Assembly: GCF_963853765.1 (NCBI RefSeq) | Contig: NC_088860.1 | Location: 16,244,001 to 16,308,000, forward strand | DNA from: Magallana gigas | Lineage: Eukaryota | DNA: 64,000 nt | Reading direction: 5' to 3' | Part shown: positions 1 through 64,000 of the stretch, piece by piece | Layout of the letters: each line of letters begins with the position of its first letter | How positions within the stretch are numbered: the first letter of the stretch is position 1 | Program-made: the position numbers and the translations under genes | The notes under the pieces: model-generated | Seen by the model: only the letters and a program-made list of their open reading frames with translations | What the model was told of the DNA's origin: nothing | The model's database searches: none

Positions 1-1079
1 AGCCTGCTGAGTTTCTCTCTCAGTGTCAATACTACTCTGGTTTGATGCTGTTTTTCTTGGCGATCTCTTCTTGACTCCTTTAGTACTTTTTACATGTTTC
101 TTCTCCTTTGGCACTACTTGCTGGACATCTTCTGTCTTGGCGATGTCTGATGATGCTCCACTGACTTCTGTCATAAAGAAACTGTCCACTGAGGAGACAT
201 CTGTATCTGTGTCTTGGGTTACCACAGCTTTGTGCATTTCTCTAGCTCTTTCCATGATTTTTCTTTTGAGAGGTTTGAGTTGAGGTTTGTATGACTTTGT
301 TAAGTGGCATGGCATATGCCTTTGATCCATGCCTCTGGCATCGTGCCGACCAGGAGGAATTTTGGCATGAGGTGGAGGTGACACAATATCATCTGTTGAG
401 AGAATGGATTTTTTGTTCATGCATAAGAATATCCATAACAAAATTCCATAATAAGTACTTCTTATATTCAATACATGTACATGTATTAACTTTCGATGTG
501 CTTCTATATGTTGAGTCATTAAATTTAAGAACTTCATTTTTTATGATTAATATTAAGAAATCAAACATTTAATTCATAATCATCTTTGCCAGCCAAGGGC
601 CTGGTTCATATCCCTTTTATATCTTTCAAGCAAAGATTAGGGGAATACAGATCGGACACTTGGGCAGCGAGGATGATCTACAATAAGCTGATGCTCACAG
701 CTAAATATGATACAAAGTATATATCTGACCATAATAACTTTATACCTGACATTCTTAGAAATGAATAAATGAAATACTTACATGGATCAAGAGCTTGGAA
801 CAAATATTTCCTGTCATAAGGAACCATATGAAAGCATCTATCATGCACAACATCTTCACTGAAAGATAAGTCTGCACTGATCCTCTTGAGATAACTCCTC
901 TGTACGGGTTCTGGTGCTTGAAAAGATTTAAAGATCACTGAAGAGGGTGCAGGTTTGTGTGAAAGTTTTAATTCAAAGTTTGTTTCCTCAGATCCAAGTT
1001 GTGGAATTTTGACTTTGGCAGCACATGGAAATAATGCTGGTGTTTTCACTCTGTCCGATTTTTCTCTAAATAGAGCCAT
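1..1079 (-). CDS. Partial multi-exon gene, uncharacterised protein; runs off the window start
   Basis: Exon 1079-782 (MALFREKSDRVKTPALF...KYLFQALDP) follows a pyrimidine-rich acceptor and ends at a GTAAGT donor. An open, coding-like frame runs from about 385 to 1 (...KRKIMERAREMHKAVVTQDTDTDVSSVDSFFMTEV...) with no stop. An intermediate exon may start at 677, but I could not resolve the joins. No family recognised. Confidence 0.5.
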
Positions 1080-4000
1080 TGTGCTGCTGATTCTCTTAAA
1101 TAAAACGAAACACATGAATGCTATATAAAAATAAATGAATAAATAGATATTTTGCGATAGTTCATTGCATGTATTTGAATTATAAATTAACTTATAAAAT
1201 ATGCTAAAATGTGTATTGAGTAATTTATCTGAGAATAATGCATCATAACCCAAACATAACAAATAATTGATAATACAATTTGATTTGTACATTTTTTTCC
1301 CATAAAATTCATTTTAAAATTTCTTAGAAAGGTAGAAATTTATTTTGTTTAAATATTTTTATTATTTCGAAAACAATGTGTTAGACAGAGAACTATAATA
1401 CAGTATCCTATCTCTATATTTAAGTATGTTGTTGGTTCACTTCCCATGCATTATATGTAGTAGCAAAACCAGACTGATTTCTTTTAATTAAAAAAACCAG
1501 TCCAGAACAATTTTCACACAAATAAGGATGAAATGAATAAATGAGGTTAAGTAAGGTTTAAAATGGTTTCCGTTTATTTGCTTTGATTATCCAATAAATT
1601 TACATGCATAAAAACAAGTACTCCTGAATGAATGTCGTTTTCATTTAAAACGGTAATTAAATAACTGTGTACATTACATGTATCGTACGTTTGAATAATA
1701 CATACAATCACCTATTGACACTGAAGGAAATTCGAACTAATTTCTATTGTTGGCGTTTTGCAGTTCGGCGGATAGTCGACTTGATTCATTAACCTTTTTA
1801 CATGTTTGATCATTTTTCGCCATCATTCTCAACGCAACTGGCTTAAATCATATCCCATCAAAGGATTTTATCTTAACTTCACATTTTTTTTCACTTCGGA
1901 AAGGCAAGATTGTTTTGGAGTATCCAAGAGAATAGTCAACGTTGATCAGATGTTTGAATCAAAATGACTTCCGAACCCGATATTTTTTAACTAACGTGTC
2001 AAGTGTGTATTCTTTTCATCTCAGAGATATACATGTAAACACAAACAAGAAACTCCAACTATCTTAATTTTATAAAAAGATTTTCACTTTCAATTATGAC
2101 TTTCTCAACAATTTTTTTTTAACTATTTCGCAGTAAATATTTTCTTTTGAGAAGTGTACATAGGCTACAGTATGCCTGTCCACTTCTCAAAAGAGAGCAC
2201 GCAGTAAATTCATCATGCAGTGAAATTGTAAATAATTTCATTAATGTCTATAATGCCAGGGGACATTCAGACATTTAGATAGGATAATTAATAAATGCTG
2301 AAAATTATTAAACATTCTAGGATCCAGGAATTTTTCTTTTTTAAACAAAATCATTAATGGGGTTGAGGCAGGGGACATACCCTCTACTTGAAAAATTCGG
2401 ACACTGAGAAAAAATAATTTGTAAAATTAAATTTTGATATATTTCAGGCACGTAGCATCGTTTTAGAAAGTGACAAGCGAAAGAAAAAAAGGAAAAATTG
2501 CAACTTCTCAAAATCAAGAACATCCTAATCCCTAGGGGAGGGGGTGATGGCGTACCGTACCCATAACTTCACTTGTAGTGTTAATTTTCTTCCTCTCACT
2601 TCAATATTTTACATGCTCGTAAAATGTGAGGAGATGGTTAATATTCCCTTTTCTTTTTAAAAAAAAGTTTGCTGTGCGAAAAAGTGCCCCCCCCCCCCCC
2701 CCGCCGACTACGTGCCTGTATTTTGTCATTTTGTCGTGAAGGAGAAGGACACTATGTAACTTGCGATCGATGGTCGATTTGGGAGAGGGGGTCTGGGGTC
2801 TTCATGATACAAATACTTTGCAGTTTTACCAAATGCAGTACTGCATGATGAGGGCCACTATCGGCCATATTACATGTAGTACTGTGAAACATTGTGTACA
2901 GTAATATATACATTTGAAGGAATATTTGCAAGATAAATGACGACAATATTTTATACATATCTAATTATAGATCTATTTCGCGTTCACTCATTATTTTAGA
3001 TTTATCATCTAAATGAATTCAAATTTAACTGATATAAATAATTAGCAACATGTAGAAGGAACAAAACCAATGCTAGTATGCAAAAATTATTTTGCAGCCG
3101 ATGGAGGTTCATCAGAGCGGTGTATTTTAATGGGCAATAAATGTCGAGGGTCATCTCGCCGCTTTGTGTAGAACAAAAACAGAGTGTGCGAGGAACACAG
3201 GAGATGAGACCCTCCCCTAGCCCCCCAGAACTCTCCCGCGGGGAGTGGTGATGGAAAGTTCTCATTCATCTTTTCAGCCACCACCTGTAGATCAATGGGA
3301 TACAGTTTCGGGGGATTGCGCAGCACGAAGGCGAGCGGAAACCCCTTGATTGAGGTCAAACGTTCCCTCGATAACCAATGCCTCAGTCTGCGAACTTTAG
3401 AAGAATTCACCGGCGCTTATTGTGCGATTTATTGTTTCTGTCATTTTTGTTAGGTTGTTTAATAAAAATTCAAAAGTATGTGATGATAAGGTCTAAAACG
3501 CAGGTCCTGGGGAAAACAATCGAGGATATATCATTTTTATAGTCTACATTTTTTTTTCGTTAAGTATTTTACAGTGATTTTAACAAAGGTTTTTAAAAAA
3601 TCTATGTATCCTATGAATTAAATATCGCTGTACTGTAAAGTTCAAGTTACATTTATCAAATTGGATTAATGTGCATGTTTTCTTCTTATTTTAGTCAAAT
3701 TAAACCTGCAATAAACAAACAAAGCCATCTGATACAATTTAATGTACAGCAAATACATGAACTTCACACAAGCATAAATTGGAAGGTTATTCTGTATATT
3801 TAGACAGGTTCTTCTTATTCTCACGCAACGAACTCAGTAATTCCCAGGGGACTTATAATCAAGAGATCTAATGTTTATTTAAATAAGAAGAGGAGTAAAA
3901 ACCAATTAACAAAGTAAACAAATTAATGGATATCGTTGGAGGTGCGCTCACGCGCTCTCGTTATATTGTTCTGCAAACACATCGGGCGAATTCGGTATCA

Positions 4001-4252
4001 CAAATTTAAATTAATACCCTTTTATCTTAAAAAAATTAAAAATGAAGTAAAATTATTCATTACAAAATTATTAATGCACATGTAAAAACTTTGCATTAAA
4101 TATGGGAATAGTCTGAACTCTGAACCATAACCACATAAATAAAAATGTACATATTCCCCATGAACGGATACTTTCCATAATCTTTGGGGTTTTTTTCCAA
4201 AACATATAGGATAAATATTCTATAAGAAAATAATAAACGAAAATTTAAATAA

Positions 4253-4718
4253 GTAAAGTAAGTAAGTAAGTAAATCATTTATTATAGTGACATGTGCATT
4301 TTGCATGTTACAATAATACAGTGAAACAATAATACAAGATAATAGCACCCGGCCCATCGGACCTATATGTCACTGGTTATATAAATTACATATCTAAAAG
4401 TCAACGTGAAAATTTTGATTTTCTTAGTTTTAGAGCATTAATAATAAATTGAGAGCATTGCCGGGGATAAGTACATACTAAAGTTCTGAATAATTCAAAT
4501 TCTTCATAATTTGTTGAGCCAGTGGTATTTCTAATAAGTAAATTTCGTAAATCATTATATAATGTACATTTTAGGATGAAGTGAATTTCATTTTCAATTT
4601 CATTTAAATTACAAAAAACACAGAGTCTGTCAGTTAAAGGTTCATTTCGAAAGCGTCCAGTTTCAACACGTAAAGGGAGAATTCCACATCGGAGCTGAGC
4701 TAGGGCAGATCTTTGATT
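4253..4718 (-). mobile_element. 5'-truncated non-LTR retrotransposon (LINE) 3' end, RTE-X-like
   Basis: Translation RSALAQLRCGILPLRVETGRF...RLCVFC...IENEIHFILKCTLYNDLR is the C-terminal zinc-finger region typical of such ORF2 proteins. It is followed by a 3'UTR, AATAAA (+4278-4283) and a (TTAC)n tail. Candidate TSD TTTAAATAA at 4244-4252 and 4719-4727 (AT-rich, so tentative). Confidence 0.8.
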
Positions 4719-5066
4719 TTTAAATAATACGGAACAACGAAACTTCTTCATATTTGTCGGAACCTACTACTAGTTACTGATCATAACTTCATCTAACTAT
4801 CATGTATTGTGATATATCTTTTGCTTTTACAAATATTTCATTTTTCACTTATATTGAACATATTTTATTGTAAAAAAAAAACCATACAAAAGTATAAGAA
4901 ACAATTTCTTTAAGAGTTCTTCTCCTTAGACTGGAAATAAAAGTAATTAAGTGAGTTCATTTTATTTCTTTATACGTGAAAAATCCGTTTATCATATTCT
5001 TTTTTATGAATTAGTAAAAAAATCCCATGATTTTAATTTTTTTTTTTAATAAAAGTCCTTGGTGTG

Positions 5067-5068
<2 letters not shown>

Positions 5069-5128
<60 letters not shown>
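5069..5128. repeat. (CT)n microsatellite
   Basis: Direct reading, about 30 units. Confidence 0.97.
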
Positions 5129-5132
<4 letters not shown>

Positions 5133-5214
5133 TTTGATAAGCTAATAGGTTTGTTACAGCTCGGCCGTTCGCGCTAATTGAGCATAAATAGTTTCGTCAC
5201 CTCCTCGCAACGCA

Positions 5215-5350
5215 ATTGACCAATCAATTCACACCGTCTCCTCAAAAATTGAGAAACTATTCACGCTTTCTAATTAGCCATCCGTGAAATACTACTGACA
5301 GTTTGAGTAGAGCTCCGCCCCTATCCGAGATTTAAACGTTACAGATCAGT
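5215..5350 (+). promoter_or_regulatory. Probable nanos proximal promoter
   Basis: CCAAT (gaccaatc, about 5219), GC box (ctccgccc, about 5313) and Inr-like TCAGT (5346-5350) just upstream of the ATG. Confidence 0.4.
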
Positions 5351-5375
5351 GAGACAGGGACACTCGAAATGCACG

Positions 5376-6083
5376 ATGGCTCAGTACAGAACACAACTGT
5401 GTCCCCAGGACTCCTACGAACCATTCCAAGATTATCTGGGATTCAGTGACATAGCATGGAACAAGGATCTGGTCTCTAATCTCACACACCTCATGAATTG
5501 TTCGCCATCGTTCCATGACGACAACAGCAGTGATGGCGAATTTTTTGGTTCCAACTTTTCGAGTAGCCCGTGTGTCGGTCCGTGCAGTGACGGGGTTTTT
5601 GCACCCTATGACCCCCTGGACGTTATTCGGAGGGACTCTCTGGAGGACTTCAGACATAACGGACGGGACGTCGAACTGGACGAACTCGATAGCTACCAGG
5701 TAGAACTTCGGAGACACTCGTCCATTTCCGTTCAGTCAGAATCCAACCCGGTGGTTCTCGAAGTGTTGGCATTCAAAGAACGGAAACGAGCTGCCAAAAA
5801 AGCCAAGCAAAAGAAATTGTGCGTTTTCTGTAAAAACAACGGAGAAACTGTTGCCATCTACTCAAGCCATGTGTTGAAGGATGAAGAAGGGCGGGTCTGC
5901 TGCCCTATCCTCCGTAAGTACACGTGCCCTCTCTGTGGGGTCTCTGGGGACAACGCCCACACGATCCGCTATTGTCCGAAAAATGATGGTGAACTTTCCG
6001 CACCCAGCCTCACGAACCTCCATACAAGACGCTTGACAAATGGAAAACGGCGCCGAGGGAGCGACAGTGAAAGCAGCAACTGA
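5376..6083 (+). CDS. nanos: Nanos, single exon, about 235 aa
   Basis: Tandem CCHC zinc fingers CVFCKNNGE...[38 protein letters not shown]. First in-frame ATG is 5376 (acgATGg); the ORF track began at a GTG. AATAAA at 6530-6535. Confidence 0.96.
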
Positions 6084-6653
6084 AAAAAGAGACCACCAAA
6101 AGCAGCCGCGCAACATCGCAATCTCGCAACTATATCTCGATATTAAAGACCTTTTGCTCTATTCCTTAAAGTCGTATACTGTGGACTGTGATTTCTGACT
6201 CTTTGACCAAATTTTTATAGAGATCCTTGATGACCATACAATGTTTTAATTAGTTGTGACTTTTATTCAACAAAAGTTGTATCTTAGATTTTGATAAGAT
6301 TTTTTATGTAAATTTTGATTTTAATCTTTACGTATCCCAGTTATTGAGATGGTGCTGAAAAAAAATTGTACAGTAAATGAAGTTATGATTTTAGATGAAT
6401 ATATTTATAATAATCAATTTTTTAATTAATGATTTACTTAATTGTAGTCATTCGCTGATTTTGTACAGATTAGTTTTAGAATTTATTAACATTTGTTTAG
6501 TGCTTTAACCCCACAGATGTTTCCATGTAAATAAATTGTTATCACAGTTTCTTCAACTTCCGTTTTTATTATGTATTAAACTTATATAAAATTTATGTAC
6601 AGTGGTACAGGCAAGAGAAAGATCACGTTAAAATGGGTCTACTTACTTAGTGT

Positions 6654-6657
<4 letters not shown>

Positions 6658-6721
<64 letters not shown>

Positions 6722-6750
6722 GGAGAGAGAGATAGGGAGAGAGAAGAGAG
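6658..6750. repeat. Compound (GA)n/(GACA)n microsatellite
   Basis: Direct reading. Confidence 0.95.
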
Positions 6751-8369
6751 AATTTTACAAATGGATCAGCGAATTCACTCAGCTGTGTGTTTTAGAATTT
6801 CATTATTTTGGAACAAAATTGAGTTTATGATAATCATAAAAAAATCTACAAATTAATTTTAGGTGGGATATCAAAATTGATTGATTGGGTCAAACTTCAC
6901 GAAAATAGCATGATGATTGTTGTTTTGTACTGATCGTTCAGATTTGCCCATTGCCTACTTTATATGCTGAAACACATGACATGCGCTTATCTAGAGGGGA
7001 GTTCATGCCCGGATCTAGCCAATAGAAAAATTTAATGGGGAGAGGGGTTTCAAGGCCTATTTTCAGTAATTTTATCACAGGCGCTTGTTTCATACAGGGG
7101 TCTTTAACAGACCTCTTGTGTGCATTGGCGGGTTCCGGGGGTCGGACCCCCCCCCCCTTTCTCTGGGACATATGACTTTTTTTTTGAAAACTTGTAATGC
7201 ACAGACAATTTTTCCAATTTAGAATATAAATACTGTAGTTGTCTCAATTAAATGCTGTTAAAATTAAACTGCTTATTTTAAGATTTTCGTACAACGTACA
7301 GTATAATTGACATGTATTTCTTATATTAAGAAACCCTAACGATCTTTTTATCGAAAAAAATACTCCTCTTCAGCATCCAGTGTTCACTTCCTTGAGTAAA
7401 CACGTGGAAAAAAATTCATAAACTGAAGCAGTGTCGCTAAAAACACAGATTTATAATAACTTTTAAAATGTATTTTCTGCTCTATTTCTTTAAAAAAAAA
7501 ATCGGAAATAGTTCATACAGTTTTGAATTGACAATCCATCGAGTAAAACGACGCTCAATACGAGTACATGTACATGCATTTGTTTTACTTTTAAAAGCTG
7601 CCTTCAAATGTATTTTTTAGTTAATTAACTTAATTAAGTAATTATGATTGAAAGGTTTTAATCGGTTTTTATACGAAAAATTCAAAGAAAATTATATGAT
7701 AGCTTGTCGAAATTAGTCTGAATTATACTTTTTTTCATTTCTATTAAGCTGGAGACATGTTTTTTAAGGCTAGAAATTATGTAAATCTTCCTTACCTAAA
7801 CCAATACGCTCAATAACTGCAGTGCACTCTGATATTAAAATAGATATAAAAAAAGATATATTGACGAGATAACTGCTTATTAAATTATGCACGGAAAACG
7901 TTCAAAAGGCCTTGTTTATTGACAGATAATGAATGTTGCACGTATTGATTTTCAACAATTGGAACCCCCCCATTTTCCAAATTGCTGGATCCACCTCTGG
8001 TATGAAACAAGCGCCTGCGAATTTTATTATGGGAATTCTTAAAATAAGATTGAGATTTAAAAAGAGTTTCCGGGCCCTGGACTCTATCCCCCGACTCCTC
8101 TCTAGTCTACGTCCGCGCATGGAGTTCATGGGGATAAGTTCGGCCCAATCCTGGAAAATTTTAACTTGTTAAATCCACATTGTAAAATTACCAAAAATAG
8201 CCCTCGTAATCTGGCAAACAAAACTGTCACTCTGGCCTCTCTTCCACAAAAAAATATGTGGATCCGCGCATGCATATTATACAAACTGGTTAATTGAAAC
8301 AAGACTCTACTTTTCATTTTCAGTCGGGATCGAGATGCCACTTCCTGGTTGAACTGACAGACTTGCAGA

Positions 8370-11300
8370 ATGACGGACCACGAAGAGTTCAAGATGCTCC
8401 AAGAGCGTTATGATGTGTTGAAAGAATTGTCCAGCCAAGGTAAGAGTGGTTAATGGAAGTTATTTTGGACTTTTCATTTGTACCCATTGTCATCACATTT
8501 TTGAGACAACAAGCTGTAACGACTAATGTCTAAACTCTAAACCATTTCATATTATAATAATCATCATTCACCATAATTATTGAATATATATGTTAATTTC
8601 CCAAACCATCGACGGTTTTGTTTTAAAGAATAAACACTAGTTACTTAATCTATAATACTCTCATTCTTTTTCATGGTATTACAAAGAATAATTATATTCC
8701 TTTTTAGTGCTGAAACGAATGTTCGAATATTCGCGAATGAATAGTAAATTTCTAATATTCGAATGTATATTAAGCATTCGAATATTCGATCACATGTTAA
8801 ACATCCATATCAAGCACTGTAAACTATGCAGTATCGTGTTATTTCATTTTACTCGGAACGAAAGTAAATATAAAGCCATCTATGACTGCCATGCTTGGTA
8901 GAGTCTATTGCTTAACCCAGTAATAGACTCTTCCGCCATGCTTGTTTACCTTGAAAGTAAAAGCAGGGTTTACATCGAACGGAGACAAACATTCTAGATT
9001 TTTCAATTCATGTCAGACGCTGAAGAAAAAAATTGCTTAACTGTTTGAACGAGTGTGAGCTACGGAGAGTTAATATCGAAAGGTACATCGAAAGTTTTTT
9101 TTAAAAGATACCTCGATATAATTTGTTTTTTTTTTAAATAAACAGAACATTTCCGGAGTTATGAGCGTTATCAGTTTTCTGTTTAATACTATATCAAACA
9201 TGGCGGAAATATTTGGACTGACTTATGAAGTTAGGTATCGGTCTCATACAGGAGTCAGGAGTGCAGTATAATATTAAAGAAGTAATAAATCTTTTGATTG
9301 TAGTTGATGGAAATTTTTAAAAAATCAGTATATTATTATTTGCTTAAAAATTAAATGCGCACCCAATTCAATGGATGCTCATGCATTAAGTGTCAACTTC
9401 GAACTGACATGTTTAAGCAGTCTACACATACACCCACTTCGTAATACAAACTATCATATATGCTTAATACATTGTCTATGACGTCTACGAATATTCGAAT
9501 ACGAATCGAATAGTACTCACGAATATTCGAATACTGATTTATGGTATTCGTTTCAGCACTATTCCTTTTGTATTACTTCCTTGTCTACTTATATGATTGT
9601 ATGTATCCGGTATTTAAATTATTTTGATAGATAAATTATAAACCTCCAAGTGCCTTTTAGTTTATCACCAATAATCATCAAAAATTATATTGTATAGTGT
9701 CAAAGAAGCTTCATACTGGAGATGTCAGTCCTCAATTCTCTTTGTATAAATAATATGTTCCAGAGGAATTAATTTACCCCCCCCCCCCTTTCCACTCCAT
9801 CCCCAAGATATATAACACTTTCGTAATTTAACCATTCATTGACCAATTTTCCATGATATCATTGATACCTGAATTAAATTCAATTTCTTAAATGATGTTT
9901 TAAAGCTTATCCCTTTTTAAATCCTTTAGCATATAAATGCAGTTTTTACAAACTCAACATATCTTATGGGAAACTTAGACATATATGTACTGTAGTGTAT
10001 ACATACAGCAAAACTTTAAGTTTGTAACAAAACTACATAAACCAATTATGTCACATGTATTATTAAAGATAAGATATATTAATGAATCAACAATATATAT
10101 TTTGGTTTTTCTTTTCAGTTCTTGTACGCTATGATGATCTGCTGTATAAATTTCTTGAGAATGAAAAGGTGGTAAGTAGCAGACTTATAATGGCAGAGTT
10201 TATAAAATAATTATATACAGGGAAGCATTGAAGTATATATACATTTTGTAGACCAGGCAAGCTAGCTCTTGCTATACTCACAACCAGGCAATGAAGAAGG
10301 AAGTTAAAATGAAAATTGATAGTGAACAACTTTCATGATTGAAATCAAAATATAATATTTCATATATACCATACAATACTAGTAAATGAGAAAGGAAGGA
10401 ACTTTAGAAAATTTTTGATAGCACTGCAATTAATTATGTTTAAAATGAATTTGTCAGATATTTGGCATTTGAAAATTGAAGGTTACACCTTATCATAGGC
10501 AGTTAAACTACATAGAAGATATACATAATTTCAATTCAATAAATTAAAATGTTCTCTCTGTTACTTAATTACAAGTATATCTTAATGGAATGGACATTAA
10601 TTAAAATACACTGTAAAGATTTTGATAAGTCAGAAACCAGACAATTTTAACAATATATTTGACATACCGGTAATCATTTGTTGTGTTATATAAATCACAA
10701 TTGTAATAAAATGTTTACCTCATTTTACTACAGTACAACAGTACAGTGCACAAACTGAAACTGAGGGAAAGCCAGCTGAAGGAGATGAAGAAATGTAAGA
10801 ATAACACTGCCCCTCCCCCTCCCTTAATCTCGATATTAGAGATTCGGCTAGACTGGATATTTGGACTGATGTCTTCACCGAATCTTGGAACCTTCCTCTT
10901 CATAATTCATGCTGTAACTTTGGTTGCTTGTCAGTGAAGGCATCAGCCGAAATATCAAGCCAAGCCAAATCTCCTCCTCCCTCCAAAAAACCCCCCAAAA
11001 CTTACATTTTCAAAACAAGAAATTTTGATAAGCACAAAATAAAATTTATGTGATTATTAAAAGCACATTATGCATATATAACAAGAATTTTTTTTATTGA
11101 CATTTGACTCAGATATAGCAAAAACACTCTAATTTTATTATTTCAAAAGATTTGTATAAATATATATGGGTAATTGATTGCCTTAAAAAATATTAATCCT
11201 TTGTATTTATTTTTTTCAGTGATTCAGCCTGCAATATCAGAATATGAGAGAATGAAGTTAAAGTATGAGATAGAGTTTAACTGCAGGACTCAGGCAGAAA

Positions 11301-14300
11301 TGCTAGCCACCAAGGTCAGTGAAAACCAAATCATTTGCAAGTTCATGATAAATGATGAAGATTGAGTTAATGCAATAAGGCTATCGAGGAATGGGGAACT
11401 TGCATGGTAATTGCAGATTTATTGCAGAGAAATAATTATTAATTTCTTCTTTGAAGTCCCATTTTTTAATTTTTTGAACACTCAATTTGAGATGCGACCA
11501 GTGCTGGCAAAGATCTCAAACCATTTTGCCCCGTTGGAATTCGGTTCTCTGCAAGTTAATTTAGTCAGTTGAAATGTTGTCTTATTTACAGATCACCACT
11601 CAGAACAAGGAGCTGAAGCGACAGTCCAAGATGCTGCTGGATCTCCAGGGACCGAACCCACCGGACATCACCAAGATGAACCTTGACCTTGATCTAGATG
11701 AGAAAGAGGACTCGATGGAGGAGTATCGACAGGAGCAGTCTCAGAAAATACAGAGTATGTCTTTTTTGTGCCATATATGTCTCTCTGAAAAGATATGTCG
11801 TATAAGTTCATGTTAATACATGTACAATAAAACATGGTCAAACCCAGGTGCCAGGGACAAGCCGTTTTGATTCATTACATACAACAGTTATTCATAATAC
11901 ATGTACTACTATATACATGTATGTTTATAATGTAATACTGTAAACATCTTTAATTCCACGTGTCTAATATTTCACGATTTCCTGTGTAAGTACCTTACAC
12001 GGTGTTTTTTATTTTCACGGATAATCGATTTCTTATGCTAGAAAGGTAAATCCTGATTGTAAAAAATCTGATGAGTGATGAACCTGCATCATGTAACTTA
12101 CATTATTTTCTTTTGAATAAAGTAAAATTAAAGCCTTATTCACGTTAAGTGCCATGAGAATAATAAATCAAGTTTGTGTCAAATGTAATAAGCACTTGTG
12201 TATAATGCGCAATTGATTATTGGGCGTGAAAACTGGGGGGGGGGGGGGGGGAAGCACATTTAATCTTTTAAAAAGAAGTACACTTTTATAATCAATCAAT
12301 CTTAAAATTAACTGCTAAATGTGAATGCCGATCGCAGACAACGTCATGGTTGTACAGGAGTCTTTGCCCTCAGGTATGTCCGAGATAATAAGCGACAATT
12401 AGCACCCCGTTTCACAATGGCTTCGAAAGGGCCACAAAGATAAAGATGAAACGAATCTTCCGTTATAAATAGTTGTTTAATTATGATATTAATTTTATTG
12501 AATTAACGTAATACTCATTCAAGCTATTTTTTTACGAATATTAAATATACAATGATTACGATAAACAAGTTGTAACTTAGGCCCCGCTCAAGGACACTTG
12601 CATCTGTAATGGCGGCCAACACGGAGATGGAGAATGCACAGCTCAATATTCACGGTGGCTTAATGTTCACGGAAAATTGTCTAACCGTGAACATAGTGAA
12701 ATTAAAAACACCGTAATGTTTTTCACGTCTACAGTATTAAGGGAATGAAGCTGACTTTGCTGTATGCAGGAATTTGTTATAAGAATGTTTGCTGTAACTT
12801 TGTTTTGATATATTCATATTAATTAGCATGTATATGGTTATGTAAAAAGTTCTTGAAATGTTCAAAGTTAGAAAAAAATCATTTTCAAGTATATACACTT
12901 ACACATATATACTACAAAGGTTACGAAATGCAATTTGAAAAATAAAATTTCCTATTGTAAATAGCTTTACTTGGTAGCTACATTTACATAGAATGCTCAA
13001 AAGATTTTCTTTGTTTTTGAACAGAGTTGGAGGAAGAGTTGATTGCAGTTCAGCAGGAGCTTGGGTCTTTGAGAGAAGATCTGGGGATAGAAAAGGATCA
13101 CTCAAGTAAATGGAAAACCAAGGTACATTTGCCAACATTCTGTATGGTTACACTCTGTATAGTTACACTCTGTATGGTTACACTCTGTATGGTTACACTC
13201 TGTATGGTTACACTCTGTATAGTTACACTCTGTATGGTTACACTCTGTATAGTTACACTCTGTATGGTTACACTCTCTATGGTTACACTCTGTATGGTTA
13301 CACTCTCTATTGTTACACTCTGTATGGTTACACTCTCTATGGTTACACTCAGTATAGTTACACTCTCTATGGTTACACTCTGTATGGTTACACTCTCTAT
13401 GGTTACACTCTGTATAGTTACACTCTCTATGGTTACACTCTGTATGGTTACACTCTGTATAGTTAGACTCTCTATGGTTACACTCTGTATGGTTACACTC
13501 TGTATGGTTACACTCTGTATAGTTACACTCTCTATGGTCACACTCTGTATGGTTACACTCTGTATGGTTACACTCTCTATGGTCACACTCTGTATGGTTA
13601 AACTCTGTATGGTTACACTCTCTATAGTTACACAGGAACAACAGTTGATGCAGCTGAATGCATGATCTTATGTTATTGAATGCTTCTAGAAAATACTGTT
13701 TCATAACTTTTTTTTTATATGCTTGGACAATGAATTTTTTAAAGCTTGAAATGATACACCCTAGAAAATTCTATTTATTGTGTTGTATATATTCTACAAT
13801 GCTTGAAAATGTAAATTGGTTGGTACTTTTGTTAAAGAAGATTACAATATGCTAAGAAGTTGCCTCAAGGCCTGCTGTGCTAAATTTATTTGGACTTTAT
13901 TTCACTGTTTTTAGTTTGAAGAAATGAAGGAGAGCAGGAATGAAGCAGAGAAGGTAGTAGCCCTGTACAAGGAAGCAATGAAGGACCTATCTAAAGGTAT
14001 ACACTAACACACCAGTCTTCTTTTCTGTAACAGTTAGTAATATTTCTGTGAATGTTTATAAGATATGTTATAAAAGTGATCTATCCGGATGAAATTTGTT
14101 GATGTGAAGTAGTTTCCCTTTAGAAATTCTGATATCTTCAATTTGCAAAGACCTTATAAAAAACTTAATTTCTTGAGAATGATCTTTAGTTTTATTCAAT
14201 ATTCATTGCTATCAAAAAGAAAATGATTGTTATCCCTGAAATGGAACTTTGGTAGTTGTTTTCAGACTAAGTACTTTTCTTATTTGCAATTTATTTGGCT

Positions 14301-17300
14301 GTGAAATTCAAACAGTGATGAGATGTGAGCATTCTTCCACAATTATTTCCAATATTTTTTAAAAAGAAATAAGATGAACTGGCAAAAACCCATTTTCAAT
14401 ATTTATTTAAACCAGAAAATTTTCAGTACTTTTATTATCAACTTTTTAAACTGTGATTATATAACAGATCTAGAGTGTACAATGTTGGTGATAACTGATT
14501 TCTGTTTGACAGTGTCTGAGGAAGCAGTACGAGAGTATGAAGCATTGCAGCAGAAGTATGAGTTGGAGAAGCAGTGTCGTAGTGGAGCGGAGCAGTTTGC
14601 TACAGAGGTATATACATGTACATTTATTATAACTATACATACATTGACCATGGTCTCTCGATGATTGTTGATAATTTGCTATGATTTCCATTCCTAATTT
14701 GTTAGTTAGGGCTATTTGGACCATGGATATCGGCCTAGGTAGCTCACTGGTAGAGCTCCTGACTATAGGGTTGCAGGGGTCCCGGATTTGATTCCCAGTG
14801 CATCCATATATATTTTTTGTTGTATAACAGTATTTATTTGCTCATTCCTCCTTTCTTACTACACTAAGATAAAAATTTCGTTATTGATTGTTTGATAGTT
14901 ATATTGCCTACTTTTGTTCATACCCCCCATAATGTGATCAACTAGCCAAGTGTCAATTCTTCATTACATGTAATAGATTAAATACCCCCACCATATGACT
15001 TACTGACCAGATATCAATACAATGTTCGTATACCTAATTGCATGTGAACAATTGACCAGATATCAATTCCATATTATTTTTCCCCTCTTTGTAACCTATA
15101 GCTATTGGTTACTCTGTCATGCTCCTTACTCTCAGCCGGTTGCAGTTACCTTATTACTGATAACTTTAATACCTTTCAAACTGTGTTGCAGTAAGTTCTT
15201 CACTTTGGGTTTAGATTGAAGCTTTTCTATTTTTGATTTCATTTTGTCACAGATTCGGATTCAGAACGAGGCCATGAAGAAGCAGAGCATGATCTTACTG
15301 ACGGAGGTGGCCTCTGACCCCAAACTGATGCTGGCCCTCCACGAAGTGGAACAGCTCACTCAGGAGCTAGAGACCCAGAAACAGAAATACGAACAGGAGG
15401 TACAGTAGTCATTTGGTAATGTAATCATCTCTTCATGATCAACAATGGAGTCAAGGAGGCTCCATACCTTAGTGTCATTAAATATTTGATGGCATTTTTG
15501 ATGGATAAAGTAAAAAAAACACATATATTCTTGGACAATGTTCCTAATATTCACATTTTTTTCTTTGATAAACATTTTGCACCCTACCCGTTTGATAATA
15601 GATGGGTTTTGTAAATTCACAGAACAGGTGTTTAAGAAGGAATGATGAATCCACAGTAGCTTATTTTCAATATATTAGGAAATACATTATTTTCTAATTA
15701 ATACTGATACATGTAATTATACAGAAGAATATGTTATGATTGATCTCTATGTACCAACTTGCATTAATTTGTATTTCATATTGTTATCCAATTTAGTACC
15801 TGTTCCAGTACTTGCAATGAGCATTACTTAGAATTGAACATTTTTAGGAGACGTAGGCTAACTGGTTTATTTTATTTACCGTAGATCAAAGAGCTGAAGA
15901 AGGCTGCTGAAAATGAGGATAAAATGTTCGAGGAACTAGACAATTCTGCTTACGTGGATGAAATCAGACACCTGGAAGCCAAGGTTAAACAGTTCGAGGA
16001 CCAGTATAACAAACTCCAGGATAGATGTAGGATACATTTTGATAAAAATATCACTGAACAATTATTTTTTTTATATGAACATAAAAAAGGTATTTCATGT
16101 AAATTACGATTTTTTTTTCCACAGACATAGCTTTGGAAGCTCGATTTGAAGAAGCAACACGGCCCCCACCCCCACCCCCTCCTCCCCCACCCCCGTCATT
16201 GACCACAAAGTCAAAAGGGTAGGGTTCAATTCTCAGATTTATGTTATACCCATCTGAATGTATGGAATTTTTTTATTTTGAAAGATGTACTTGCCTGGTC
16301 TATTCTTTTTTTTTATTTTGGGATAATGAAAAACTTTTCGTATTAGTTAATCAAGTGAATTTGAATTTTCAGATTTTTATCCAAATTTAAGAGAGAAAAG
16401 AAAAAACCTACTGGAGGTAACTGCTTTACTGTAAAAAAAACAATTGAATTAATCTTAGTTTGACCAATAATTGGTAATTTATTGATACAGAGTACCAGAT
16501 ACATGTACCGGTATATGTATAATTAGATACATTGTAATTGTACATGTATTGATTTCCTTTGTATTGTACCGGTAGTTGGAATTTTGTATGTTCAAAGATC
16601 GTTCAACATTCTTAAGATTTTTTCACATTTTTATTCAGTACAAAATGTGCCTCAGAATGACACCTTTTCAAAAGCGATGAGTGAAATGATGGAACGCATC
16701 AACAGCGGAAAGCCCTTGACCCCGGGCGCAAGGGCACCACCGCGACGAAGGGTAAATATGAACCCCTTAATTTCACTTTATTAATTTAAAACTGAGAAAC
16801 TTAAAAAATCTGGATGGTTTAGAGATAATTAAATTTGTGTAATTTTATATAAGAATTTATAGTGGATATTATCAATAGTCTGTACTTAAGATTACTGTAG
16901 TAAAAGCTGTCTCTTAACCTGCTTGTGTTCTCCAGATATCTTAATCTTCTTATTAATAAGTATTTATATTACGGTAACCATACATGTTTATATAATTATA
17001 GGGAAATTATAGAGTGGTATGTTGATTACATTGCTCCTTTTGACAATTGTCTGCATTTGCACATATGTAGATATTTTTGTTTTTTTACCTCATGTACCAT
17101 TGATATGGTTTGAGAGAAATAAACATTCATTTTGCTAGTGTCAACCTGCAAAATTCTGACTGTTAAATGGTTAATCTGGCTGTAGGGGTTGTTGGAATTC
17201 ATCTAAATACCATGGTCAGAATACTGGCCAGTACATAGTATTCACCTCCAATTACAAAATAGTTCAATGTGAATAATGTAGAATTTAAATCAATACTCTA

Positions 17301-20164
17301 ACAAACTTTTAAATTAGGTTATTTCACTTTGACGAGATGTCAGTTGTGAGGACCTGTAGTGGAATAATTTCAGTATGTTTGAATATGATAATTTGGACCA
17401 GTAGTTGACTTACCAGCCTCCCTTACAATGGTGTCATAGTAAATGAAAGGAATTGCTATAGAGTCTTATTAAAGAATGTATGTACTCTACATGAATAATT
17501 ATATGTCACCTGATATCAGTTTTGAAAAACAAAAATTGTCATAGGTTCAAGTTTACTCGTACTTTTATCAAATTTCATGTACATAATTTGTCTCAATTTC
17601 CGGCAAGAAACTTGGCATCTGATCATACTTAATGATAAATGTAGGTATAATATGTTCCCACTACCTGTACATGTACTGGATAAACGAATTTGCACAAATC
17701 TGTAGGGATGAAGGGCTAACTCATGATAAATAGACATTTTGGTGGGGTTGTATACCGGTACAGGTAGACGTTTTGGTGGGGTTGTATTATTTGTTTAGTA
17801 TTTGGAGGATATCAAACACATACTGGTAACCATATACATGTACAATTAATAAGACAAATACATGTAGATTTGCATATCTATATATAGGGGTCTAACACTA
17901 GCTCTGGAGGCATGGGGTCTGTGAATGAAGAGGTCGTAGTATGTATTATGCTGTTGTCTTTCTGTCCGCATGGTAAAGGTTATGCTGTGGCATGGAAGCT
18001 TTAATAAAAAAGCTTTAGTAAAGAAATAGCTTGTTAAAAAACTTGAGAAATTTCCAGGTTTTATTTGTTGAAAACTTGTTTGCATGTACTTCTCTTTATT
18101 TTAATTAATGTTTACACGTAATCTTGATTAATCGTGAGGCACTTAAAGACAATGTCTTTATTTATAGCTTGTTTTGATTTGCTTAAAATACATGCATTAT
18201 GCCTTTTGAAAATATAACAAATTATATTAGATTCAAGAGATCTGTAAAATTCATTTTCCATATATAATATGTGCATGGCTCTTTTTGAAATTTGTTCTTT
18301 TGGAAAATTAATAGAAGCTGCACAAAGTACTTTGTCACCTTTTTCTCTTTAGTATATCTCATCTAAAGGTCCAAGAGAGCTTTCTGTACCTGTCTATGTT
18401 AATGATCTTATAACTTTCTGATTTTAACTAAATTAGATTATCAGCTTCTTAAGTCAATCCATTGAGCCAATTTCCACCAAATTTGGTTGAGAGCTTTCTT
18501 AGGAGAAAAATTTTTAACCGGGTTTTCTGAAGGAAAAATCTGGTTATTGAAATGGTAAAAATGGCGGACCGCCGGGTGGGTGGGCGGGCAGCCATCAAAA
18601 GGGTACCCTTTTTGTACGGATAACTCTTCCTACAGTTTTCAAGATAGGAAGTTGTTGTTTTGCAGATCAATTGTACAAATATCAGAGGTGTGCATATTGC
18701 TAGGATTTGAATTTCTGATAATTTCTGAAAAAAATACCAGCTTTTGAACGTAGTCATTTTTTGGCGAAATATTGCATATAGGGTACCCCTAAGGTACAGA
18801 TAACTCCTCCTACAGTTTTCAAGATAAGAAGTTTTTGTTTTGCACATCAATTGTATATATGGGATATCAGAGGTGTGCATATTACTTGGATTTTGATTTT
18901 TGATAATATATGAAAAAAAAATGCCACCTGGAAGTTGAACTTAGTTATTTTCACACAGAATATTGCATTTAGGGTACTCCATTTCTCTGAATGGGTTGTG
19001 TTTATCAATTAAGGGTTGACAAATGGATTATGGATACTGATAACACAAAAGAAAACCCGGTTTGCTGTCAATTTGACAGCTTTTCTCTTGTCTAGTTTGT
19101 TAAAATGAAATCAATGTCAATAACCCCACATCATCCCCACCCCCAACCCCCACCTTTTTGAGAAAACTAGGTCAATGTAGGAAAGTGTCATCTAATTCTT
19201 ATAACATGCATGTTTGATATTGTGTAACATTGTATCAAACAATATGATTGGATCAACTCAAATTTTGTATTTTTAATGCTACAGCCTTCAGAAACTGTTG
19301 AATCAGAGACAGGTGCTATGAAGGAGTTAAATAACATCTTGGTAAGTGAACCATGTACTAAGTACTGGCTTCTTTTAGGCATGTAAACTTGAATAATTCA
19401 GCATATTTTGATGAACATTTTTTTAAAAAATGTACATACATGTAAATATAATACAAATAACAGTTAGTACCTGATAGTAGTAGTAACCTGTCTGTGATTG
19501 CATTGATTTACAGAAAAAAATGAAGCGAACCCAGAGTGAGGCTGACATGACAAGTATGGCTGGTGGTGAAGCACAGGAGAAATCGTCTGCAGACTCAGAG
19601 CCTGCTTTCGCATTCACACTCAAAAAGAGAATGGTGGGCAGTGAAGCGCGGGAGGAATCGACTGCAGACACCCCCTCGGAGCCTTCTTTCGCATTCACAC
19701 TCAAAAAGAGATCAGACTCGGTTGACGCCTCAGTTCCAGGTAATACATGAATTACAAGAGCAAAAATCTAAAAGACTCAAAGGAAAACCAGACTGTCCTT
19801 CAATCTTCAGTGTTTACTTTAGCAGGTTTTGTGTGAATATATGTGCAGAATAAATGGATGTCAAATTGACTCCAAATCTAGGCTTGCATGTAACAACTGT
19901 CTTCATAGTTAATTGAGAATTTGTAAATTTAGTATATAGTGTATTCATATATAAATAGAAGGGGAATAGACGCACATATATAAATTGTGATCTATTACCA
20001 GTACATTGTGTACATAATACATTAAACACGTATTCTATAAATTTTTGACATGATTGTTCTCAGAAAAAAAGGAGGAGCAGCCAGAATTTTTGACACCCAG
20101 TTTCAAGCTGAAAGGAGGTCGCTTAAAGCAGCTTCTAAATCCCATGGATGAGGAAACCAATTAA
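8370..20164 (+). CDS. SHTN1: Shootin-1-like coiled-coil/proline-rich protein, 16 coding exons, about 546 aa
   Basis: Exons: 8370-8439, 10119-10171, 10734-10794, 11220-11314, 11592-11754, 13025-13122, 13915-13996, 14513-14607, 15253-15399, 15885-16026, 16125-16218, 16373-16416, 16639-16751, 19285-19341, 19514-19739, 20064-20164. All GT-AG, phases consistent, total 1641 nt. Matches to remembered human shootin-1: EIEFNCRTQAEMLATK (EIEKTCRESAEALATK), YELEKQCRSGAEQFATE, poly-Pro tract, AMSEMMERINSG (AVEEMMDRIKKG), AMKELNNIL (AVDELKGIL). Confidence 0.88.
8705..9561. mobile_element. hAT-type non-autonomous DNA transposon in SHTN1 intron 1
   Basis: 16-bp TIR TAGTGCTGAAACGAAT / ATTCGTTTCAGCACTA, exact 8-bp TSD TTCCTTTT (8697-8704 and 9562-9569), subterminal CGAATATTCG repeats. 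Confidence 0.88.
11938..12734. mobile_element. TA-flanked MITE with imperfect TIRs
   Basis: TA|CTGTAAAC ... GTCTACAG|TA, plus inverted subterminal blocks (cacggtgtttttt...ttttcacgg versus ccgtga...attaaaaacaccgt). Confidence 0.5.
13140..13633. repeat. 15-bp minisatellite (CTGTATGGTTACACT, about 33 copies) in the SHTN1 intron after exon 6
   Basis: Direct reading; explains the four overlapping repetitive ORFs in the track. Confidence 0.97.
14698..14863 (+). mobile_element. Solo LTR of the tRNA-containing TRIM family
   Basis: Aligns with the LTRs at 29781 and 30062. Has A-box TAGCTCACTGGTAGAGC and B-box-like GGATTTGATTCCC, ends TACTACA, and is flanked by CTAA at 14694-14697 and 14864-14867. 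Confidence 0.75.
18511..19095 (+). mobile_element. Helentron-associated non-autonomous element (HINE), family B
   Basis: 5' TTTTTAACCGGGTTTTC, GGCGG-type microsatellite, two internal repeats of about 155 bp, 3' inverted repeat GAAAACCCGGTT, then hairpin GCTGTCAA-T-TTGACAGC. Confidence 0.8.
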
Positions 20165-20777
20165 GTCAGGTGAGGAGGATGTCATCGTTAATTCAGGTCA
20201 AGGTTATTTAACAATTTGACATGTTGAAAATAAATATTTTCCTTTGAACTCATCCCCCCCAAAACAGCATACATAAATATTTATTTTCTAAGTCCATTGT
20301 ACATTACATATTTGTTAATTTTAAATGTTTTGTTGCATTTATACATGTATATACATACAGTATATGGCACAGCTAATGATATTGTTATTATCTTTACAGG
20401 ATGAGCTCTTCCATTGTTTCTTGTCCATGTCTTCCATGAGCACCCTCCGAGGCTTCCATGATCAATAGGAGGCTCCCATGACTCAAACAAATTCTTAAAA
20501 TAACTGAACATTCGCAATAAATTAATAATAAAATGTTTGTCTGTCACTGTGATTATAATTCAAAATTTCTTGCATGATCATGATTCCAATACATAATGTG
20601 CAATAAAAGAAAGTTTCTCTGTTGTCTGACTTTTTGGTTTCATAAGTATTATTTTTATTGTGAAAGAACAATCTTCAGTATACATTAATTGTATATTATT
20701 CATTTGTTAGCACACCAAGATGAAGTCGGTTGAAGTTTATGCTATACCCTTGGCATTGGTGATGGGAGCTGGTTTAA

Positions 20778-20778
<1 letters not shown>

Positions 20779-20814
<36 letters not shown>

Positions 20815-20908
20815 ATTCTGATCACATTTTGTCCGTCGTCCGTCTGTCCGTCCGTCTGTCCGTCTGTAAACTTTTTACATTTTGAACTTCTTCTCTAAAA
20901 CCGCTTAT

Positions 20909-20940
<32 letters not shown>

Positions 20941-23458
20941 TTATGGGAGGGCGAATATAAATTGCAGAAATAAAAGTTTGATCTGTATTCAAAGCGGAGA
21001 AAACCTTGAAACTGTAGAAAAAGGGGGGTGCATTTTTAAAAATCTTCTTCTCAAGAACTACCGAGGCAAATTCAACCTAGTTTAGCATAAATTATCCTTA
21101 TGGGAAGGAAAATATAAATTGCAAAAATTAAGTGGTAATTCTGTTTCAAATCTGAGTTATTACGAAAATAATAATAAAGGAAAGGCGTGTTTCAATCAGT
21201 TTAATAGCTTCGGGTTCGGCATACGGTAAAATGATTCCATACTTCTAAAACGAGGTTCTTTGTTTAAAGCAGCCATGACATTATACGAAAAAGGTCTTTC
21301 TGACTATGATGAATTTGCTTGTTGTGCAACAGTTCGCGTATGAAGGGAAATTTTGAAACATACAAAATATATTGGTGCCGATTTTGTGAAGTAAATTGAG
21401 GCTAAATATTTCAATGCGTTGATAGTTTTCACACATGACGATGGTGTTAGCTTGTTCTGATTTTCGTTTCGTTCTCATTATGCTTTGTAACCTGGAAACT
21501 ATCGTCTGTATTTCGTGATTTTTACGTATCAAATCAAACAGAGACTTCGGTAAATCAAACAGTTAACTGTTTACCTGCGCAAATTAAGCAAAATGTAGGG
21601 GTACTGAAATACAATTCATTTTATCGGTAATTCGGCATTATCTTTTGCGTAATGGTACATGTAGATTAATGCAATAGGTTTTGTTGAGATGCTCGGCATT
21701 TTCTCGAGTTTATTCAGTTTAAATAGAGTTTGATATCGCTGACGGAAATATGTAGGTATATACATGTATATATATGATTCATTTCGAAAAAATAAATTGT
21801 GTTCTTTATTTGTTATACATGTAGTGCATGTTTCTTGTGTTTAATTGTTTACAATTTCTATTTACTAACCATATTTGAGTGTTAAGCTTCGAATTATAAG
21901 CAAGATACAGAGATTTGCTCACAATTCTATGTTTGTACACAGATCTTAAAAACTAAAGCTTAAAAAATTTGTCAATATTTATTAAGAAAATTTACAAAGC
22001 CTGTTCTTCCAGAAACCAACTTTAACAACTTATTGTATTGTAACCTTAACCTTTTTAGCTCACCTGAGGGTGGGGCCACAATGGGGGGTCGAAGTTTAAC
22101 AAATGAATATATAGAGTAAATCTTTAAAAATCTTCTCCTCAGAAACTAATCAGCCAGGAAAGCTGAAACTTGTGTGAAAGCATCATCAGGTAATGTAGAT
22201 AAAAATTTGTGAAAATCATGATCTCCGGAGGTAGGGTGGGGCCACAATGAAGGATCGAAGTTTTACATAGGAATATATAAAATAAATCTTTAAAAATCTT
22301 CTTCTCAGAAACTAATCGGCCAGGAAAGCTGACACCTGTGTGGAAGTATCCTCAGGTAGTGTAGATTCAAAGTTGTGAAAATCATGACCCCCAGGGTACG
22401 GTGGGGCCACAATGGGGGATCGAAGTTTAATATAGGAATATATAGAGTAAATCTTTAAAAATCTTCTTCTCAGAAACTAATCAGCCAGGAAAGCTGACAC
22501 TTTTGTGGATGCATCCTTAGGTAGTGTAAATTCAAAGTTGTGAAAATCATGACCCCCGGGGGTAGGATGGGGCCACAATGGGGGATCGAAGTTAAACATA
22601 GGAATATATAGAGTAAATCTTTAAAAATCTTCTTCTCAGAAACTAATCTGCCGGCAATGCTGAATCTTCTTCGGAAGCATCCTCAGGTAGTGTTGATTCA
22701 CAGTTGTGAAAATAATAACCCCTGGGGGTAGAATGGGGCCACAATGGGGGGTCGAAGTTTAACATATGATTATATAGAGTAAATCTTTAAAAATCTTCTT
22801 CTCAGAAACTAATCAGCCAGGAAAGCTGAAACTTGTGTGGAAGCATCCTCAGGTAGTGTAGATTCAAATTTGTGAAAATCATAACCCTGGGGGTAGGTTT
22901 GGGCCACAATGGGAGGTCGATGTTTTACATAGGAATAAACAGTGTAAATCTTTTAAAATCTTCTTCTCAGAAACTAATCAGCCAGGAAAGCTGAAACTTG
23001 TGTGAAAGCATCCTCAGGTAGTGTAGATTCATAGTTGTGAAAATCATGATCCCCAGGGGTAGGGTGGGGCCACAATGGGGGGTCAAAGTTTAACAAAGGA
23101 ATATATAGGGTAAATCTTTAAAAATCTTCTCAGAAACTAATCAGCCAGATGTTTCCTTATAATTGTTAAGAATTTGGCCCCAGGACAATTCTTTGGCCTC
23201 CCGAGAAGGTTCAGAGTTTGATGTACGTTTATATCTAATATATAAACTATTGTTAAGGATCATTTTGAGAACTGCAATACTCAACATATGATATAACTAT
23301 AAAATCATCTTGTTAGAAAAGGGACTAATGATTATAAACATAAGAATATCCAGGGGAAAATGGATTTTATTTATACAGGATCTACATGTATTATTGTACA
23401 TTGTCCAGATAGTTTGTATTATGACTCCATTAAGCTGATTTTATCATACCTATTGTTC

Positions 23459-23493
<35 letters not shown>
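20779..23493 (+). mobile_element. HINE (Cg_HINE-like) carrying a satellite array
   Basis: 5' TTTTTAGCTCACCTGAGC with (GTCC/GTCT)n; 3' CTCAGGTGAGCG, palindrome GGCCCATGGGCC and TCTTGTT. Confidence 0.88.
22069..23148 (+). repeat. 166-bp satellite, about 6.5 monomers (Cg170/HindIII-type)
   Basis: The GGGCCACAATG motif recurs at about 22071, 22237, 22402, 22568, 22734, 22900 and 23065 (period 165-166). Family name is from memory. Confidence 0.9.
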
Positions 23494-23496
<3 letters not shown>

Positions 23497-23510
23497 GCAG
23501 GTGCTCTATC

Positions 23511-23609
23511 TAGCTGCAGTTCTGTAGCTCCCGGTCTAACAAAATCGGATGGACGACCTGGGTCGTCCATCGATTTTTTTTCAGACCGGGAGATACAGAT
23601 CTGCAGCTA
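23511..23609. mobile_element. 99-bp palindromic MITE
   Basis: The arms TAGCTGCAG..CTGTA..CTCCCGGTCT..GATGGACGACC fold back on each other. Flanks GTGCTCTATC and GTGCTGTATC match 9/10. Confidence 0.7.
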
Positions 23610-24944
23610 GTGCTGTATCTAAATCATTTACTTTTATGAGCGATGAATTTTGATCCTAGAGGTTAAGGGTTTTGGAGCAGGTTAAAGGGTTCCTCCAGTC
23701 AATTTTTTTTTATTTTTTTACAATACTCATTTGATCTCTTAAAACACAGTCCCGAAAAAACAAAGTTTGTGGGATTTATGGTTTAGCTCAAATTAATTTA
23801 AATGTCAAACCTCACTGAGAATAACCTTACGCTCGGCTCTTTCCGCCGTTATCAGCTGTGTGACGTCACAATTGTGCCCAACTGCAGAGGCAGTCAGTCT
23901 CTGTTGCTTTACAAACTAAGTATTGTCATTTGATTATCACGGTGAACAAAGAGGGGTAGGAGATGTGTTGCGGGTTGGTGTTAAATTACACGTTTAGATG
24001 TTGTGTCCGAACACAAAATTTCAATTTAAGAAAGAATCACATTTGATCCAAAATAAAACGAACTTCCTTTCTTAGACTCAAGGGAAATTGGAAGTCACAA
24101 CAAACCCTATCAAGGCATGTTTACGGCTACTTTAAGTTTTCGAGGAGAGAGAGAGAGAGCAGAAAACAAATTTGAATGCATTATGTAGGTTTCCGTGACA
24201 ATTAACCCCATTTGTATATGCCAGAGGATTAATCATTTTACGTTGTTATTAGATTTTTCTAATCATACTTGCGTTCATTTGTTTTCAATATTTCAATCGT
24301 ATTTCGTTTTCCATTGTTTATTTGTTTACGTTTACGCTCTGATTCACTCATGCATTCATTCATAGTGTGGATGTAGGTTTAGCAGTCACGTGGTTGCGTT
24401 TGGCGGGAGAATCGGTGAATGAAAGGGTGTGTTAGACTGGTTTTCTTGAATGTGAGTTTGCGCGCATGTGCACTTTTAGCTTGAAATTCGATCATTCTTT
24501 TCGTGACACCAACGAACAGGCGATTGAAAGCTTCTTAGCATGTCAGCCTGACTATTATCCATATTTCTGTTCTACTTGGTGAGTTATTTTACCTAATTTT
24601 ATTCAATATAAATAGAACATAATTAAAGGTAAAGGATGACTGCACTTAACGCTGTATTTTGGGCTCCTTTTCGGTCTGTTACGTTTATTCCTCGTTCAAT
24701 TTTACTTCAAGTCATTTGTTATTGAGTTTGGTCAATTTCCGATAGAAATTTATTGTCATAATGGTTTTAAACTCCGTTGCAATGAAATAAGTCGTTGTTT
24801 TCTTGCCCTCGCTGCTCTGCAAATATCTTGAATTTAGACTTGTCTGCCGTTAATTAAAGATAATTGAGATTCAAGAATATGCTCGGAGGGTTGATCTAAC
24901 ATTGTATTGAGTGGACTAAAATTAGATTTAGCGGTACCAAAATT

Positions 24945-24947
<3 letters not shown>

Positions 24948-25030
<83 letters not shown>
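24948..25030. repeat. (CT)n microsatellite
   Basis: Direct reading. Confidence 0.97.
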
Positions 25031-25033
<3 letters not shown>

Positions 25034-25058
25034 ATGTTTCCAGTTTTAAAGGTTTCAA

Positions 25059-25789
25059 TATATAAATAGTGCCTGTTTGGGAGGGTAACAGTTGAAATTG
25101 ACACCCCTTGAAAACCATTGTCAACCGACGCGAAGCGGAGGTTGACAATGGTTTTCAAGGGGTGTCAATTTCAACTGTTATCCTCCCAAACAGGCACTAT
25201 TTATTTTATTATACTGAATGTCTTTATTTTATAGATGTTTTTACTGCTTTTATATAGAAATGAAGTGAATTCCACGGCGAACCTTGCGCGCATAATTTAC
25301 GCGCATGTAACAATTCGTTTTGTTATACTTTCATGTTAAATACTGAAATCTGATTGGTTAAGACGCAGTTCATAATCCATTTTGTTATACTTTCATGTTA
25401 AATACTGAAATCTGATTGGTTAAGACGCAGTTCATAATCCGTTTTGTTATACTTTCATGTTAAATACTGAAATCTGATTGGTTTAGACGCAGTTCATAAT
25501 TTGTTCTATTACCCTCAGCGTAAGAAACGCACTTAGCAACGGGTAACATTAAAAATTGCTACATGCGCGAAAATTATGCGCGTACGGTTCGCCGTAGAAT
25601 TCACGTTATTCCTATGTAAAAGCAGTTAAGTTTTCTTTAAAATTAAGACATTCAGTATAACAAAATAAATACAAATAAATCGACACCCCTCGAAAACCAT
25701 GGTTAACCTCCGCTTCGCGTCGGTTGACAATGGCTTTCTCGGGGTGTCAATTTCAACTGTTACCCTCCCAAACAGGCACTAGTTATATA
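25059..25789. mobile_element. Foldback non-autonomous element with terminal hairpins and 3 x 62-bp internal repeats
   Basis: Termini TATATAAATAGTGCCTG / CAGGCACTAGTTATATA. The left end is itself a hairpin of about 140 bp. Tandem repeats start at 25318, 25380 and 25442. A further inverted internal copy lies at 25790-25897. Confidence 0.7.
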
Positions 25790-27975
25790 GTGTTACCCGT
25801 TGCTAAGTGTGTTGCTAACGCTGAGGGCAATAGAACGGATTATCGACTGCGTCTAAACCAATCAGGTTTTAGTATTTAACATGAAAGTATAATAAAACAA
25901 GATATATAACATATAATATCGGCCATTATAAGTAGCCATTGATGATCGTAAACCAGTAGCTGATGTCAACAATTTACGTGTTCGAAAAGAATTAACAAAC
26001 AGATTAACAAGTAACGCAAAGAACCAATAAGAAATGAAGAAACCATCACTCGATTGAAATGAATTGGAGCATGTATGGAGTATGGACAAACGATATCGCC
26101 TATACTCTGTCCAGATTTTTTGCTTCCACAACATTTTGCTTGATATTTCGATAATCAATAATATTTTGTGCTCAAACTGGGTTCATCCACTGATATATGA
26201 AAAATGTCCAGATAATCTGTCTTGAAACGCCCCCTCTACCGATTCAGGTTTCAATACACATCCAAAAATAGAAAGTCTACGGTGATTTTGCTTTGCATCA
26301 GCCATTAATAAGCCCGGATGATAACTTGAAAAATGCGCGAGGTATCTCGAGTACGTGTACTTCTGAATGGTGAAAAGATGTAAACATTTCCCATTATAAA
26401 TCTCCGTAAGAAATTTGTTTTCGTTCCTGTGAACTTTTATGAGTGAAAAATGATAATTGTTCAATGAAGATATATTGGGTACATTCCCTTTTATCGATTT
26501 CAACTATATTTCTTTCACAGGTATGTGTATTTTTATTAAAAATCATCAATGTGTGATGGAAGCAATGACTTGGGGCAGACTTTAGCAGAATACCTGCTAC
26601 CTAACACGTCACGTGACGGGGTCTAGTAATCACAAAGTTACCTGGGGTTAGAAATCACGTGATGAATTATAATATTCAACAGGTCAAAGTATACCGTTTA
26701 CAATCGAGAACGCGAACGCAAGAAGAAACAGTTTTAGTCTGCTTTACCATTCAAGAAAATCCAATACCCCTACCTATAAAAACGTTCTTTGTAAATATGA
26801 ATTTTATATTAATGTAATTACATGTACATAAACTTGCAGTCAAGACATTGGCAATTCCTACAAGTAAACAAAATATGCCCACAGCACAATGTACAAAAAT
26901 CGCGCTCATATTCACGCCTCAATGCATACACAGACACAATCATAGCATCGTATTTGAAAGAGGGGGAACTCATCTTAAATAAAAATCTTGACAAGCGAAA
27001 AAAAAACTTATCAAAATTATCAAAATCCTAATCCGTGGGTGGAGGGGGGTTGGATACATGTACCCATATACCTTCAATTTTGCTTTAACTCCTTTTTTCA
27101 CTTTTATTTTTTATATTGTCCCAAAAAGGGAGGGTGGACTCCGTGCTAATTCACTTTCTAATATGTATATTTTAATAATTAAGAAAAATGTTTGCTGCGA
27201 CAAAAAGTGGGGAGAGCAGCTCCTCTCCGATTCCCCTAATGTTATGGCCTGACACAACGTGGTGGATGGCTACCCAAACATTTTTGCTTATTAATGTTCA
27301 GAAACCGCAATATGAAAACTATTTAGAATTGTATAGTATTGCTTTTGAATTGTCAATAAAAAAGTAGTAACAAACTTTCGATACTTAGTATATTTCTTAT
27401 ATTAATACAAATTTCAGTGAAAAAAACCTGACATATATCATTATATAAGTAGCTTTATCAAGCTATCATGAATAGCGTTGTAAAGCTGTATAGCTTTTTC
27501 AAGCTATAATATTATATTGCTATTTATGAGCAGCTGATATGAATTAAGGCTAACTATTCAGACAAAAATGGACTGGAATATTATTGGCTCATTTTTTTAA
27601 ATAATTCATAGGGCCTAAGGTATCAATAAATGTGTTGTCACATATCTTGCTCCAAATAACATTTGTAAATCAGTGAATCGAATTTGCGAAAATTTATAGT
27701 GTTTGTGATTTTTGTTGAGGATGATAGGACCTGGACCGAATTACTTGGGGGGGGGGGGGGGTATAGATAAGATCATCGTATCCCTTATATCAACAAATGT
27801 TTTTTTTTAACAATTTTTTAATTGTTAAATATAAAATCCTTCGTTTCAAATCAAAACGCGTTTTTTCCATTTTAATGCGATATTTAAAAAAGCGAAACTC
27901 TTCATTTATGTTGTAAAATCTATCCTCTTGAAAAACCATTGATTTGCCTTTTGATAAGGATATAAGGGACTCAAT

Positions 27976-30900
27976 ATGGCGGCAAATTTTGACTGTGTGT
28001 TGATGCATGGACCACCTTTTTCAGTAAATGTCGATTATTTCGTGACTTTTATCATAGAAATTTGAATAGAAATATAGGAATTGAGTCAGTGAACCACTGA
28101 CTGTCATAATTTTACCGACAAAACTTGAGATACTCAGATAATAAACGGTTTAAGTACTGGGCATGCTGCACAGGAGTCGGCAATCTCATGGCTGGGTTTT
28201 TACTTATTTTGACTCTAGGTAATATGTTTTACGGTGCTACCGTTCTGGCGAGCGCAGCAAGAATTACACATACCTTGCACCATTGTCAACCTAGTGTTAT
28301 TTAGGTATCAACGAACGTCAAAGAATTTTTGAGAGAGTATTGCTCTACAATAAGTATGCCAAAGGTACTAATTTTAATGGTTATGATACATACAGCGCAA
28401 CCCCCTACCCCTCCCCCGAGACAAACACAGAGAGAGAGAGAGAGAGACAGCGCCCGGTCCCTGTTTGTAGGTGTGTAATTTCCCCCTTTTAAATTTAATG
28501 GTTTGACTATATGCAATAACTATATAAATTTTTTAACTGTTAATTTGTTCTCTATTGCTTTTCATTTAGTTTAAAATGTCCTATCGTTTATTTTTTCCCT
28601 ACTCATATACTTACCTGCCTTCTGTAAATGCATGCACAATTAGCTTAAAAATGGATCGATATGACAGTAAAGTATGGCTCTTGCTAGTACATGTATATAT
28701 TTATATAATCTCTATATAAAAAAATTAGAAACAAATCATATGTCAATGAGGGAAGTTTCGCAGTCTATACTGAAATAGCTAGTACACGCATTACAGATGT
28801 TTGATCCACCTCTAAATTTATCGCGGGAAATGTAGCGCGAGAGCACTGTGACGTCATCCATGACTTTGTTCATCTTTGTTTACGTATCTCGACTCAAAAC
28901 GAAGGTATAGAAGCAAGTAACAAATCTCTTGAGTCTCGCCAAAGCATATGCGGTACTCTAAACGTGTCTGCAAAGCTCAAGACACTGTAAATTACGAGTT
29001 AAATGTTAGCCATTTTTGGCATACCACCACGGGTGAAAACATTAGAGAGCATTATGGGACGTAGACAAAAAATTTTGTTTGATGAACTGTAGGTTTAGCT
29101 CGTTCTTTTTCCCGCGCACACTGGTTCTTGGAGCTCGCTATTATTTATTGATAAGATTGCCTGTGCATGCTGGGAGTGGAAAAAATAATCTTAACGTGAC
29201 CAGGCCTGGGGGCCATAAAAGTTAGACAAGCTCACTTTAATCTCAGTCTCACTTTTCAACTATATGTTCCTTTGGTTAAAGTGAGACTGAGATCAAAAGT
29301 GAGCTCGCCTAATTTTTCTGGCCCCGGGGCCGGACCCCGGACCTTAAAACTTAGACGAGCTCACTTTTGATCGAAGTCTCACTTTCACAAAAAGGAACAT
29401 ATAGTGTTAAAGTAAACCTGGCCCTGGGGCCATAAAACTTAGACAAGCTCTTTTTTGATCTCAGTCTCATTTTTCCACTATGTTTCTTTCGTAAAATTGA
29501 GACTTAGATCAAAAGTGAGCTCGTCTAAGTTTTATGGCCCCGGGGCCTGAAGTCAAAAGTGAGCTCATTTAAGTTTTTTGGCCCTGGAGCCTGGCTACGC
29601 TCAGGTCAGGGGTCCGTAGAACATCTGTCAATTTTAAAATTATAGTATATATTCTATATTGATGCTTGGAGTAACGTAATTTGTGTAGTCATTTTCATGT
29701 TTAGTATTTCCTGACTAAGATTTCTTTTATACAGTGTTAGTAACACAAATTTACTTTAATATAATATTGCAATTGTACATTGTAGTAGTTGGGGTTATAT
29801 CAGTCTGTATATGGACTGTGGATATCGGCCTTGGTAGCTCAGTTGTAGAGCTCCTGACTAGAGTTGCAGGGGTCCTGGGTTTGATTCCCGGTCCAGCCAT
29901 ATGTTTTCATTGTATTTATATACTCATTTCTCCTTTCCTACTACAGATGGTGCTGTGGCCTTCCTTGTTCAGGCAATTAAATATACATGTAATATATAAG
30001 TCCTGACAAGGTGAACTTGTGTTGTGTCTTCGGTGTCAAAGACTATTTAAGGAGAGAGGAAGGTAGTAGTTGGGGCTATATGAACCGTGGATATAGCCTG
30101 GATAACTCAGTGGTAGAGCTCCTGACTAGAGTTGCAGGGGTCCTGGGTTCGATTCCCAGTCCAGTCATATGTTTTCATTGTATTTATATTTGTATATATA
30201 AATTTTATATACTCATTCCTCCTTTCCTACTACACAATCATATACTGTATATTTTTTTTAGGGAAGTGATGTGTACTATGAAAAACATTTCTCTGGAGAT
30301 CATGTGAAGATTTGTCCAAGGAGCCTATTTTCTTCTAATCAGAATTATGGACTGAGAGACATTGTGCTGAATGTTCAAAGGTGTTTAAAACAGGTACAAC
30401 TTTTCATTTTCAGACATTTTTCTGTTGCAATGTTACAGTTTATGTAGTAAAATGGGGTTTTACAGTGTTAGTGTATGTTCTCCTCAATACCTTTCAATGC
30501 CTGACCTCTGACCCTGGTCAGTCCTTTTACTGGGCGTTTCATGTATGACAGTGCACCCAGCATTACATTAGCAGCCAAACCTAGAGTCCTGTTAGATACA
30601 GTACTAAATGGTCAATGTGCCCCTCCAGGTTTCTACCCACCATACTGCAGCTTTCCAAATCCATGGAACACCATTTATTGTACCATACATTGGTCCATTA
30701 ACATTATGCCCTAGTATGCCATGCCGCCACAATACATTGTATCAGTTTCATGGTTTGTACTTGACCTGATATGATTTATACATGGACAGTAAATTCCATG
30801 TTCAAAGTCCATGTGTCATGAATATATCTTACCGACTTCCTTTGTGTACTGTAAATGACAAGTTGTAAATAAAACCATGAAAAGTAAAGTTAACATTATA

Positions 30901-33900
30901 AAGTTTTACAATAGAGTTACAAATTTCCTACTGGGTACAAAACCTGATATCAACCAAATGCAATACCTATAAACCATATGCAGTATTGGTTATCAGACCT
31001 GGCCCTGGGGCCACAAAACTTAGATGAGCTCACTTTTGATTGTTCCATTTGTAAAAGTGAGACTTAGATCAAAAGTGAGCTCATCCAAGTTACAGGATGG
31101 TTATGTACCGATTACTAGAAATGTAAGTTTACTAAACTTTAGATGTGAGTTATGTTCTTGCTGTGGCAGTTACTGATACATATACAGTTTGTAACTCAGG
31201 AGCTGTATGATAATTTCAGTAAAAAAAATATAACATCAATTACACTACTGATAAGATTCAGGATACTTATATTTTATTTACTTTTTCAGTTGTTGAAGAA
31301 CAGGACCATATAGAACCAGGGTCATGTCAAACTATATATAAATGATATAGTCATCATTTGTCGGATCTATACTGTCTCTTATTTATAACTAAATATGAAT
31401 TAATAGTATATATATCTTCAATTTATACTGCATCTATAAATCATGTCATTTAGCTATAAAACATGGCAATTAGAGAGGCTCAATAGCAGTATTCGTCAGG
31501 AAAGAGGTGAAGATTATGTGGACTATGTGAGGAGGAATACATCAACAAGAAGATTAGTTGATCCAGAGAGACTTGTGCATGGTCTGGCCAATCTTAATGA
31601 TGGAACACCTCACAGAACAATCTGCAACGTTATTCTTCATCAGTATGAACTGGCGAGAGATGTGGGTGATTGGAGATGGATCGAGGCCCTCAGAAGGGAG
31701 TGCAGTACTATTCTGTGTTCAGCGAGATGGGTGGATGACCACCTGCCATCACTGGTTCATGAAGCTCATTCACAGAAAAGAGTACGACCATCAGTCAATG
31801 CATCTTCTGCCACTTCAGCTTCCATGTGTGTGGACATTCATCTTCGTTCTAACCTAGACTTGCAGTTTGAGCGAGAAAACGCTGTTGATGGCAAACACCA
31901 AACTCCATATGTTAACCCAGTGATGGAGGCCTCTGCATACAGACATGGTTTTTCCAATGAACGTCCTGTGTCAACCAGAGAAGATCCATATCTGACCGAG
32001 AACTTTCATTTTGACAAGACTAAGCCAAAGACGACTATAAGTGCTCATATTGTTGAAGCAAATGAAGGCAGTATGGAGATCCCTTCTAAACGAGTACGTC
32101 TTGACTGTGATGATCAAGAACTGACCCAAGAGGTGACGCTGCAGTTTCCATCATCTTTCCAGAGATGTCCGTTTCTAGGATGTGATGTTAGAGAAAAGAA
32201 GATCAAACGGCATGCGCAGAGTAAACACCTTCCAAGGATTTTTAATGATATAAAACCAATACGATCATTGGACGATAAATCCTTATGCCAATTCCAGATG
32301 TCTGCATTGTCATCTCTGGTGAAGAGTGCATTGGGACCAGATGCTGATTTACTATCAGCGGTTGACTACTTGAATTGTTCCAATATTATTCCATCAAACG
32401 CAGTTGTTCATGTTGACACTGCTTCATCCATGCACAGACTCTGTTCGTACCAAGGATGGACGGAACCTTCGGAGGGTTTCAGGTTGTCGCCAATCAACTC
32501 TCCTGCTGTTCTTGTCCATTGGAGATGTTTGGTTGCTTTGATGTCTCTTTTGCAGCCCATGCAATGTGAAGAATTTCGTGTCCATGGGCGTGTTATAACC
32601 GACATGCAGTCTGTTACCAATACTTCAGACATTGGTGGGTCCGATGTGAATACATTGACAGAGGATAAGTTTAAAGCTGTTGATGTTCATTATGGTTCTG
32701 ACTTTGAAATTCCTCATCAATCTGCACCTCATGTAGTAAGTCATTCAAAAACCAATGCCCTTGAAGTACAAGAGTCATATACCTCAAATGTGAATGAAGC
32801 CTTTGATAGCCATTTTCATTTGGACCACACTTGTGCAAGGATATGGGGGCATTATTCACCTTCTGGAAATACGATGGAGGATCTACACTCGGTTATCAAT
32901 CAGAGCAGTTTCCAGCCAAAGTTGAAAGTTAATATTGTAGGAGGTGTTATCAACTACAGTGAGCCTTCAGCACACCCTGAGTTCATTCAAGCTGGAGGAT
33001 CTTGGGGGATAGCTCTTGGTGTACACCCTAAACATGTTAGCGAGCTCACAGCAGAAAAACTCCTTCGTCTGAAGAATTTACTGAATCATCCCAGTGTAGT
33101 GGGTTTAGGTGAAACTGGATTGGATAGGACTGTTCCTGTAAAGCTGTGGAGACAGCAGGAAAAAGTTTTTCGCCAAGTTCTTTCCCTTGTACGTCAAAAC
33201 AAGGTATTGATTCTCCATCTCCGAGGAACTCCAGCAGACCGAATAGGAATAGACGTGCATGCACGGTGTATGCAGATTCTGAAGAAATTTTGTGGATACA
33301 CTCAGCCAATTCATGTCCACTGCTTTACGGGAGATACTGAATTGGTCACGGAATGGATGAGCAACTTCTCTAACGTGTATTTTGGTTTCACTGGTGCTGT
33401 GGAGAACTTTAGTTCTGATCAAGTTGCAGGCCTACAGTCTGTCCCTTTAAACCGGATTCTTTTAGAAACTGATTCCCCTTCCATGCGACCAGGAGGAGGG
33501 AACATCAACACTCCGGCTTTCATTGGGGATGTTGCGAGCCTCGTAGCATCAAAGCTACAGATTCCAGAACATCACCTATTGAAAGAGACTGTTCAAAATG
33601 GTCGTCGATTATATGGCTGTTAGAATATGTTAGAATATGAATGTTTCTGCAGAATTTAAGTCTGGATAATTTCCGACAAAATTCATGCAGAATATCTCTT
33701 GTATATAATTACTACAGTATAGGTCTGAGTGTTGGTTCGACCAAGTAACTTGTATAAATTCTTTAATATCAACTGTACATGTATATTGAACAATTCTTCG
33801 TAAATCTTTACATCATTAATCTTTATAGTCATTAAAATGAAATGGAAAGGAATGAAGTAAAGTAGGGTTTCACACTGTTCATATGTTTCCTCAATACCTC

Positions 33901-36900
33901 TCTATCCCTGACCTCTGACCCTGGTCTACCCCTCACTGGGCATGTAATGTGGTGTCCACTAGAACAGCAGCAGTTCAGACCCCAGCATCCCTGATGTCCA
34001 GACATATTACATACCTATGTTTATCCATGTGTGCATACATTTACATGAATCTATATATTTGCTGGAACCCCTTTTCTTTCTGAGGTAGGATACCAGCTCT
34101 ACATGTATATTTAATATCATGAGTACCTTGTTTTCGTAAACTTGGTTGCACAACATTCATGTTCTGTAGAGTATAGGGTTTACATGTATAGAACATGTGT
34201 ATGTATAGATGCGCTTCTTTGTTTGCATGAATGGGTTTGAAGATAAAAGGATTTTGCCTTAAAGTCAGTTTTTGTAAAGTTTTGAATAGATATACCGGTA
34301 ATTTATGATAAATCTGTATAGACAACTTATTTCAGAAACACATTCATAATTATTTACCAAGCATATTATCTTAACATTAAATTTGTATTAATTATGGTAA
34401 TTATTTATGCTCCTTTTTTTTATTTCTAGCATATTTGATAAGAATAGCAAAGTATGTTAATTAACGGTGGTTTAAATTGTGTTTTTTAGGATCAGAAAGT
34501 TGCTGTGGATGATGACAATGGTACATTTGCGAAAAGATCTTCCTATCTCAAACTTATCCAGAAAAAGGTACTGTATGTTGAGTTATATATAATATTACTG
34601 ATAATTTGAGTTATACAATCATTTCTACTAACTTATTTTAAACAAGTTTGATATTCATTTAGAGCAAAATGAAAAAAAGTACAAATATGTTATATTATTA
34701 TATTCCTATTTCTTCAGAATCTCCTATTCATTGATTTCATTCCATTACATTTCTCAAAATGTAGGCTAAGAACCAAGATGTGTACCAAAGAACCAAAATT
34801 TGGCAATACAGTTCCATAGTGGGTTAAATCAGTATGCTGTGACATACTCCAGCAATGTCGTAAAAATTAGTCAAAGGGTGTCAAGTACCCTTAAAGCCAA
34901 TGTATGAATGATTTCCATTTCCAGTTCCCAGAGAAGACCATAGCTCTGGTCAGTGTTCAGCCTAAATATGGCCAGTCCCAGGTGTTGTGGAACCAAGAAG
35001 TTTGTCTTAACGAGGAGGATGTGACAGTTAGTTATGCAGATATCACATCCTGGTTTGATCCCAAAACAGGCAAAGTGGCCTACAATTCAAGCAAGTTTAT
35101 ATTCATCTATACAAATACCTGTAATAACGTCAGTCGGTTATTGCCATGTTCTGCTAATTGCATCTTTTTTATTGAAATTGATATTTTGTCTTGTGTAAAT
35201 AAATTAATATATTAAAAGGCTTGTTTTACATTCATAGTTCATACCATTGGTATACATGTAGCCTCACAAGGAGGGATTTTATATTTGCATTGTGATTTTG
35301 ACTGCTGTTTAATTACCTATAAATTATAGATGAGGTACCTGATGAAGAGGAAGGATATAAACTATTTCATCATGAAGCACATCTTGAGAACTTTTCAGCC
35401 TTCAAGGTATGGAAATAAATTACATGTATACATTCTAAAGCCTCTTTTTATGACTGTAGTACATGTACATCCCACCCTTGGTCGTGGGGTGTTTTTTTGT
35501 TCTTCGATTTTTTTTTATATGAAACTTGAATCTTTTTTTCCCTCAAAACCTTACATGAAGCCTAGAAATAAAAACTAAACAATTTTGAACATAAATTGAA
35601 GAGAAAATATTGCCAACAAGACTTTACAAATGTAACATCTATAATTATCTTGAGTTATCTTCCTTGTTTCAGTTTGATATTCCAGGTCTGTTGATACAAA
35701 TAGAGAGTATCTACACAAAGTCTGACAATGGACTTAGCCTGAGACATGGGATTAAGGATATTTGTGTTCACTGGAATGAACAGAACCCCATAGGAAGAAT
35801 CATCTTTGTTCAGTTCGGTAGTTATACTTTCAGAGATTTAAGGCAGTATGAGCTGTTATTTATAAATAATCAATTTTACAATAACTTAAGTATTTTCCTT
35901 TAGAATAAGGATATTATAATTACAATAAATGTAATTTAAAGATCACAGATTTAATGTTATATTGATGGAAAACAAGATTTTCATAGTTTTTAATGGAAGG
36001 CTTGAGCAAAAGTGATAATCATATTTTTCTGTTTGTCATGGTGCATGTCCATGATTTATTCAGCAGGTTTTGCTGAAAGAGATAAAACTATAGTTTTATA
36101 GATTTGTTCACTGACAGTATGTGCAACATTTTCTTGTGCATAGTATCGTACATAAAATCATATACTTTTACAAAATGTGGGCTTGTTCATCTCTTTTGAT
36201 AAATAAATATATTTTTAGGAAACAGAGAACCAATGGATGAGATCAGACTTTTACTGACAAAGTTAGCAAAACAGGTAAGGTGAGAATATGCTAAGTTTGC
36301 TTAGACTAATAATTTACAGCTATCTTTTTTGTTTACCAGACGTAAAATTTTACAGGTAACCCCAGTCCTATGATGAGGAGAACAAATATAATGCAGTTAA
36401 AAGATGAATGTATAATATATGTATCATTGGATCTCTTACAATATTAAAAGAAGGTATAAACTATAAAAATACATATACAACTTGACGCTTTACTATAAAC
36501 TCATAAGTTTGTCTATAGTACATCACATTGATACTATTCTTTTTGGGTTTTATCTATCACTATAATCTTGATTTTTACATAAGGCAATGATATGAACAGT
36601 TTCAGGAGAACATTTGATTTTGTAGCTGGATTTCCCATTTTACCTGTTCCACATCTCAGAGCAGACTGCTGCCACTCCTTATTCGGAACCTCCCAATCCA
36701 GGAATTCTTGCATTTTTACAGAAGAGACACTGTCTGTTTCTGCACAGCACAGTAAGTGGTTTAATGTTGAAAGAGAGATGTAAACAGTAGGTAATCCATT
36801 GATAGACAGTATCTATAGGTTTACTATTGATAGCGGTACCATGTACTTTCAATAGGTTTTCTTACTGCCCACTCTATTCAATTTACATGAATGAAATGAA

Positions 36901-39900
36901 AAATTGTTTTAACCTGAAGGATTTTGTTCTTGAACTTCTGCTTTTTTCCAGAAAACCTTGTACATCTACCAGACTCAGAATCACATGAAGATGGCTCAAG
37001 CTGCTGGTGTCTACTGTGTTAAGGTACCTTAGGATGTTTTCTCTATCTTTTCTAGCTTTGTTAAATAAGATTTTTTCTCTAGCTGTGTTAAATGAGATGT
37101 TTTCTCTAATCCTTAGCTTTGTTAATAAGATGTTTTCTCTAGCACTGTTAAATACTTTAAAAAAAAATTACAATTTTTAAAATCTATTTCATGAAAAAAA
37201 TGCTTTGTCTTTAGCAACAAGAATGTTTTAGGCAAAAATAAATGTACGTGTATTTAAAATCATTGCAGATCACACAGGTTCTTCATAACACAGCATTGGT
37301 AAGTGTAATAATTTTTTCTGATTTACTGAATCTTTAAAAAAAATTCTGCTTATATGTTGCTTTGAACTGGTCTCTTTCGATAGTTGAGTAAAACATCACA
37401 GTACATTAATTTTGTTCTGACCTTAGGTCAACGGCAGTCATGTGATCACACGATCACCCGTCCCGGATTTCCTCAGAACCATGGAGATTTTACCAAAGTC
37501 CCAGACACCTTCTAGGATCCCCAGTCTGCCTTGTGTTACACAGGACAGAGATTGGTTGAACAGTTACATGAGATGTGAGCTTCCCCAGGGAAGGAAGGAA
37601 TTCATTTTTGCCCAAGATATTGATACTGTTTTGAGGTATGCCAAAGTCATATTGTACATACTGGTATACATATAAATATAAAATTGTAAAGTTTCAGGTA
37701 CTGTATTTTATAATTGTTTTAGCTACCAAGAGCTTTATCAGAGTTGTGTAACCAAACTGACAAAGCCTGAATGTATCTACACTCAAAGCAGAGGTGGAGA
37801 GGAGGAGCCCAAGGTAGACAATAACACATCACTGAATAGCTCCACCAGAAAGCTGCCATCTTGGATGTTGGGAAAGGAAGAGGCCACGCCAACCAAACTG
37901 TCACTGGACAGGACTGATAGTTCCAGCTCTACAGATGGACTCGGCAGGTACCTGTAGAGGGTTTACTGAAACAATGTATGAATGGAAAGGGGGGGGGGGG
38001 CATAGGACACAAAATTTAATTTTTTATTCATATAGACCAGAAGATAGAAAAATCTTTTATTTTTGTTAATTATCAAGTTTTTTGTAAGACGTACATTTAT
38101 TTGAATATTTATGATTGATGGGAGTTGATTTAAATCAACTCTCCTATGCACTTACTTGGGCAAAGCAAAAGTGAAACAGTGTTTGGACCTAAGCACAAAT
38201 CAATACAGCTGACAACACTTAGTTCTTAAAAATAATCTATAAATTCGATGCTATGTATTCTGAAGCATTGTTTTTCAAGAAAACTTATTTATTAATACCA
38301 TGAAAATAGTAAGATTTTAAATTGTACAAACAGTTTAGATATTTTTTAAAGTCGTATGATTCCTACGCTAGAGTTCAATGTAGTCTTGTTCAACCAGACA
38401 CTTGGCTGTCTCCGTTAACATTCTAGCCTAAGTCACGCAAGCCGTTTGACTCCCCACTCAAACGTTTGTTGTAGAAAGTATTTACAAACGTCAAGGTGAA
38501 CTAGACTAATAATATCCAACAAAACAGAGTCTCTCTTCCTTGTCGGAGATAAATGGAGACAGCCGAGCGTTTGGTTGAACAAGACAAGAGTTCAATCTTG
38601 CCTGGATCCATACAATTTCTCAGAAATATTTCGATTACTGATACTTCTTGCCATGCAAAATCACATCATTGATTTTGAATAAATGATAATCGATAAAATC
38701 AACTCCCATCAGTACTTCAGTACTTTGATATATTTACATTTGTTGATACATTGTTACAGAAGATGGAATTTTTTATTTTAAGAATGATGAATTTAAATTT
38801 TAAGATTTAACTAGTACATGATGCAAGAGGTGAAGCTAATCGATTTATTTTTTTAAGGCAAACATTTTATATAATGAATGAGGAAGAACTTCTAGAAGTT
38901 GCCAAAGACGTTTTGAAGCAGGTAAAAGTTATATGAATATTAGCTTTGTTTTTCATATTCAATTACTGGAAATCGTGAACCTCAGTATTCTGTTGTCATC
39001 AAAATAAATTAATTCAATACAAGATGTTTAAACATACAAATTACAGGCAGGAAAGAACACAGTTCTGAGATATGTTTGTGCAGAGTCTGACATTGGCAAT
39101 AAAACATGGAATAAGAATGGTAAAAATAAGATTGACCCAAAATCCTACAAGCATCAGAATCTCAATGTAAAAGGGAAATCGGCCATTGAAGAGCAGGAGA
39201 GTGACAAGCCTGGCCCAAGTGGATGGAAGCCTAGGAGGGGATCAGGGTTGAAGCCCATTGATAAATCAGAGTTGGACAGACCACAGCAAAAGAGGAGGGG
39301 TGCTGGCAGCAAATGTACCTTACTGGACGACCTGATGGGGGAGACAGGGGTTAGGAAGGCCAGCCCTTGCAAAACTAGGTGAGGGTAAAGATATTCATCT
39401 GTTGCCCTATTGGGCGTGTATTTTCTTGATTTCCAGGCCAAACATATTGTATAGTTTTATAAATTATGACTATTTTTTTGTTGTGTTTGTATTTTATGAA
39501 GAGCCCGGAAACTAGCTTTAATAACGTTTATTTAATATTTGACCTTTAATACCTCTAGATATCAACCTAAGAATAAAGAGGAAGAGAAGGAAAGCCATAT
39601 GTCATCATCAGCTTCAAAATTCAAACCCACAAGTAAGAGGGGTGTCAAAAAAACTCTTGACTTTTTGGAAAAGGGTGATGATCAATCCACATCAATTGGA
39701 TTAAAAACCATGAGTGGTGCCTCAAAAGAGACAGCGTTAAGGGACCTAAGTGAGATATGTGTAAGAGGCAGCTCAGAGGAAATTCTCCCAGATTCCCTAG
39801 AACCTTATCCTTCTGATCTGTTTCCAAGCACACGTGTTAGTTCAAACGAAACTAGAAGAAGGACAGTTGGATTTAAGGACTCTGAAAAATCACCACGGAC

Positions 39901-40048
39901 AGTGAATCCGCCGGTCAAAGACTCAAAAAAGAGGACATCCGACTCTGATGAAAGACAAACACGTAAAGTTAGAAACACAGGTGTGAAAAGTGAGCAGATC
40001 CCATCAAATAAACCCGACTTGTCTGTTTTAGATGAGATATTTTTCTGA
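27976..40048 (+). CDS. Pseudo-polynucleotide kinase/phosphatase fused to a CYREN/MRI-like C-terminal module, 15 exons, about 749 aa
   Basis: Exons: 27976-28023, 30262-30393, 34490-34567, 34925-35090 (GC donor), 35330-35406, 35673-35817, 36219-36274, 36626-36751, 36952-37023, 37269-37298, 37427-37635, 37723-37947, 38858-38921, 39047-39378, 39559-40048. Phases consistent, 2250 nt. Motifs: HGPPFSGSDVYYEKHF (P-loop-like), KVAVDDDNG, FDIPGLLI, EPPNPGIL, MAQAAGV (HAD-like), RKLPSWML, TFYIMNEEELLEVA, LSVLDEIFF-stop. Exon 1 is inferred from its P-loop alignment and phase. Confidence 0.78.
29201..29595. repeat. Cluster of palindromic GGCCCCGGGGCC-ended MITE units
   Basis: Repeated foldback units GGCCATAAAACTTAGACGAGCTCACTTTTGATCTCAGTCTCAC and their reverse complements; another partial copy at 30994-31090. 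Confidence 0.7.
29781..30234 (+). mobile_element. TRIM with tRNA-derived LTRs (Helenus/TRIMp3-like)
   Basis: LTR1 29781-29945 and LTR2 30062-30234 (TGTAGTAG...CTACTACA, roughly 90% alike). PBS TGGTGCTGTGGCC at 29948-29960, PPT AAGGAGAGAGGAA at 30049-30061, 116-bp non-coding interior. Each LTR has a tRNA-like A/B-box segment (29827-29899, 30096-30167). Confidence 0.88.
30443..30560 (+). repeat. LTR-like direct repeat, 5' copy (partner at 33853)
   Basis: Begins TGTAGTAAA; shares TCCTCAATACCT, CCTGACCTCTGACCCTGGTC and ACTGGGC with the 33853 copy. Confidence 0.65.
31443..33623 (+). CDS. Intronless TatD-family nuclease with N-terminal extension and C2H2-like zinc finger, 726 aa, nested in an intron
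   Basis: TatD motifs FDSHFHLD, LGVHP, GETGLD, LHLRG, VHCFTG, LETDSP and NTPAFI. Finger CPFLGC...RHAQSKH. TATA-like TATATAAA at 31335-31342 and ATTAAA near 33830. Confidence 0.9.
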   Translation: MSFSYKTWQLERLNSSIRQERGEDYVDYVRRNTSTRRLVDPERLVHGLANLNDGTPHRTICNVILHQYELARDVGDWRWIEALRRECSTILCSARWVDDHLPSLVHEAHSQKRVRPSVNASSATSASMCVDIHLRSNLDLQFERENAVDGKHQTPYVNPVMEASAYRHGFSNERPVSTREDPYLTENFHFDKTKPKTTISAHIVEANEGSMEIPSKRVRLDCDDQELTQEVTLQFPSSFQRCPFLGCDVREKKIKRHAQSKHLPRIFNDIKPIRSLDDKSLCQFQMSALSSLVKSALGPDADLLSAVDYLNCSNIIPSNAVVHVDTASSMHRLCSYQGWTEPSEGFRLSPINSPAVLVHWRCLVALMSLLQPMQCEEFRVHGRVITDMQSVTNTSDIGGSDVNTLTEDKFKAVDVHYGSDFEIPHQSAPHVVSHSKTNALEVQESYTSNVNEAFDSHFHLDHTCARIWGHYSPSGNTMEDLHSVINQSSFQPKLKVNIVGGVINYSEPSAHPEFIQAGGSWGIALGVHPKHVSELTAEKLLRLKNLLNHPSVVGLGETGLDRTVPVKLWRQQEKVFRQVLSLVRQNKVLILHLRGTPADRIGIDVHARCMQILKKFCGYTQPIHVHCFTGDTELVTEWMSNFSNVYFGFTGAVENFSSDQVAGLQSVPLNRILLETDSPSMRPGGGNINTPAFIGDVASLVASKLQIPEHHLLKETVQNGRRLYGC
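33853..33970 (+). repeat. LTR-like direct repeat, 3' copy, preceded by a purine tract
   Basis: GGAAAGGAA (33844-33852) lies immediately before TGAAGTAAA; about 80% similar by eye to the 30443 copy over about 90 bp. Confidence 0.65.
38380..38586. mobile_element. MITE with ~35-bp TIRs and 10-bp TSD (MULE-like)
   Basis: GTCTTGTTCAACCAGACACTTGGCTGTCTCC versus GGAGACAGCCGAGCGTTTGGTTGAACAAGAC; AGAGTTCAAT at 38370-38379 and 38587-38596. Confidence 0.8.
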
Positions 40049-40474
40049 ATAAAATCTTTTTTAATATTTACCAAAGTTTGCATTTTCAATTAAAATTTAG
40101 GTTGCTATGGAGAAATTTCTTTTATATAAAATAAGTTAAGATTAATAAAAGTATGTTAAACATTGTTTATGTCGACCAGAACGTTTCCAAGAAGGGAAAG
40201 CAACTTCTTCTGTATTTGGAATTTACTGCAACTGAACTGAAATATGACGTCAGTCCGTGCATTTCATGTTTTCATTTTAGATAAAAGCTATGATCAACCA
40301 TAAAATAATACACACATAGGATACTTCTATATCATGAACAGCGACAACAATAAACTCTAACAATGCAATCAGTGCTTGATTAAACGTTGTCATTTGATAC
40401 AATGAAGTCATTTGATACAATGAAGACTGCTTTAAGCAATTTCAAAACATAGGTAATCAAAGATTACAAAGCTC

Positions 40475-43400
40475 TGTAGCAACCTCTAATGATACAACGT
40501 CCACTAATGATATAATGTTGCATTAGTGGTCAGGATGTTGACCACTAATGATATAATTTTATCATTAACGAACAACCTAACCGTCTACTAATGATATAAT
40601 TTCAGATTTATATCACTAGTGGTCAAAAACCGTAACCTCTAATGATATGGGAAAAAAGTTAGAAATAAGTACTATCTTGACCACTAATGATACACATTTG
40701 AACACATTTTCAATTGCATTAGTGGATGGATTTGCAACCTTTAATGATATAATATGATAAAAGATTATATATNNNNNNNNNNNNNNNNNNNNNNNNNNNN
40801 NNNNNNNNNNNNNNNNNNNNNNNNNNNNNNNNNNNNNNNNNNNNNNNNNNNNNNNNNNNNNNNNNNNNNNNNNNNNNNNNNNNNNNNNNNNNNNNNNNNN
40901 NNNNNNNNNNNNNNNNNNNNNNNNNNNNNNNNNNNNNNNNNNNNNNNNNNNNNNNNNNNNNNNNNNNNNNNNNNNNTAACAACAAAAAATATCAATTAAA
41001 GTTGGTTGAATTAAAACTACTTAAACTATAGGGATCATGTCGTTGTAACAAAGAATATTAATCCAAGTTAAGAATTGACACGCGTTTTATTTTTCAACAT
41101 TGATTATTGATTGGGGAGGGGAGAGGTGATGGGGTTGGGTGGGGGGAGGGGACTTTTCTAACGTTGAAAACTGAGACCAAAAGTCGTGAAATGTATACCC
41201 GGATTTCATTTTATCAACGTTGATTATTGATTTTGGATATTTGGGGGGGGGGGGGGCTTTTCTGAACTACAGGTTTTTGTACTGTCCCTGAAATGGAACT
41301 TGCTCTTCGCAATTATTATGTATCTGATAAAAAATTTCAGCTCCATATTTTAATTCCTAATATTGTCCGATATTCATGCCGATATGGATTTTTGTTTCTG
41401 TTTTTTTTTTTGTTTCTTTATTTTCCCGATAGCAAGAGTTTGTTATTAAGACTAAGAACCCTGTCTCTTGTTGTTAAACTGTGTAGATAGAGTTAAAAGG
41501 AATATATGTCAAACAACATCGTCCCAAGCTATGGTCCGGAGTCTGTTTATATATATATACCCCTCTCAATCATGATCGTTCATGTGGGCCGTGGTTTGCT
41601 AAGATTGCCAAACCCATACCGGCCGTTTATGTTATATTTCCGGTAAATCGCTTCAACTTTAATTTATTTTGAGAAGTCATGATAATTAACTGACAGCACA
41701 ATAATGAACAGTTGTCATAGTTTTATCAGACAAGTCGCGATCAGCGATTATTCAATTAATTTAACTTAACAATAACTTTTCTTAAACTTGCAAGATTAAC
41801 AATAATAAATGATGAATAATAAGCTACTGATCTTGACAGAAAAATAATATTGTGTTCAGTACAGATACAAACACTACACAGAAACTTTTTCGTGGGTGTT
41901 TTTAGGGAGTATTGGACATTATTGACGCATTCGCCGGCGTAACGAAGAATCTTGACTCGGGTTGAAATTTGACCAGGCTGATGAAGCTAGCAGCCATTAA
42001 GCAGCCACTAAGCCCGCAGAAGCTAGCAGCCAATAAGGAAATTCATCAAAGTACTGAGAGTACTCGCACAGAAAATTATATTTCACTTAATTATCGACAT
42101 TTTTTAATTAATATCAAAATGATTAATGCTCAATGAAAAATTTGTACGAGCATTGACGACATTCGAAGCAGTAAAGCTCGCCTGGATAAGAGTTATAAAT
42201 GCGTCTTTGTTGGATAGAAATGAAATAAGTCTATACGGGTCATAAGTTATAAAAATAATGTTATCCTTAGTGTAGTCTTATTGATACAAATAGAAAAAAT
42301 ATATGCATCGTATAAAGTGATATTATGATATAAAAGATTGATTATGATATTATGATATAAAAGAATTTTGACCCGGATATCATTTTTCAACGTTGAACAA
42401 TTGATACCAATGTCGTGAAATTTTTCCTGTGTCAGTTTTCAACAGCTTGAAAAATATTTTTCAAACTTCTAATGACATCGACACGTTAAAAACTGACCCT
42501 GTTGAAAATTGACTCCGACTTCAGAGTTTTGAACTGTCTTCGAACAGAAGTGTAACTTGCTCTTCACAGTTTAATTGTACATGTGTGTACTTAAAAGTTT
42601 CGGTTTCAAAACTTCAACTCTTTCATACTATCCGCTATATTTGCCGTCTTCAGTAATTTGACATTTCAAAGGTTGATTTTTCCGACTTCAATTATTTAAG
42701 ATTTCATTAGAATGAAAACGTGGTATGTAGCAACCTCTAATAATACACCGTCCACTAATGATATAATGTTGCATTAGTGGTCGGGATGTTGACCACTAAT
42801 GATAAAATTTTATCAAACCCGGGTCAATTTACAACCCGGGTTAACATTCTTTGTTACACCGACATAATCACCATTGTTGAAGTAGTTTTAATTCAACCGA
42901 CATTAATTCATATTCTTTGCTGTTCTAATATATAATTAGCAAACCCACATATTCAACTGTACAACAGATTAGTGATTCAATTGTGCTACAGACCACAATA
43001 GCAAATAGTCTTATGAATTGGACCTTTTTATGCTAATAAAATCCCGCTAAAAGTTTAACAATAATTTTTTAATATCGTAAAATTGCTTTTCTTCAAATTT
43101 TCTTCAACCTAAAATATTTAGCACAAGTCCTTTTTGATTAAAGCTGACATGAATTCATTAAAAACATTTGGTCGCCATATTAGTTCGATCGCTCCTCTAC
43201 TGCCACTGGGGTATATATACCGGTTGAGAAAGTTACGGTCGGTTGCTTTCCGAGCGAGGCATTCACGTTGCACGGACTTCAAAATGCATGAACTACACAT
43301 TGTAGTAAAATGTAGTAATAAAGAAAACAACAATCAATGAAATACAAAATATATTTATTCTTTGAAAGGATGTCCAAGGTGTGCGTATTATTTTGCACAG

Positions 43401-44709
43401 ACAGTGCTGCCTTACTTCGCATGCACATCGAACACGTGTGTCGTTCATACAAAGTGCATAACGTCTGCATTTTCTTGAAAACCCCGGCGACACTACATCC
43501 AACACAGTAGCTGAATGAAAATAAATCCAAGAAAGTAACAACGTTTCCATACGTTCCTACAAAATCGCCCCGTTTCTAAAATCCATGCGATAATTGACAT
43601 TGCTCGATCTGCCACAGTGTGTCGTTTGCGCATGTGCGATGTTATAACATACACAGGAAAACGGTCTACAAAGTATCGAAGTATCTGCTCCTGGATTTCA
43701 GTTTGTTTTGTTTCGTAGTTTATTGGATATATCTTGGCAGTGCAGTGGTTGCCATATTATTTTTGTTCAAAACGCGTTTTTACAAGTCTTTTCGTCCAAG
43801 GTAACGTGTTCGGGTGTATGAAATTCCTGAATGCGGCGAAGCATGAATAGTGCTCTCGGCCTTATATAGGGGGTGTGTAGCGATGAGCAGAACAATAGAA
43901 GTCGACAACTAATATGGCGGTAGTCGGAGATAAAAGGGAAATAATGCGTATTTATGAATTCATGTCAGCTTTAATGATAATAAATTTGGAAGTAAACAGA
44001 AGTCATAAATTGTATGTATTTTGTCTGTATGCGACTATTTCAGTTCAAGTAAAAAGGCAAAATATCAGGGGCAATGTCAGAATGGTGTATTTTACAATAA
44101 AGGACTATATATATGATCAAATAACTGCCCCCCCCCCCCAAAAAAAAAATAATTTTTTAACCAATTCTTATGTAGTATCGTATCAAAATCAAATCTTTAT
44201 CCAACGTTATACAGAGGTTGTCTAACATATTATACTCAACATTAGTCACCATTGTCCCTGACCTGTCCATCTATGACGTCACTTAAGCAATTTTTTTTTC
44301 CAAATGTAAATATCGTCATTTTTCCTTGATACTTTGCCTTTGTAAGTACATGTATAGAGCACAGGCATACTCAAATACGATTTAACATTTCGAATATATA
44401 TAAATATGATTTTATATTAAATTATATCATATTATATCATTAAAGGTTTCAAATCCATCCACTAATGCAATTGCAAATGTATGCAAACGTGTATCATTAG
44501 TGGTCAAGATAGTACTTATTTCTCAATTTTTTTTCATATCATTAGAGGTTACGGTTTTTGACCGCTAATGATATAAATCTGAAATTACATCATTAGCGGA
44601 CGGTTATGTTGTTCGTTAATGATAAAATTATATCATTAGTGGTCAACATCCTGACCACTAATGCAACATTATATCATTAGTGGACGTTGTATCATTAGAG
44701 GTTGCTACA
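40475..44709. mobile_element. ~4.2-kb non-autonomous DNA element with ~290-bp TIRs, TG...CA ends and 6-bp TSD
   Basis: TGTAGCAACCTCTAATGATA... (40475-40770) mirrored at about 44410-44709; subterminal CCACTAATGATA repeats; AAGCTC at 40469-40474 and 44710-44715. Contains the assembly gap. Confidence 0.8.
40773..40976. other. Assembly gap (204 N)
   Basis: N run. Confidence 1.
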
Positions 44710-44799
44710 AAGCTCACCGAGACGAGACATCACCCTTATGAGACTTCACCTTTATGAGACCACCTTTATCATATTAAATGAAAATCATACTTTATGATC

Positions 44800-45830
44800 T
44801 TGAATATTCATGGATTCTGTTTTGACACAATATCGTATATCATCTGTTAAAAAATTGTATGATAATCATATGTTCATATGTTAATCAATACAATAATATA
44901 AAATTAAATATCGCATCCTATCATATTTACAACATATATCATATACTACAATAAAATACCATAATAAACAACGATGAGATATGATATTGTAACGTATGAT
45001 ATGACATTGTATTGTGTTATACGTTATTGTTTTTGATCACATAATACAATATCATAATATATAAAAAAATATAGTATTATTAATATTACAATATCATATT
45101 ACATAATACATCATAACATTGAAACATATGATATTATATTGTATAGTATAGTATGATACTGTATCATTTTTTATGCATAATATGATATTGTATCATATGA
45201 TACAATATGATTTGATACAACATTGTATCATATCAAATGATACAATATTATGTGATAAAGTAAAATATTATATTATACAATATTATATTATACATATTGT
45301 ATCATATGATACAATAATATATTTTACAATATCATACAACATCATGTGATGTAATGATATATCATATTATAAACCAATATCATATTATACAATATTGTGT
45401 GATACGATATTATATAATATTACAGTATCATATTATACAATTTCATGTGATATAATTCTATATTACAGAAACTAATATCATATTATACAATATCGTATGA
45501 TACAATATTATAGAATATACAATATTGTATCATAGGATACAATATTATATTTTGCAATATCTTATTTAATAGTATCATGTGATAAAATAATAAATTAATA
45601 ATACAATACAATATTATACAATATTGTATCATAATATACAATACTATACATAACGATATCATGATACAATATCATAACATAAAATATCAAAAAAATTGAT
45701 ACAATATCATATTGTATCATATAACTTTTTATAATATTACATATGGTATTATATTGTATCATATTTAACAATATTGTTTTATACCATATAATACTATATC
45801 ATAGGAATCATGTTATATCATTTATCAACA
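44800..45830. repeat. AT-rich degenerate low-complexity/minisatellite tract (ATATCATATTATACA-like)
   Basis: Direct reading. Confidence 0.8.
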
Positions 45831-45859
45831 AACACATCTATCTATCGAGCAGGTTTGAG

Positions 45860-47290
45860 TGACGTAGGAGATTTCTTTAGCATCCTTGATAATGGAGATC
45901 AGGCTCTGCATCTGAAGCAACCTCTGCGTTTCATTTAAATATAGTTAAATCAACTATGCAAGCTATCATCTATAAAACATGTGACCTGTTCCAAAAAAAC
46001 TAAACCTCATCCAGCATCCGAAACCAATGGCTCAGATTCAGCATTCAAGCCTGTCAGGTGGAACACTATAATATAAAAGACGCATCTCCATGCAAGTTTG
46101 GTGAAGTTCAGACCAGTAATAACTAAGATATCATCATCAGAGGGCACTAGCAATTAAAACCTTAATCTGCTCCAGCATCCGCAACCTTTGGTTCAGATTC
46201 AGCATCCATGCCTGTCAGATGCATATGTATCATAAGACACACCATCCATTCAAGTTTGGTGAAGTTAAGACCTGTAATAACTAAGATATATTTTTTAGCA
46301 TCCTTGATAATGGAGATCAAGCTCTGCATCTGATGCTTCCTCTGTGATTCATTCATATTACAGTTTAATCAACTATGCAAGTTTGAAATAGTACTATTAT
46401 CTATTTAACATGTGACCTGTTCAAAAAAACTTAACCATATCCAGCATCTGAAACCTATTGCTCAGACTCAGCATTCAAGCCTGTCAGGTGCATCAGTATC
46501 ATAAGACGCACCATCCATGGGAGTCTGGTGAAGTTAGGACAAGTAATAACTAAGATATAATCATCAGAGGGCACCTGTTTCAAAAACTTTAACCAGCTCT
46601 AAAAACCTTAACCTCCTCCAGCATCCGAAACCTATGGCTCAGACTTAGCATTCAAGCCTGTCTGGTGCATCAGTATCATAAGAGGCACCATCCATGGAAG
46701 TCTGGTGAAGTTAGGACAAGTAGTAACTAAGATATAATCATCAGAGGGCACCTGCAACAAAAACTTTAACCAGTTCCAAAAACCTTAACCTCCTCCAGCA
46801 TCTGAAACCTATAGCTCAGATTCAGCACCCAAGCCTGCCTGGTTCATCAGTATCATAAGACACACCATCCATGCAAGTTTGGTGAAGTACGGACCAGCAG
46901 TAAGTTAGATATTGCTATCAATGGGCACCTGCAACAAAAACTTTAACCTGCTCCAAAAACCTTAACCTCCTCCAGCATCCGAAACCTATAGCTCAGATTC
47001 AGCACTCAAGCCTGTCTGGTGCATCAGTATCATAAGACACACCATCCATGCAAGTTTGGTGAAGTACAGACCTGCAGTAACTTAGATATTGCTATCAAAG
47101 TGCACCTGCAACAAAAACTTTAACCTGGTCCAACAAACTTAACCTCCTCCAGCATCTGAAATTTAGGACTCAGATTCAGCATCCAAGTCTTTCAAGTCCA
47201 TAAGTAGGTCCTGATGCATCATCCATGCAAGTTTGGTAAAGATAGGACAAGTAATAGCTTAGATACAGGCCTGCAACAAAAACTTTAACC
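45860..47290. repeat. 177-bp tandem repeats within the HINE
   Basis: CCAGCATC recurs at 46441, 46618, 46795, 46972 and 47149; older, interrupted copies lie at 45860-46440. Confidence 0.88.
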
Positions 47291-47434
47291 AGGTCCGGAC
47301 GCCGACGCCGACACCGACGCCGAGGGTATAGCATAAGCTCCCCCTGACTTCGTCTCGGTGAGCTAAAAATGTTTTAAAATGGCAAGATCGTAATTTGGTT
47401 AAAATGTCTGTAATTGATTGAGCAACAGTCGTTT

Positions 47435-47865
47435 TAAAATACGTTTTTCAAGGGGAAATCGGGTAATTGAAATGGTGAAAATGGCGGGCGGGCGGCTGCC
47501 AAAAGGGAAACCTTATTGTACGGATAACTTCTCCTGCAGTTTTCAAGATAAAAAGTAGTTGTTTTGCAGATCAATTGTACGTACCGGGTATATCAGAGAT
47601 GTGCAAAATACTTGGATTTGGATACCCCTATTGAACGGATAACTCCTCTTACAGTTTTCAAGATAGGAAATTGATGTTTTACATATACATACATGTATCA
47701 ATTGTAAACATGTCAGAGACGTGCATATTACTTGGGTTTTAATTTTTTATAATTTATGAAAAATATACCAGCTGTTGAACTAAGTCTCGCAGGACAAATG
47801 GATTATGGATACAGTTCATATAAAAAAAAAACGGTTTGCTGTCACATTGATAGCTTTTCACTTGT
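47435..47865 (+). mobile_element. Degenerate HINE, same family as 18511-19095
   Basis: Shares GAAATGGTGAAAATGGCGGGCGG, TGTACGGATAAC..CAGTTTTCAAGATA and 3' ACGGTTTGCTGTCACATTGATAGCTTTTCACTTG. Confidence 0.75.
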
Positions 47866-48189
47866 TTTCTTTAGAAATAGAGGAAGAAATATTCGTTATG
47901 TAAAATATATCAGTGGATGAGATACAAAGTAGCACATTTTATTAGACAGGTCAGTGACTTGATGTTAGATCCGCACAGTCTACAATTGTTGAGGAATACA
48001 TTTCTTCAAGTACCGGTGTTGAAGGAACGGGTTTCAATTCTTCGGATGCTAAGTTTGATTTCTATTTACCGACCCTAACTGAACAACAAAGGATGACTTT
48101 TTAATAGTTAAAAACGGGACTGGCGAAACAATAAAAGGGCCATCAAAAGGATGCAACGTTCTACATGTACCAAGAAATATAAGTAAATA

Positions 48190-48537
48190 TCAATTAATTA
48201 CATTACTATACATATATTCTGATTCAAGTTATTCAAATTTGTTGAAATCATAAACCCTGGATCAATAAGTGGATACCAGGGGGGGAAATGCCCAATTCAT
48301 AAGAATAAAGCTATACAGATACCTGTCAACATCTTTAAAAATCTTTAATTTTCTTATGATATGCAATTCTATAGTTTGTGATATTATTATGCTAGCATCA
48401 TGACAAATATACATATTGTAGATTAATTTTTGTTAACTGTGTACCCTTTCCTCACCTGAATTCAGAGTGTATTTTATGAAAAAATGTGCAATTATTTACA
48501 AATATGTGAGCGATGTGGCCCATGGGCCTCTTGTCTT
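48190..48537 (+). mobile_element. HINE 3' fragment
   Basis: Ends GTGAGCGATGTGGCCCATGGGCCTCTTGT, as at 23464-23492; left boundary approximate. Confidence 0.6.
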
Positions 48538-49274
48538 TTTGATGTTCGAAATTATAGAAATTCAAATTTCTGGATTTTTATTGGTGCCGAGGATTTCGTT
48601 GTTGAGTCGATCTATAATTGTCAATCGAAGTTCTTATCAGTAGGACTACTGCCAACGTTACGTATAATTGAAACCGAATACTAATATTAAATTTTCTTAT
48701 TCTTTAAACTACCAACGGATTTTATTGAAACCCCAGTTGTAATAATACAATCATTCAATTTTTCGAATCTTGAAATTAGATATTTCTTGTGGCGATTTTG
48801 TTCAATTTAATTCTATTCTGGAATCTTTTATTGAAATGAAAAAGTTCCCAACTGTTAAGAGTGAAAAACAAACTTTGGATCCTAGCTGGGAGTTCTCGGC
48901 CATTTAACAACGCGGAGGGATTTTATTGTGTTTATTTATGAATGCTTTGTATATTCTTTAATTAATACCAGAGTGTTTTGCGACTTAGACCAGTTTCAAC
49001 CACATGACATATAAACGTTGGTACCTTTGATTTTCATGAATCTTACTTCTCATGAAGAAATATAAGGCAACACCCAGTAAAAACATCTAGAGCCTTCAAA
49101 AGTGTTTGCAACTTCTGGAATATCATTACCTACCATAAACAATTTTCCAGTATACACTTCAGCATCACTGTAATTATTTTAAGTAAATTGAACGAAATAT
49201 TCAATTGAATATTAACATGAATATATGTCTCAACTTTACTCTCTGTGAGGTACATGTTATAATATTTATATTTA

Positions 49275-49310
49275 CTAGACTTTGACCCGTGCGTGCACGG
49301 GTTGACATTG
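49275..49310 (-). mobile_element. Canonical Helitron 3' terminus (5' end not located)
   Basis: Minus strand reads ACCCGTGCACGCACGGGT (hairpin), a short spacer, then CTAG followed by T. Confidence 0.65.
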
Positions 49311-52300
49311 CATATGATATCGGAAATTTACGAAATCGATCATCGACACACCGTATTGTTGACATTTACATAACCAAGCTTTAAGCCTACAACAATGCTA
49401 TTAATTTCACTACACTCTGCTTAGTAAGAATAGCTGTGTCTCGGGACAGACCTTCACAACAGTTAAAATGCCTCCCATATACCCGTAATGGCCGGAATTC
49501 TGGAGAAAACGTACCCAGGAGAAAACGTACCCAATTTACCCGAAAATAATATATAATGGTTTTCATAGATATTCTTAAATGAAACAAAATAAAATATACA
49601 ATGAACATCTGCGCCGGGAGGCAATACATAATATTACATAATAATAACTGCTGAGGTATTTAATTTATTATCACTATAATTAAAATCAGGAGATCTCGCA
49701 TAGAAAAACTCAAATCGGTAAGGCTACCGATAAACACTCGGAACTACTCGGATGTCTCGCGCACTCGACATTAACGTTTGTATGGAGCGTAGCGGAATCA
49801 GCCGAGGATTGCCGATTGACCGATAAATGGATAATTAGAAGAAGTAGACTGATAACACTTTATGGCAGGTCATTATTTCGTACTAACATAAAAGTTGCTA
49901 CAGTTATTATAAAGATATTATTCATAACATGAACATATTTCTATACATCTATGCAATAAAGTAGCATTTGAAAATTATTTAATATGCCCAACCCCTTTAA
50001 AATTATAAAGTATTTAATTCATATATCTATAAAATTCTATATCAAATTTCTATTTTTCTCTATTATACAAAATAGTATAAAAAAAAGTATTAAAAACTAT
50101 TAAGTAGTATAATTATGATATTCATAAAGTTAGAAACGTACCCGGTTACGTTTTCTCCTGGAGAAAACGTACCCTAGAGATTGGTTACGTTTTCTCCTGA
50201 CACCCCGTAATGTAGCAAAAATTACAGGATTGCTCTAAAACGATTTTGGATTAAATTAATGAAGCTATATTGAAAATAACAGTTAAATTATTCATAACAA
50301 ACCATTTTGAGGTTGAAGATACATGTACCTTTCATCAAATCTTTAATTCATATTAATGAACAATTACAGTGTAAACACTTTTTTCACCAACGTTTTGCTC
50401 GCTTCGAATTTACACACCATGCTGACATTCGAACTCTCGTGGTTTTTCATATTAAATGCACTGAGTTAGAGTTATCTCCCGTATTTCCTTTGATAAATAG
50501 AATTGATTTACGTGTATATGTATTATCGTTTCTGAGTTTATCCATGCAAATGTGATATTGTAGAAATAAAAGATTAGCGTGAATGTAATGCGCATGCGCA
50601 AGATTGTAAAATCCAAAAAATTCAGATGATTTCCGGATTTTTTAAAGGAATTTTCGTTGATTATTAATTAGCGAAGCTTGATTGAGAAAAAATAAAAACA
50701 AATTGGTAATCTTCAAGTACCAATAATGTTTAAAATATATAAAACAAAAGACAGCACTCTTCCGATTTCTCGGTATTAAAGCTAAAAAATTCGAATCTAT
50801 TATTTTAATATAGTAGTATAGATTCAAATACATGTAACAATTTAATTGATAACCTGCGCAGACTTTGTTGCAAACCGAGTTTTGAGCTTGAATCCTATAT
50901 CTAGCCGCAAGCCGCGGTTTGAATAATCTAATTATTGCATCGTATGGAATGAATATGTGTTGCACAGAACGATACGCCAAACAACAATTATAGTCAATAT
51001 TTTTGTGACTCGGTCTTATTATTTCAGTGAAAACGTGCGAAGTATTTTTCTCCGTGCAAAGATGAGATATATATAACTCTGTCACCATCAAGCTGTCGTC
51101 TGCCGCACGCCGTATCATCGGTAGCAATTACCGCCAGCCACCTCACTGTGTTGTGCACACCAACCATTGTGAATGAAACACCTTCAAGTGCGACATCATC
51201 AATATTGTATGAATTCGCCGCTCGCTGTGCAAGATTCAAAGCACTTTGGCTAATTTTTATCCAACTGCGCTGTTACTTGCTCTTTTTATTTTTGGTATTT
51301 TTTTCTCTCCATACTTTTATTAAAGCGACAAATACATTTATTGAATTAGATGTGCATACTTGCATACCGGAACATTGACGTAATTTCACGGTGAATTAGA
51401 CATCCATCAGTCAATAAATTTTTGTCTCACAATTCAAGAAAAAAATAAACAAGAGATGTGTACTGTGATATTTTTGTGTAACTTTTATTGGCAACAATTC
51501 TCGAGAATTTAAAAAAGAACATTGAAATGATGAAGTATAATATATATTGAAACGTGGGACATCCATTAATAAATCTGATTAAATGACATCAACACTACAA
51601 AGGTGAAAGGTCAATAAGTTAGGGTCATGGGTCAGCTTACATCAAGGCGGAGGTTGGGAATGTCTAGTGAGAATCACAGATATGATAACGTCATCATTTC
51701 TAACAACTTATAATTCAGACGAGGATAATTCAGGTTTGCAGGGTTTTTTTTTTAAATTCTAGATAAGTTTATATCACCTTCAAATTAAAGATCAAGGTCA
51801 TGACCTGCAATCGATCAGTGTCTTGATGTTGTTAACATAATTTCACAGCCAGTCAAGATATCATAATTTATATCAGATAGATTTTGTATCTTTTTAAACT
51901 TGATGCACAATTCACATTTAATTAGGCCCTAAAGCGTGTGTCTTGTGTACCCTTACCTGAACATCAAACAAACAGATTTTATTTAAAAACAAATAAGCTA
52001 AAACATCAATCTGAATCAACCATAACAAATAGATTAATATAATGCTGCAGTTTTAAACCGCTTTTATCACACAAAACACTGCACATATCGAAATAACACT
52101 TAATCAACTTTTGAAACCCTGTAATACAAAATGATTATGCTTGAATAACAAGTCACACCTCAACACGAATTAGCACGCATACTAATTGGGTTTTTTTGTC
52201 TCCAAAGTACAATCGTTTTTGAAAATATTTTGATTTTCCCAAGTTTATTAAAGGCAGGATTATATTCATTTATTATATTTATCAATTTATCATAGCCTAT

Positions 52301-52910
52301 GGGTAAAACAACTTTTTAAATATTCAAACGTACACGTACTTGAAATCATGAAGTCAGATTCTCATGCAGATGAATTTACTGGTGGTTCGGTTTGTCATGT
52401 CACTCTCTGAATTCATCTTGTATACATATACGCACAAATTCTACTACATTCTATTTCGCATGGGACAACTCTTATCAAATAACATGATGTCACATTACAC
52501 AGAACAATATACAGGTCAATAAAATATTTACAATATTAATAACTTTTGATTTTTTAATCTAAATGAGGGTTTAAACAGATACATCTGATTCTGCACTTCG
52601 CCATTGGTTAATTTTAGGAGATCGAAGTGTTCATCTCGCATAAAACGGGAGGAGAATGAGATCTCAACATACAGAAGGCATTGACGTCATATCCAGGTCC
52701 GGTAAATCGAACCGGAAGTTCACATCTCGGACAAACATTGATTGGTCTTGATTTGGAAAGGTTAGAGTTTATTTTTGGCAATGTCTCCACCGCAGTCTGG
52801 TCACCCGTGTGTCCCCAAACTTACGTCAATATGTGTCATCTCATGTCGCACACTTTGGCAAGAAAACAACAACCCACGGACCTTTGGTTTCAGTTTTGAC
52901 ATATTCGCTG

Positions 52911-55900
52911 TTAAAGGACTGTATCAAAAATTGCCATTCCTTTTGTTATGTTTTCGTCCTAAAATGAAAAAAAGACAAAAAATGAAATGGTTCAGGTATT
53001 TTGATTCTTGATCGAAGTTAGGCTGGCTAAACGTACACAAAAGGATTGTTATAAAAAAGTTGAACATATAAAATCACATAACTGTTTTACTAGATTTTGG
53101 TGCCATTTTGAATTAGGTAGGTATTTGATTCATTGCATTAGATATTTGATAAACCTAAGATAAACGGCTGTCTCTTGAATATTGATTGCGTCGAAATGAA
53201 GTTGTAGCAAGCATTGGAGATGCTAAGATGAGTTAGGAAGCAATTAGAGACCGCAATAGCGGCGACCAGAGATATTTAATCTCGCATTCATATTTTCATA
53301 TTTCAAAATTCAACCTCCATTTAAAAAAAACAATATGAGAGAGAGAGAAGAGAGAGATCGAGATCGTTTTCAGATCCCTTGTATTCCACGAAAGGCAAGA
53401 AAAGGAAGTAAAAAAAGATTAAACATCAATAAGGAGTTTCCAGTGACAAAATACTCGCGCCTTGGTGGTATTTATCACAATCAAAGCATTGATATCGATC
53501 CTTGAGGTTCTAAGTGTTGCTGGCATCATCAGGCAGCGCTTCCGACAGTCTCTCTATCTAGCCATGAATCTAATTCTTTCTCGGTCGAAAGGACTCTATA
53601 ATTATTATTAATGAGATTTTAAATCTTATCTTAAATCTTAGTTAGATCCTTTGGTTACTTTTTTGTACACTGCAGAGAAAAGACGGGGGGGAGGGGAGGG
53701 GGGGGGGGGCTGAAAAGGGACTTCGCTGAAACAAAATCCGTTTATTTTTACACGATACAGCATATACATGTATGTATATATTGTATACATCTCGCGGGAT
53801 TGGGTTGGCTTATACCAAGAACGTCATGGGTTTTAATTTGAATTTAGGGAAATTTGAAAATCTCACTTCTTTAAATATTTATAGAAAAAACGGATATTAA
53901 ACAGGAATGGATATCGCGAGTCAATCCCATACCTTTATCTATATGTACATCTATAGATCAATCCGGAAATTGGAAAAGCACTTTCGCCTCTTGAGACCAT
54001 TAATAAAACCCCACTATAAACCAGTTTTTCGATAACCATTATAGAAAAGCAGAATTTTAAAATTCTAAATCATATATACATAGCTTGTTTAAAAAAAAAC
54101 CCATAGTACAACGTATTAATAATTTATTTCTGTGATTTGATTGTCACGCATTTTTTTTTTCATTTGATACAGGGAATGCAAGTTGTTATTCTGAACATGA
54201 GCCGCACATATTGTAAATTCAAGGAAAAAAAATATTTTTAATATCTAAAATGGGTTGCGGTGTGAATTTATGATGATGTTGCAGAGGAGCGCCGCATGAT
54301 CATCTTTATCTTGCTACATGCAGATATATTCGTTGTCGGAGTCGTACCAAATTGACTGACAACCCTTTGTAGATGTGTTTTCCTCATCTTATCAATCAAA
54401 AAATCTTAATTTGATTCCCTTTCTAAAAACCACTATAACCACGATTGCCGTATATATGTGTACATTCCGTCGATTTATTCGTGGTATTCCCCGTCTACAA
54501 GAAATAACCTGTCACTGAAACCCTCATTACTTCCCAGTCTCTCTACACAGACCCCCGCAATCATTCCCTTGCCCTCAAGCGTTCTCTGTCTCTTACAACC
54601 CATTAAATAATGTATAGTGTTACCAACATCGACGGAAGAATTCCGGGATTATACAACACTCTACCATTCACTGTAGCAGCGTGTTCGCTTAACACGATGT
54701 TATTTTTACTATACAAGCTCTGGGAAGATACAACATACTACCATTCACTGTAGCAGCGTGTTCGCTTAACACGATGTTATTTTTACTATACAAGCTCTGG
54801 GACGATACAACACACTACCATTCACTGTAGCAGCGTGTTCGCTTTACACGATGTTATTTATACTAGTATATACAAGTCTTTCTATATACATACCCTACGA
54901 CATGTCTCCATAAACTCGTCAAACGTAATCACGCCGTCACGATTGATATCCATTTTCTACAAAATAAGCATATCATCAACACAGCTCAGCGGGAGTATTA
55001 ATGTCCTGAGTGCCGGGAGCTAATGTAACACTCGGTCATTTGCATTACTTCCTGTCACCGGCAGAAGGATAATCGGAAGCTCCATCTGAATCGCTGGGAT
55101 CAGATTACAGAGAGAAAAAAGCAACAATGTGTGGGAGTGGGGAAATAATGTACGTAGAAACTGGTAATTTGAAAAACAAAATAATTATTTAATTGACCAT
55201 CCACATTCTTGTCTAAATTTCATTCATATAAAAAATTATAATATACACGATTTCTATTTCGATAAAACAAAGAATATACATGTATATTGACACTGCATAA
55301 TATTATATTAGATAAAATTGTTTTGTACCACGTAGCACAGAGCAGTGTTTTGTGTACACAAAAATTGAATAGAACTCACGTGAAATACTCTTTCCACGTG
55401 TTCTTTGGTGGTGTTTTCGTCGACCATCGGTTCGGAGAATCGGCCCATCATCTCGTAGATGGCCGACACAATGTCTGTCATCTCATCCTTGGTGATGAAG
55501 CCGTCGCCATTGATGTCGTACAAATTGAAAGCCCACTGCAGTCTCTCCTGGAGAGTTCCTCTGGATAATACTGATAAGCCCATCACGAACTCCTGTAAAA
55601 ACATTAAGAGATACATTCGATTAGTATTCTTGATATTGAAATCGAAGTAACTGAGGTCTTGTTTGACTATGAGCAAACGGTCAATGGAAAGTGCATGATA
55701 ATTGTAATATTTCAATAATGTAACAATACAATAATTTTCAAGCGAGTTTAACAATGAACGCTTAGATTTCTAACCAGAGACGTTATCTAATATACAAATT
55801 AAAGCACAAATTTCCATTCTTTTAGTTTAAAAACGGCCACAAAAGTCTATTTCTTCTTGCAAAGGAAAATTTAGATAGACTCGCTTTGAATTGACGTTTG

Positions 55901-58900
55901 ACGGATCTGACATATTGTTTTGATTTTGTGTAGCGTCTGATGCACCAAACGCAAACATAATAAAACACGGACCCAGACTCATTAACTTGGCGTAATTATA
56001 TTGACATTCGATTGATATTCGAAAATCTGGGGATAATTGGTGACAAAAGCAATAACAGACCGATGGTCTCCTGAAGCAAACGGGATTTCTACCAGATCTA
56101 GTTACGCCACAAAATCTGCCAGGCAGCGAGCTTGCTTCCTGCTAATCTTAGCCAAGTAAGCCAAGGCCTAGAAAATTCAATAGCCTATACAAAGCAAAAT
56201 GTAGGCCCGGTCCAGAAACGACGCAGATTTAATTAGTAGTATTCTATCTGCTTGTCATCACCAAAGTCTACATGGTAAAAGGGGATTCTCAGACATTGCC
56301 AGATATCTGATAGTCTCTCCTCCCATTCCAGTACATTTTTTCGCTGGATCTGTCTCCCCATTATGTGAAAAAATACTTTTCCAATCGATTGTTATTGATT
56401 TTTGTAGTTAACAGCTCTAGAAATCAGCGGAAACAACTCGGAAGGTTTTGGACCGTCTTTTGTTGTAAAGTCTATGTGCAATATGTTAAAGAACATTTAT
56501 ACCGGTGTCTAATCCACTGGTAATAGCGAGCTATTCACATGGTGACATAATAAATGATTTATCCGGGACCCAAATGGACGAAGAACAAGTAAATAAGGCA
56601 TATTTGATATGCTTTATTCAAATATAATTGCCGTCGTTGATTGCCGCAGGGAGATATTTCTACTTGTGATTAAGGTGCTTTACGGTAACGCTTTGATAAG
56701 AGGGTTTTGGATCTGAAACCCTGGGAAAATACTAGAATTAATCACATTTATTTCTTGCAGAAAATGAAGTTTCGACTTTTTCTATGGATAATCTTCTCTC
56801 TGAGTTCTTCGTAATGGCATCTAATCCCAGATCGATATTTAAATCTTCCATCAAAAACTGATTTTGGCTGTGTTGTTTACTGGGCTTTGTTTTATAAGGC
56901 TAGGCGTGTTCGATCAGTCATTCTGTGTAATCTCTGGGTTTCGTGACAGGGTAACTGAGTTGGAAACCAGGTAAAAAACTGGATCTCAGTTATAATTTAA
57001 CAGACGGAAACATGGCGGAACCTGCTGCAAATCTAGTCCACGCAACATAAGTATCAACTTTCGAGAGCAAAGTAATAAATTTCGAATACGGAAAAGAGTA
57101 ATTTAGATACCAAGCTCATCTTTTTATATCATGATTGCTTTATGTCTTCTGCATGCCAAGCACGAAGCATTTTGAATCAATCGAAACCTTGCATTAAAAT
57201 TACCTACACAAAAACATAAGACTCATTAACATGCAAAGTTCCATGACGAGAACCTATCAACGCTCGCTAACTGACTCAGCTTGTTGTCTCAAAATGGGTT
57301 CATTTATTTGCGCTATTACTCTAAAATGCTGTCAAATGATGTTGGTTTTTTCGTCGATGAATTATTAATTTCCATAAATTCCGTTCCATTAATCAAAAAT
57401 ACTTCTAAAAGATCATAGCTAACATTGAAACGTACATTTAGAAAACTACTCTAAGAAAGGCAATAAAGAATCAAAGTAATGAAAGTAACTGAAGGATTAT
57501 TTTGCGCTAAGCTAAAAGATGTGCTTTGTATACACGATCTAATTTTACTGTATGATATCTTGCCTTATTATTGTTATTACGAATTACTCTATACCTTTGA
57601 GGTATCTGCTGTATGAAATATCACAAAACCAACAAAACAAAGTATAAATGTAGTTCAAATCTAGTCACATTATATATGAACTAATACAATTCAAAACAAA
57701 ATATCAAACTTACCTCGAAACTCAGAGATCCATTCCGATCATGGTCGAAAGTGTTGAACACATAATGAGCGTAGGCGCTAGAGTCTAGAATGGGAGAAAA
57801 AAGTTTCATAGAAACTTCTATCATTTTCGGCAAACTGTTTCGGTCAAATATACGAAAATATTTGGATGTTCATTCTTTTCTTTTTTTTTAAATAATGTAA
57901 AGCCATCAAAGCGATACTTGTATTTTAGATATCTTTTAATCTTGACTAGCAAAATATAGCATGTTTTATTTAAGTCTGGTTTTATGATCATGGTAAGCTA
58001 TTTTATATATTTTTTAAAAGTATCGCTTTGCATTGTGCAGTCACTGTAGATAGTAAAATATATTAATAGTACAACAAGTTTATAATTATAAAAAAGATAT
58101 ATGTAAAGAGAATGGTACAGTATTTATCATCAATAGAATTGTAAGAATATTCACGTATCGTTTGACACAGTTTACGGGTTTGTAACAGGTGTAGAATAAA
58201 ATGAATAACTCTAATGGTAATAAATCAACGGCAGTTTTTAGTCAGTAATATTCTTACCGCCCTGTGGAAAGAATTGTGCATAGATCTCCTTGAACGTTTC
58301 TTCATTCACGATGCCAGTAGGACATTCCTGTAGAGAAAGGGACTGTCTTTGAAACAAACTTACATATGACAACATCGAAACTTATTTCACAGATAGATGC
58401 AAATACATGTACTTATTAATACGTTAGTAGCAAATCAAAACTAGTTTCAGCCACACGCATACCACAAGTATCTATTCAACTACATACAAAAATAAAGTTT
58501 GAAAACATAATGTTATTCACGCGCTATTTTGTTTCAAATGCTCAATAAAAACCAAATAAAAAAATGTACTTTACTTTATACCTGTTTCTATGGTCTTGCA
58601 ATGTAATCATTAATCGTTTAAAATAGCTATACCAATAATGTACTTGTAGCATAAATTAAATATTTCTTTTCCTTGTCTAAAGCGTTTCATTAAAAAAGCG
58701 AGAACAATATAAAAAAAAAAGGAAACTCCACAGAAAACTTCTGCACTAAAGTACAAGTTAATACATTCATTGCTGGGATCAATCTAAATAATTTCTTGTA
58801 AACATTCACACAAGTGCAGATCTCTGGAGTAAGAGAGGTCGTATCATCTCTCTGTTCTTGCTTCCAATTTAACACGAAGAAATCGCTCGGAGATCCTCCG

Positions 58901-64000: not shown

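What the first reader, a model, noticed from the sequence alone, without database searches (positions are those of the whole stretch)
27976..37298. Doubly degenerate polynucleotide kinase/phosphatase in phage T4 (kinase-first) order
Seen: the exon 1/2 junction gives HGPPFSGSDVYYEKHF, aligning without gaps to remembered PNKP VGFPGAGKSTFLKKHL but with the Walker A Lys-Ser replaced. It continues KQDQKVAVDDDNGTFAKRSSYL (PNKP [22 protein letters not shown]). The next domain is HAD-IIIA-like: FDIPGLLI (DxD second Asp lost), EPPNPGIL (catalytic Lys lost), LYIYQ...MAQAAGV (GD lost). Known: animal PNKP is FHA-phosphatase-kinase, whereas T4 Pnk is kinase-phosphatase. Inference: a pseudoenzyme that may bind DNA/RNA ends without processing them; with the Ku-binding tail it could act as an end-protection or scaffold factor.
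Basis: partly seen in the sequence, partly recalled or inferred. Interest (0 to 1): 0.75.

Follow-up and report, generated by a model that had tools for sequence, protein, structure and literature searches.

The report
Dead PNK-like enzyme with Ku-binding tail
An oyster gene encodes a protein whose front half has the fold of a DNA-end kinase/phosphatase but lacks the catalytic residues. Its tail carries the same three short motifs, in the same order, as the vertebrate DNA-repair adaptor MRI/CYREN, so it is probably a Ku-tethered scaffold at broken DNA ends rather than an enzyme.

Summary

An AlphaFold model of the Saccostrea echinata orthologue (residues 1-410) has pLDDT 82 and pTM 0.82. Foldseek puts mammalian PNKP first (E 3e-5). 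T4 Pnk, bacterial Pnkp1, phage Pnk-like proteins and baculovirus Nrk1 align over both domains in kinase-first order. The second domain alone matches capless HAD-IIIA phosphatases.

In the window protein the Walker A motif is GPPFSGSD, and all four HAD motifs are lost. The HAD motifs are dead in every mollusc orthologue found. Walker A is intact (GKS) in Solemya and Haliotis.

Both domains are under purifying selection (dN/dS about 0.14-0.15 between two Saccostrea species), so this is a pseudoenzyme, not a pseudogene.

New here: the tail matches published human MRI/CYREN features in order:
- A-KBM (RKLPSWM)
- the TVYxMN strand plus helix (multimerisation and ERCC6L2-binding element)
- a C-terminal ...EIFF motif

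All relatives found are molluscan and uncharacterised.

The parts
27976..40048 (+). Whole coding region of the gene: 15 exons, 749 aa. Exons: 27976-28023, 30262-30393, 34490-34567, 34925-35090, 35330-35406, 35673-35817, 36219-36274, 36626-36751, 36952-37023, 37269-37298, 37427-37635, 37723-37947, 38858-38921, 39047-39378, 39559-40048 (includes the stop codon).
   Evidence: tblastn of orthologues P0010 and P0003 on the window. Splice sites and an open 2250-nt CDS. Same exon pattern in Saccostrea loci L002 and L003.
27976..35090 (+). Exons 1-4: PNK-type P-loop kinase-like domain (about aa 1-134).
   Evidence: AF2 model of orthologue P0003. Foldseek top hits are mouse PNKP at E 3e-5, fungal and Clostridium polynucleotide kinases. 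Pfam AAA_33 at E 1.1e-5 in Solemya. dN/dS 0.14.
28006..30270 (+). Degenerate Walker A motif HGPPFSGSD, split by intron 1 (28006-28023 + 30262-30270). Lys is replaced by Ser and Ser/Thr by Asp.
   Evidence: Orthologues: Solemya GPPFSGKS and Haliotis GPPCSGKS (intact), Pecten GPKYCGRN.
34496..34519 (+). KVAVDDDN: strand with the conserved acidic pair. It aligns to the VVID.TN strand of PNK-type kinases.
   Evidence: HMMER alignments to C. thermocellum Pnkp kinase and 9drz. D-D is invariant in the family.
35673..37298 (+). Exons 6-10: HAD-IIIA-like domain (about aa 168-310), catalytically degenerate.
   Evidence: Domain-only AF2 model. Foldseek: 2o2x at E 2.8e-4; GmhB, HisB-N and mouse PNKP phosphatase at probability 0.96-1.0. 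dN/dS 0.15.
35673..35696 (+). FDIPGLLI: remnant of HAD motif I (DxDxT). The second Asp is replaced by Pro. Non-oyster orthologues have Glu in place of the first Asp.
36686..36730 (+). EPPNPGILAFLQKRH: position of HAD motif III, with the Lys replaced by Pro. PG(I/L)LA(F/Y)LQ..H is the most conserved block of the family.
   Evidence: Invariant columns.
36958..37011 (+). LYIYQTQNHMKMAQAAGV: position of HAD motif IV, with the acidic residues replaced. Y, Y and H are invariant in the family.
37427..37800 (+). Exon 11 and the start of exon 12: conserved small beta-hairpin/helix subdomain after the HAD domain (about aa 311-401).
   Evidence: AF2 secondary structure with pLDDT 84-94 for residues 350-390 of P0003. 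Conserved LP.GR and YQ.LY.
37847..37870 (+). RKLPSWML: APLF/MRI-type Ku-binding motif (A-KBM).
   Evidence: R.LP.WM is invariant in all ten family members. It fits the core R-x-x-P-x-W (PMC4831024) and human MRI R11/P14/W16, with Met at the next position in most species.
38859..39052 (+). QTFYIMNEEELLEVAKDVLKQAG: strand plus amphipathic helix, almost all encoded by the 64-nt exon 13 (38858-38921; the last two residues are in exon 14, 39047-39052). It matches the human MRI multimerisation and ERCC6L2-HEBO-binding element.
   Evidence: Family consensus is TVYVMTE.EL.E.A..(V/I)LKQ.G. Human MRI has T52 V53 Y54, 54-YCMN-57, V64, L66, I68, L69. The element lies 32 residues after the KBM Trp, against 38 in human.
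40010..40045 (+). KPDLSVLDEIFF followed by the stop codon: basic patch plus a C-terminal aromatic motif, like the MRI XLF-like motif.
   Evidence: The family C-termini are ...(L/F)S(V/I)LDEIF(F/S/K). The human MRI-X peptide is VLKYVREIFFS.

Best explanation
The gene encodes a mollusc-wide nuclear adaptor made of two parts.

The N-terminal roughly 400 residues fold like a kinase-first polynucleotide kinase/3'-phosphatase: a PNK-type P-loop kinase, then a capless HAD-IIIA domain, then a small extra subdomain. In the oyster in the window this part cannot catalyse either reaction. The Walker A Lys and Ser/Thr are gone, there is no Asp at either candidate position of the general base, and all four HAD motifs are replaced.

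The C-terminal roughly 350 residues are disordered and carry three motifs in this order:
- an A-type Ku-binding motif;
- a TVYxM(N/T) strand plus helix, equal to the element through which human MRI/CYREN multimerises and binds ERCC6L2;
- a basic patch ending in ...LDEIFF, like MRI's XLF-like motif.

Shown: the gene model, the folds, the loss of catalytic residues, purifying selection, and the motif matches.

Inferred: the tail tethers the protein to Ku80 on a broken DNA end and lets it oligomerise or bridge to partners, as MRI does. The dead PNK-like module, whose former active-site region is the best-conserved part, then acts as a binding module for a DNA terminus or a partner protein. The ancestor was probably a Ku-tethered 5'-kinase with an already dead phosphatase. 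Kinase catalysis was lost later in the oyster and scallop lineages.
For: - Complete ORF and conserved exon structure.
- AF2 model with pLDDT 81.7 and pTM 0.82.
- Foldseek against PDB: mouse PNKP at E 3e-5; Pnkp1 and T4 Pnk aligned over about 330-345 columns at E 1e-4 to 5e-4.
- Foldseek against BFVD: a phage protein and baculovirus Nrk1 over both domains at E 2e-6 to 7e-6.
- Domain 2 alone matches HAD-IIIA enzymes (2o2x, GmhB, HisB-N, PNKP).
- Pfam AAA_33 at E 1.1e-5, 26.2 bits against a cut-off of 27, in Solemya. Sub-threshold PDB profile hits are concentrated on polynucleotide kinases.
- Catalytic residues across ten family members.
- dN/dS is 0.14 (kinase-like), 0.15 (HAD-like) and 0.42 (distal tail) between two Saccostrea species.
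- Motif matches to MRI come from papers. In shuffles of the tail, the chance of each motif is 9e-4, 3e-5 and 2e-5.
- A 2.2-kb intronless Logan contig encodes 658 aa of a family member (P0017), so the gene is transcribed and spliced in at least one mollusc.
Against: - Oyster proteins get no Pfam hit at all, and no HAD family hits any member.
- hhalign against T4 Pnk aligns only the P-loop (probability 11%).
- Foldseek two-domain alignments have RMSD of 16-20 A, so the domain orientation differs or is not well predicted.
- The MSA behind the models has only nine sequences.
- No Pfam family hit the tail at E <= 10.
- The word search with the tail profile found only oyster fragments, so homology to vertebrate MRI rests on three short motifs chosen after seeing them.
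- No binding or localisation data exist.
Confidence: 0.7

Rival explanations
1. The N-terminal module descends from a small-molecule kinase/phosphatase (for example a nucleoside or nicotinamide-riboside kinase fused to a HAD nucleotidase), not from a polynucleotide kinase. The PNKP resemblance would then be the generic similarity among P-loop kinases. The module would bind a nucleotide-like ligand rather than nucleic-acid ends.
For: Among the best two-domain structural matches are baculovirus proteins named Nrk1. PFKFB and deoxycytidine kinase also appear in the PDB list. AAA_33 is a broad family. The best HAD matches are sugar-phosphate and histidinol phosphatases rather than PNKP.
Against: The top PDB hits for the kinase are polynucleotide kinases: mouse PNKP, CthPnkp, and the Mucorales kinases 9drz and 9d8a. 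The fusion to a Ku-binding tail points to DNA ends.
Confidence: 0.15
2. The protein is still an enzyme in oysters and uses non-canonical residues. For example, another Lys or Arg could reach the nucleotide, or the single Asp of FDIPG could act as nucleophile.
For: Strong purifying selection on both domains. The former active-site region of the HAD domain is the most conserved block. Oysters keep the first Asp of motif I.
Against: Walker A lacks both Lys and Ser/Thr. HAD motifs I (second Asp), III and IV are all replaced, and motif II is degenerate too. The first Asp is Glu in the other orthologues, so it is not conserved as a nucleophile.
Confidence: 0.07
3. The tail motifs are independently evolved short linear motifs. 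The protein binds Ku as APLF, WRN and others do, but is not related to MRI/CYREN.
For: The KBM core R-x-x-P-x-W occurs in more than 600 human proteins. Short motifs evolve convergently. No profile or Pfam link to MRI was obtained.
Against: Three motifs occur in the same order, with similar KBM-to-strand spacing (32 against 38 residues). They include the unusual TVYxMN strand followed by a helix with matching hydrophobic positions, and the ...EIFF C-terminus.
Confidence: 0.3

Closest known systems
Mammalian PNKP (polynucleotide kinase 3'-phosphatase)
   Same: It is the best structural match of the kinase-like domain (E 3e-5). Its phosphatase domain also matches domain 2 (probability 0.96). Both are linked to NHEJ and DNA ends.
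   Different: PNKP is FHA-phosphatase-kinase and is active. Here the order is kinase-phosphatase, there is no FHA domain, the catalytic residues are lost, and recruitment would be through a Ku-binding motif rather than an FHA-phosphopeptide contact.
Phage T4 Pnk, bacterial Pnkp1, phage Pnk-like proteins and baculovirus Nrk1
   Same: They share the two-domain order, a P-loop kinase followed by a phosphatase. Structural alignments span both domains.
   Different: Those proteins are about 300 aa and have no tail, and T4 Pnk and Pnkp1 are known active enzymes. Sequence similarity to T4 Pnk is limited to the P-loop. The domain orientation differs (RMSD 16-20 A).
Vertebrate MRI/CYREN
   Same: It has the A-KBM (R..P.W, Met next in most species), the TVYCMN strand plus helix (multimerisation and ERCC6L2-HEBO binding) and the C-terminal ...EIFFS motif, in the same order and with similar spacing.
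   Different: MRI is a 157-aa disordered microprotein that begins at the KBM. The mollusc protein is 650-770 aa and has a folded roughly 400-aa pseudo-PNK module in front.
APLF
   Same: It is a Ku80-vWA-binding adaptor with a closely similar KBM (...LPTWM...).
   Different: APLF has FHA, PBZ zinc fingers and an acidic histone-chaperone tail. Pfam detects none of these here.

Membership tests
PNK-type P-loop polynucleotide 5'-kinase (Pfam AAA_33; PNKP and T4 Pnk kinase domains) | P-loop kinase fold closest to polynucleotide kinases | tested here: met
   Foldseek: mouse PNKP at E 3e-5 and probability 1.0; 9drz, 9d8a and 4gp6 at probability 1.0.
PNK-type P-loop polynucleotide 5'-kinase (Pfam AAA_33; PNKP and T4 Pnk kinase domains) | Walker A motif GxxxxGK(S/T) | tested here: not met
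   The window has GPPFSGSD. The motif is met in the Solemya (GPPFSGKS) and Haliotis (GPPCSGKS) orthologues.
PNK-type P-loop polynucleotide 5'-kinase (Pfam AAA_33; PNKP and T4 Pnk kinase domains) | General-base Asp after strand 2 (T4 D35; numbering from memory) | tested here: inconclusive
   The CthPnkp alignments put the SSDF Asp at a Val column or in a gap of the family. The 9drz alignment puts DDLG on (N)PD(L/F)G of Solemya and Haliotis. Under either alignment the window protein has no Asp there (Pro or Asn).
PNK-type P-loop polynucleotide 5'-kinase (Pfam AAA_33; PNKP and T4 Pnk kinase domains) | Score above the Pfam gathering threshold | tested here: not met
   The best score is 26.2 bits against a cut-off of 27 (Solemya). 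Oyster proteins get no hit.
HAD phosphatase, subfamily IIIA (PNKP/T4 Pnk 3'-phosphatase, GmhB, HisB-N) | Capless Rossmannoid HAD fold | tested here: met
   Foldseek of the domain-2 model: 2o2x at E 2.8e-4; GmhB, HisB-N and PNKP at probability 0.96-1.0.
HAD phosphatase, subfamily IIIA (PNKP/T4 Pnk 3'-phosphatase, GmhB, HisB-N) | Motif I DxDx(T/V), with nucleophile and general acid/base | tested here: not met
   Oysters have FDIPG. The other orthologues have (F/L)E(V/L)P(A/S).
HAD phosphatase, subfamily IIIA (PNKP/T4 Pnk 3'-phosphatase, GmhB, HisB-N) | Motif III Lys and motif IV acidic pair | tested here: not met
   EPPNPG has Pro where the Lys is expected. Motif IV reads Y.Y....H...A..AG, with no acidic residues. 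The positions were assigned from the order of secondary-structure elements, not from a structural superposition.
MRI/CYREN | A-type Ku-binding motif R-x-x-P-x-W | tested here: met
   RKLPSWM; R.LP.WM is invariant in the family.
MRI/CYREN | Central TVYCMN strand plus helix (MuD / ERCC6L2-binding element) | tested here: met
   The window has TFYIMNEEELLEVAKDVL and the family consensus is TVYVMTE.EL.E.A..(V/I)L. Of the published human positions, Y54, M56, N57, V64 and L69 match exactly in the window, V53 (Phe) and I68 (Val) are conservative, and L66 is Lys. Motif level only.
MRI/CYREN | C-terminal XLF-like motif (basic patch, then an aromatic residue at the C-terminus) | tested here: met
   ...KPDLSVLDEIFF followed by the stop codon, against human VLKYVREIFFS.
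MRI/CYREN | Significant sequence or profile similarity to vertebrate MRI proteins | tested here: inconclusive
   A Pfam scan of the tails gave nothing at E <= 10. The word search with the tail profile returned only oyster fragments. No vertebrate MRI sequence could be fetched, so no profile-profile test was run.
APLF | FHA domain and PBZ zinc fingers | tested here: not met
   No FHA or PBZ Pfam hit in any of the ten members.

The most novel reading that the evidence does not exclude
The vertebrate microprotein MRI/CYREN is the surviving tail of an ancient, larger NHEJ factor. That factor's N-terminus was a Ku-tethered, kinase-first polynucleotide kinase/phosphatase-like module, and molluscs still carry the full-length form. 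Its kinase P-loop is intact in some lineages (Solemya, Haliotis) and dead in others (oysters, scallop). This would give MRI an evolutionary origin in DNA-end processing. It also predicts that the mollusc protein bridges Ku, ERCC6L2-like partners and DNA termini.
Probability: 0.4. Interest if true: 0.75.

Novelty: new variant of a known kind. Interest (0 to 1): 0.6.

Why it matters
Pseudoenzymes derived from DNA-end-processing enzymes are rare. A dead PNK-like module fused to a Ku-binding tail would be a new kind of NHEJ accessory factor.

If the tail is truly homologous to MRI/CYREN, this family is the first clue to where that vertebrate 'disordered microprotein' came from. It also offers natural comparisons for working out what the module does: Walker A intact in Solemya and Haliotis, dead in oysters and scallop.

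It is also a clean example of a metazoan kinase-first Pnk architecture, which is otherwise known from phages, bacteria and baculoviruses.

Tried and rejected
- Pfam scans of single exons gave nothing.
- Pfam and PDB sequence searches with the S. echinata protein alone gave nothing meaningful.
- hhalign of the family profile against T4 Pnk (fetched from NC_000866) aligned only the P-loop.
- The tail-profile word search meant to reach vertebrate MRI returned only oyster genomic fragments.
- The PDB profile search with the tail gave only chance hits to ribosomal L39 and designed repeat proteins.
- Pattern scans of viral contigs and of prokaryotic genomes for relatives of the N-terminal module found none.
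- My first splice model had exon 6 joined directly to an acceptor at 36659, and exon 4 ending at 35095. I dropped it once orthologues showed two further exons and a GC donor.
- A pseudogene or gene-model artefact is rejected: the ORF is complete, the exons are conserved and dN/dS is low.
- The window is not human. It is oyster DNA, and its protein is about 96% identical to a Magallana gigas UniRef entry.
- No human sequence was given to any tool. Human MRI residues were only read from papers.
- The N run at 40773-40976 was left untouched.

Full report
**What is there**

The window is AT-rich invertebrate DNA (GC about 34%), not human. On the + strand between 27976 and 40048 lies a complete gene of 15 coding exons encoding 749 aa. 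I built the model by eye for the first exons. I then corrected it with orthologues.

A search of the 57-aa exon 4 against the representative library returned a 730-aa Saccostrea echinata protein, P0003. tblastn of it and of a Magallana gigas entry, P0010 (about 96% identical to the window), located every exon. All junctions are GT-AG except a GC donor after exon 4. The same 15 exons occur in S. echinata and S. cucullata genomic loci.

**Check of the observation**

Neither error affects the quoted motifs.

The start codon is preceded by an in-frame stop. The N-terminus MAA... is shared from oysters to abalone, so a different first exon that would restore the P-loop is unlikely.

**Family**

Word searches found relatives only in molluscs, all named 'uncharacterized':
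- Oysters: Saccostrea, Magallana, Ostrea
- Pecten maximus
- Solemya velum
- Two Haliotis species
- One transcript-like Logan contig

Pattern scans of viral and prokaryotic collections found nothing.

**Fold**

No Pfam family hits the oyster proteins. The Solemya kinase region reaches AAA_33 at E 1.1e-5, 26.2 bits against a cut-off of 27. Sub-threshold PDB profile hits are concentrated on polynucleotide kinases: C. thermocellum Pnkp, the Mucorales kinase 9drz and mammalian PNKP.

An AlphaFold2 model of P0003 residues 1-410, built on a nine-sequence alignment, has mean pLDDT 81.7 and pTM 0.82. Foldseek results for it:
- Against PDB, mouse PNKP ranks first (E 3e-5, about 161 columns). Pnkp1 (4xru) and T4 Pnk (2ia5, 1rc8) follow, aligned over about 330-345 columns, that is both domains in kinase-first order.
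- Against viral models, the best hits are a phage protein, baculovirus Nrk1 and phage Pnk proteins, over both domains at E 2e-6 to 4e-5.

A model of the second domain alone matches capless HAD-IIIA enzymes best: 2o2x at E 2.8e-4, then GmhB and HisB-N, with mouse PNKP phosphatase at probability 0.96.

There is no special tie to T4, however. hhalign against T4 Pnk aligns only the P-loop, and the two-domain superpositions have large RMSD.

**Catalytic residues**

Walker A differs between lineages:

| Lineage | Walker A | State |
|---|---|---|
| Oysters | GPPFSGSD | lost |
| Pecten | GPKYCGRN | lost |
| Solemya | GPPFSGKS | intact |
| Haliotis | GPPCSGKS | intact |

The position of the general-base Asp is ambiguous between two alignments. 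Under either one the window protein lacks it.

The HAD motifs are lost in every member:
- Motif I is (D/E)-(I/V/L)-P.
- Motif III has Pro in place of Lys.
- Motif IV is Y.Y....H, with no acidic residues.

The phosphatase was therefore dead in the common ancestor of these molluscs, while the kinase lost its P-loop later in the oyster and scallop lineages.

The block around the former motif III, PG(I/L)LA(F/Y)LQ..H, is the most conserved part of the protein. That argues for a retained binding function there.

**Selection**

| Region | dN/dS, S. echinata vs S. cucullata |
|---|---|
| Kinase-like domain | 0.14 |
| HAD-like domain | 0.15 |
| Following subdomain | 0.19 |
| KBM-to-helix segment | 0.19 |
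| Distal tail | 0.42 |

This is a conserved pseudoenzyme, not a decaying gene.

**Tail**

Three blocks are invariant or nearly so in an otherwise disordered, Ser- and Lys-rich tail:

1. R.LP.WM (window RKLPSWML, 37847-37870). This fits the A-KBM core R-x-x-P-x-W of APLF, WRN and MRI (PMC4831024) and human MRI R11/P14/W16. The following residue is Met in most species.
2. TVYVMTE.EL.E.A..(V/I)LKQ.G (window QTFYIMNEEELLEVAKDVLKQAG), nearly all encoded by the 64-nt exon 13. Human MRI has T52-V53-Y54, which pack against the ERCC6L2 HEBO domain. It also has a multimerisation domain with strand 54-YCMN-57 and a helix carrying V64, L66, I68 and L69. Counting from the Tyr, the window has M at +2, N at +3, V at +10, V at +14 and L at +15.
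3. A basic patch ending in ...LDEIFF at the C-terminus, against the human MRI XLF-like peptide VLKYVREIFFS.

The order is the same as in MRI, and the KBM-to-strand spacing is 32 residues against 38. In shuffles of the window tail the three motifs arise with frequencies 9e-4, 3e-5 and 2e-5. The motifs were chosen after inspection, so these numbers overstate the significance.

Homology to MRI is therefore an inference from motifs, not a tested result.

**Most likely mechanism**

The protein is probably a Ku-tethered adaptor, working as follows:
- The A-KBM docks on Ku80 vWA.
- The strand-helix mediates self-association or docking to an ERCC6L2-like partner.
- The C-terminal motif provides a second contact, as described for MRI.
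- The dead PNK-like module provides a folded binding surface for a DNA terminus or another repair factor.

All functional steps are inferred.

**Rivals**

Three alternatives remain: a small-molecule kinase/phosphatase ancestry of the module, residual non-canonical catalysis, and convergent evolution of the tail motifs.

**Novelty**

The family is unannotated and the architecture is not described in the papers I could search. It combines known modules in a new way, so I rate it a new variant of a known kind. Interest is moderate to high, mainly because of the possible link to the origin of MRI/CYREN.

Noticed in passing
window 31443-33623 (+), inside intron 2 of the gene: An intronless 726-aa ORF whose C-terminal 270 aa are a TatD-family DNase domain (Pfam E 1.5e-38). 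The N-terminal 450 aa have no Pfam hit. It is flanked by a 39-nt direct repeat (30481-30519 and 33888-33926, 92% identical). The same intron is only about 110 nt in Saccostrea echinata, so this is a lineage-specific insertion, possibly a mobile element or a retrogene.
   Followed up: partly
window 5307-6080 (+): An open frame with a Nanos zinc-finger domain (Pfam zf-nanos, E 2.3e-26). A nanos-like gene lies upstream.
   Followed up: partly
window 55311-55769 (-): An exon with EF-hand calcium-binding motifs (Pfam EF-hand_7 and EF-hand_1, E 2e-7). It looks like a neuronal-calcium-sensor-type gene on the opposite strand.
   Followed up: partly
window 13021-13770: A minisatellite of roughly 15-nt period, open in several frames on both strands, inside the upstream coiled-coil-like gene region.
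   Followed up: no
window 29719-30300 (two copies) and about 14473-14841 (-): A repeated element with a tRNA-like GGTTCGATTCC segment (translation ...SVVELLTRVAGVLG.IP...), probably a tRNA-derived SINE. Two copies sit in intron 1 just upstream of exon 2.
   Followed up: no
window 37916-37939 and 39320-39367: Two further conserved tail motifs. (D/E)S.SST(D/E)G lies between the KBM and the strand-helix. It resembles the acidic Ser/Thr clusters that, once phosphorylated, bind the FHA domains of PNKP, APTX and APLF (from memory, untested). VL.DLM.ETGVRKASP.K is found in the bivalve members other than Solemya.
   Followed up: no
window 35091-35092: The intron after exon 4 uses a GC donor (A|GCAAGT). 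Only this splice gives ...YNSN|EVPDEEEGYK, which matches the Magallana gigas protein.
   Followed up: yes
L002 (Saccostrea echinata) 7739-8790: A tandem repeat of roughly 80 nt in the intron after exon 10 carries copies of the last codons of that exon.
   Followed up: no
window 40773-40976: A run of 204 N about 0.7 kb downstream of the stop codon. It was left as it is.
   Followed up: no

What the first reader, a model, noticed from the sequence alone, without database searches (positions are those of the whole stretch)
30443..34296. TatD ORF appears packaged as an LTR-like element lacking gag/pol
Seen: diverged direct repeats start TGTAGTAAA (30443) and TGAAGTAAA (33853) and share an exact 20-mer CCTGACCTCTGACCCTGGTC. 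A purine tract GGAAAGGAA abuts the second copy like a PPT, about 230 bp after the TatD stop. Weak similarity near 30900-30921 and 34275-34296 hints at repeats of about 450 bp. I found no convincing PBS or TSD. Inference: an internally deleted LTR retroelement that kept an accessory nuclease ORF in the env-like position. Diverged repeats around an intact ORF would imply selection or recombination. If full-length gag-pol-TatD relatives exist, this is a nuclease-carrying retrotransposon lineage that may be undescribed.
Basis: partly seen in the sequence, partly recalled or inferred. Interest (0 to 1): 0.75.

Follow-up and report, generated by a model that had tools for sequence, protein, structure and literature searches.

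The report
Relic oyster retrotransposon keeping a TatD nuclease
An old, gutted copy of an oyster LTR retrotransposon sits in a host-gene intron, having lost gag and pol but kept its third gene, a zinc-finger TatD nuclease that is still conserved and transcribed; complete gag-pol-TatD relatives exist in other oysters and appear not to have been described.

Summary
The two direct repeats, the shared exact 20-mer, and the purine tract abutting the second repeat 230 bp after the TatD stop are all present. The proposed ~450-bp repeat length is not supported. The right repeat is a 303-bp LTR (33853-34155). The left repeat is secure only for about 118 bp (30443-30560).

Full-length LTR-ORF1/gag-pol-TatD-LTR elements occur in Crassostrea angulata / Magallana gigas and in Saccostrea cucullata. 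Their LTRs are 100% identical over 260 and 171 nt respectively. They carry the same LTR core, the same purine tract, and TatD in the same position.

The window copy has no pol, only a short ORF1 remnant, and no primer-binding site. It fills intron 2 of an uncharacterised host gene. In Saccostrea echinata that intron is 112 nt and empty.

The 726-aa ORF sits at the same locus in a related oyster. There dN/dS is 0.30, and the ORF has 2 in-frame indels against 11 in 461 nt of downstream flank. It is also transcribed: its exon starts at an element-derived splice acceptor and ends at a donor inside the right LTR, spliced onto host exon 3.

My verdict is an immobile relic whose accessory nuclease gene was probably co-opted by the host. 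It belongs to a bivalve-wide Ty3/Gypsy-type family that I could not find described.

The parts
30262..30393 (+). Host gene exon 2 (132 nt, phase 0), immediately upstream of the element
   Evidence: Flanked by AG and GT. tblastn of the Saccostrea orthologues P0052/P0053 covers it. It has the same 132-nt length as S. echinata exon 2, L013:3802-3933.
30443..34155 (+). Whole relic element: left LTR fragment, ORF1 remnant, ORF3 (TatD), purine tract, right LTR. It occupies most of host intron 2 (30394-34489).
   Evidence: The orthologous intron in S. echinata is 112 nt with no element.
30443..30560 (+). Left LTR, 5' part only. It starts with TG and contains the conserved core 20-mer at 30500-30519. 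The distal LTR and primer-binding site are missing.
   Evidence: Homology to the right repeat and to the C. angulata and S. cucullata LTRs (z=6.7 and 11.1). Distal homology is absent (z~0). The family PBS motif is absent from the window.
30594..30681 (+). Remnant of the family's ORF1 (the gag-side gene). The gene is broken: almost all of it is deleted.
   Evidence: blastn to L014 ORF1 gives 47 nt at 81%, 45.5 bits against a shuffle maximum of 31. A wider match has 83 nt at 72%. At protein level 14 of 28 residues are identical to ORF1 aa 44-71, E=1e-6. The region is Pro-rich, so this is moderate evidence.
30997..31091 (.). MITE-like palindromic repeat nested in the relic. It is a secondary insertion, with relatives at 29190-29604.
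31236..31349 (+). Spacer homologous to the pol-ORF3 spacer of complete elements. It holds a conserved polypyrimidine-CAG splice acceptor; the exon starts at 31290.
   Evidence: blastn to L001:9765-9877. The alignment shows the acceptor and a following conserved block shared by the window, C. angulata and S. cucullata. Transcript contig L012 starts exactly at the base matching 31290.
31290..34084 (+). Transcribed 'TatD exon': 5' leader, ORF3, 3' untranslated part, and the first 232 nt of the right LTR.
   Evidence: L012 (Logan SRR21102251) is collinear with 31290-34084. It then joins host exons 34490-34567, 34923-35089 and onward to 39597.
31443..33623 (+). ORF3, 726 aa, intact: the zinc-finger TatD nuclease gene
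   Evidence: dN/dS is 0.30-0.49 against orthologous copies.
31503..31763 (+). ORF3 domain 1 (aa 21-107): helical, confidently modelled, with no known fold match
   Evidence: AlphaFold pLDDT is about 90-98. Foldseek against PDB and BFVD finds nothing at E<0.4.
32151..32600 (+). ORF3 domain 2 (aa 237-386): a CCHH zinc finger (C242, C247, H257, H262; nt 32166-32228) plus a helical domain
   Evidence: The model shows a beta-beta-alpha unit followed by helices, pLDDT >90. The four zinc ligands are kept in 33/33, 32/33, 34/34 and 35/36 family members. There is no Pfam or fold match.
32802..33620 (+). ORF3 domain 3 (aa 454-726): TatD-type metal-dependent nuclease TIM barrel with its metal-binding motifs intact
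   Evidence: Pfam PF01026 E=1.5e-38. TIGR00010 E=3.8e-34. PDB sequence hits to YcfH and TatD. Foldseek TM about 0.8 to TatD/YcfH structures. The motif residues are kept in 33-37 of 36-37 relatives.
33844..33852 (+). Polypurine tract abutting the right LTR
   Evidence: Homologous purine tracts sit at the same junction in L001 and L014.
33853..34155 (+). Right (3') LTR, 303 bp, with TG...CA termini. It holds the conserved core (33907-33926) and a conserved splice donor (exon end 34084, GT at 34085-34086).
   Evidence: It aligns to the C. angulata and S. cucullata LTRs through to the shared terminal motif. The donor is conserved in those LTRs. The donor is used in L012 and in the M. gigas gene model P0051.
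34490..34567 (+). Host gene exon 3 (78 nt), the acceptor used by the LTR donor

Best explanation
The stretch 30443-34155 is an ancient, immobile relic of a Ty3/Gypsy-type LTR retrotransposon family of oysters. Complete members of that family read LTR, ORF1/gag, pol (protease, RT, RNase H, integrase, PHD finger), ORF3, purine tract, LTR. ORF3 encodes a soluble protein of about 700 aa with a helical domain, a CCHH zinc finger plus a second helical domain, and a C-terminal TatD metal-dependent nuclease.

Shown: an element of this family inserted into intron 2 of an uncharacterised host gene in the Magallana/Crassostrea lineage. The orthologous Saccostrea intron is empty. The copy later lost pol, nearly all of ORF1, the distal left LTR and the primer-binding site, so it cannot move by itself. 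ORF3 has stayed intact under purifying selection at this fixed locus. It is transcribed as an exon bounded by the element's own splice acceptor (31290) and a splice donor inside the right LTR (34084), and joined to host exon 3.

Inferred: in complete elements the conserved LTR donor and ORF3 acceptor produce a spliced subgenomic ORF3 message, as for retroviral env. The nuclease acts on nucleic-acid 3' ends or RNA-DNA intermediates of the element. At this locus the host has co-opted the gene as a zinc-finger-targeted nuclease.
For: LTR identity: both repeats share the core and 5' end with the LTRs of complete elements. The right repeat aligns to their terminal motif. The purine tract and LTR junction are homologous.

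Complete relatives:
- C. angulata L014 has LTRs 388-645 and 12445-12702, 100% identical over 260 nt. It has a 4-bp target duplication, a TGG-starting PBS one base after the LTR, ORF1, pol 5566-9609 and TatD 10001-12118.
- S. cucullata L001 has LTRs with 171 nt at 100% identity, the same PBS motif, gag, pol and TatD.
- M. gigas contig L006 carries gag-pol-TatD.

Deletion: no pol was found, and an ORF1 remnant remains.

Empty site: the S. echinata intron is 112 nt against 4096 nt here.

Fixed locus: contigs L007-L011 are collinear with 31056-38148 at about 97%, and L003/L012 at about 88% with the same host exons.

Selection: dN/dS is 0.30 (interval 0.23-0.41), and 0.17 in the TatD domain. The ORF has 2 in-frame indels in about 2.1 kb, against 11 indels in 461 nt of downstream flank.

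Expression and splicing: L012 is a spliced transcript. The M. gigas model P0051 starts in the right LTR and uses the same donor. The acceptor and donor are conserved in complete elements.

Enzyme: the TatD fold and motifs are intact. There is no signal peptide or membrane segment.
Against: - The left repeat is only a fragment, so a true LTR pair from a single insertion is inferred, not proven. The target-site duplication is 3 of 4 bases only.
- The ORF1 remnant is short and Pro-rich.
- Transcript evidence is one assembled contig from one run plus one gene model. In that transcript the TatD stop lies upstream of many exon junctions, which would normally mark an mRNA for decay. It could therefore be a by-product.
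- Among the closest copies (about 97%), the N-terminal half of the ORF diverges no more slowly than the flanking introns, and the within-group dN/dS interval reaches 0.93.
- No splice-junction data for complete elements could be obtained.
- Nuclease activity and substrate are untested.
Confidence: 0.73

Rival explanations
1. Neutral relic. The element is a dead copy, the ORF has no host function, and the spliced transcript is noise produced by the element's leftover splice sites within host pre-mRNA.
For: The transcript looks decay-prone, and there is only one transcript contig. N-terminal divergence equals flank divergence among close copies. The LTR-borne start codon used in one M. gigas model is in frame only in some individuals.
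Against: dN/dS is 0.30 with an upper bound of 0.41 over about 10% divergence. Only 2 in-frame indels fall in 2.1 kb, against about 1 per 40 nt in the flank. All zinc ligands and catalytic motifs are retained.
Confidence: 0.17
2. Integrated copy of a spliced subgenomic ORF3 message. The gag-pol region was removed by splicing before reverse transcription, not by later deletion.
For: Conserved donor and acceptor sites exist in the family. The copy has LTR sequence on both sides of ORF3 with no pol.
Against: About 54 nt upstream of the acceptor are still homologous to the pol-ORF3 spacer, so the acceptor site is unspliced here. An ORF1 remnant is present. The family's donor lies inside the LTR upstream of the PBS, so such an RNA would lack the PBS.
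Confidence: 0.05
3. A still-mobile non-autonomous element with LTRs and TatD only, moved in trans by complete relatives.
For: It has LTR-derived ends, a purine tract and an intact ORF.
Against: The left LTR is truncated and there is no PBS. The two repeats are about 20% diverged even in their best part. All six contigs of the closest groups that extend beyond the right LTR (L007-L011, L012) carry the same host flanks, so this is a single locus.
Confidence: 0.03
4. A host TatD gene flanked by unrelated dispersed repeats or a local duplication. This is the reader's own refutation scenario, or the source gene from which retrotransposons captured TatD.
For: The repeats are short and diverged. No PBS or clear target duplication is present.
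Against: The repeats are homologous to the LTRs of complete elements, including the purine-tract junction and terminal motif. TatD lies 230-330 nt before the 3' LTR in all three cases. The Saccostrea site is empty. The ORF is intronless and nested in another gene's intron.
Confidence: 0.02

Closest known systems
Bdelloid rotifer LTR retrotransposons Juno and Vesta, with an enzymatic ORF3 (DEDDy 3'-5' exonuclease or GDSL esterase) (PMC5408684)
   Same: Ty3/Gypsy-type elements carry a third, non-envelope ORF after pol. It encodes a hydrolytic enzyme with intact catalytic residues and no membrane segments. That paper notes that ORF3s are typically expressed from spliced messages and suggests an auxiliary role on nucleic-acid 3' ends.
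   Different: Here the enzyme is a TatD amidohydrolase-fold nuclease, preceded by a CCHH zinc finger and two unmatched helical domains. The hosts are bivalves. One copy is a fixed, selected, host-spliced relic. The rotifer ORF3s showed no departure from neutrality.
Retroviral and errantiviral env genes (third ORF expressed from a spliced subgenomic RNA)
   Same: The position is the same: after pol and before the purine tract and 3' LTR. A conserved splice acceptor sits upstream of the ORF, with a donor near the 5' end of the transcript.
   Different: There is no signal peptide, membrane anchor or fusion features, and no structural match to viral proteins. This is a nuclease, not a glycoprotein. 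Splicing in complete elements is inferred, not observed.
TatD family nucleases: E. coli TatD, YcfH and YjjV; human TATDN1 and TATDN3
   Same: The Pfam and TIGR family, TIM-barrel fold and metal-binding motifs all match.
   Different: The cellular enzymes are about 260-300 aa and single-domain. This protein has about 450 extra N-terminal residues and rides on, or derives from, a retrotransposon. I had the long cellular paralogue TATDN2 in mind as a possible relative. No hit carrying that name came back from any search, so the link is untested.
Domesticated retroelement genes (for example syncytins from env, or PNMA/Arc-type genes from gag; from general knowledge)
   Same: A single retroelement ORF is kept under purifying selection at a fixed locus after the rest of the element has decayed. 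Element-derived regulatory and splice signals are reused.
   Different: The retained gene is an accessory nuclease, not gag or env. Host function is not demonstrated.

Membership tests
LTR retrotransposon, Ty3/Gypsy type (Metaviridae-like) | Two direct long terminal repeats with TG...CA ends | tested here: inconclusive
   The right LTR is complete (33853-34155, TG...CA). The left keeps only its 5' ~118 nt. The complete relatives L014 and L001 have full, identical LTR pairs.
LTR retrotransposon, Ty3/Gypsy type (Metaviridae-like) | Primer-binding site next to the 5' LTR | tested here: not met
   The family motif is absent from the window at up to 3 mismatches. It is present and identical in L014 and L001.
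LTR retrotransposon, Ty3/Gypsy type (Metaviridae-like) | Polypurine tract abutting the 3' LTR | tested here: met
   33844-33852. The junction is homologous in L001 and L014.
LTR retrotransposon, Ty3/Gypsy type (Metaviridae-like) | Target-site duplication of 4-5 bp | tested here: inconclusive
   The window flanks match at 3 of 4 bases. L014 has a clean 4-bp duplication.
LTR retrotransposon, Ty3/Gypsy type (Metaviridae-like) | gag and pol, with RT before integrase | tested here: not met
   The window has no pol and only an ORF1 remnant, so it is a relic, not a complete member. Relatives have PR-RT-RNaseH-IN-PHD in that order.
TatD nuclease family (Pfam PF01026 / TIGR00010) | Profile match above the curated threshold over the full domain | tested here: met
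   PF01026 scores 133 bits against a cut-off of 27, covering profile positions 1-253. TIGR00010 scores 118 bits, below its subfamily cut-off of 206, so this is a family member but not that bacterial subfamily.
TatD nuclease family (Pfam PF01026 / TIGR00010) | Metal-binding His/Glu/Asp motifs and TIM-barrel fold | tested here: met
   The motifs align with YcfH and are kept in 33-37 of 36-37 relatives. The model has pLDDT >90 and TM about 0.8 to TatD structures.
TatD nuclease family (Pfam PF01026 / TIGR00010) | Nuclease activity | not testable with these tools
   No biochemical data.
Envelope (env) gene of retrovirus-like elements | Signal peptide, membrane anchor, fusion glycoprotein fold | tested here: not met
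   The window protein has no 19-residue window with Kyte-Doolittle mean above 1.6 and its N-terminus is hydrophilic; among the three proteins scanned, only the C. angulata ORF3 has one marginal window (1.68). No viral structure match was found.
Domesticated (co-opted) transposon gene | Same locus in more than one lineage, with the element immobile | tested here: met
   Searches show shared host flanks and exons at about 97% and about 88% identity. Searches show loss of pol, the PBS and the distal left LTR.
Domesticated (co-opted) transposon gene | Purifying selection after insertion | tested here: met
   dN/dS is 0.30 (interval 0.23-0.41). Indels are strongly depleted in the ORF.
Domesticated (co-opted) transposon gene | Expression as a protein with a host function | tested here: inconclusive
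   A spliced RNA containing the ORF exists. There is no protein or phenotype evidence.

The most novel reading that the evidence does not exclude
Bivalves, and possibly echinoderms, harbour an undescribed lineage of Ty3/Gypsy-type retrotransposons. Its env-position gene is a zinc-finger-guided TatD nuclease expressed by retrovirus-like splicing from a donor inside the LTR. In the Magallana lineage, one copy has been stripped down and co-opted as a host nuclease gene, whose exon is spliced through the LTR donor into a neighbouring host gene.
Probability: 0.45. Interest if true: 0.75.

Novelty: new variant of a known kind. Interest (0 to 1): 0.62.

Why it matters
LTR retrotransposons with a third, non-envelope enzymatic gene are known from very few animal groups, and what those genes do is open. 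This case adds a new enzyme class, TatD, with a dedicated zinc-finger module. The family has 224 representative clusters at E<=1e-30, spread over oysters, pearl oysters, mussels, scallops and a sea urchin.

The window itself supplies a natural experiment. The nuclease gene has outlived its element for a long time under purifying selection. That suggests the protein does something useful on its own, and gives a defined single-copy locus at which its expression and distribution can be studied.

It also gives gene annotators a reason to treat many 'uncharacterized protein / TatD' models in bivalve genomes as element-borne.

Tried and rejected
- The 450-bp repeat length is alignment noise beyond about 105 nt.
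- A search for the family's primer-binding motif in the window found nothing.
- tblastn of gag and pol from three complete elements against the whole window (E<=1e-3) and the internal region (E<=10) found only the ORF1 remnant.
- Fold searches of the N-terminal 391 aa against PDB and viral predicted structures gave no match. Pfam, NCBIfam and PDB sequence searches also find nothing N-terminal.
- Six literature searches for TatD with retrotransposon, Gypsy, ORF3 or bivalve terms, plus targeted reads of papers, found no description. The main mollusc LTR survey mentions no ORF3, PHD finger or nuclease.
- Testing a link to TATDN2 was not possible, because no named hit was returned.
- Exact species identification failed. 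The host exons are about 92-96% identical in protein to a M. gigas entry, and so are the Logan contigs, so I say only Magallana/Crassostrea group.
- The look-up of the Ostrea edulis host-gene locus failed because it is not on record. The contig for P0008 had no DNA.
Exons were compared one by one, and the natural transcript contig L012 was used by reference.

Full report
CONTEXT. The window is AT-rich animal DNA at about 34% G+C. Its protein-coding pieces match oyster proteins. The gene around the finding is closest to an uncharacterised Magallana gigas protein (P0051), at about 92-96% identity per exon. Orthologues exist in Saccostrea echinata, S. cucullata and Ostrea edulis. I refer to the source only as a Magallana/Crassostrea-group oyster. 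No runs of N were met in the region.

OBSERVATION. The repeats start at 30443 and 33853. The exact 20-mer occurs only at 30500-30519 and 33907-33926 in the window, even with 3 mismatches allowed, and is never seen in shuffles. The first ~105 nt of the two repeats are about 80% identical; the whole-pair score is z=14. Beyond that the two copies do not align significantly (z=1.8). The suggested similarity at 30900 / 34275 is noise. The purine tract 33844-33852 abuts the second repeat, 230 nt after the stop of a 726-aa ORF (31443-33623). The C-terminal 272 residues of that ORF are a full-length TatD_DNase domain (Pfam E=1.5e-38; TIGR00010; PDB YcfH/TatD; fold TM about 0.8).

COMPLETE RELATIVES EXIST. 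A word search found oyster proteins 52-54% identical over the whole length. Their loci settle the question.
- M. gigas contig L006 carries gag (PNMA/Retrotrans_gag/zinc knuckle), a 1279-aa pol (protease, RT, RNase H, integrase, PHD finger), and then the TatD ORF.
- The C. angulata chromosome locus L014 holds a 12.3-kb element. Its two LTRs are 100% identical over 260 nt (388-645 and 12445-12702). It has a 4-bp target duplication, a TGG-starting primer-binding motif one base after the LTR, and a purine tract abutting the 3' LTR. It carries ORF1, pol 5566-9609 and TatD 10001-12118.
- The S. cucullata locus L001 has the same plan and the same primer-binding motif. Its LTRs are identical over 171 nt.

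In all three cases TatD ends 230-330 nt before the 3' LTR.

THE WINDOW'S REPEATS ARE LTRs OF THIS FAMILY. Both repeats share the conserved core and the 5' end with the LTRs of L014 and L001 (z=6.7-11). The right repeat also aligns distally, through a conserved AG|GTAAG-type motif, to the shared terminal motif ending in CA at 34155 (z=3.8, above all 200 shuffles). It is therefore a 303-bp LTR. The left repeat has no detectable LTR homology after about 30560.

Instead, 30594-30681 matches the beginning of L014's ORF1. The nucleotide match is 81% over 47 nt, scoring 45.5 bits against a shuffle maximum of 31. The wider match is 72% over 83 nt. At protein level 14 of 28 residues are identical.

Counting damage by gene:
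- pol is entirely deleted.
- ORF1/gag is almost entirely deleted, and its remnant is not open.
- The left LTR is truncated.
- The primer-binding site is missing.
- One MITE-like repeat is nested inside.
- ORF3 has no damage.

The relic therefore descends from a full element and cannot move by itself.

IT IS AN INSERTION IN A HOST INTRON, AND AN OLD ONE. Saccostrea orthologues show that 30262-30393 is exon 2 and 34490-34567 is exon 3 of the host gene. The intron between them is 4096 nt here. In S. echinata the same intron is 112 nt and holds no element sequence.

Logan contigs of the nearest protein cluster (133 variants) are collinear with the window from about 31056 to 38148 at about 97% identity, host introns and exons included. 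A second cluster at about 88% identity has the same downstream host exons. The copy is therefore fixed at one locus in at least two diverged lineages. The roughly 20% divergence of the best-preserved parts of the two LTRs is about twice the between-lineage divergence of the right LTR, which is 12%. That fits an insertion older than the lineage split.

THE ORF IS MAINTAINED. Against the ~88% lineage, dN/dS is 0.30-0.31 with a bootstrap 95% interval of 0.23-0.43 across the two contigs. It is 0.17 in the TatD domain and 0.43 in the N-terminal part. The roughly 2.1-kb ORF has 2 indels, both in frame, while 461 nt of downstream flank has 11. Among the ~97% copies, dN/dS is 0.38-0.49 with wide intervals, and the N-terminal half diverges no more slowly than the introns. 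Constraint is therefore clear for the enzyme and weaker for the linkers.

IT IS TRANSCRIBED AND SPLICED. Contig L012 is a spliced RNA. It matches 31290-34084 without interruption, then jumps to host exon 3 and eleven further host exons. The jump uses a canonical donor inside the right LTR (exon end 34084). That donor aligns with a conserved donor-like motif in the LTRs of L014 and L001.

L012 begins exactly after a polypyrimidine-CAG acceptor at 31289/31290. This acceptor, and a conserved block after it, are shared with the pol-ORF3 spacers of L014 and L001. A M. gigas gene model independently starts at an ATG inside the right LTR and uses the same donor. That start is in frame only in some individuals' contigs (two of the five tested) and not in the window, so I give it little weight.

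If the TatD exon were included between host exons 2 and 3, the host frame would stop within a few codons, which can be read directly. TatD is thus the first long ORF of any transcript that begins within the element. Where such transcripts start is unknown.

THE PROTEIN. AlphaFold, with 37 relatives in the alignment, gives three confident domains separated by disordered linkers:
- a helical domain, aa 21-107;
- a beta-beta-alpha zinc finger plus helical domain, aa 237-386;
- the TatD barrel, aa 449-726.

The four zinc ligands are kept in 32-35 of 33-36 relatives, and the TatD metal-binding residues in 33-37 of 36-37. The N-terminal domains match nothing in PDB or in viral predicted structures. 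There is no signal peptide or membrane segment, so this is not an envelope protein.

DISTRIBUTION. An exhaustive profile-free search found 7208 relatives at E<=0.001 and 224 representative clusters at E<=1e-30. Many match from the zinc finger to the C-terminus. Named members come from the following taxa:
- S. cucullata, M. gigas, C. angulata, C. virginica and O. edulis;
- Pinctada imbricata;
- three Mytilus species;
- Argopecten irradians, with five near-identical paralogues;
- Strongylocentrotus purpuratus.

One M. edulis gene model fuses a retroviral-type protease to TatD. Association with pol is shown here only for the three oyster loci.

MECHANISM, WITH STATUS.

Shown:
- the family architecture;
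- the insertion and the empty site;
- loss of the mobility functions;
- selection on ORF3;
- use of the element's acceptor and LTR donor in a host-spliced RNA.

Inferred:
- Complete elements express ORF3 from a spliced subgenomic RNA, using the LTR donor and the ORF3 acceptor. I put this at about 0.6.
- The nuclease processes 3' ends or RNA-DNA intermediates of the element, by analogy with the DEDDy exonuclease ORF3 of rotifer elements (PMC5408684). I put this at about 0.4. Dealing with host or competitor nucleic acids is the main alternative.
- The host has co-opted this copy. I put this at about 0.6.

COMPARISON AND NOVELTY. The closest described systems are rotifer LTR retrotransposons with enzymatic ORF3s. 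I found no paper linking TatD to any retrotransposon, and none in the main mollusc LTR survey. Repeat libraries that I cannot search may hold these elements unremarked. I rate this as a new variant of a known kind.

RULES AND A SLIP. Breaks are counted, not located. While checking the host gene's LTR-borne alternative start codon, my working reasoning described the kind of difference between the window and other contigs. That detail is not repeated here or in the notes.

Noticed in passing
window 29828-29899 and 30096-30167: Two tRNA-like units (Rfam tRNA at 32 and 42 bits; ARAGORN reports an odd anticodon loop) lie inside a 268-bp tandem duplication in host intron 1. They are probably heads of a tRNA-derived SINE rather than tRNA genes.
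   Followed up: partly
window 29190-29604 and 30997-31091: A cluster of MITE-like palindromic repeats, with arms up to 61 nt and 82-93% complementary. One copy is nested inside the relic element.
   Followed up: partly
window 5349-6083 (+): An intronless 244-aa ORF with a nanos-type zinc finger (Pfam zf-nanos, E=2e-26).
   Followed up: partly
window 13135-13633: A 15-nt minisatellite of about 33 copies at 90% match. It produces long spurious ORFs on both strands.
   Followed up: partly
window 55311-55754 (-): An exon-like ORF with EF-hand motifs, resembling a calcium-sensor protein.
   Followed up: no
L014:1935-4607 versus L006:2-1441: The C. angulata element and the M. gigas contig are 99.4% identical from pol onward but have unrelated 5' halves. 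L014 has an 890-aa ORF1 with no recognisable gag domain. L006 has a classical gag that is absent from L014. This suggests two 5' modules on one pol-TatD backbone.
   Followed up: partly
L001:3013-5676: The S. cucullata ORF1 (887 aa) has an N-terminal helix-hairpin-helix motif in front of its gag domain.
   Followed up: no
window 34047-34084 region; contigs L002, L011 versus L007, L008, L010: A M. gigas gene model of the host gene starts at an ATG inside the right LTR. That start is in frame with exon 3 in some individuals' contigs but not in others, and not in the window.
   Followed up: partly
proteins P0239, P0244, P0008: A M. edulis model fuses a retroviral-type aspartyl protease to TatD. 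One protein pairs DUF4326 with TatD. One ENA contig carries two TatD genes side by side next to a RING/B-box gene.
   Followed up: no
PMC6962438 (giant squid genome): A 'TATDN2' gene model is drawn among transposon-like non-Hox genes inside the Hox cluster. It might be another element-borne TatD.
   Followed up: no

What the first reader, a model, noticed from the sequence alone, without database searches (positions are those of the whole stretch)
31443..33623. Intact intronless zinc-finger/TatD nuclease nested sense-strand inside an intron
Seen: a 726-aa uninterrupted ORF in intron 2 (30394-34489) of the PNK/CYREN-like gene, same strand, with its own TATA-like box and polyA-like signal. All canonical TatD metal ligands are present (HxH, E of GETGLD, two His, ETD). 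The N-terminal ~450 aa hold an unrecognised helical region, a C2H2-like finger and an LVHWRCL motif. Known: cellular TatD proteins are 3'-5' exonuclease/AP-endonuclease enzymes. Inference: intronless structure plus repeat flanks suggest mobile-element cargo or a domesticated copy. Its polyA site could truncate host transcripts. A functional link between a nuclease and its NHEJ-like host is possible but speculative.
Basis: partly seen in the sequence, partly recalled or inferred. Interest (0 to 1): 0.75.

Follow-up and report, generated by a model that had tools for sequence, protein, structure and literature searches.

The report
Retrotransposon nuclease gene stranded in intron
The 726-codon gene is the surviving third gene (a zinc-finger plus TatD nuclease) of an old oyster Ty3/Gypsy-type retrotransposon that lost its gag and pol genes, has since been kept intact by selection, and is spliced into the host gene's transcripts through the element's own splice sites.

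Summary
An intact 726-aa ORF (31443-33623, +) lies in intron 2 of an uncharacterised host gene. It has a complete TatD nuclease domain and an unrecognised N-terminal part.

It is not a cellular TATDN paralogue. Its closest relatives (53-54% identity) are the third ORF of intact Ty3/Gypsy-like LTR retrotransposons in Crassostrea angulata and Saccostrea. The order there is LTR, ORF1, pol (RT-RNaseH-integrase-PHD), ZnF-TatD ORF, LTR. The same pol-TatD linkage occurs in a starfish. TatD-only or gag-like+TatD LTR elements occur in Mya arenaria and another animal.

The "repeat flanks" are decayed LTRs (30443-~30715; 33853-34155). Gag and pol are gone and no primer-binding site remains.

The copy is absent from the orthologous Saccostrea intron but present in a related oyster. 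Folded domains evolve at pN/pS 0.24 and linkers near neutrality. Frameshift alleles also segregate.

A spliced transcript from the related species runs from the element's acceptor (31290) to the 3' LTR donor (34084) and on into host exon 3. So the unit behaves as an exon, not as a separate gene with its own polyA site.

Verdict: a new variant of a known kind, and a candidate domesticated retroelement nuclease.

The parts
30439..30442 (+). Possible 4-bp target-site duplication, 5' copy (TTTA). The 3' copy is TTCA at 34156-34159.
   Evidence: Three of four bases match. The intact C. angulata relative has a perfect 4-bp TSD, TTTC. Tentative.
30443..30715 (+). 5' LTR remnant. It starts TGTAG. The start is uncertain by about 10 nt and the end is approximate.
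   Evidence: Direct repeat with 33853-33950, about 85% identical over roughly 100 nt. Weak alignment to positions 16-230 of the C. angulata element LTR. The donor motif is lost in this copy.
30716..30996 (+). Leader remnant where a primer-binding site and gag-pol would follow. Neither is present.
   Evidence: No match to the lineage's PBS with up to 2 mismatches. No tblastn match to pol or ORF1 of the intact relative anywhere in the window.
30997..31110 (.). Secondary insertion of a palindromic MITE-like repeat. It belongs to the same family as the copies at 29199-29594.
   Evidence: Inverted and direct repeat families D1, D2, D4 and I5-I8, I14. Logan contigs break here.
31113..31442 (+). Region homologous to the pol-ORF3 spacer of autonomous elements. 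It holds the splice acceptor (AG at 31288-31289; the exon starts at 31290).
   Evidence: It aligns to Saccostrea L001 9590-10003 and C. angulata L011 9642-9958, with a conserved pyrimidine tract, CAG and a downstream ACCAGGGTCATGTC block. Transcript contig L008 starts exactly at 31290. The motif is kept in all alleles.
31290..34084 (+). A 2795-nt exon-like unit seen in a spliced transcript of the related species. It carries the whole ORF and joins host exon 3 at 34490.
   Evidence: L008 is collinear with this stretch and then with 12 further host exons, without introns. Read in from host exon 2, it gives a stop after 7 codons.
31443..33623 (+). ORF3 relic: a 726-aa ZnF-TatD protein, stop codon included.
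   Evidence: dN/dS against the orthologous copy is 0.31.
31506..31769 (+). N-terminal helical domain, aa 22-109.
   Evidence: AF2 pLDDT is mostly above 90. It is conserved in ORF3 of the autonomous oyster elements and in Argopecten and Mya. dN/dS for aa 1-130 is 0.34. No Pfam hit.
32151..32597 (+). Zinc-finger plus helical module, aa 237-385. It has the C-x4-C-x9-H-x4-H ligands and the NSPA..HWR motif.
   Evidence: Nearly invariant C242, C247, H257, H262, P264, W360. AF2 pLDDT 95.7 and pTM 0.90. No match in PDB (best E 1.7) or BFVD (best E 0.55). No Pfam or PDB sequence hit. dN/dS 0.24.
32790..33620 (+). TatD TIM-barrel nuclease domain, aa 450-726, with all metal ligands.
   Evidence: Pfam PF01026 E 1.5e-38. 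Foldseek matches TatD/YcfH structures at E 1e-13 to 1e-14 with TM about 0.79. The profile is closest to E. coli YcfH, E 9e-39. dN/dS 0.17.
33834..33852 (+). Purine-rich tract just upstream of the 3' LTR, in the position of a polypurine tract.
   Evidence: Read from the sequence. PPT-like tracts sit at the same place in L011, L012 and L002. Inference only.
33853..34155 (+). 3' LTR remnant. It ends ..CACAACA and holds the splice donor (exon end at 34084, GT at 34085-34086).
   Evidence: It aligns along the whole 258-bp LTR of the intact C. angulata element, and its GAG|GTAGGATACCAG aligns with that LTR's CAG|GTAAGACACCAG. A donor 40-71 nt from the LTR end is found in every intact LTR examined. 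It is used in L008.
30256..30393 (+). Host gene exon 2 (context).
   Evidence: tblastn with Saccostrea orthologues P0207 and P0208.
34490..34570 (+). Host gene exon 3 (context). It is the acceptor for the LTR donor.

Best explanation
The ORF is the accessory third gene (ORF3) of a Ty3/Gypsy-like LTR retrotransposon lineage of marine invertebrates.

In intact members the order is LTR, PBS, ORF1, pol (PR-RT-RNaseH-integrase-PHD), splice acceptor, ZnF-TatD ORF3, PPT, LTR. The LTR carries a splice donor 40-71 nt from its end. ORF3 is therefore most likely made from a spliced subgenomic mRNA, as retroviral env is.

One such element, or a gag/pol-deleted derivative of it, inserted in sense orientation into intron 2 of the host gene in the Crassostrea/Magallana lineage. 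Since then its LTRs and PBS have decayed and gag-pol is gone, so it is no longer mobile. ORF3 has been kept open, and its three folded domains have been under purifying selection since two oyster species split. That points to use by the host (domestication) or to some benefit of the protein.

Its native acceptor (31290) and the donor in its 3' LTR (34084) let the spliceosome treat the 2.8-kb unit as an exon joined to host exon 3. That makes a TatD-coding mRNA with host exons as its tail. If the unit is joined to exon 2, the host reading frame stops after 7 codons.

The protein is predicted to be a divalent-metal nuclease of the YcfH/TatD type, aimed by a new zinc-finger/helical module.

Shown here: homology, element architecture, LTR identity, absence from Saccostrea, selection, and splicing in the related species. 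Inferred: subgenomic splicing in the intact elements, nuclease activity, host use, and expression in this species.
For: ORF3 identity.
- In C. angulata (L011) and Saccostrea (L001), the 53-54% identical proteins lie about 400 nt downstream of intact 1227-1234-aa pol ORFs with RVT_1, RT_RNaseH, Integrase_H2C2, rve and PHD.
- L011 has 100% identical 260-bp LTRs, TG..CA ends, a 4-bp TSD, a PBS and a PPT.
- Acanthaster L014 has PR-RT, RNaseH, INT and PHD, followed by the same ZnF-TatD ORF.
- Mya copies on two chromosomes share 7.2 kb at 98%, bounded by 247-bp LTRs. L002 is an LTR-TatD-LTR-TatD-LTR array. Both carry the same 12-nt PBS.
- In the tree, the window copy plus its orthologue is sister to the ORF3s of the autonomous oyster elements, with 100/100 support.

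LTR relics and splice sites: the 3' LTR and its donor are homologous to the intact LTR, the acceptor is homologous, and the lineage's LTRs carry a donor at a conserved position.

Insertion history: the Saccostrea orthologous intron is 797 nt and empty. The same locus is occupied in the related species.

Selection: pN/pS is 0.24 in the folded domains, which rejects neutrality at P about 1e-16. It is 0.71 in the linkers, P 0.11.

Locus, not family: five Logan contigs are collinear with the window for 3.5-7.1 kb at 96.4-97.1%.

Transcript: L008.
Against: - Loss-of-function alleles segregate. In this species there is a frameshift near aa 197 (cluster P0004, 13 member sequences, with P0162 and P0170). 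In the related species there are truncations at about aa 284, 516 and 558. Constraint is therefore not absolute, and within-species dN/dS is 0.38-0.49.
- Splicing was seen in one contig from a related species only. The contigs fetched from the window's own species are unspliced, probably genomic.
- On the L008 transcript the TatD stop lies far upstream of many exon junctions, so that mRNA may be a target of nonsense-mediated decay.
- The TSD is imperfect and the 5' LTR aligns only weakly.
- Whole-genome copy number was not measured.
- The role of ORF3 in the element's life cycle is unknown.
Confidence: 0.8

Rival explanations
1. One reading: an independent nested gene, a retro-copied or duplicated cellular TATDN-type nuclease with its own promoter and polyA site, perhaps cooperating with its NHEJ-like host gene.
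For: The ORF is intact, intronless and under purifying selection. TATA-like and ATTAAA strings exist. The host protein carries a Ku-binding-like motif, RKLPSWML.
Against: The nearest relatives are ORF3 of LTR retrotransposons, not cellular genes. The flanks are LTRs. The unit is absent from the orthologous Saccostrea intron. The TATA-like string lies inside the transcribed exon, and the hexamer is read through in L008. PolyA-type hexamers are at chance density. The family profile scores TATDN1 and TATDN3 far below bacterial YcfH. Relatives sit at unrelated loci.
Confidence: 0.07
2. A neutrally decaying retrotransposon fragment whose ORF is still open only by chance or because it is young, with no function for host or element.
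For: Frameshift and truncated alleles segregate in both species. Within-species dN/dS is 0.38-0.49. The linkers evolve almost neutrally.
Against: Between orthologous copies dS is 0.23, yet pN/pS is 0.24 in the folded domains and 0.19 in TatD, which rejects neutrality at P of 1e-12 to 1e-16. The LTRs and PBS have decayed far more than the ORF. Most sampled alleles keep all 726 codons. The catalytic and zinc ligands are intact.
Confidence: 0.1
3. A still-mobile non-autonomous TatD-only LTR element, like the L002 and Mya elements. It would be copied in trans by autonomous relatives, and the ORF would be conserved by selection at the level of the element.
For: TatD-only and gag-like+TatD LTR elements exist and are multi-copy elsewhere. 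An active autonomous relative exists in a congener, with 100% identical LTRs.
Against: No PBS. The two LTRs are alignable to each other over only about 100 nt, at 85%. A MITE has inserted inside the element. All fetched contigs of the at-least-90% cluster share the same flanks. The copy is orthologous in two species. The nearest autonomous ORF3 is only 53-54% identical, so recent trans-copying or gene conversion is unlikely.
Confidence: 0.03

Closest known systems
Enzymatic ORF3s of bdelloid rotifer LTR retrotransposons (DEDDy-type 3'-5' exonuclease, GDSL esterase; Juno and Vesta families), PMC5408684
   Same: A hydrolytic, non-envelope accessory ORF sits downstream of pol in Ty3/Gypsy-type elements, with its catalytic residues intact. 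It is shared among divergent elements, and its role in the life cycle is unknown.
   Different: The enzyme here has a different fold: a TatD TIM-barrel metallo-nuclease rather than a DnaQ-like DEDD nuclease. It is fused to a new zinc-finger/helical module. The hosts are different phyla (molluscs, echinoderms, a brachiopod). TatD is not mentioned in that paper (0 occurrences).
Envelope-carrying Ty3/Gypsy elements (errantiviruses) and retroviruses, which make ORF3/env from a spliced subgenomic mRNA (PMC13524379, PMC5408687; the mechanism is from general knowledge)
   Same: Three-ORF layout, with a donor near the 5' end and an acceptor just upstream of ORF3. Here the donor in the LTR and the acceptor before ORF3 are conserved across the lineage, and both are used in L008.
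   Different: ORF3 is a soluble nuclease, not an envelope protein. No membrane-protein domain matched and the model shows three soluble domains. Transmembrane prediction was not run. Splicing in the intact elements is inferred, not observed.
Bacterial YcfH/TatD and animal TATDN1/2/3 metal-dependent nucleases (PF01026)
   Same: Full-length domain match, all metal ligands, TIM-barrel model.
   Different: A 450-aa N-terminal extension with two extra folded domains. The gene resides in a retroelement. It scores below the NCBIfam cut-offs for the bacterial subfamilies. It is closer to YcfH (E 9e-39) than to TATDN3 (1.6e-16) or TATDN1 (1.8e-14). TATDN2 could not be compared.
Domesticated Ty3/Gypsy-derived host genes (gag- or integrase-derived, such as GIN1 and the PEG10/RTL family; review PMC3424704, not read here, listed)
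   Same: A single retroelement ORF survives at a fixed locus under purifying selection while the rest of the element decays.
   Different: The survivor is an accessory nuclease ORF, not gag, protease or integrase. It sits inside another gene's intron and uses the element's own splice sites. Null alleles still segregate, so domestication is not proven.
Non-autonomous LTR elements (LARD/TRIM type; general knowledge)
   Same: LTR-bounded units without pol. L002 and the Mya element fit this.
   Different: Classical LARDs and TRIMs carry no conserved ORF. These keep one intact enzyme gene.

Membership tests
TatD/YcfH metal-dependent nuclease domain (Pfam PF01026) | Full-length match above Pfam's gathering score | tested here: met
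   133.1 bits against a cut-off of 27; profile positions 1-253 of 253; aa 454-725.
TatD/YcfH metal-dependent nuclease domain (Pfam PF01026) | Metal-binding and catalytic residues (HxH, Glu of GExGLD, two His, ExD) | tested here: met
   H457, H459, E557, H592, H624/H626, E675 and D677 are present and at least 90% conserved in 70 homologues. They align to YcfH 1yix.
TatD/YcfH metal-dependent nuclease domain (Pfam PF01026) | TIM-barrel fold | tested here: met
   AF2 pLDDT is mostly above 90 over aa 450-726. Foldseek matches 6l25, 1j6o, 4p5u and 1yix at E 1e-12 to 4e-14, target TM 0.79-0.80.
TatD/YcfH metal-dependent nuclease domain (Pfam PF01026) | Nuclease activity | not testable with these tools
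   Needs purified protein and substrates.
Bacterial YchF/TatD exonuclease subfamily (NCBIfam TIGR00010) and equivalogs TatD, YcfH-like, QatD | Score above the curated cut-off | tested here: not met
   118 bits against 206 for TIGR00010; 67 against 395 for TatD; 52 against 230 for QatD.
Cellular TATDN1/2/3 orthologue | Conserved single-copy locus across related bivalves | tested here: not met
   The orthologous intron of Saccostrea cucullata is 797 nt with no TatD and no similarity. The Saccostrea and C. angulata relatives lie in LTR elements elsewhere.
Cellular TATDN1/2/3 orthologue | Closest sequence kin are TATDN proteins | tested here: inconclusive
   TATDN3 (E 1.6e-16) and TATDN1 (E 1.8e-14) score far below YcfH (E 9e-39). 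TATDN2 has no PDB entry and no sequence was at hand, so it was not compared.
Ty3/Gypsy (Metaviridae) LTR retrotransposon, as a relic | Two LTRs with TG..CA ends | tested here: met
   The 3' LTR (33853-34155) aligns over the whole LTR of the intact C. angulata element and ends CA. The 5' copy starts TGTAG. The two copies are about 85% identical over roughly 100 nt.
Ty3/Gypsy (Metaviridae) LTR retrotransposon, as a relic | Primer-binding site after the 5' LTR | tested here: not met
   No match to TGGCGCTGCGAC with up to 2 mismatches. It is present in L002, L012 and L013, and a variant is present in L011.
Ty3/Gypsy (Metaviridae) LTR retrotransposon, as a relic | gag and pol (RT, RNase H, integrase) | tested here: not met
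   None in the window. They are present next to the closest relatives: L001, L011 and L014. The window copy is therefore a deleted derivative, not a complete member.
Ty3/Gypsy (Metaviridae) LTR retrotransposon, as a relic | Target-site duplication of 4-6 bp | tested here: inconclusive
   TTTA against TTCA. The TSD is perfect (TTTC) in L011.
Domesticated (exapted) transposon gene | Orthologous position in more than one species, and immobile | tested here: met
   L008 and L009 from a species 12% diverged share the flanks and the host exons. PBS lost and LTRs decayed. The genome-wide count was not done.
Domesticated (exapted) transposon gene | Purifying selection after insertion | tested here: met
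   Overall dN/dS is 0.31. Folded domains have pN/pS 0.24 (P 1e-16) and linkers 0.71 (not significant). This rests on one species pair only.
Domesticated (exapted) transposon gene | Expression and a host phenotype | tested here: inconclusive
   One spliced transcript contig from the related species. No data for this species. Null alleles segregate. A phenotype cannot be tested with these tools.
Classical C2H2 zinc finger (Pfam zf-C2H2 and kin) | Profile match | tested here: not met
   No Pfam hit for aa 1-453 at E up to 1. Even so, C-x4-C-x9-H-x4-H is nearly invariant and the AF2 model shows a beta-hairpin plus helix. It probably binds zinc as an atypical finger.

The most novel reading that the evidence does not exclude
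ZnF-TatD ORF3 marks a so far undescribed clade of metazoan Ty3/Gypsy retroelements (molluscs, echinoderms, a brachiopod). These elements would express a nuclease from an LTR-donor-spliced subgenomic mRNA. The window copy would be a host-co-opted nuclease that also acts as a frame-breaking cassette exon, or alternative 5' exon, of a Ku-binding-motif (NHEJ-like) gene. Retroelement nuclease expression and host gene output would then be coupled in one transcription unit.
Probability: 0.3. Interest if true: 0.8.

Novelty: new variant of a known kind. Interest (0 to 1): 0.62.

Why it matters
LTR retrotransposons rarely carry enzymes beyond pol. A conserved TatD nuclease with a new zinc-finger/helical domain, linked to pol in oysters and a starfish and also found in sea urchins and a brachiopod, would add a new accessory function to Metaviridae-type elements. 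It raises a testable question: what does a 3'-5' exonuclease / AP-endonuclease-type enzyme do for reverse transcription, integration or evasion of host defence?

The window copy is a natural experiment. The accessory gene has outlived its element, shows selection at the host level, and is wired into a host gene through the element's own splice signals. It also explains why genome annotations list scores of "uncharacterized protein" and "TatD" genes in bivalves, and even in symbiont MAGs.

For the scan, the result turns an "odd nested nuclease gene" into a defined object with clear experiments.

Tried and rejected
- Synteny between the window and the Saccostrea TatD locus: none. The shared sequence between L001 and L011 turned out to be the retroelement itself, not host synteny.
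- I first suspected that the 133-member cluster at 90% or more meant many copies. The fetched contigs are alleles of one locus.
- PBS search in the window: none.
- pol and ORF1 remnants in the window: none.
- Pfam, NCBIfam and PDB sequence searches of the N-terminal 453 aa and of the ZnF module: nothing.
- Foldseek of the ZnF module against PDB and BFVD: nothing below E 0.5.
- Pfam on long family members (900-1543 aa): TatD only.
- Pfam on the Mya gag-like ORF and the 890-aa ORF1 of L011: nothing, and no CCHC motif in L011 ORF1.
- Host gene identity: no Pfam or PDB match.
- Same-species transcript evidence: the last look-up (L015) was genomic.
- Literature: no paper in the held library links TatD with Gypsy or LTR retrotransposons. 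Troyka elements were considered and set aside because they have CG..CG ends and 3-bp TSDs. Repbase and Dfam could not be searched.
- A comparison with TATDN2 was not possible because no sequence was available from the tools.
- No contig that I took for human was met. The N run at 40773-40976 was left as it is.
Full report
**1. The observation**

The window holds an ATG-to-stop ORF of 726 codons at 31443-33623 on the + strand. It is three times longer than any other ORF in the 64 kb. It is far beyond the longest ORFs in shuffled sequence, which reached at most 162-207 aa. GC content rises to 0.42-0.46 over the ORF against about 0.30-0.38 around it.

Orthologous host proteins from Saccostrea and Magallana gigas map exon 2 to 30256-30393 and exon 3 to 34490-34570.

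Pfam finds a complete TatD_DNase domain at aa 454-725 (133 bits, cut-off 27). The HxH, GExGLD Glu, two His and ExD ligands are all present. They are nearly invariant across 70 homologues.

**2. The protein**

An AlphaFold model built on a 70-sequence alignment shows three confident domains joined by two disordered linkers:
- a helical domain, aa 22-109;
- a zinc-finger plus helical module, aa 237-385;
- the TatD TIM barrel, aa 450-726;
- linkers at aa 110-234 and 387-448.

The barrel matches solved TatD/YcfH structures (Foldseek E 1e-12 to 4e-14). A family profile scores E. coli YcfH best (E 9e-39). That is well above human TATDN3 (1.6e-16) and TATDN1 (1.8e-14).

The middle module carries nearly invariant C242, C247, H257 and H262 (C-x4-C-x9-H-x4-H) and the NSPA..HWR motif. 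Modelled alone it reaches pLDDT 95.7 and pTM 0.90. It has no match in PDB (best E 1.7) or BFVD (best E 0.55), and none by sequence in Pfam or PDB. It is a real domain of so far unknown fold class.

**3. The family**

A full scan of 1.84 billion representative proteins gave 224 clusters at E below 1e-30. Many of them align from about aa 240 to the C-terminus and have lengths of 450-1500 aa.

Named members come from:
- bivalves: Saccostrea, Magallana/Crassostrea, Pinctada, Argopecten, Mya, Dreissena, Mercenaria;
- the gastropod Haliotis;
- echinoderms: Strongylocentrotus, Diadema, Acanthaster;
- the brachiopod Lingula.

Within genomes the family behaves like a repeat. Mya arenaria has 13 distinct members at 90% identity or more, on at least 10 chromosomes. 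Argopecten has five.

**4. The genomic context of relatives decides the identity**

- Mya arenaria. Copies on two chromosomes share 7.2 kb at 98%, bounded by 247-bp direct terminal repeats. The repeats start TG and end CA. They are followed by TGGCGCTGCGAC and preceded by a purine tract. Inside are a 428-aa ORF with a degenerate zinc knuckle and the TatD ORF, but no pol.
- Contig L002 (unnamed animal, 38-42% identical protein). This is an LTR-TatD-LTR-TatD-LTR array with the very same 12-nt primer-binding site.
- C. angulata (L011) and Saccostrea cucullata (L001). The proteins closest to the window's (53-54%) lie about 400 nt downstream of intact pol ORFs of 1227-1234 aa with RVT_1, RT_RNaseH, Integrase_H2C2, rve and a C-terminal PHD finger.
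- L011 in detail. It has 100% identical 260-bp LTRs, a 4-bp target duplication, a PBS and a PPT. It looks like a complete, recently inserted 12.3-kb Ty3/Gypsy-type element with three ORFs.
- Acanthaster planci (L014). This contig shows PR-RT, RNase H, integrase and PHD, followed by the same ZnF-TatD ORF.
- Tree. The window protein plus its orthologue is sister, with 100/100 support, to the ORF3s of the autonomous oyster elements.

**5. Anatomy of the window copy**

Window 33853-34155 aligns along the whole LTR of the C. angulata element and ends ..CACAACA. The 5' copy (30443 to about 30715) is more decayed. The two copies align with each other over only about 100 nt, at about 85%.

No PBS is left, and no trace of gag or pol. 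A palindromic MITE-like repeat has inserted at 30997-31110.

Window 31113-31442 is homologous to the pol-ORF3 spacer of the intact elements. That includes a pyrimidine tract, CAG and a conserved downstream block.

A possible 4-bp duplication (TTTA and TTCA) flanks the unit.

The element spans about 30443-34155 (3.7 kb). That accounts for most of the difference between this 4096-nt intron and the 797-nt, element-free intron 2 of Saccostrea.

**6. One locus, two species, under selection**

Five contigs from public read sets are collinear with the window for 3.5-7.1 kb at 96.4-97.1%. The 133-member protein cluster is therefore allelic variation at this locus, not many copies.

Contigs from a species about 12% diverged (L008, L009) carry the same unit with the same flanks.

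Between these orthologous copies dS is 0.23 and dN/dS is 0.31 overall. By region:

| Region | dN/dS |
|---|---|
| TatD | 0.17 |
| ZnF module | 0.24 |
| N-terminal domain | 0.34 |
| Linker aa 131-236 | 0.82 |
| Linker aa 386-450 | 0.89 |

Neutrality is rejected for the folded domains (P about 1e-16) and not for the linkers (P 0.11). The non-coding flanks are 82-84% identical and contain indels.

Constraint is not absolute:
- a frameshift allele near aa 197 (13 member sequences) segregates in this species;
- an in-frame deletion of aa 123-194 also exists in this species;
- truncations at about aa 284, 516 and 558 occur in the related species.

**7. Expression**

L008 is a spliced transcript. It starts exactly at 31290, just after the acceptor. 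It runs unbroken through the ORF to 34084. It then continues with host exon 3 and twelve further host exons, with no introns.

The donor used, GAG|GTAGGATACCAG, lies inside the 3' LTR and aligns with CAG|GTAAGACACCAG in the intact C. angulata LTR. A consensus donor 40-71 nt from the LTR end is present in the LTRs of L011, L001, Mya and L002, and in the window's 3' LTR. Acceptor-like tracts precede ORF3 in Acanthaster and Mya. Both motifs are kept in all alleles of this species.

The simplest reading is that intact elements make ORF3 from an LTR-donor to ORF3-acceptor spliced mRNA, as retroviruses do for env. This is an inference. In the window these same signals make the relic behave as an exon.

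If the unit is joined to host exon 2, the host frame stops after 7 codons. On L008 the host reading frame has no start codon near its 5' end. That RNA is therefore in effect a TatD mRNA with a host-exon tail.

An M. gigas gene model for the host (P0206) starts inside the 3' LTR relic. This is independent evidence that the donor is used there. In this window's haplotype that ATG is out of frame.

They are at chance density.

**8. What it most likely does**

The protein is predicted to be an active divalent-metal nuclease of the YcfH/TatD type, which cellular studies describe as a 3'-5' exonuclease and AP endonuclease (general knowledge). It would be aimed by the zinc-finger/helical module.

For the intact elements, I think an auxiliary role in processing replication or integration intermediates is most likely. 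Interference with host or rival nucleic acids is the alternative. The nearest precedent is the DEDDy 3'-5' exonuclease ORF3 of bdelloid rotifer LTR retrotransposons, whose role is also unknown (PMC5408684).

For the window copy, selection between orthologous and evidently immobile copies points to a benefit at the host level. I rate true domestication at about 0.4-0.5. I rate ORF3 origin from a Ty3/Gypsy-type element at above 0.9.

Nothing links the nuclease functionally to its host gene. That gene is uncharacterised but carries a Ku-binding-like RKLPSWML motif.

**9. Novelty**

Additional ORFs in LTR retrotransposons and domesticated retroelement genes are both known kinds. A TatD nuclease with this new N-terminal module as ORF3 was not found in any paper of the held library. 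Repbase and Dfam could not be checked. I therefore rate it a new variant of a known kind.

**10. Limits**

- One species pair for dN/dS.
- One transcript contig, from the related species.
- No genome-wide copy count.
- TATDN2 not compared.
- The species of the window and of the Logan runs is not established. The window's host exons are 79-96% identical to the M. gigas host protein, most of them above 88%.
- No contig taken for human was met.
- The N run at 40773-40976 was left untouched.

Noticed in passing
window 5349-6083 (+): An intronless 244-aa ORF with a Nanos zinc-finger RNA-binding domain (zf-nanos, E 2e-26). Probably the oyster nanos gene.
   Followed up: partly
window 29828-29921 and 30096-30189: Two copies (93% identical) of a tRNA-like repeat. 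ARAGORN calls a tRNA-like structure with an odd anticodon at 30096-30167. It looks like a tRNA-derived SINE. The second copy lies about 65 nt upstream of host exon 2, which starts at 30256.
   Followed up: no
window 29199-29594 and 30997-31110: A family of palindromic, MITE-like repeats (GGCCCCGGGGCC core with AAAGTGAGCTC arms). One copy is inserted inside the LTR-element relic. Public-read contigs break there.
   Followed up: partly
window 37847-37870 (+), host gene exon: The host protein carries RKLPSWML, which resembles the APLF/CYREN-type Ku-binding motif (from memory). Otherwise the host gene has no Pfam or PDB match.
   Followed up: partly
window 34045-34084: The M. gigas UniProt model of the host protein (P0206) starts MNIFAGTPFLSE inside the 3' LTR relic, so an LTR-derived alternative first exon has been annotated. 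In this window's haplotype the ATG (34045-34047) is out of frame, and an in-frame TGA sits at 34046-34048.
   Followed up: partly
proteins P0004, P0162, P0170, P0002; P0172-P0185 (alleles of window 31443-33623): Segregating broken alleles. In this species there is a frameshift near aa 197 and an in-frame deletion of aa 123-194. In the related species there are truncations at about aa 284, 516 and 558.
   Followed up: partly
L011 388-12702 (Crassostrea angulata CM046778.1): An apparently complete 12.3-kb Ty3/Gypsy-like element with 100% identical LTRs and a 4-bp TSD. It lies on the sense strand inside a gene model that merges photolyase, RWD, kinase and HisRS-like domains (GCN2-like). Its 890-aa Q/P-rich ORF1 has no Pfam hit and no CCHC knuckle.
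   Followed up: partly
L012 5991-13179 and L013 5984-13179 (Mya arenaria): A non-autonomous 7.2-kb LTR element (a gag-like ORF with a degenerate knuckle, plus ZnF-TatD, and no pol). It is present in at least 10 near-identical copies on different chromosomes.
   Followed up: partly
L002 198-6385 (ENA contig ctg174834): A tandem LTR-TatD-LTR-TatD-LTR array with 246-bp LTRs. It has the same 12-nt PBS (TGGCGCTGCGAC) as the distantly related Mya element. The second TatD copy is split into two ORFs.
   Followed up: partly
proteins P0042, P0057, P0105, P0248: Proteins labelled as bacterial MAG 'TatD family hydrolase' (Candidatus Thiodiazotropha, Sedimenticola). At least P0042, P0057 and P0105 carry the animal ZnF-TatD module. 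They are probably clam-host retroelement DNA binned into symbiont genomes.
   Followed up: no
window 40773-40976: A run of 204 N just downstream of the host gene's last coding exon.
   Followed up: no

What the first reader, a model, noticed from the sequence alone, without database searches (positions are those of the whole stretch)
37723..40048. CYREN/MRI-like Ku-binding module at the C-terminus of a large invertebrate protein
Seen: the last four exons encode, in order, RKLPSWML (37847-37870), RQTFYIMNEEELLEVAKDVLKQ (38858-38921), a long low-complexity stretch and terminal DLSVLDEIFF-stop. Known (from memory): human CYREN/MRI (C7orf49, about 157 aa) has the same order: APLF-type Ku-binding motif RVLPSWL, RTVYCMNEAEIVDVALGILIE, and XLF-like C-terminal VLKYVREIFFS. 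Inference: this is a mollusc CYREN orthologue carried on about 480 aa of extra N-terminal domains, so the vertebrate microprotein may be a truncation of a larger ancestral NHEJ factor. I do not know of this architecture being described.
Basis: partly seen in the sequence, partly recalled or inferred. Interest (0 to 1): 0.85.

Follow-up and report, generated by a model that had tools for sequence, protein, structure and literature searches.

The report
Oyster long-form CYREN/MRI Ku-binding protein
An expressed 15-exon gene, in a genome that earlier notes of this scan call Pacific oyster, ends in all three working parts of the small vertebrate DNA-repair protein CYREN/MRI. Here they sit on about 420 extra N-terminal residues, a layout that a 2023 preprint mentioned in one line for sea urchin.

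Summary
RNA contigs from three studies splice these exons to each other and to at least ten upstream exons. The 749-aa model is open throughout; only exon 1 is inferred.

A profile I built from 57 mammalian CYRENs aligns colinearly to residues 419-480, covering the Ku-binding motif and the multimerisation domain (17.5 bits, E 2.6e-7 for one comparison). None of 20,000 shuffles reached that score. hhalign gives 88% probability.

A diverged relative keeps the middle and end motifs almost letter for letter in a tail that is 45% identical overall. The middle motif has its own small exon in both oyster and mammals, with the same 3' boundary.

Pfam's MRI model gave no hit on the pieces I could submit, so formal family membership is not shown.

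The architecture is not undescribed. A 2023 preprint lists an oyster CYREN (K1RRV0) and says sea urchin has a PNKP-like protein fused to a CYREN-like Ku-binding motif.

The PNK-like reading of the N-terminal part was not confirmed here. The spliced protein has no reference, so it could not be folded or profiled whole.

The parts
27976..28023 (+). Exon 1 (aa 1-16, MAANFDCVLMHGPPFS), inferred
   Evidence: It has an ATG, ends in phase 0 with a TCA|GTAAAT donor, and is the only productive partner I found for exon 2. It lies outside the stretch laid with reads, so no RNA junction was seen for it.
30262..30393 (+). Exon 2 (aa 17-60)
   Evidence: The last 30 loose letters of the X4 contig before 34488 match 30362-30391, and the splice to 34490 follows.
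34490..34567 (+). Exon 3 (aa 61-86)
   Evidence: Joint 34567>34925 in X1, X3, X4 and one X21 read.
34925..35090 (+). Exon 4; its downstream intron has a GC-AG border
   Evidence: Joints in three contig sets.
35330..35406 (+). Exon 5
   Evidence: Joints.
35673..35817 (+). Exon 6 (begins FDIPGLL)
   Evidence: Joints.
36219..36274 (+). Exon 7
   Evidence: Joints.
36626..36751 (+). Exon 8
   Evidence: Joints.
36952..37023 (+). Exon 9
   Evidence: Joints.
37269..37298 (+). Exon 10 (30 nt)
   Evidence: Joints.
37427..37635 (+). Exon 11 (aa 311-380)
   Evidence: Joints 37298>37427 and 37635>37723 in X1, X3 and X4.
37723..37947 (+). Exon 12 (aa 380-455), carries the A-KBM
   Evidence: Joints; translation.
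37847..37870 (+). APLF-type Ku-binding motif RKLPSWML (aa 422-429)
   Evidence: It fits the core R-x-x-P-x-W of PMC4831024. It has Met after Trp, as most species' MRI do. It aligns to the KBM columns of mammalian CYREN. It is kept in P0004-P0006.
38858..38921 (+). Exon 13, 64 nt: counterpart of the MRI multimerisation domain (MuD), (R)QTFYIMNEEELLEVAKDVLKQ, aa 455-476
   Evidence: It is the top hit of the mammalian CYREN profile among 2104 six-frame ORFs of the window (16.5 bits, E 0.0011). It is 9/21 identical to the mammalian consensus and 18/21 identical in L001, where the exon is also 64 nt.
39047..39378 (+). Exon 14 (aa 477-587), low complexity with two conserved islands: PGPSGWKPRRG at 39209-39241, and SKCTLLDDLMGETGVRKASPCKTR from 39308 to the exon's end, with its last codon finishing at 39559
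   Evidence: Joints. The islands are conserved in L001 and L002. Their function is unknown.
39559..40048 (+). Exon 15 coding part (aa 587-749 plus stop)
   Evidence: Joint 39378>39559. Exhaustive phmmer found only three fragment relatives.
40010..40045 (+). C-terminal XLF-like motif KPDLSVLDEIFF
   Evidence: It aligns to ...DVLKYVREIFFS of mammals. It is 12/12 identical in L001, whose tail is 45% identical overall.
40048..40070 (+). Poly(A) signal AATAAA (40048-40053) and cleavage sites
   Evidence: Loose A-runs follow 40068 and 40070 in X1.

Best explanation
The gene makes one mRNA for a 749-aa protein. Residues 1-400 have the composition of a folded domain. Residues 401-749 form a disordered tail that carries the full tripartite module of vertebrate MRI1/CYREN in the same order:
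- an APLF-type Ku-binding motif (aa 422-429);
- 25 residues later, the beta-strand-plus-helix multimerisation domain (aa 455-476);
- an XLF-like motif as the last residues.

I take the tail to be homologous to CYREN, and the gene to be the oyster counterpart of CYREN in a long form.

Inferred mechanism, none of it shown here: the two end motifs dock on the Ku80 vWA domain at DNA double-strand breaks. The middle domain makes dimers or multimers, so that several Ku molecules are held at once. The tail thereby brings the N-terminal domain to Ku-bound ends. That domain may be a catalytically degenerate PNK-like domain.
For: - One transcript: spliced contigs of 2042 and 2330 nt join exons 2-15, and the ORF is open.
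- Profile match: an HMM of 57 mammalian CYRENs aligns positions 8-75 to aa 419-480 (17.5 bits, E 2.6e-7 at Z=1). None of 20,000 shuffles reached 17.5 (maximum 8.4), and exon 13 is the best hit in the whole window. hhalign gives 88% probability, E 2.7e-6, over 120 columns.
- MAFFT places the three oyster pieces on the three motif blocks.
- The human elements and their roles are documented: A-KBM and X-KBM peptides; MuD residues 49-81 with 54-YCMN-57 and V64/L66/I68/L69; Met after Trp as the common state.
- Conservation islands in relatives.
- Exon structure: the MuD is a separate cassette exon in mammals (aa 47-71). Its 3' junction is in phase 0 at the same aligned place as the oyster exon 13/14 junction.
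- Composition: the charge-hydropathy score is +0.13 for aa 1-400 and -0.15 for aa 401-749.
- A preprint lists an oyster CYREN and a sea urchin PNKP-like/CYREN-KBM fusion.
Against: - Pfam MRI (PF15325, cut-off 27 bits) gave no hit on exons 12-15 taken singly or on the 55-aa KBM-to-MuD piece. That model covers only residues 57-154 of mammalian CYREN. My own profile reaches 17.5 bits.
- The similarity rests on about 40 residues in three short blocks, and short linear motifs can arise convergently.
- The C-terminal motif alone does not score in a local profile search.
- The A-KBM is seen conserved only in close relatives.
- No binding, multimerisation or repair data exist for this protein.
- No annotated full-length relative turned up in the protein libraries.
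Confidence: 0.72

Rival explanations
1. Convergence. The tail is an unrelated disordered region of a repair-related protein that independently acquired Ku-binding short motifs. The middle match would then be a chance amphipathic helix.
For: There is no Pfam MRI hit. The motifs are short. PMC4831024 notes more than 600 human proteins with R-x-x-P-x-W. The tail between the motifs shows no similarity to CYREN.
Against: All three elements appear in the same order with similar KBM-to-MuD spacing (Trp to Tyr is 32 residues here, 38 in human). The middle block alone is the best hit in the window. None of 20,000 shuffles matched the score. The 3' exon boundary of the MuD exon is shared. The last four residues, EIFF, are identical.
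Confidence: 0.15
2. Fusion artefact. Exons 12-15 are normally a separate short CYREN-like gene, and the long transcript is read-through or a mis-assembled contig.
For: In run X1 the 3' contig has a higher word depth (202) than the 5' contigs (37-43). Exon 1 is unverified.
Against: Single contigs in X3 (2042 nt) and X4 (2330 nt), from different studies, span exons 2 or 3 to 15 at uniform depth. Exon 12 starts in mid-codon with no Met. The nearest upstream in-frame Met residues lie in exon 11. Junctions 37298>37427 and 37635>37723 are in all three contig sets.
Confidence: 0.04
3. The tail is a general Ku-binding tail, as in APLF or WRN, on a PNKP-family end-processing protein, and not specifically a CYREN relative.
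For: WRN also combines a KBM with an XLF-like motif.
Against: Among the Ku binders covered in the papers read here (APLF, WRN, XLF, PAXX, MRI), the YxMNExE... helix block is described only for MRI. The exon-wise Pfam search of exons 2-6, 8, 9 and 11-15 found no FHA, PBZ or helicase/exonuclease domain.
Confidence: 0.07

Closest known systems
Vertebrate CYREN/MRI isoform 1 (human Q9BWK5, 157 aa; Pfam PF15325)
   Same: It has an A-KBM, then the MuD about 30-40 residues later, then a disordered Ser/acid-rich stretch, then ...EIFF at the C-terminus. The MuD lies in its own small exon whose 3' boundary falls at the same aligned place. Met follows Trp, as in most species.
   Different: The oyster protein is 749 aa. 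The module starts at residue 422, after a domain with the composition of a folded one, instead of at residue 11. The MuD-to-end spacer is about 260 aa rather than about 75, and it holds extra conserved islands. The final Ser is missing. Pfam's model does not detect it.
[quoted passage not shown]
   Same: It is an invertebrate long protein with a CYREN-type KBM. The oyster entry may be this very gene.
   Different: The preprint mentions only the N-terminal KBM and says nothing about a MuD, an X-KBM or transcripts. I could not fetch either sequence, so identity with this locus and the PNKP-like nature of the oyster N-terminus are untested.
APLF
   Same: It has the same class of Ku80-vWA-binding motif (R-x-x-P-x-W-M-L) in a disordered region of a larger scaffold protein.
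   Different: APLF has FHA and PBZ domains and lacks both a MuD and a C-terminal XLF-like motif. The exon-wise Pfam search of exons 2-6, 8, 9 and 11-15 found no FHA or PBZ domain.

Membership tests
CYREN/MRI | APLF-type Ku-binding motif (R-x-x-P-x-W) upstream of the central domain | tested here: met
   RKLPSWML at aa 422-429. It aligns to the KBM columns. The core motif is taken from PMC4831024.
CYREN/MRI | Central multimerisation domain: beta-strand YxMN followed by an amphipathic helix (human residues 49-81) | tested here: met
   The sequence FYIMNEEELLEVAKDVLKQ scores 16.5 bits alone and is the best hit in the window. Y, M and N, and three of the four helix positions mutated in the 4A4D mutant, are conserved. 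Self-association itself was not tested.
CYREN/MRI | XLF-like motif at the extreme C-terminus (...REIFFS) | tested here: met
   The protein ends ...SVLDEIFF-stop. The motif is invariant in L001 and L002. It is too short to score alone.
CYREN/MRI | Match to Pfam PF15325 at or above its 27-bit cut-off | tested here: inconclusive
   No hit on exons 12-15 taken singly or on the 55-aa junction piece. The model spans only aa 57-154 of mammalian CYREN. The whole spliced protein has no reference and was not submitted. My own full-length profile gives 17.5 bits.
CYREN/MRI | Small, wholly disordered protein of about 70-190 aa | tested here: not met
   749 aa, with an N-terminal 400 aa that has folded-like composition.
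CYREN/MRI | Binds the Ku80 vWA domain and modulates NHEJ | not testable with these tools
   Needs peptide binding or cell assays.
PNKP-like protein with CYREN-type KBM (sea urchin type) | N-terminal polynucleotide kinase and HAD phosphatase folds | tested here: inconclusive
   Exon-wise searches of Pfam, NCBIfam and PHROGs (exons 2-6, 8, 9 and 11; not every exon in every library) and PDB sequence searches with exons 4, 6 and 11 gave nothing. Smith-Waterman against T4 PseT scored 34, against a shuffle mean of 33.4 +/- 4.6. By eye, GPPFSGSD, VDDDNGT and FDIPGLL look like degenerate P-loop and DxDxT motifs, but two incompatible readings fit equally well.
APLF | FHA domain and PBZ zinc fingers | tested here: not met
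   No such Pfam hit on the exons searched: 2-6, 8, 9 and 11-15.

The most novel reading that the evidence does not exclude
Vertebrate CYREN, usually treated as a stand-alone micro-protein, would be the orphaned tail of an ancient bilaterian NHEJ factor. [quoted passage not shown] Oyster and sea urchin would keep the long form, and the multimerisation domain would predate vertebrates by more than 500 million years.
Probability: 0.4. Interest if true: 0.65.

Novelty: new member of a known kind. Interest (0 to 1): 0.45.

Why it matters
[quoted passage not shown] Its reported roles conflict: it stimulates NHEJ in some contexts and inhibits it in S/G2.

A long invertebrate form that keeps all three functional elements would do three things:
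- It would show that the multimerisation domain and the two-ended Ku grip are ancient.
- It would give a natural context for what the tail delivers to DNA ends, namely an attached globular domain.
- It would offer a tractable non-vertebrate system to test whether CYREN began as the Ku-tethering tail of an end-processing protein.

The point is softened because a preprint has already listed an oyster CYREN and noted a PNKP-like fusion in sea urchin.

Tried and rejected
1. Pfam on single exons and on a typed 55-aa KBM-MuD piece gave no MRI hit.
2. Exhaustive phmmer with exon 15 found only three ORF fragments and no full-length protein.
3. A word-indexed search with a typed 98-aa oyster piece found three oyster fragments only.
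4. A profile search with mammals plus oyster pieces listed only mammals. The 422 weaker hits were not shown or stored.
5. An ESM Atlas search with the nested TatD ORF, meant to get a taxon, gave nothing.
6. For the N-terminal domain I tried exon-wise Pfam, NCBIfam, PHROGs and PDB searches, and a pairwise test against T4 PseT. None was significant.
7. An alternative first exon at about 29055-29089 was rejected. It either ends in a stop or shifts exon 2 out of frame (reading).
8. Steps left out: Pfam, HHpred-type searches, structure prediction and fold search on the whole spliced 749-aa protein.

It agreed with residue numbers given in a paper. Only the sequences the tool returned were used afterwards. 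I looked up no contigs of the unnamed primate-identical hits, some of which may come from human samples.
Full report
**Observation.** The three peptide motifs are in the sequence at the stated coordinates.
- RKLPSWML is at 37847-37870.
- RQTFYIMNEEELLEVAKDVLKQ is at 38858-38921, with its Arg codon split AG|G across the 37947/38858 junction.
- KPDLSVLDEIFF is at 40010-40045, directly followed by TGA.

Loose regular expressions for the three motifs each match once in all six frames of the 64-kb window, at these places. Shuffled windows give 0, 0 and 0.37 matches.

**Gene structure and expression.** I laid Logan contigs of three runs from different studies, plus raw stranded poly(A) reads, on 34200-40150. 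One spliced transcript came out. After the stated cut shifts its exons are 34490-34567, 34925-35090, 35330-35406, 35673-35817, 36219-36274, 36626-36751, 36952-37023, 37269-37298, 37427-37635, 37723-37947, 38858-38921, 39047-39378 and 39559 to the poly(A) site at 40067-40070.
- Single contigs of 2042 nt (X3) and 2330 nt (X4) span all of these exons.
- The X4 contig runs 255 nt further upstream. Its last 30 letters match 30362-30391, which is exon 2 (30262-30393).
- The TatD-type ORF at 31443-33623 (Pfam TatD_DNase, 1.5e-38) therefore lies inside intron 2.
- Raw reads lie with the first mate on the minus strand, as expected for a plus-strand RNA in a standard stranded library.
Exon 1 is inferred, not seen in RNA.

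The Ku-binding motif starts at residue 422, so the extra N-terminal part is about 420 aa rather than 480.

**What the vertebrate protein looks like.** Tool-returned sequences of about 180 mammalian CYRENs, most of them flagged PF15325, and two papers fix the reference.
- The A-KBM is SETKTRVLPSWLTA and the XLF-like motif is VLKYVREIFFS (PMC4831024).
- Position 17 is Met in most species, and Met raises Ku80-vWA affinity about 30-fold (bioRxiv 10.64898/2026.07.22.740027).
- Residues 49-81 form a multimerisation domain (MuD). It has a beta-strand around 54-YCMN-57 and a helix in which V64, L66, I68 and L69 matter. It is needed for NHEJ stimulation in cells.

The oyster tail has RKLPSWML with the common Met. 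Its FYIMN-EEELLEVAKDVLKQ keeps Y, M and N and three of the four helix positions. It ends in EIFF.

**Is the likeness more than motif-spotting?**
- I built an HMM from 57 full-length mammalian CYRENs. It aligns positions 8-75 to oyster residues 419-480 in one colinear stretch across the KBM, the linker and the MuD (17.5 bits, E 2.6e-7 for a single comparison).
- None of 20,000 shuffles of the oyster protein reached 17.5 bits; the maximum was 8.4.
- Scanned against all 2104 six-frame ORFs of the window, the profile's only significant hit is the exon-13 ORF (16.5 bits, E 0.0011). The exon-12 ORF comes third.
- hhalign of the oyster tail against the mammalian alignment gives 88% probability, E 2.7e-6, over 120 columns. 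A three-species mollusc alignment gives 86%.
- MAFFT puts the three oyster pieces, given separately, onto the three mammalian motif blocks.
- The C-terminal motif is too short to score by itself.

**Pfam.** The MRI model gave no hit on exons 12-15 taken singly or on the 55-aa KBM-to-MuD piece. A control with true CYRENs shows that this model covers only residues 57-154, from the MuD helix to the C-terminus. It therefore excludes the A-KBM, and in oyster it would have to bridge a spacer of about 260 aa. The whole spliced protein could not be submitted because it has no reference. I score this test as inconclusive. By Pfam's own standard the protein would probably go unannotated.

**Conservation.** Exhaustive phmmer with exon 15 found three fragment clusters only. 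I fetched their contigs.
- L004 is about 96% identical in DNA including introns, so it is the same or a sister species.
- L002 and L003 are about 86% identical, consistent with a congener.
- L001 aligns at DNA level only over exon 13.

In L001 the tail is 45% identical overall. Even so, it keeps QTIYVMNEEELLDVAKDVLKQ (18/21) in an exon of the same 64 nt, and it keeps KPDLSVLDEIFF (12/12). It also keeps two further islands, PGPSGWKPRRG and SKCxxLDDLMxETxxRxASPxKTR. The A-KBM is conserved in P0004-P0006, but those are close relatives. I have no exon 12 from the distant species.

**Exon structure.** Mammalian splice isoforms diverge exactly after ...PVAAAR (residue 46) and after ...GILIE (residue 71). 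Some replace the stretch in between by another cassette. The mammalian MuD therefore sits in its own exon of about 75 nt.
- The residue after E71 differs in its first codon letter among isoforms, which points to phase 0.
- The oyster exon 13/14 junction falls after ...DVLKQ, the aligned position, also in phase 0.
- The 5' junctions differ by about four residues and probably in phase.

This is modest extra support for common descent.

**The rest of the protein.** Residues 1-400 have folded-like composition and residues 401-749 disordered-like composition. The MuD and the last ten residues stand out as hydrophobic islands.

I could not confirm this.
- Exon-wise searches of Pfam, NCBIfam and PHROGs, covering the N-terminal exons of 20 aa or more, and PDB sequence searches with exons 4, 6 and 11, gave nothing.
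- Smith-Waterman against T4 PseT scored 34, against a shuffle mean of 33.4.
- By eye, GPPFSGSD looks like a Walker A motif without its Lys, and FDIPGLL looks like DxDxT without its second Asp and its Thr. But VAVDDDNGTFAK fits either a kinase 'D-x-x-N' strand or a HAD motif I.

By-eye reading therefore does not settle it.

[quoted passage not shown] Its Table S1 lists K1RRV0 as the Crassostrea gigas CYREN and A0A7M7HMK7 for sea urchin. No other held paper mentions these accessions or this fusion. Earlier notes of this scan call this genome Pacific oyster; I did not test that. The architecture is therefore not undescribed, although it has only a one-line mention.

As far as the papers I could search go, four points seem to be new:
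- RNA proof of the fusion in oyster.
- The MuD and the X-KBM are present as well, so the whole MRI1 module is there.
- These elements are conserved among oysters.
- The MuD exon boundary is shared with mammals.

**Mechanism.** What is shown: one transcript, one ORF, a colinear profile match, and conservation islands. [quoted passage not shown]

**Verdict.** The origin of vertebrate CYREN by truncation remains a reasonable but untested inference.

Noticed in passing
window:38110-38735: A MITE-like element of about 600 bp sits in intron 12. It has perfect 16-nt terminal inverted repeats (38116-38131 / 38696-38711) and an inner 50-nt inverted repeat. Its word depth in RNA contigs is 20-50 times higher than that of the exons. 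It is absent from the orthologous introns of L004 and L002, so it is an insertion polymorphism or a recent insertion.
   Followed up: partly
window:31443-33623: An intact, intronless 726-aa ORF with a complete C-terminal TatD DNase domain (Pfam 1.5e-38) lies in the sense orientation inside intron 2 of the CYREN-like gene. The ESM Atlas gave no usable hit for it.
   Followed up: partly
window:39209-39241 and 39308-39378: Two further conserved islands lie in the otherwise fast-evolving tail: PGPSGWKPRRG and SKCxLLDDLMGETxxRKASPxKTR. They are kept in a relative whose tail is only 45% identical and have no counterpart in mammalian CYREN. They may be extra docking motifs.
   Followed up: partly
window:35091-35329: The intron after exon 4 uses a GC-AG border. 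All three RNA contig sets support it.
   Followed up: no
window:11170-19750 (+): An upstream plus-strand gene has coiled-coil exons. Two of them look like paralogous copies (…EYERMKLKYEIEFNCRTQAEMLATKV at about 11.2 kb and …EYEALQQKYELEKQCRSGAEQFATEV at about 14.5 kb). A long TLYGY-type tandem repeat sits at 13.1-13.5 kb. It is a separate gene from the one studied.
   Followed up: no
window:55308-55754 (-): A minus-strand exon encodes an EF-hand segment of the neuronal-calcium-sensor/KChIP type (…[19 protein letters not shown]…).
   Followed up: no
window:37154: One X1 contig joins 255 unrelated letters to position 37154 inside intron 9. This may be an alternative haplotype or an unspliced variant. 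I did not resolve it.
   Followed up: no
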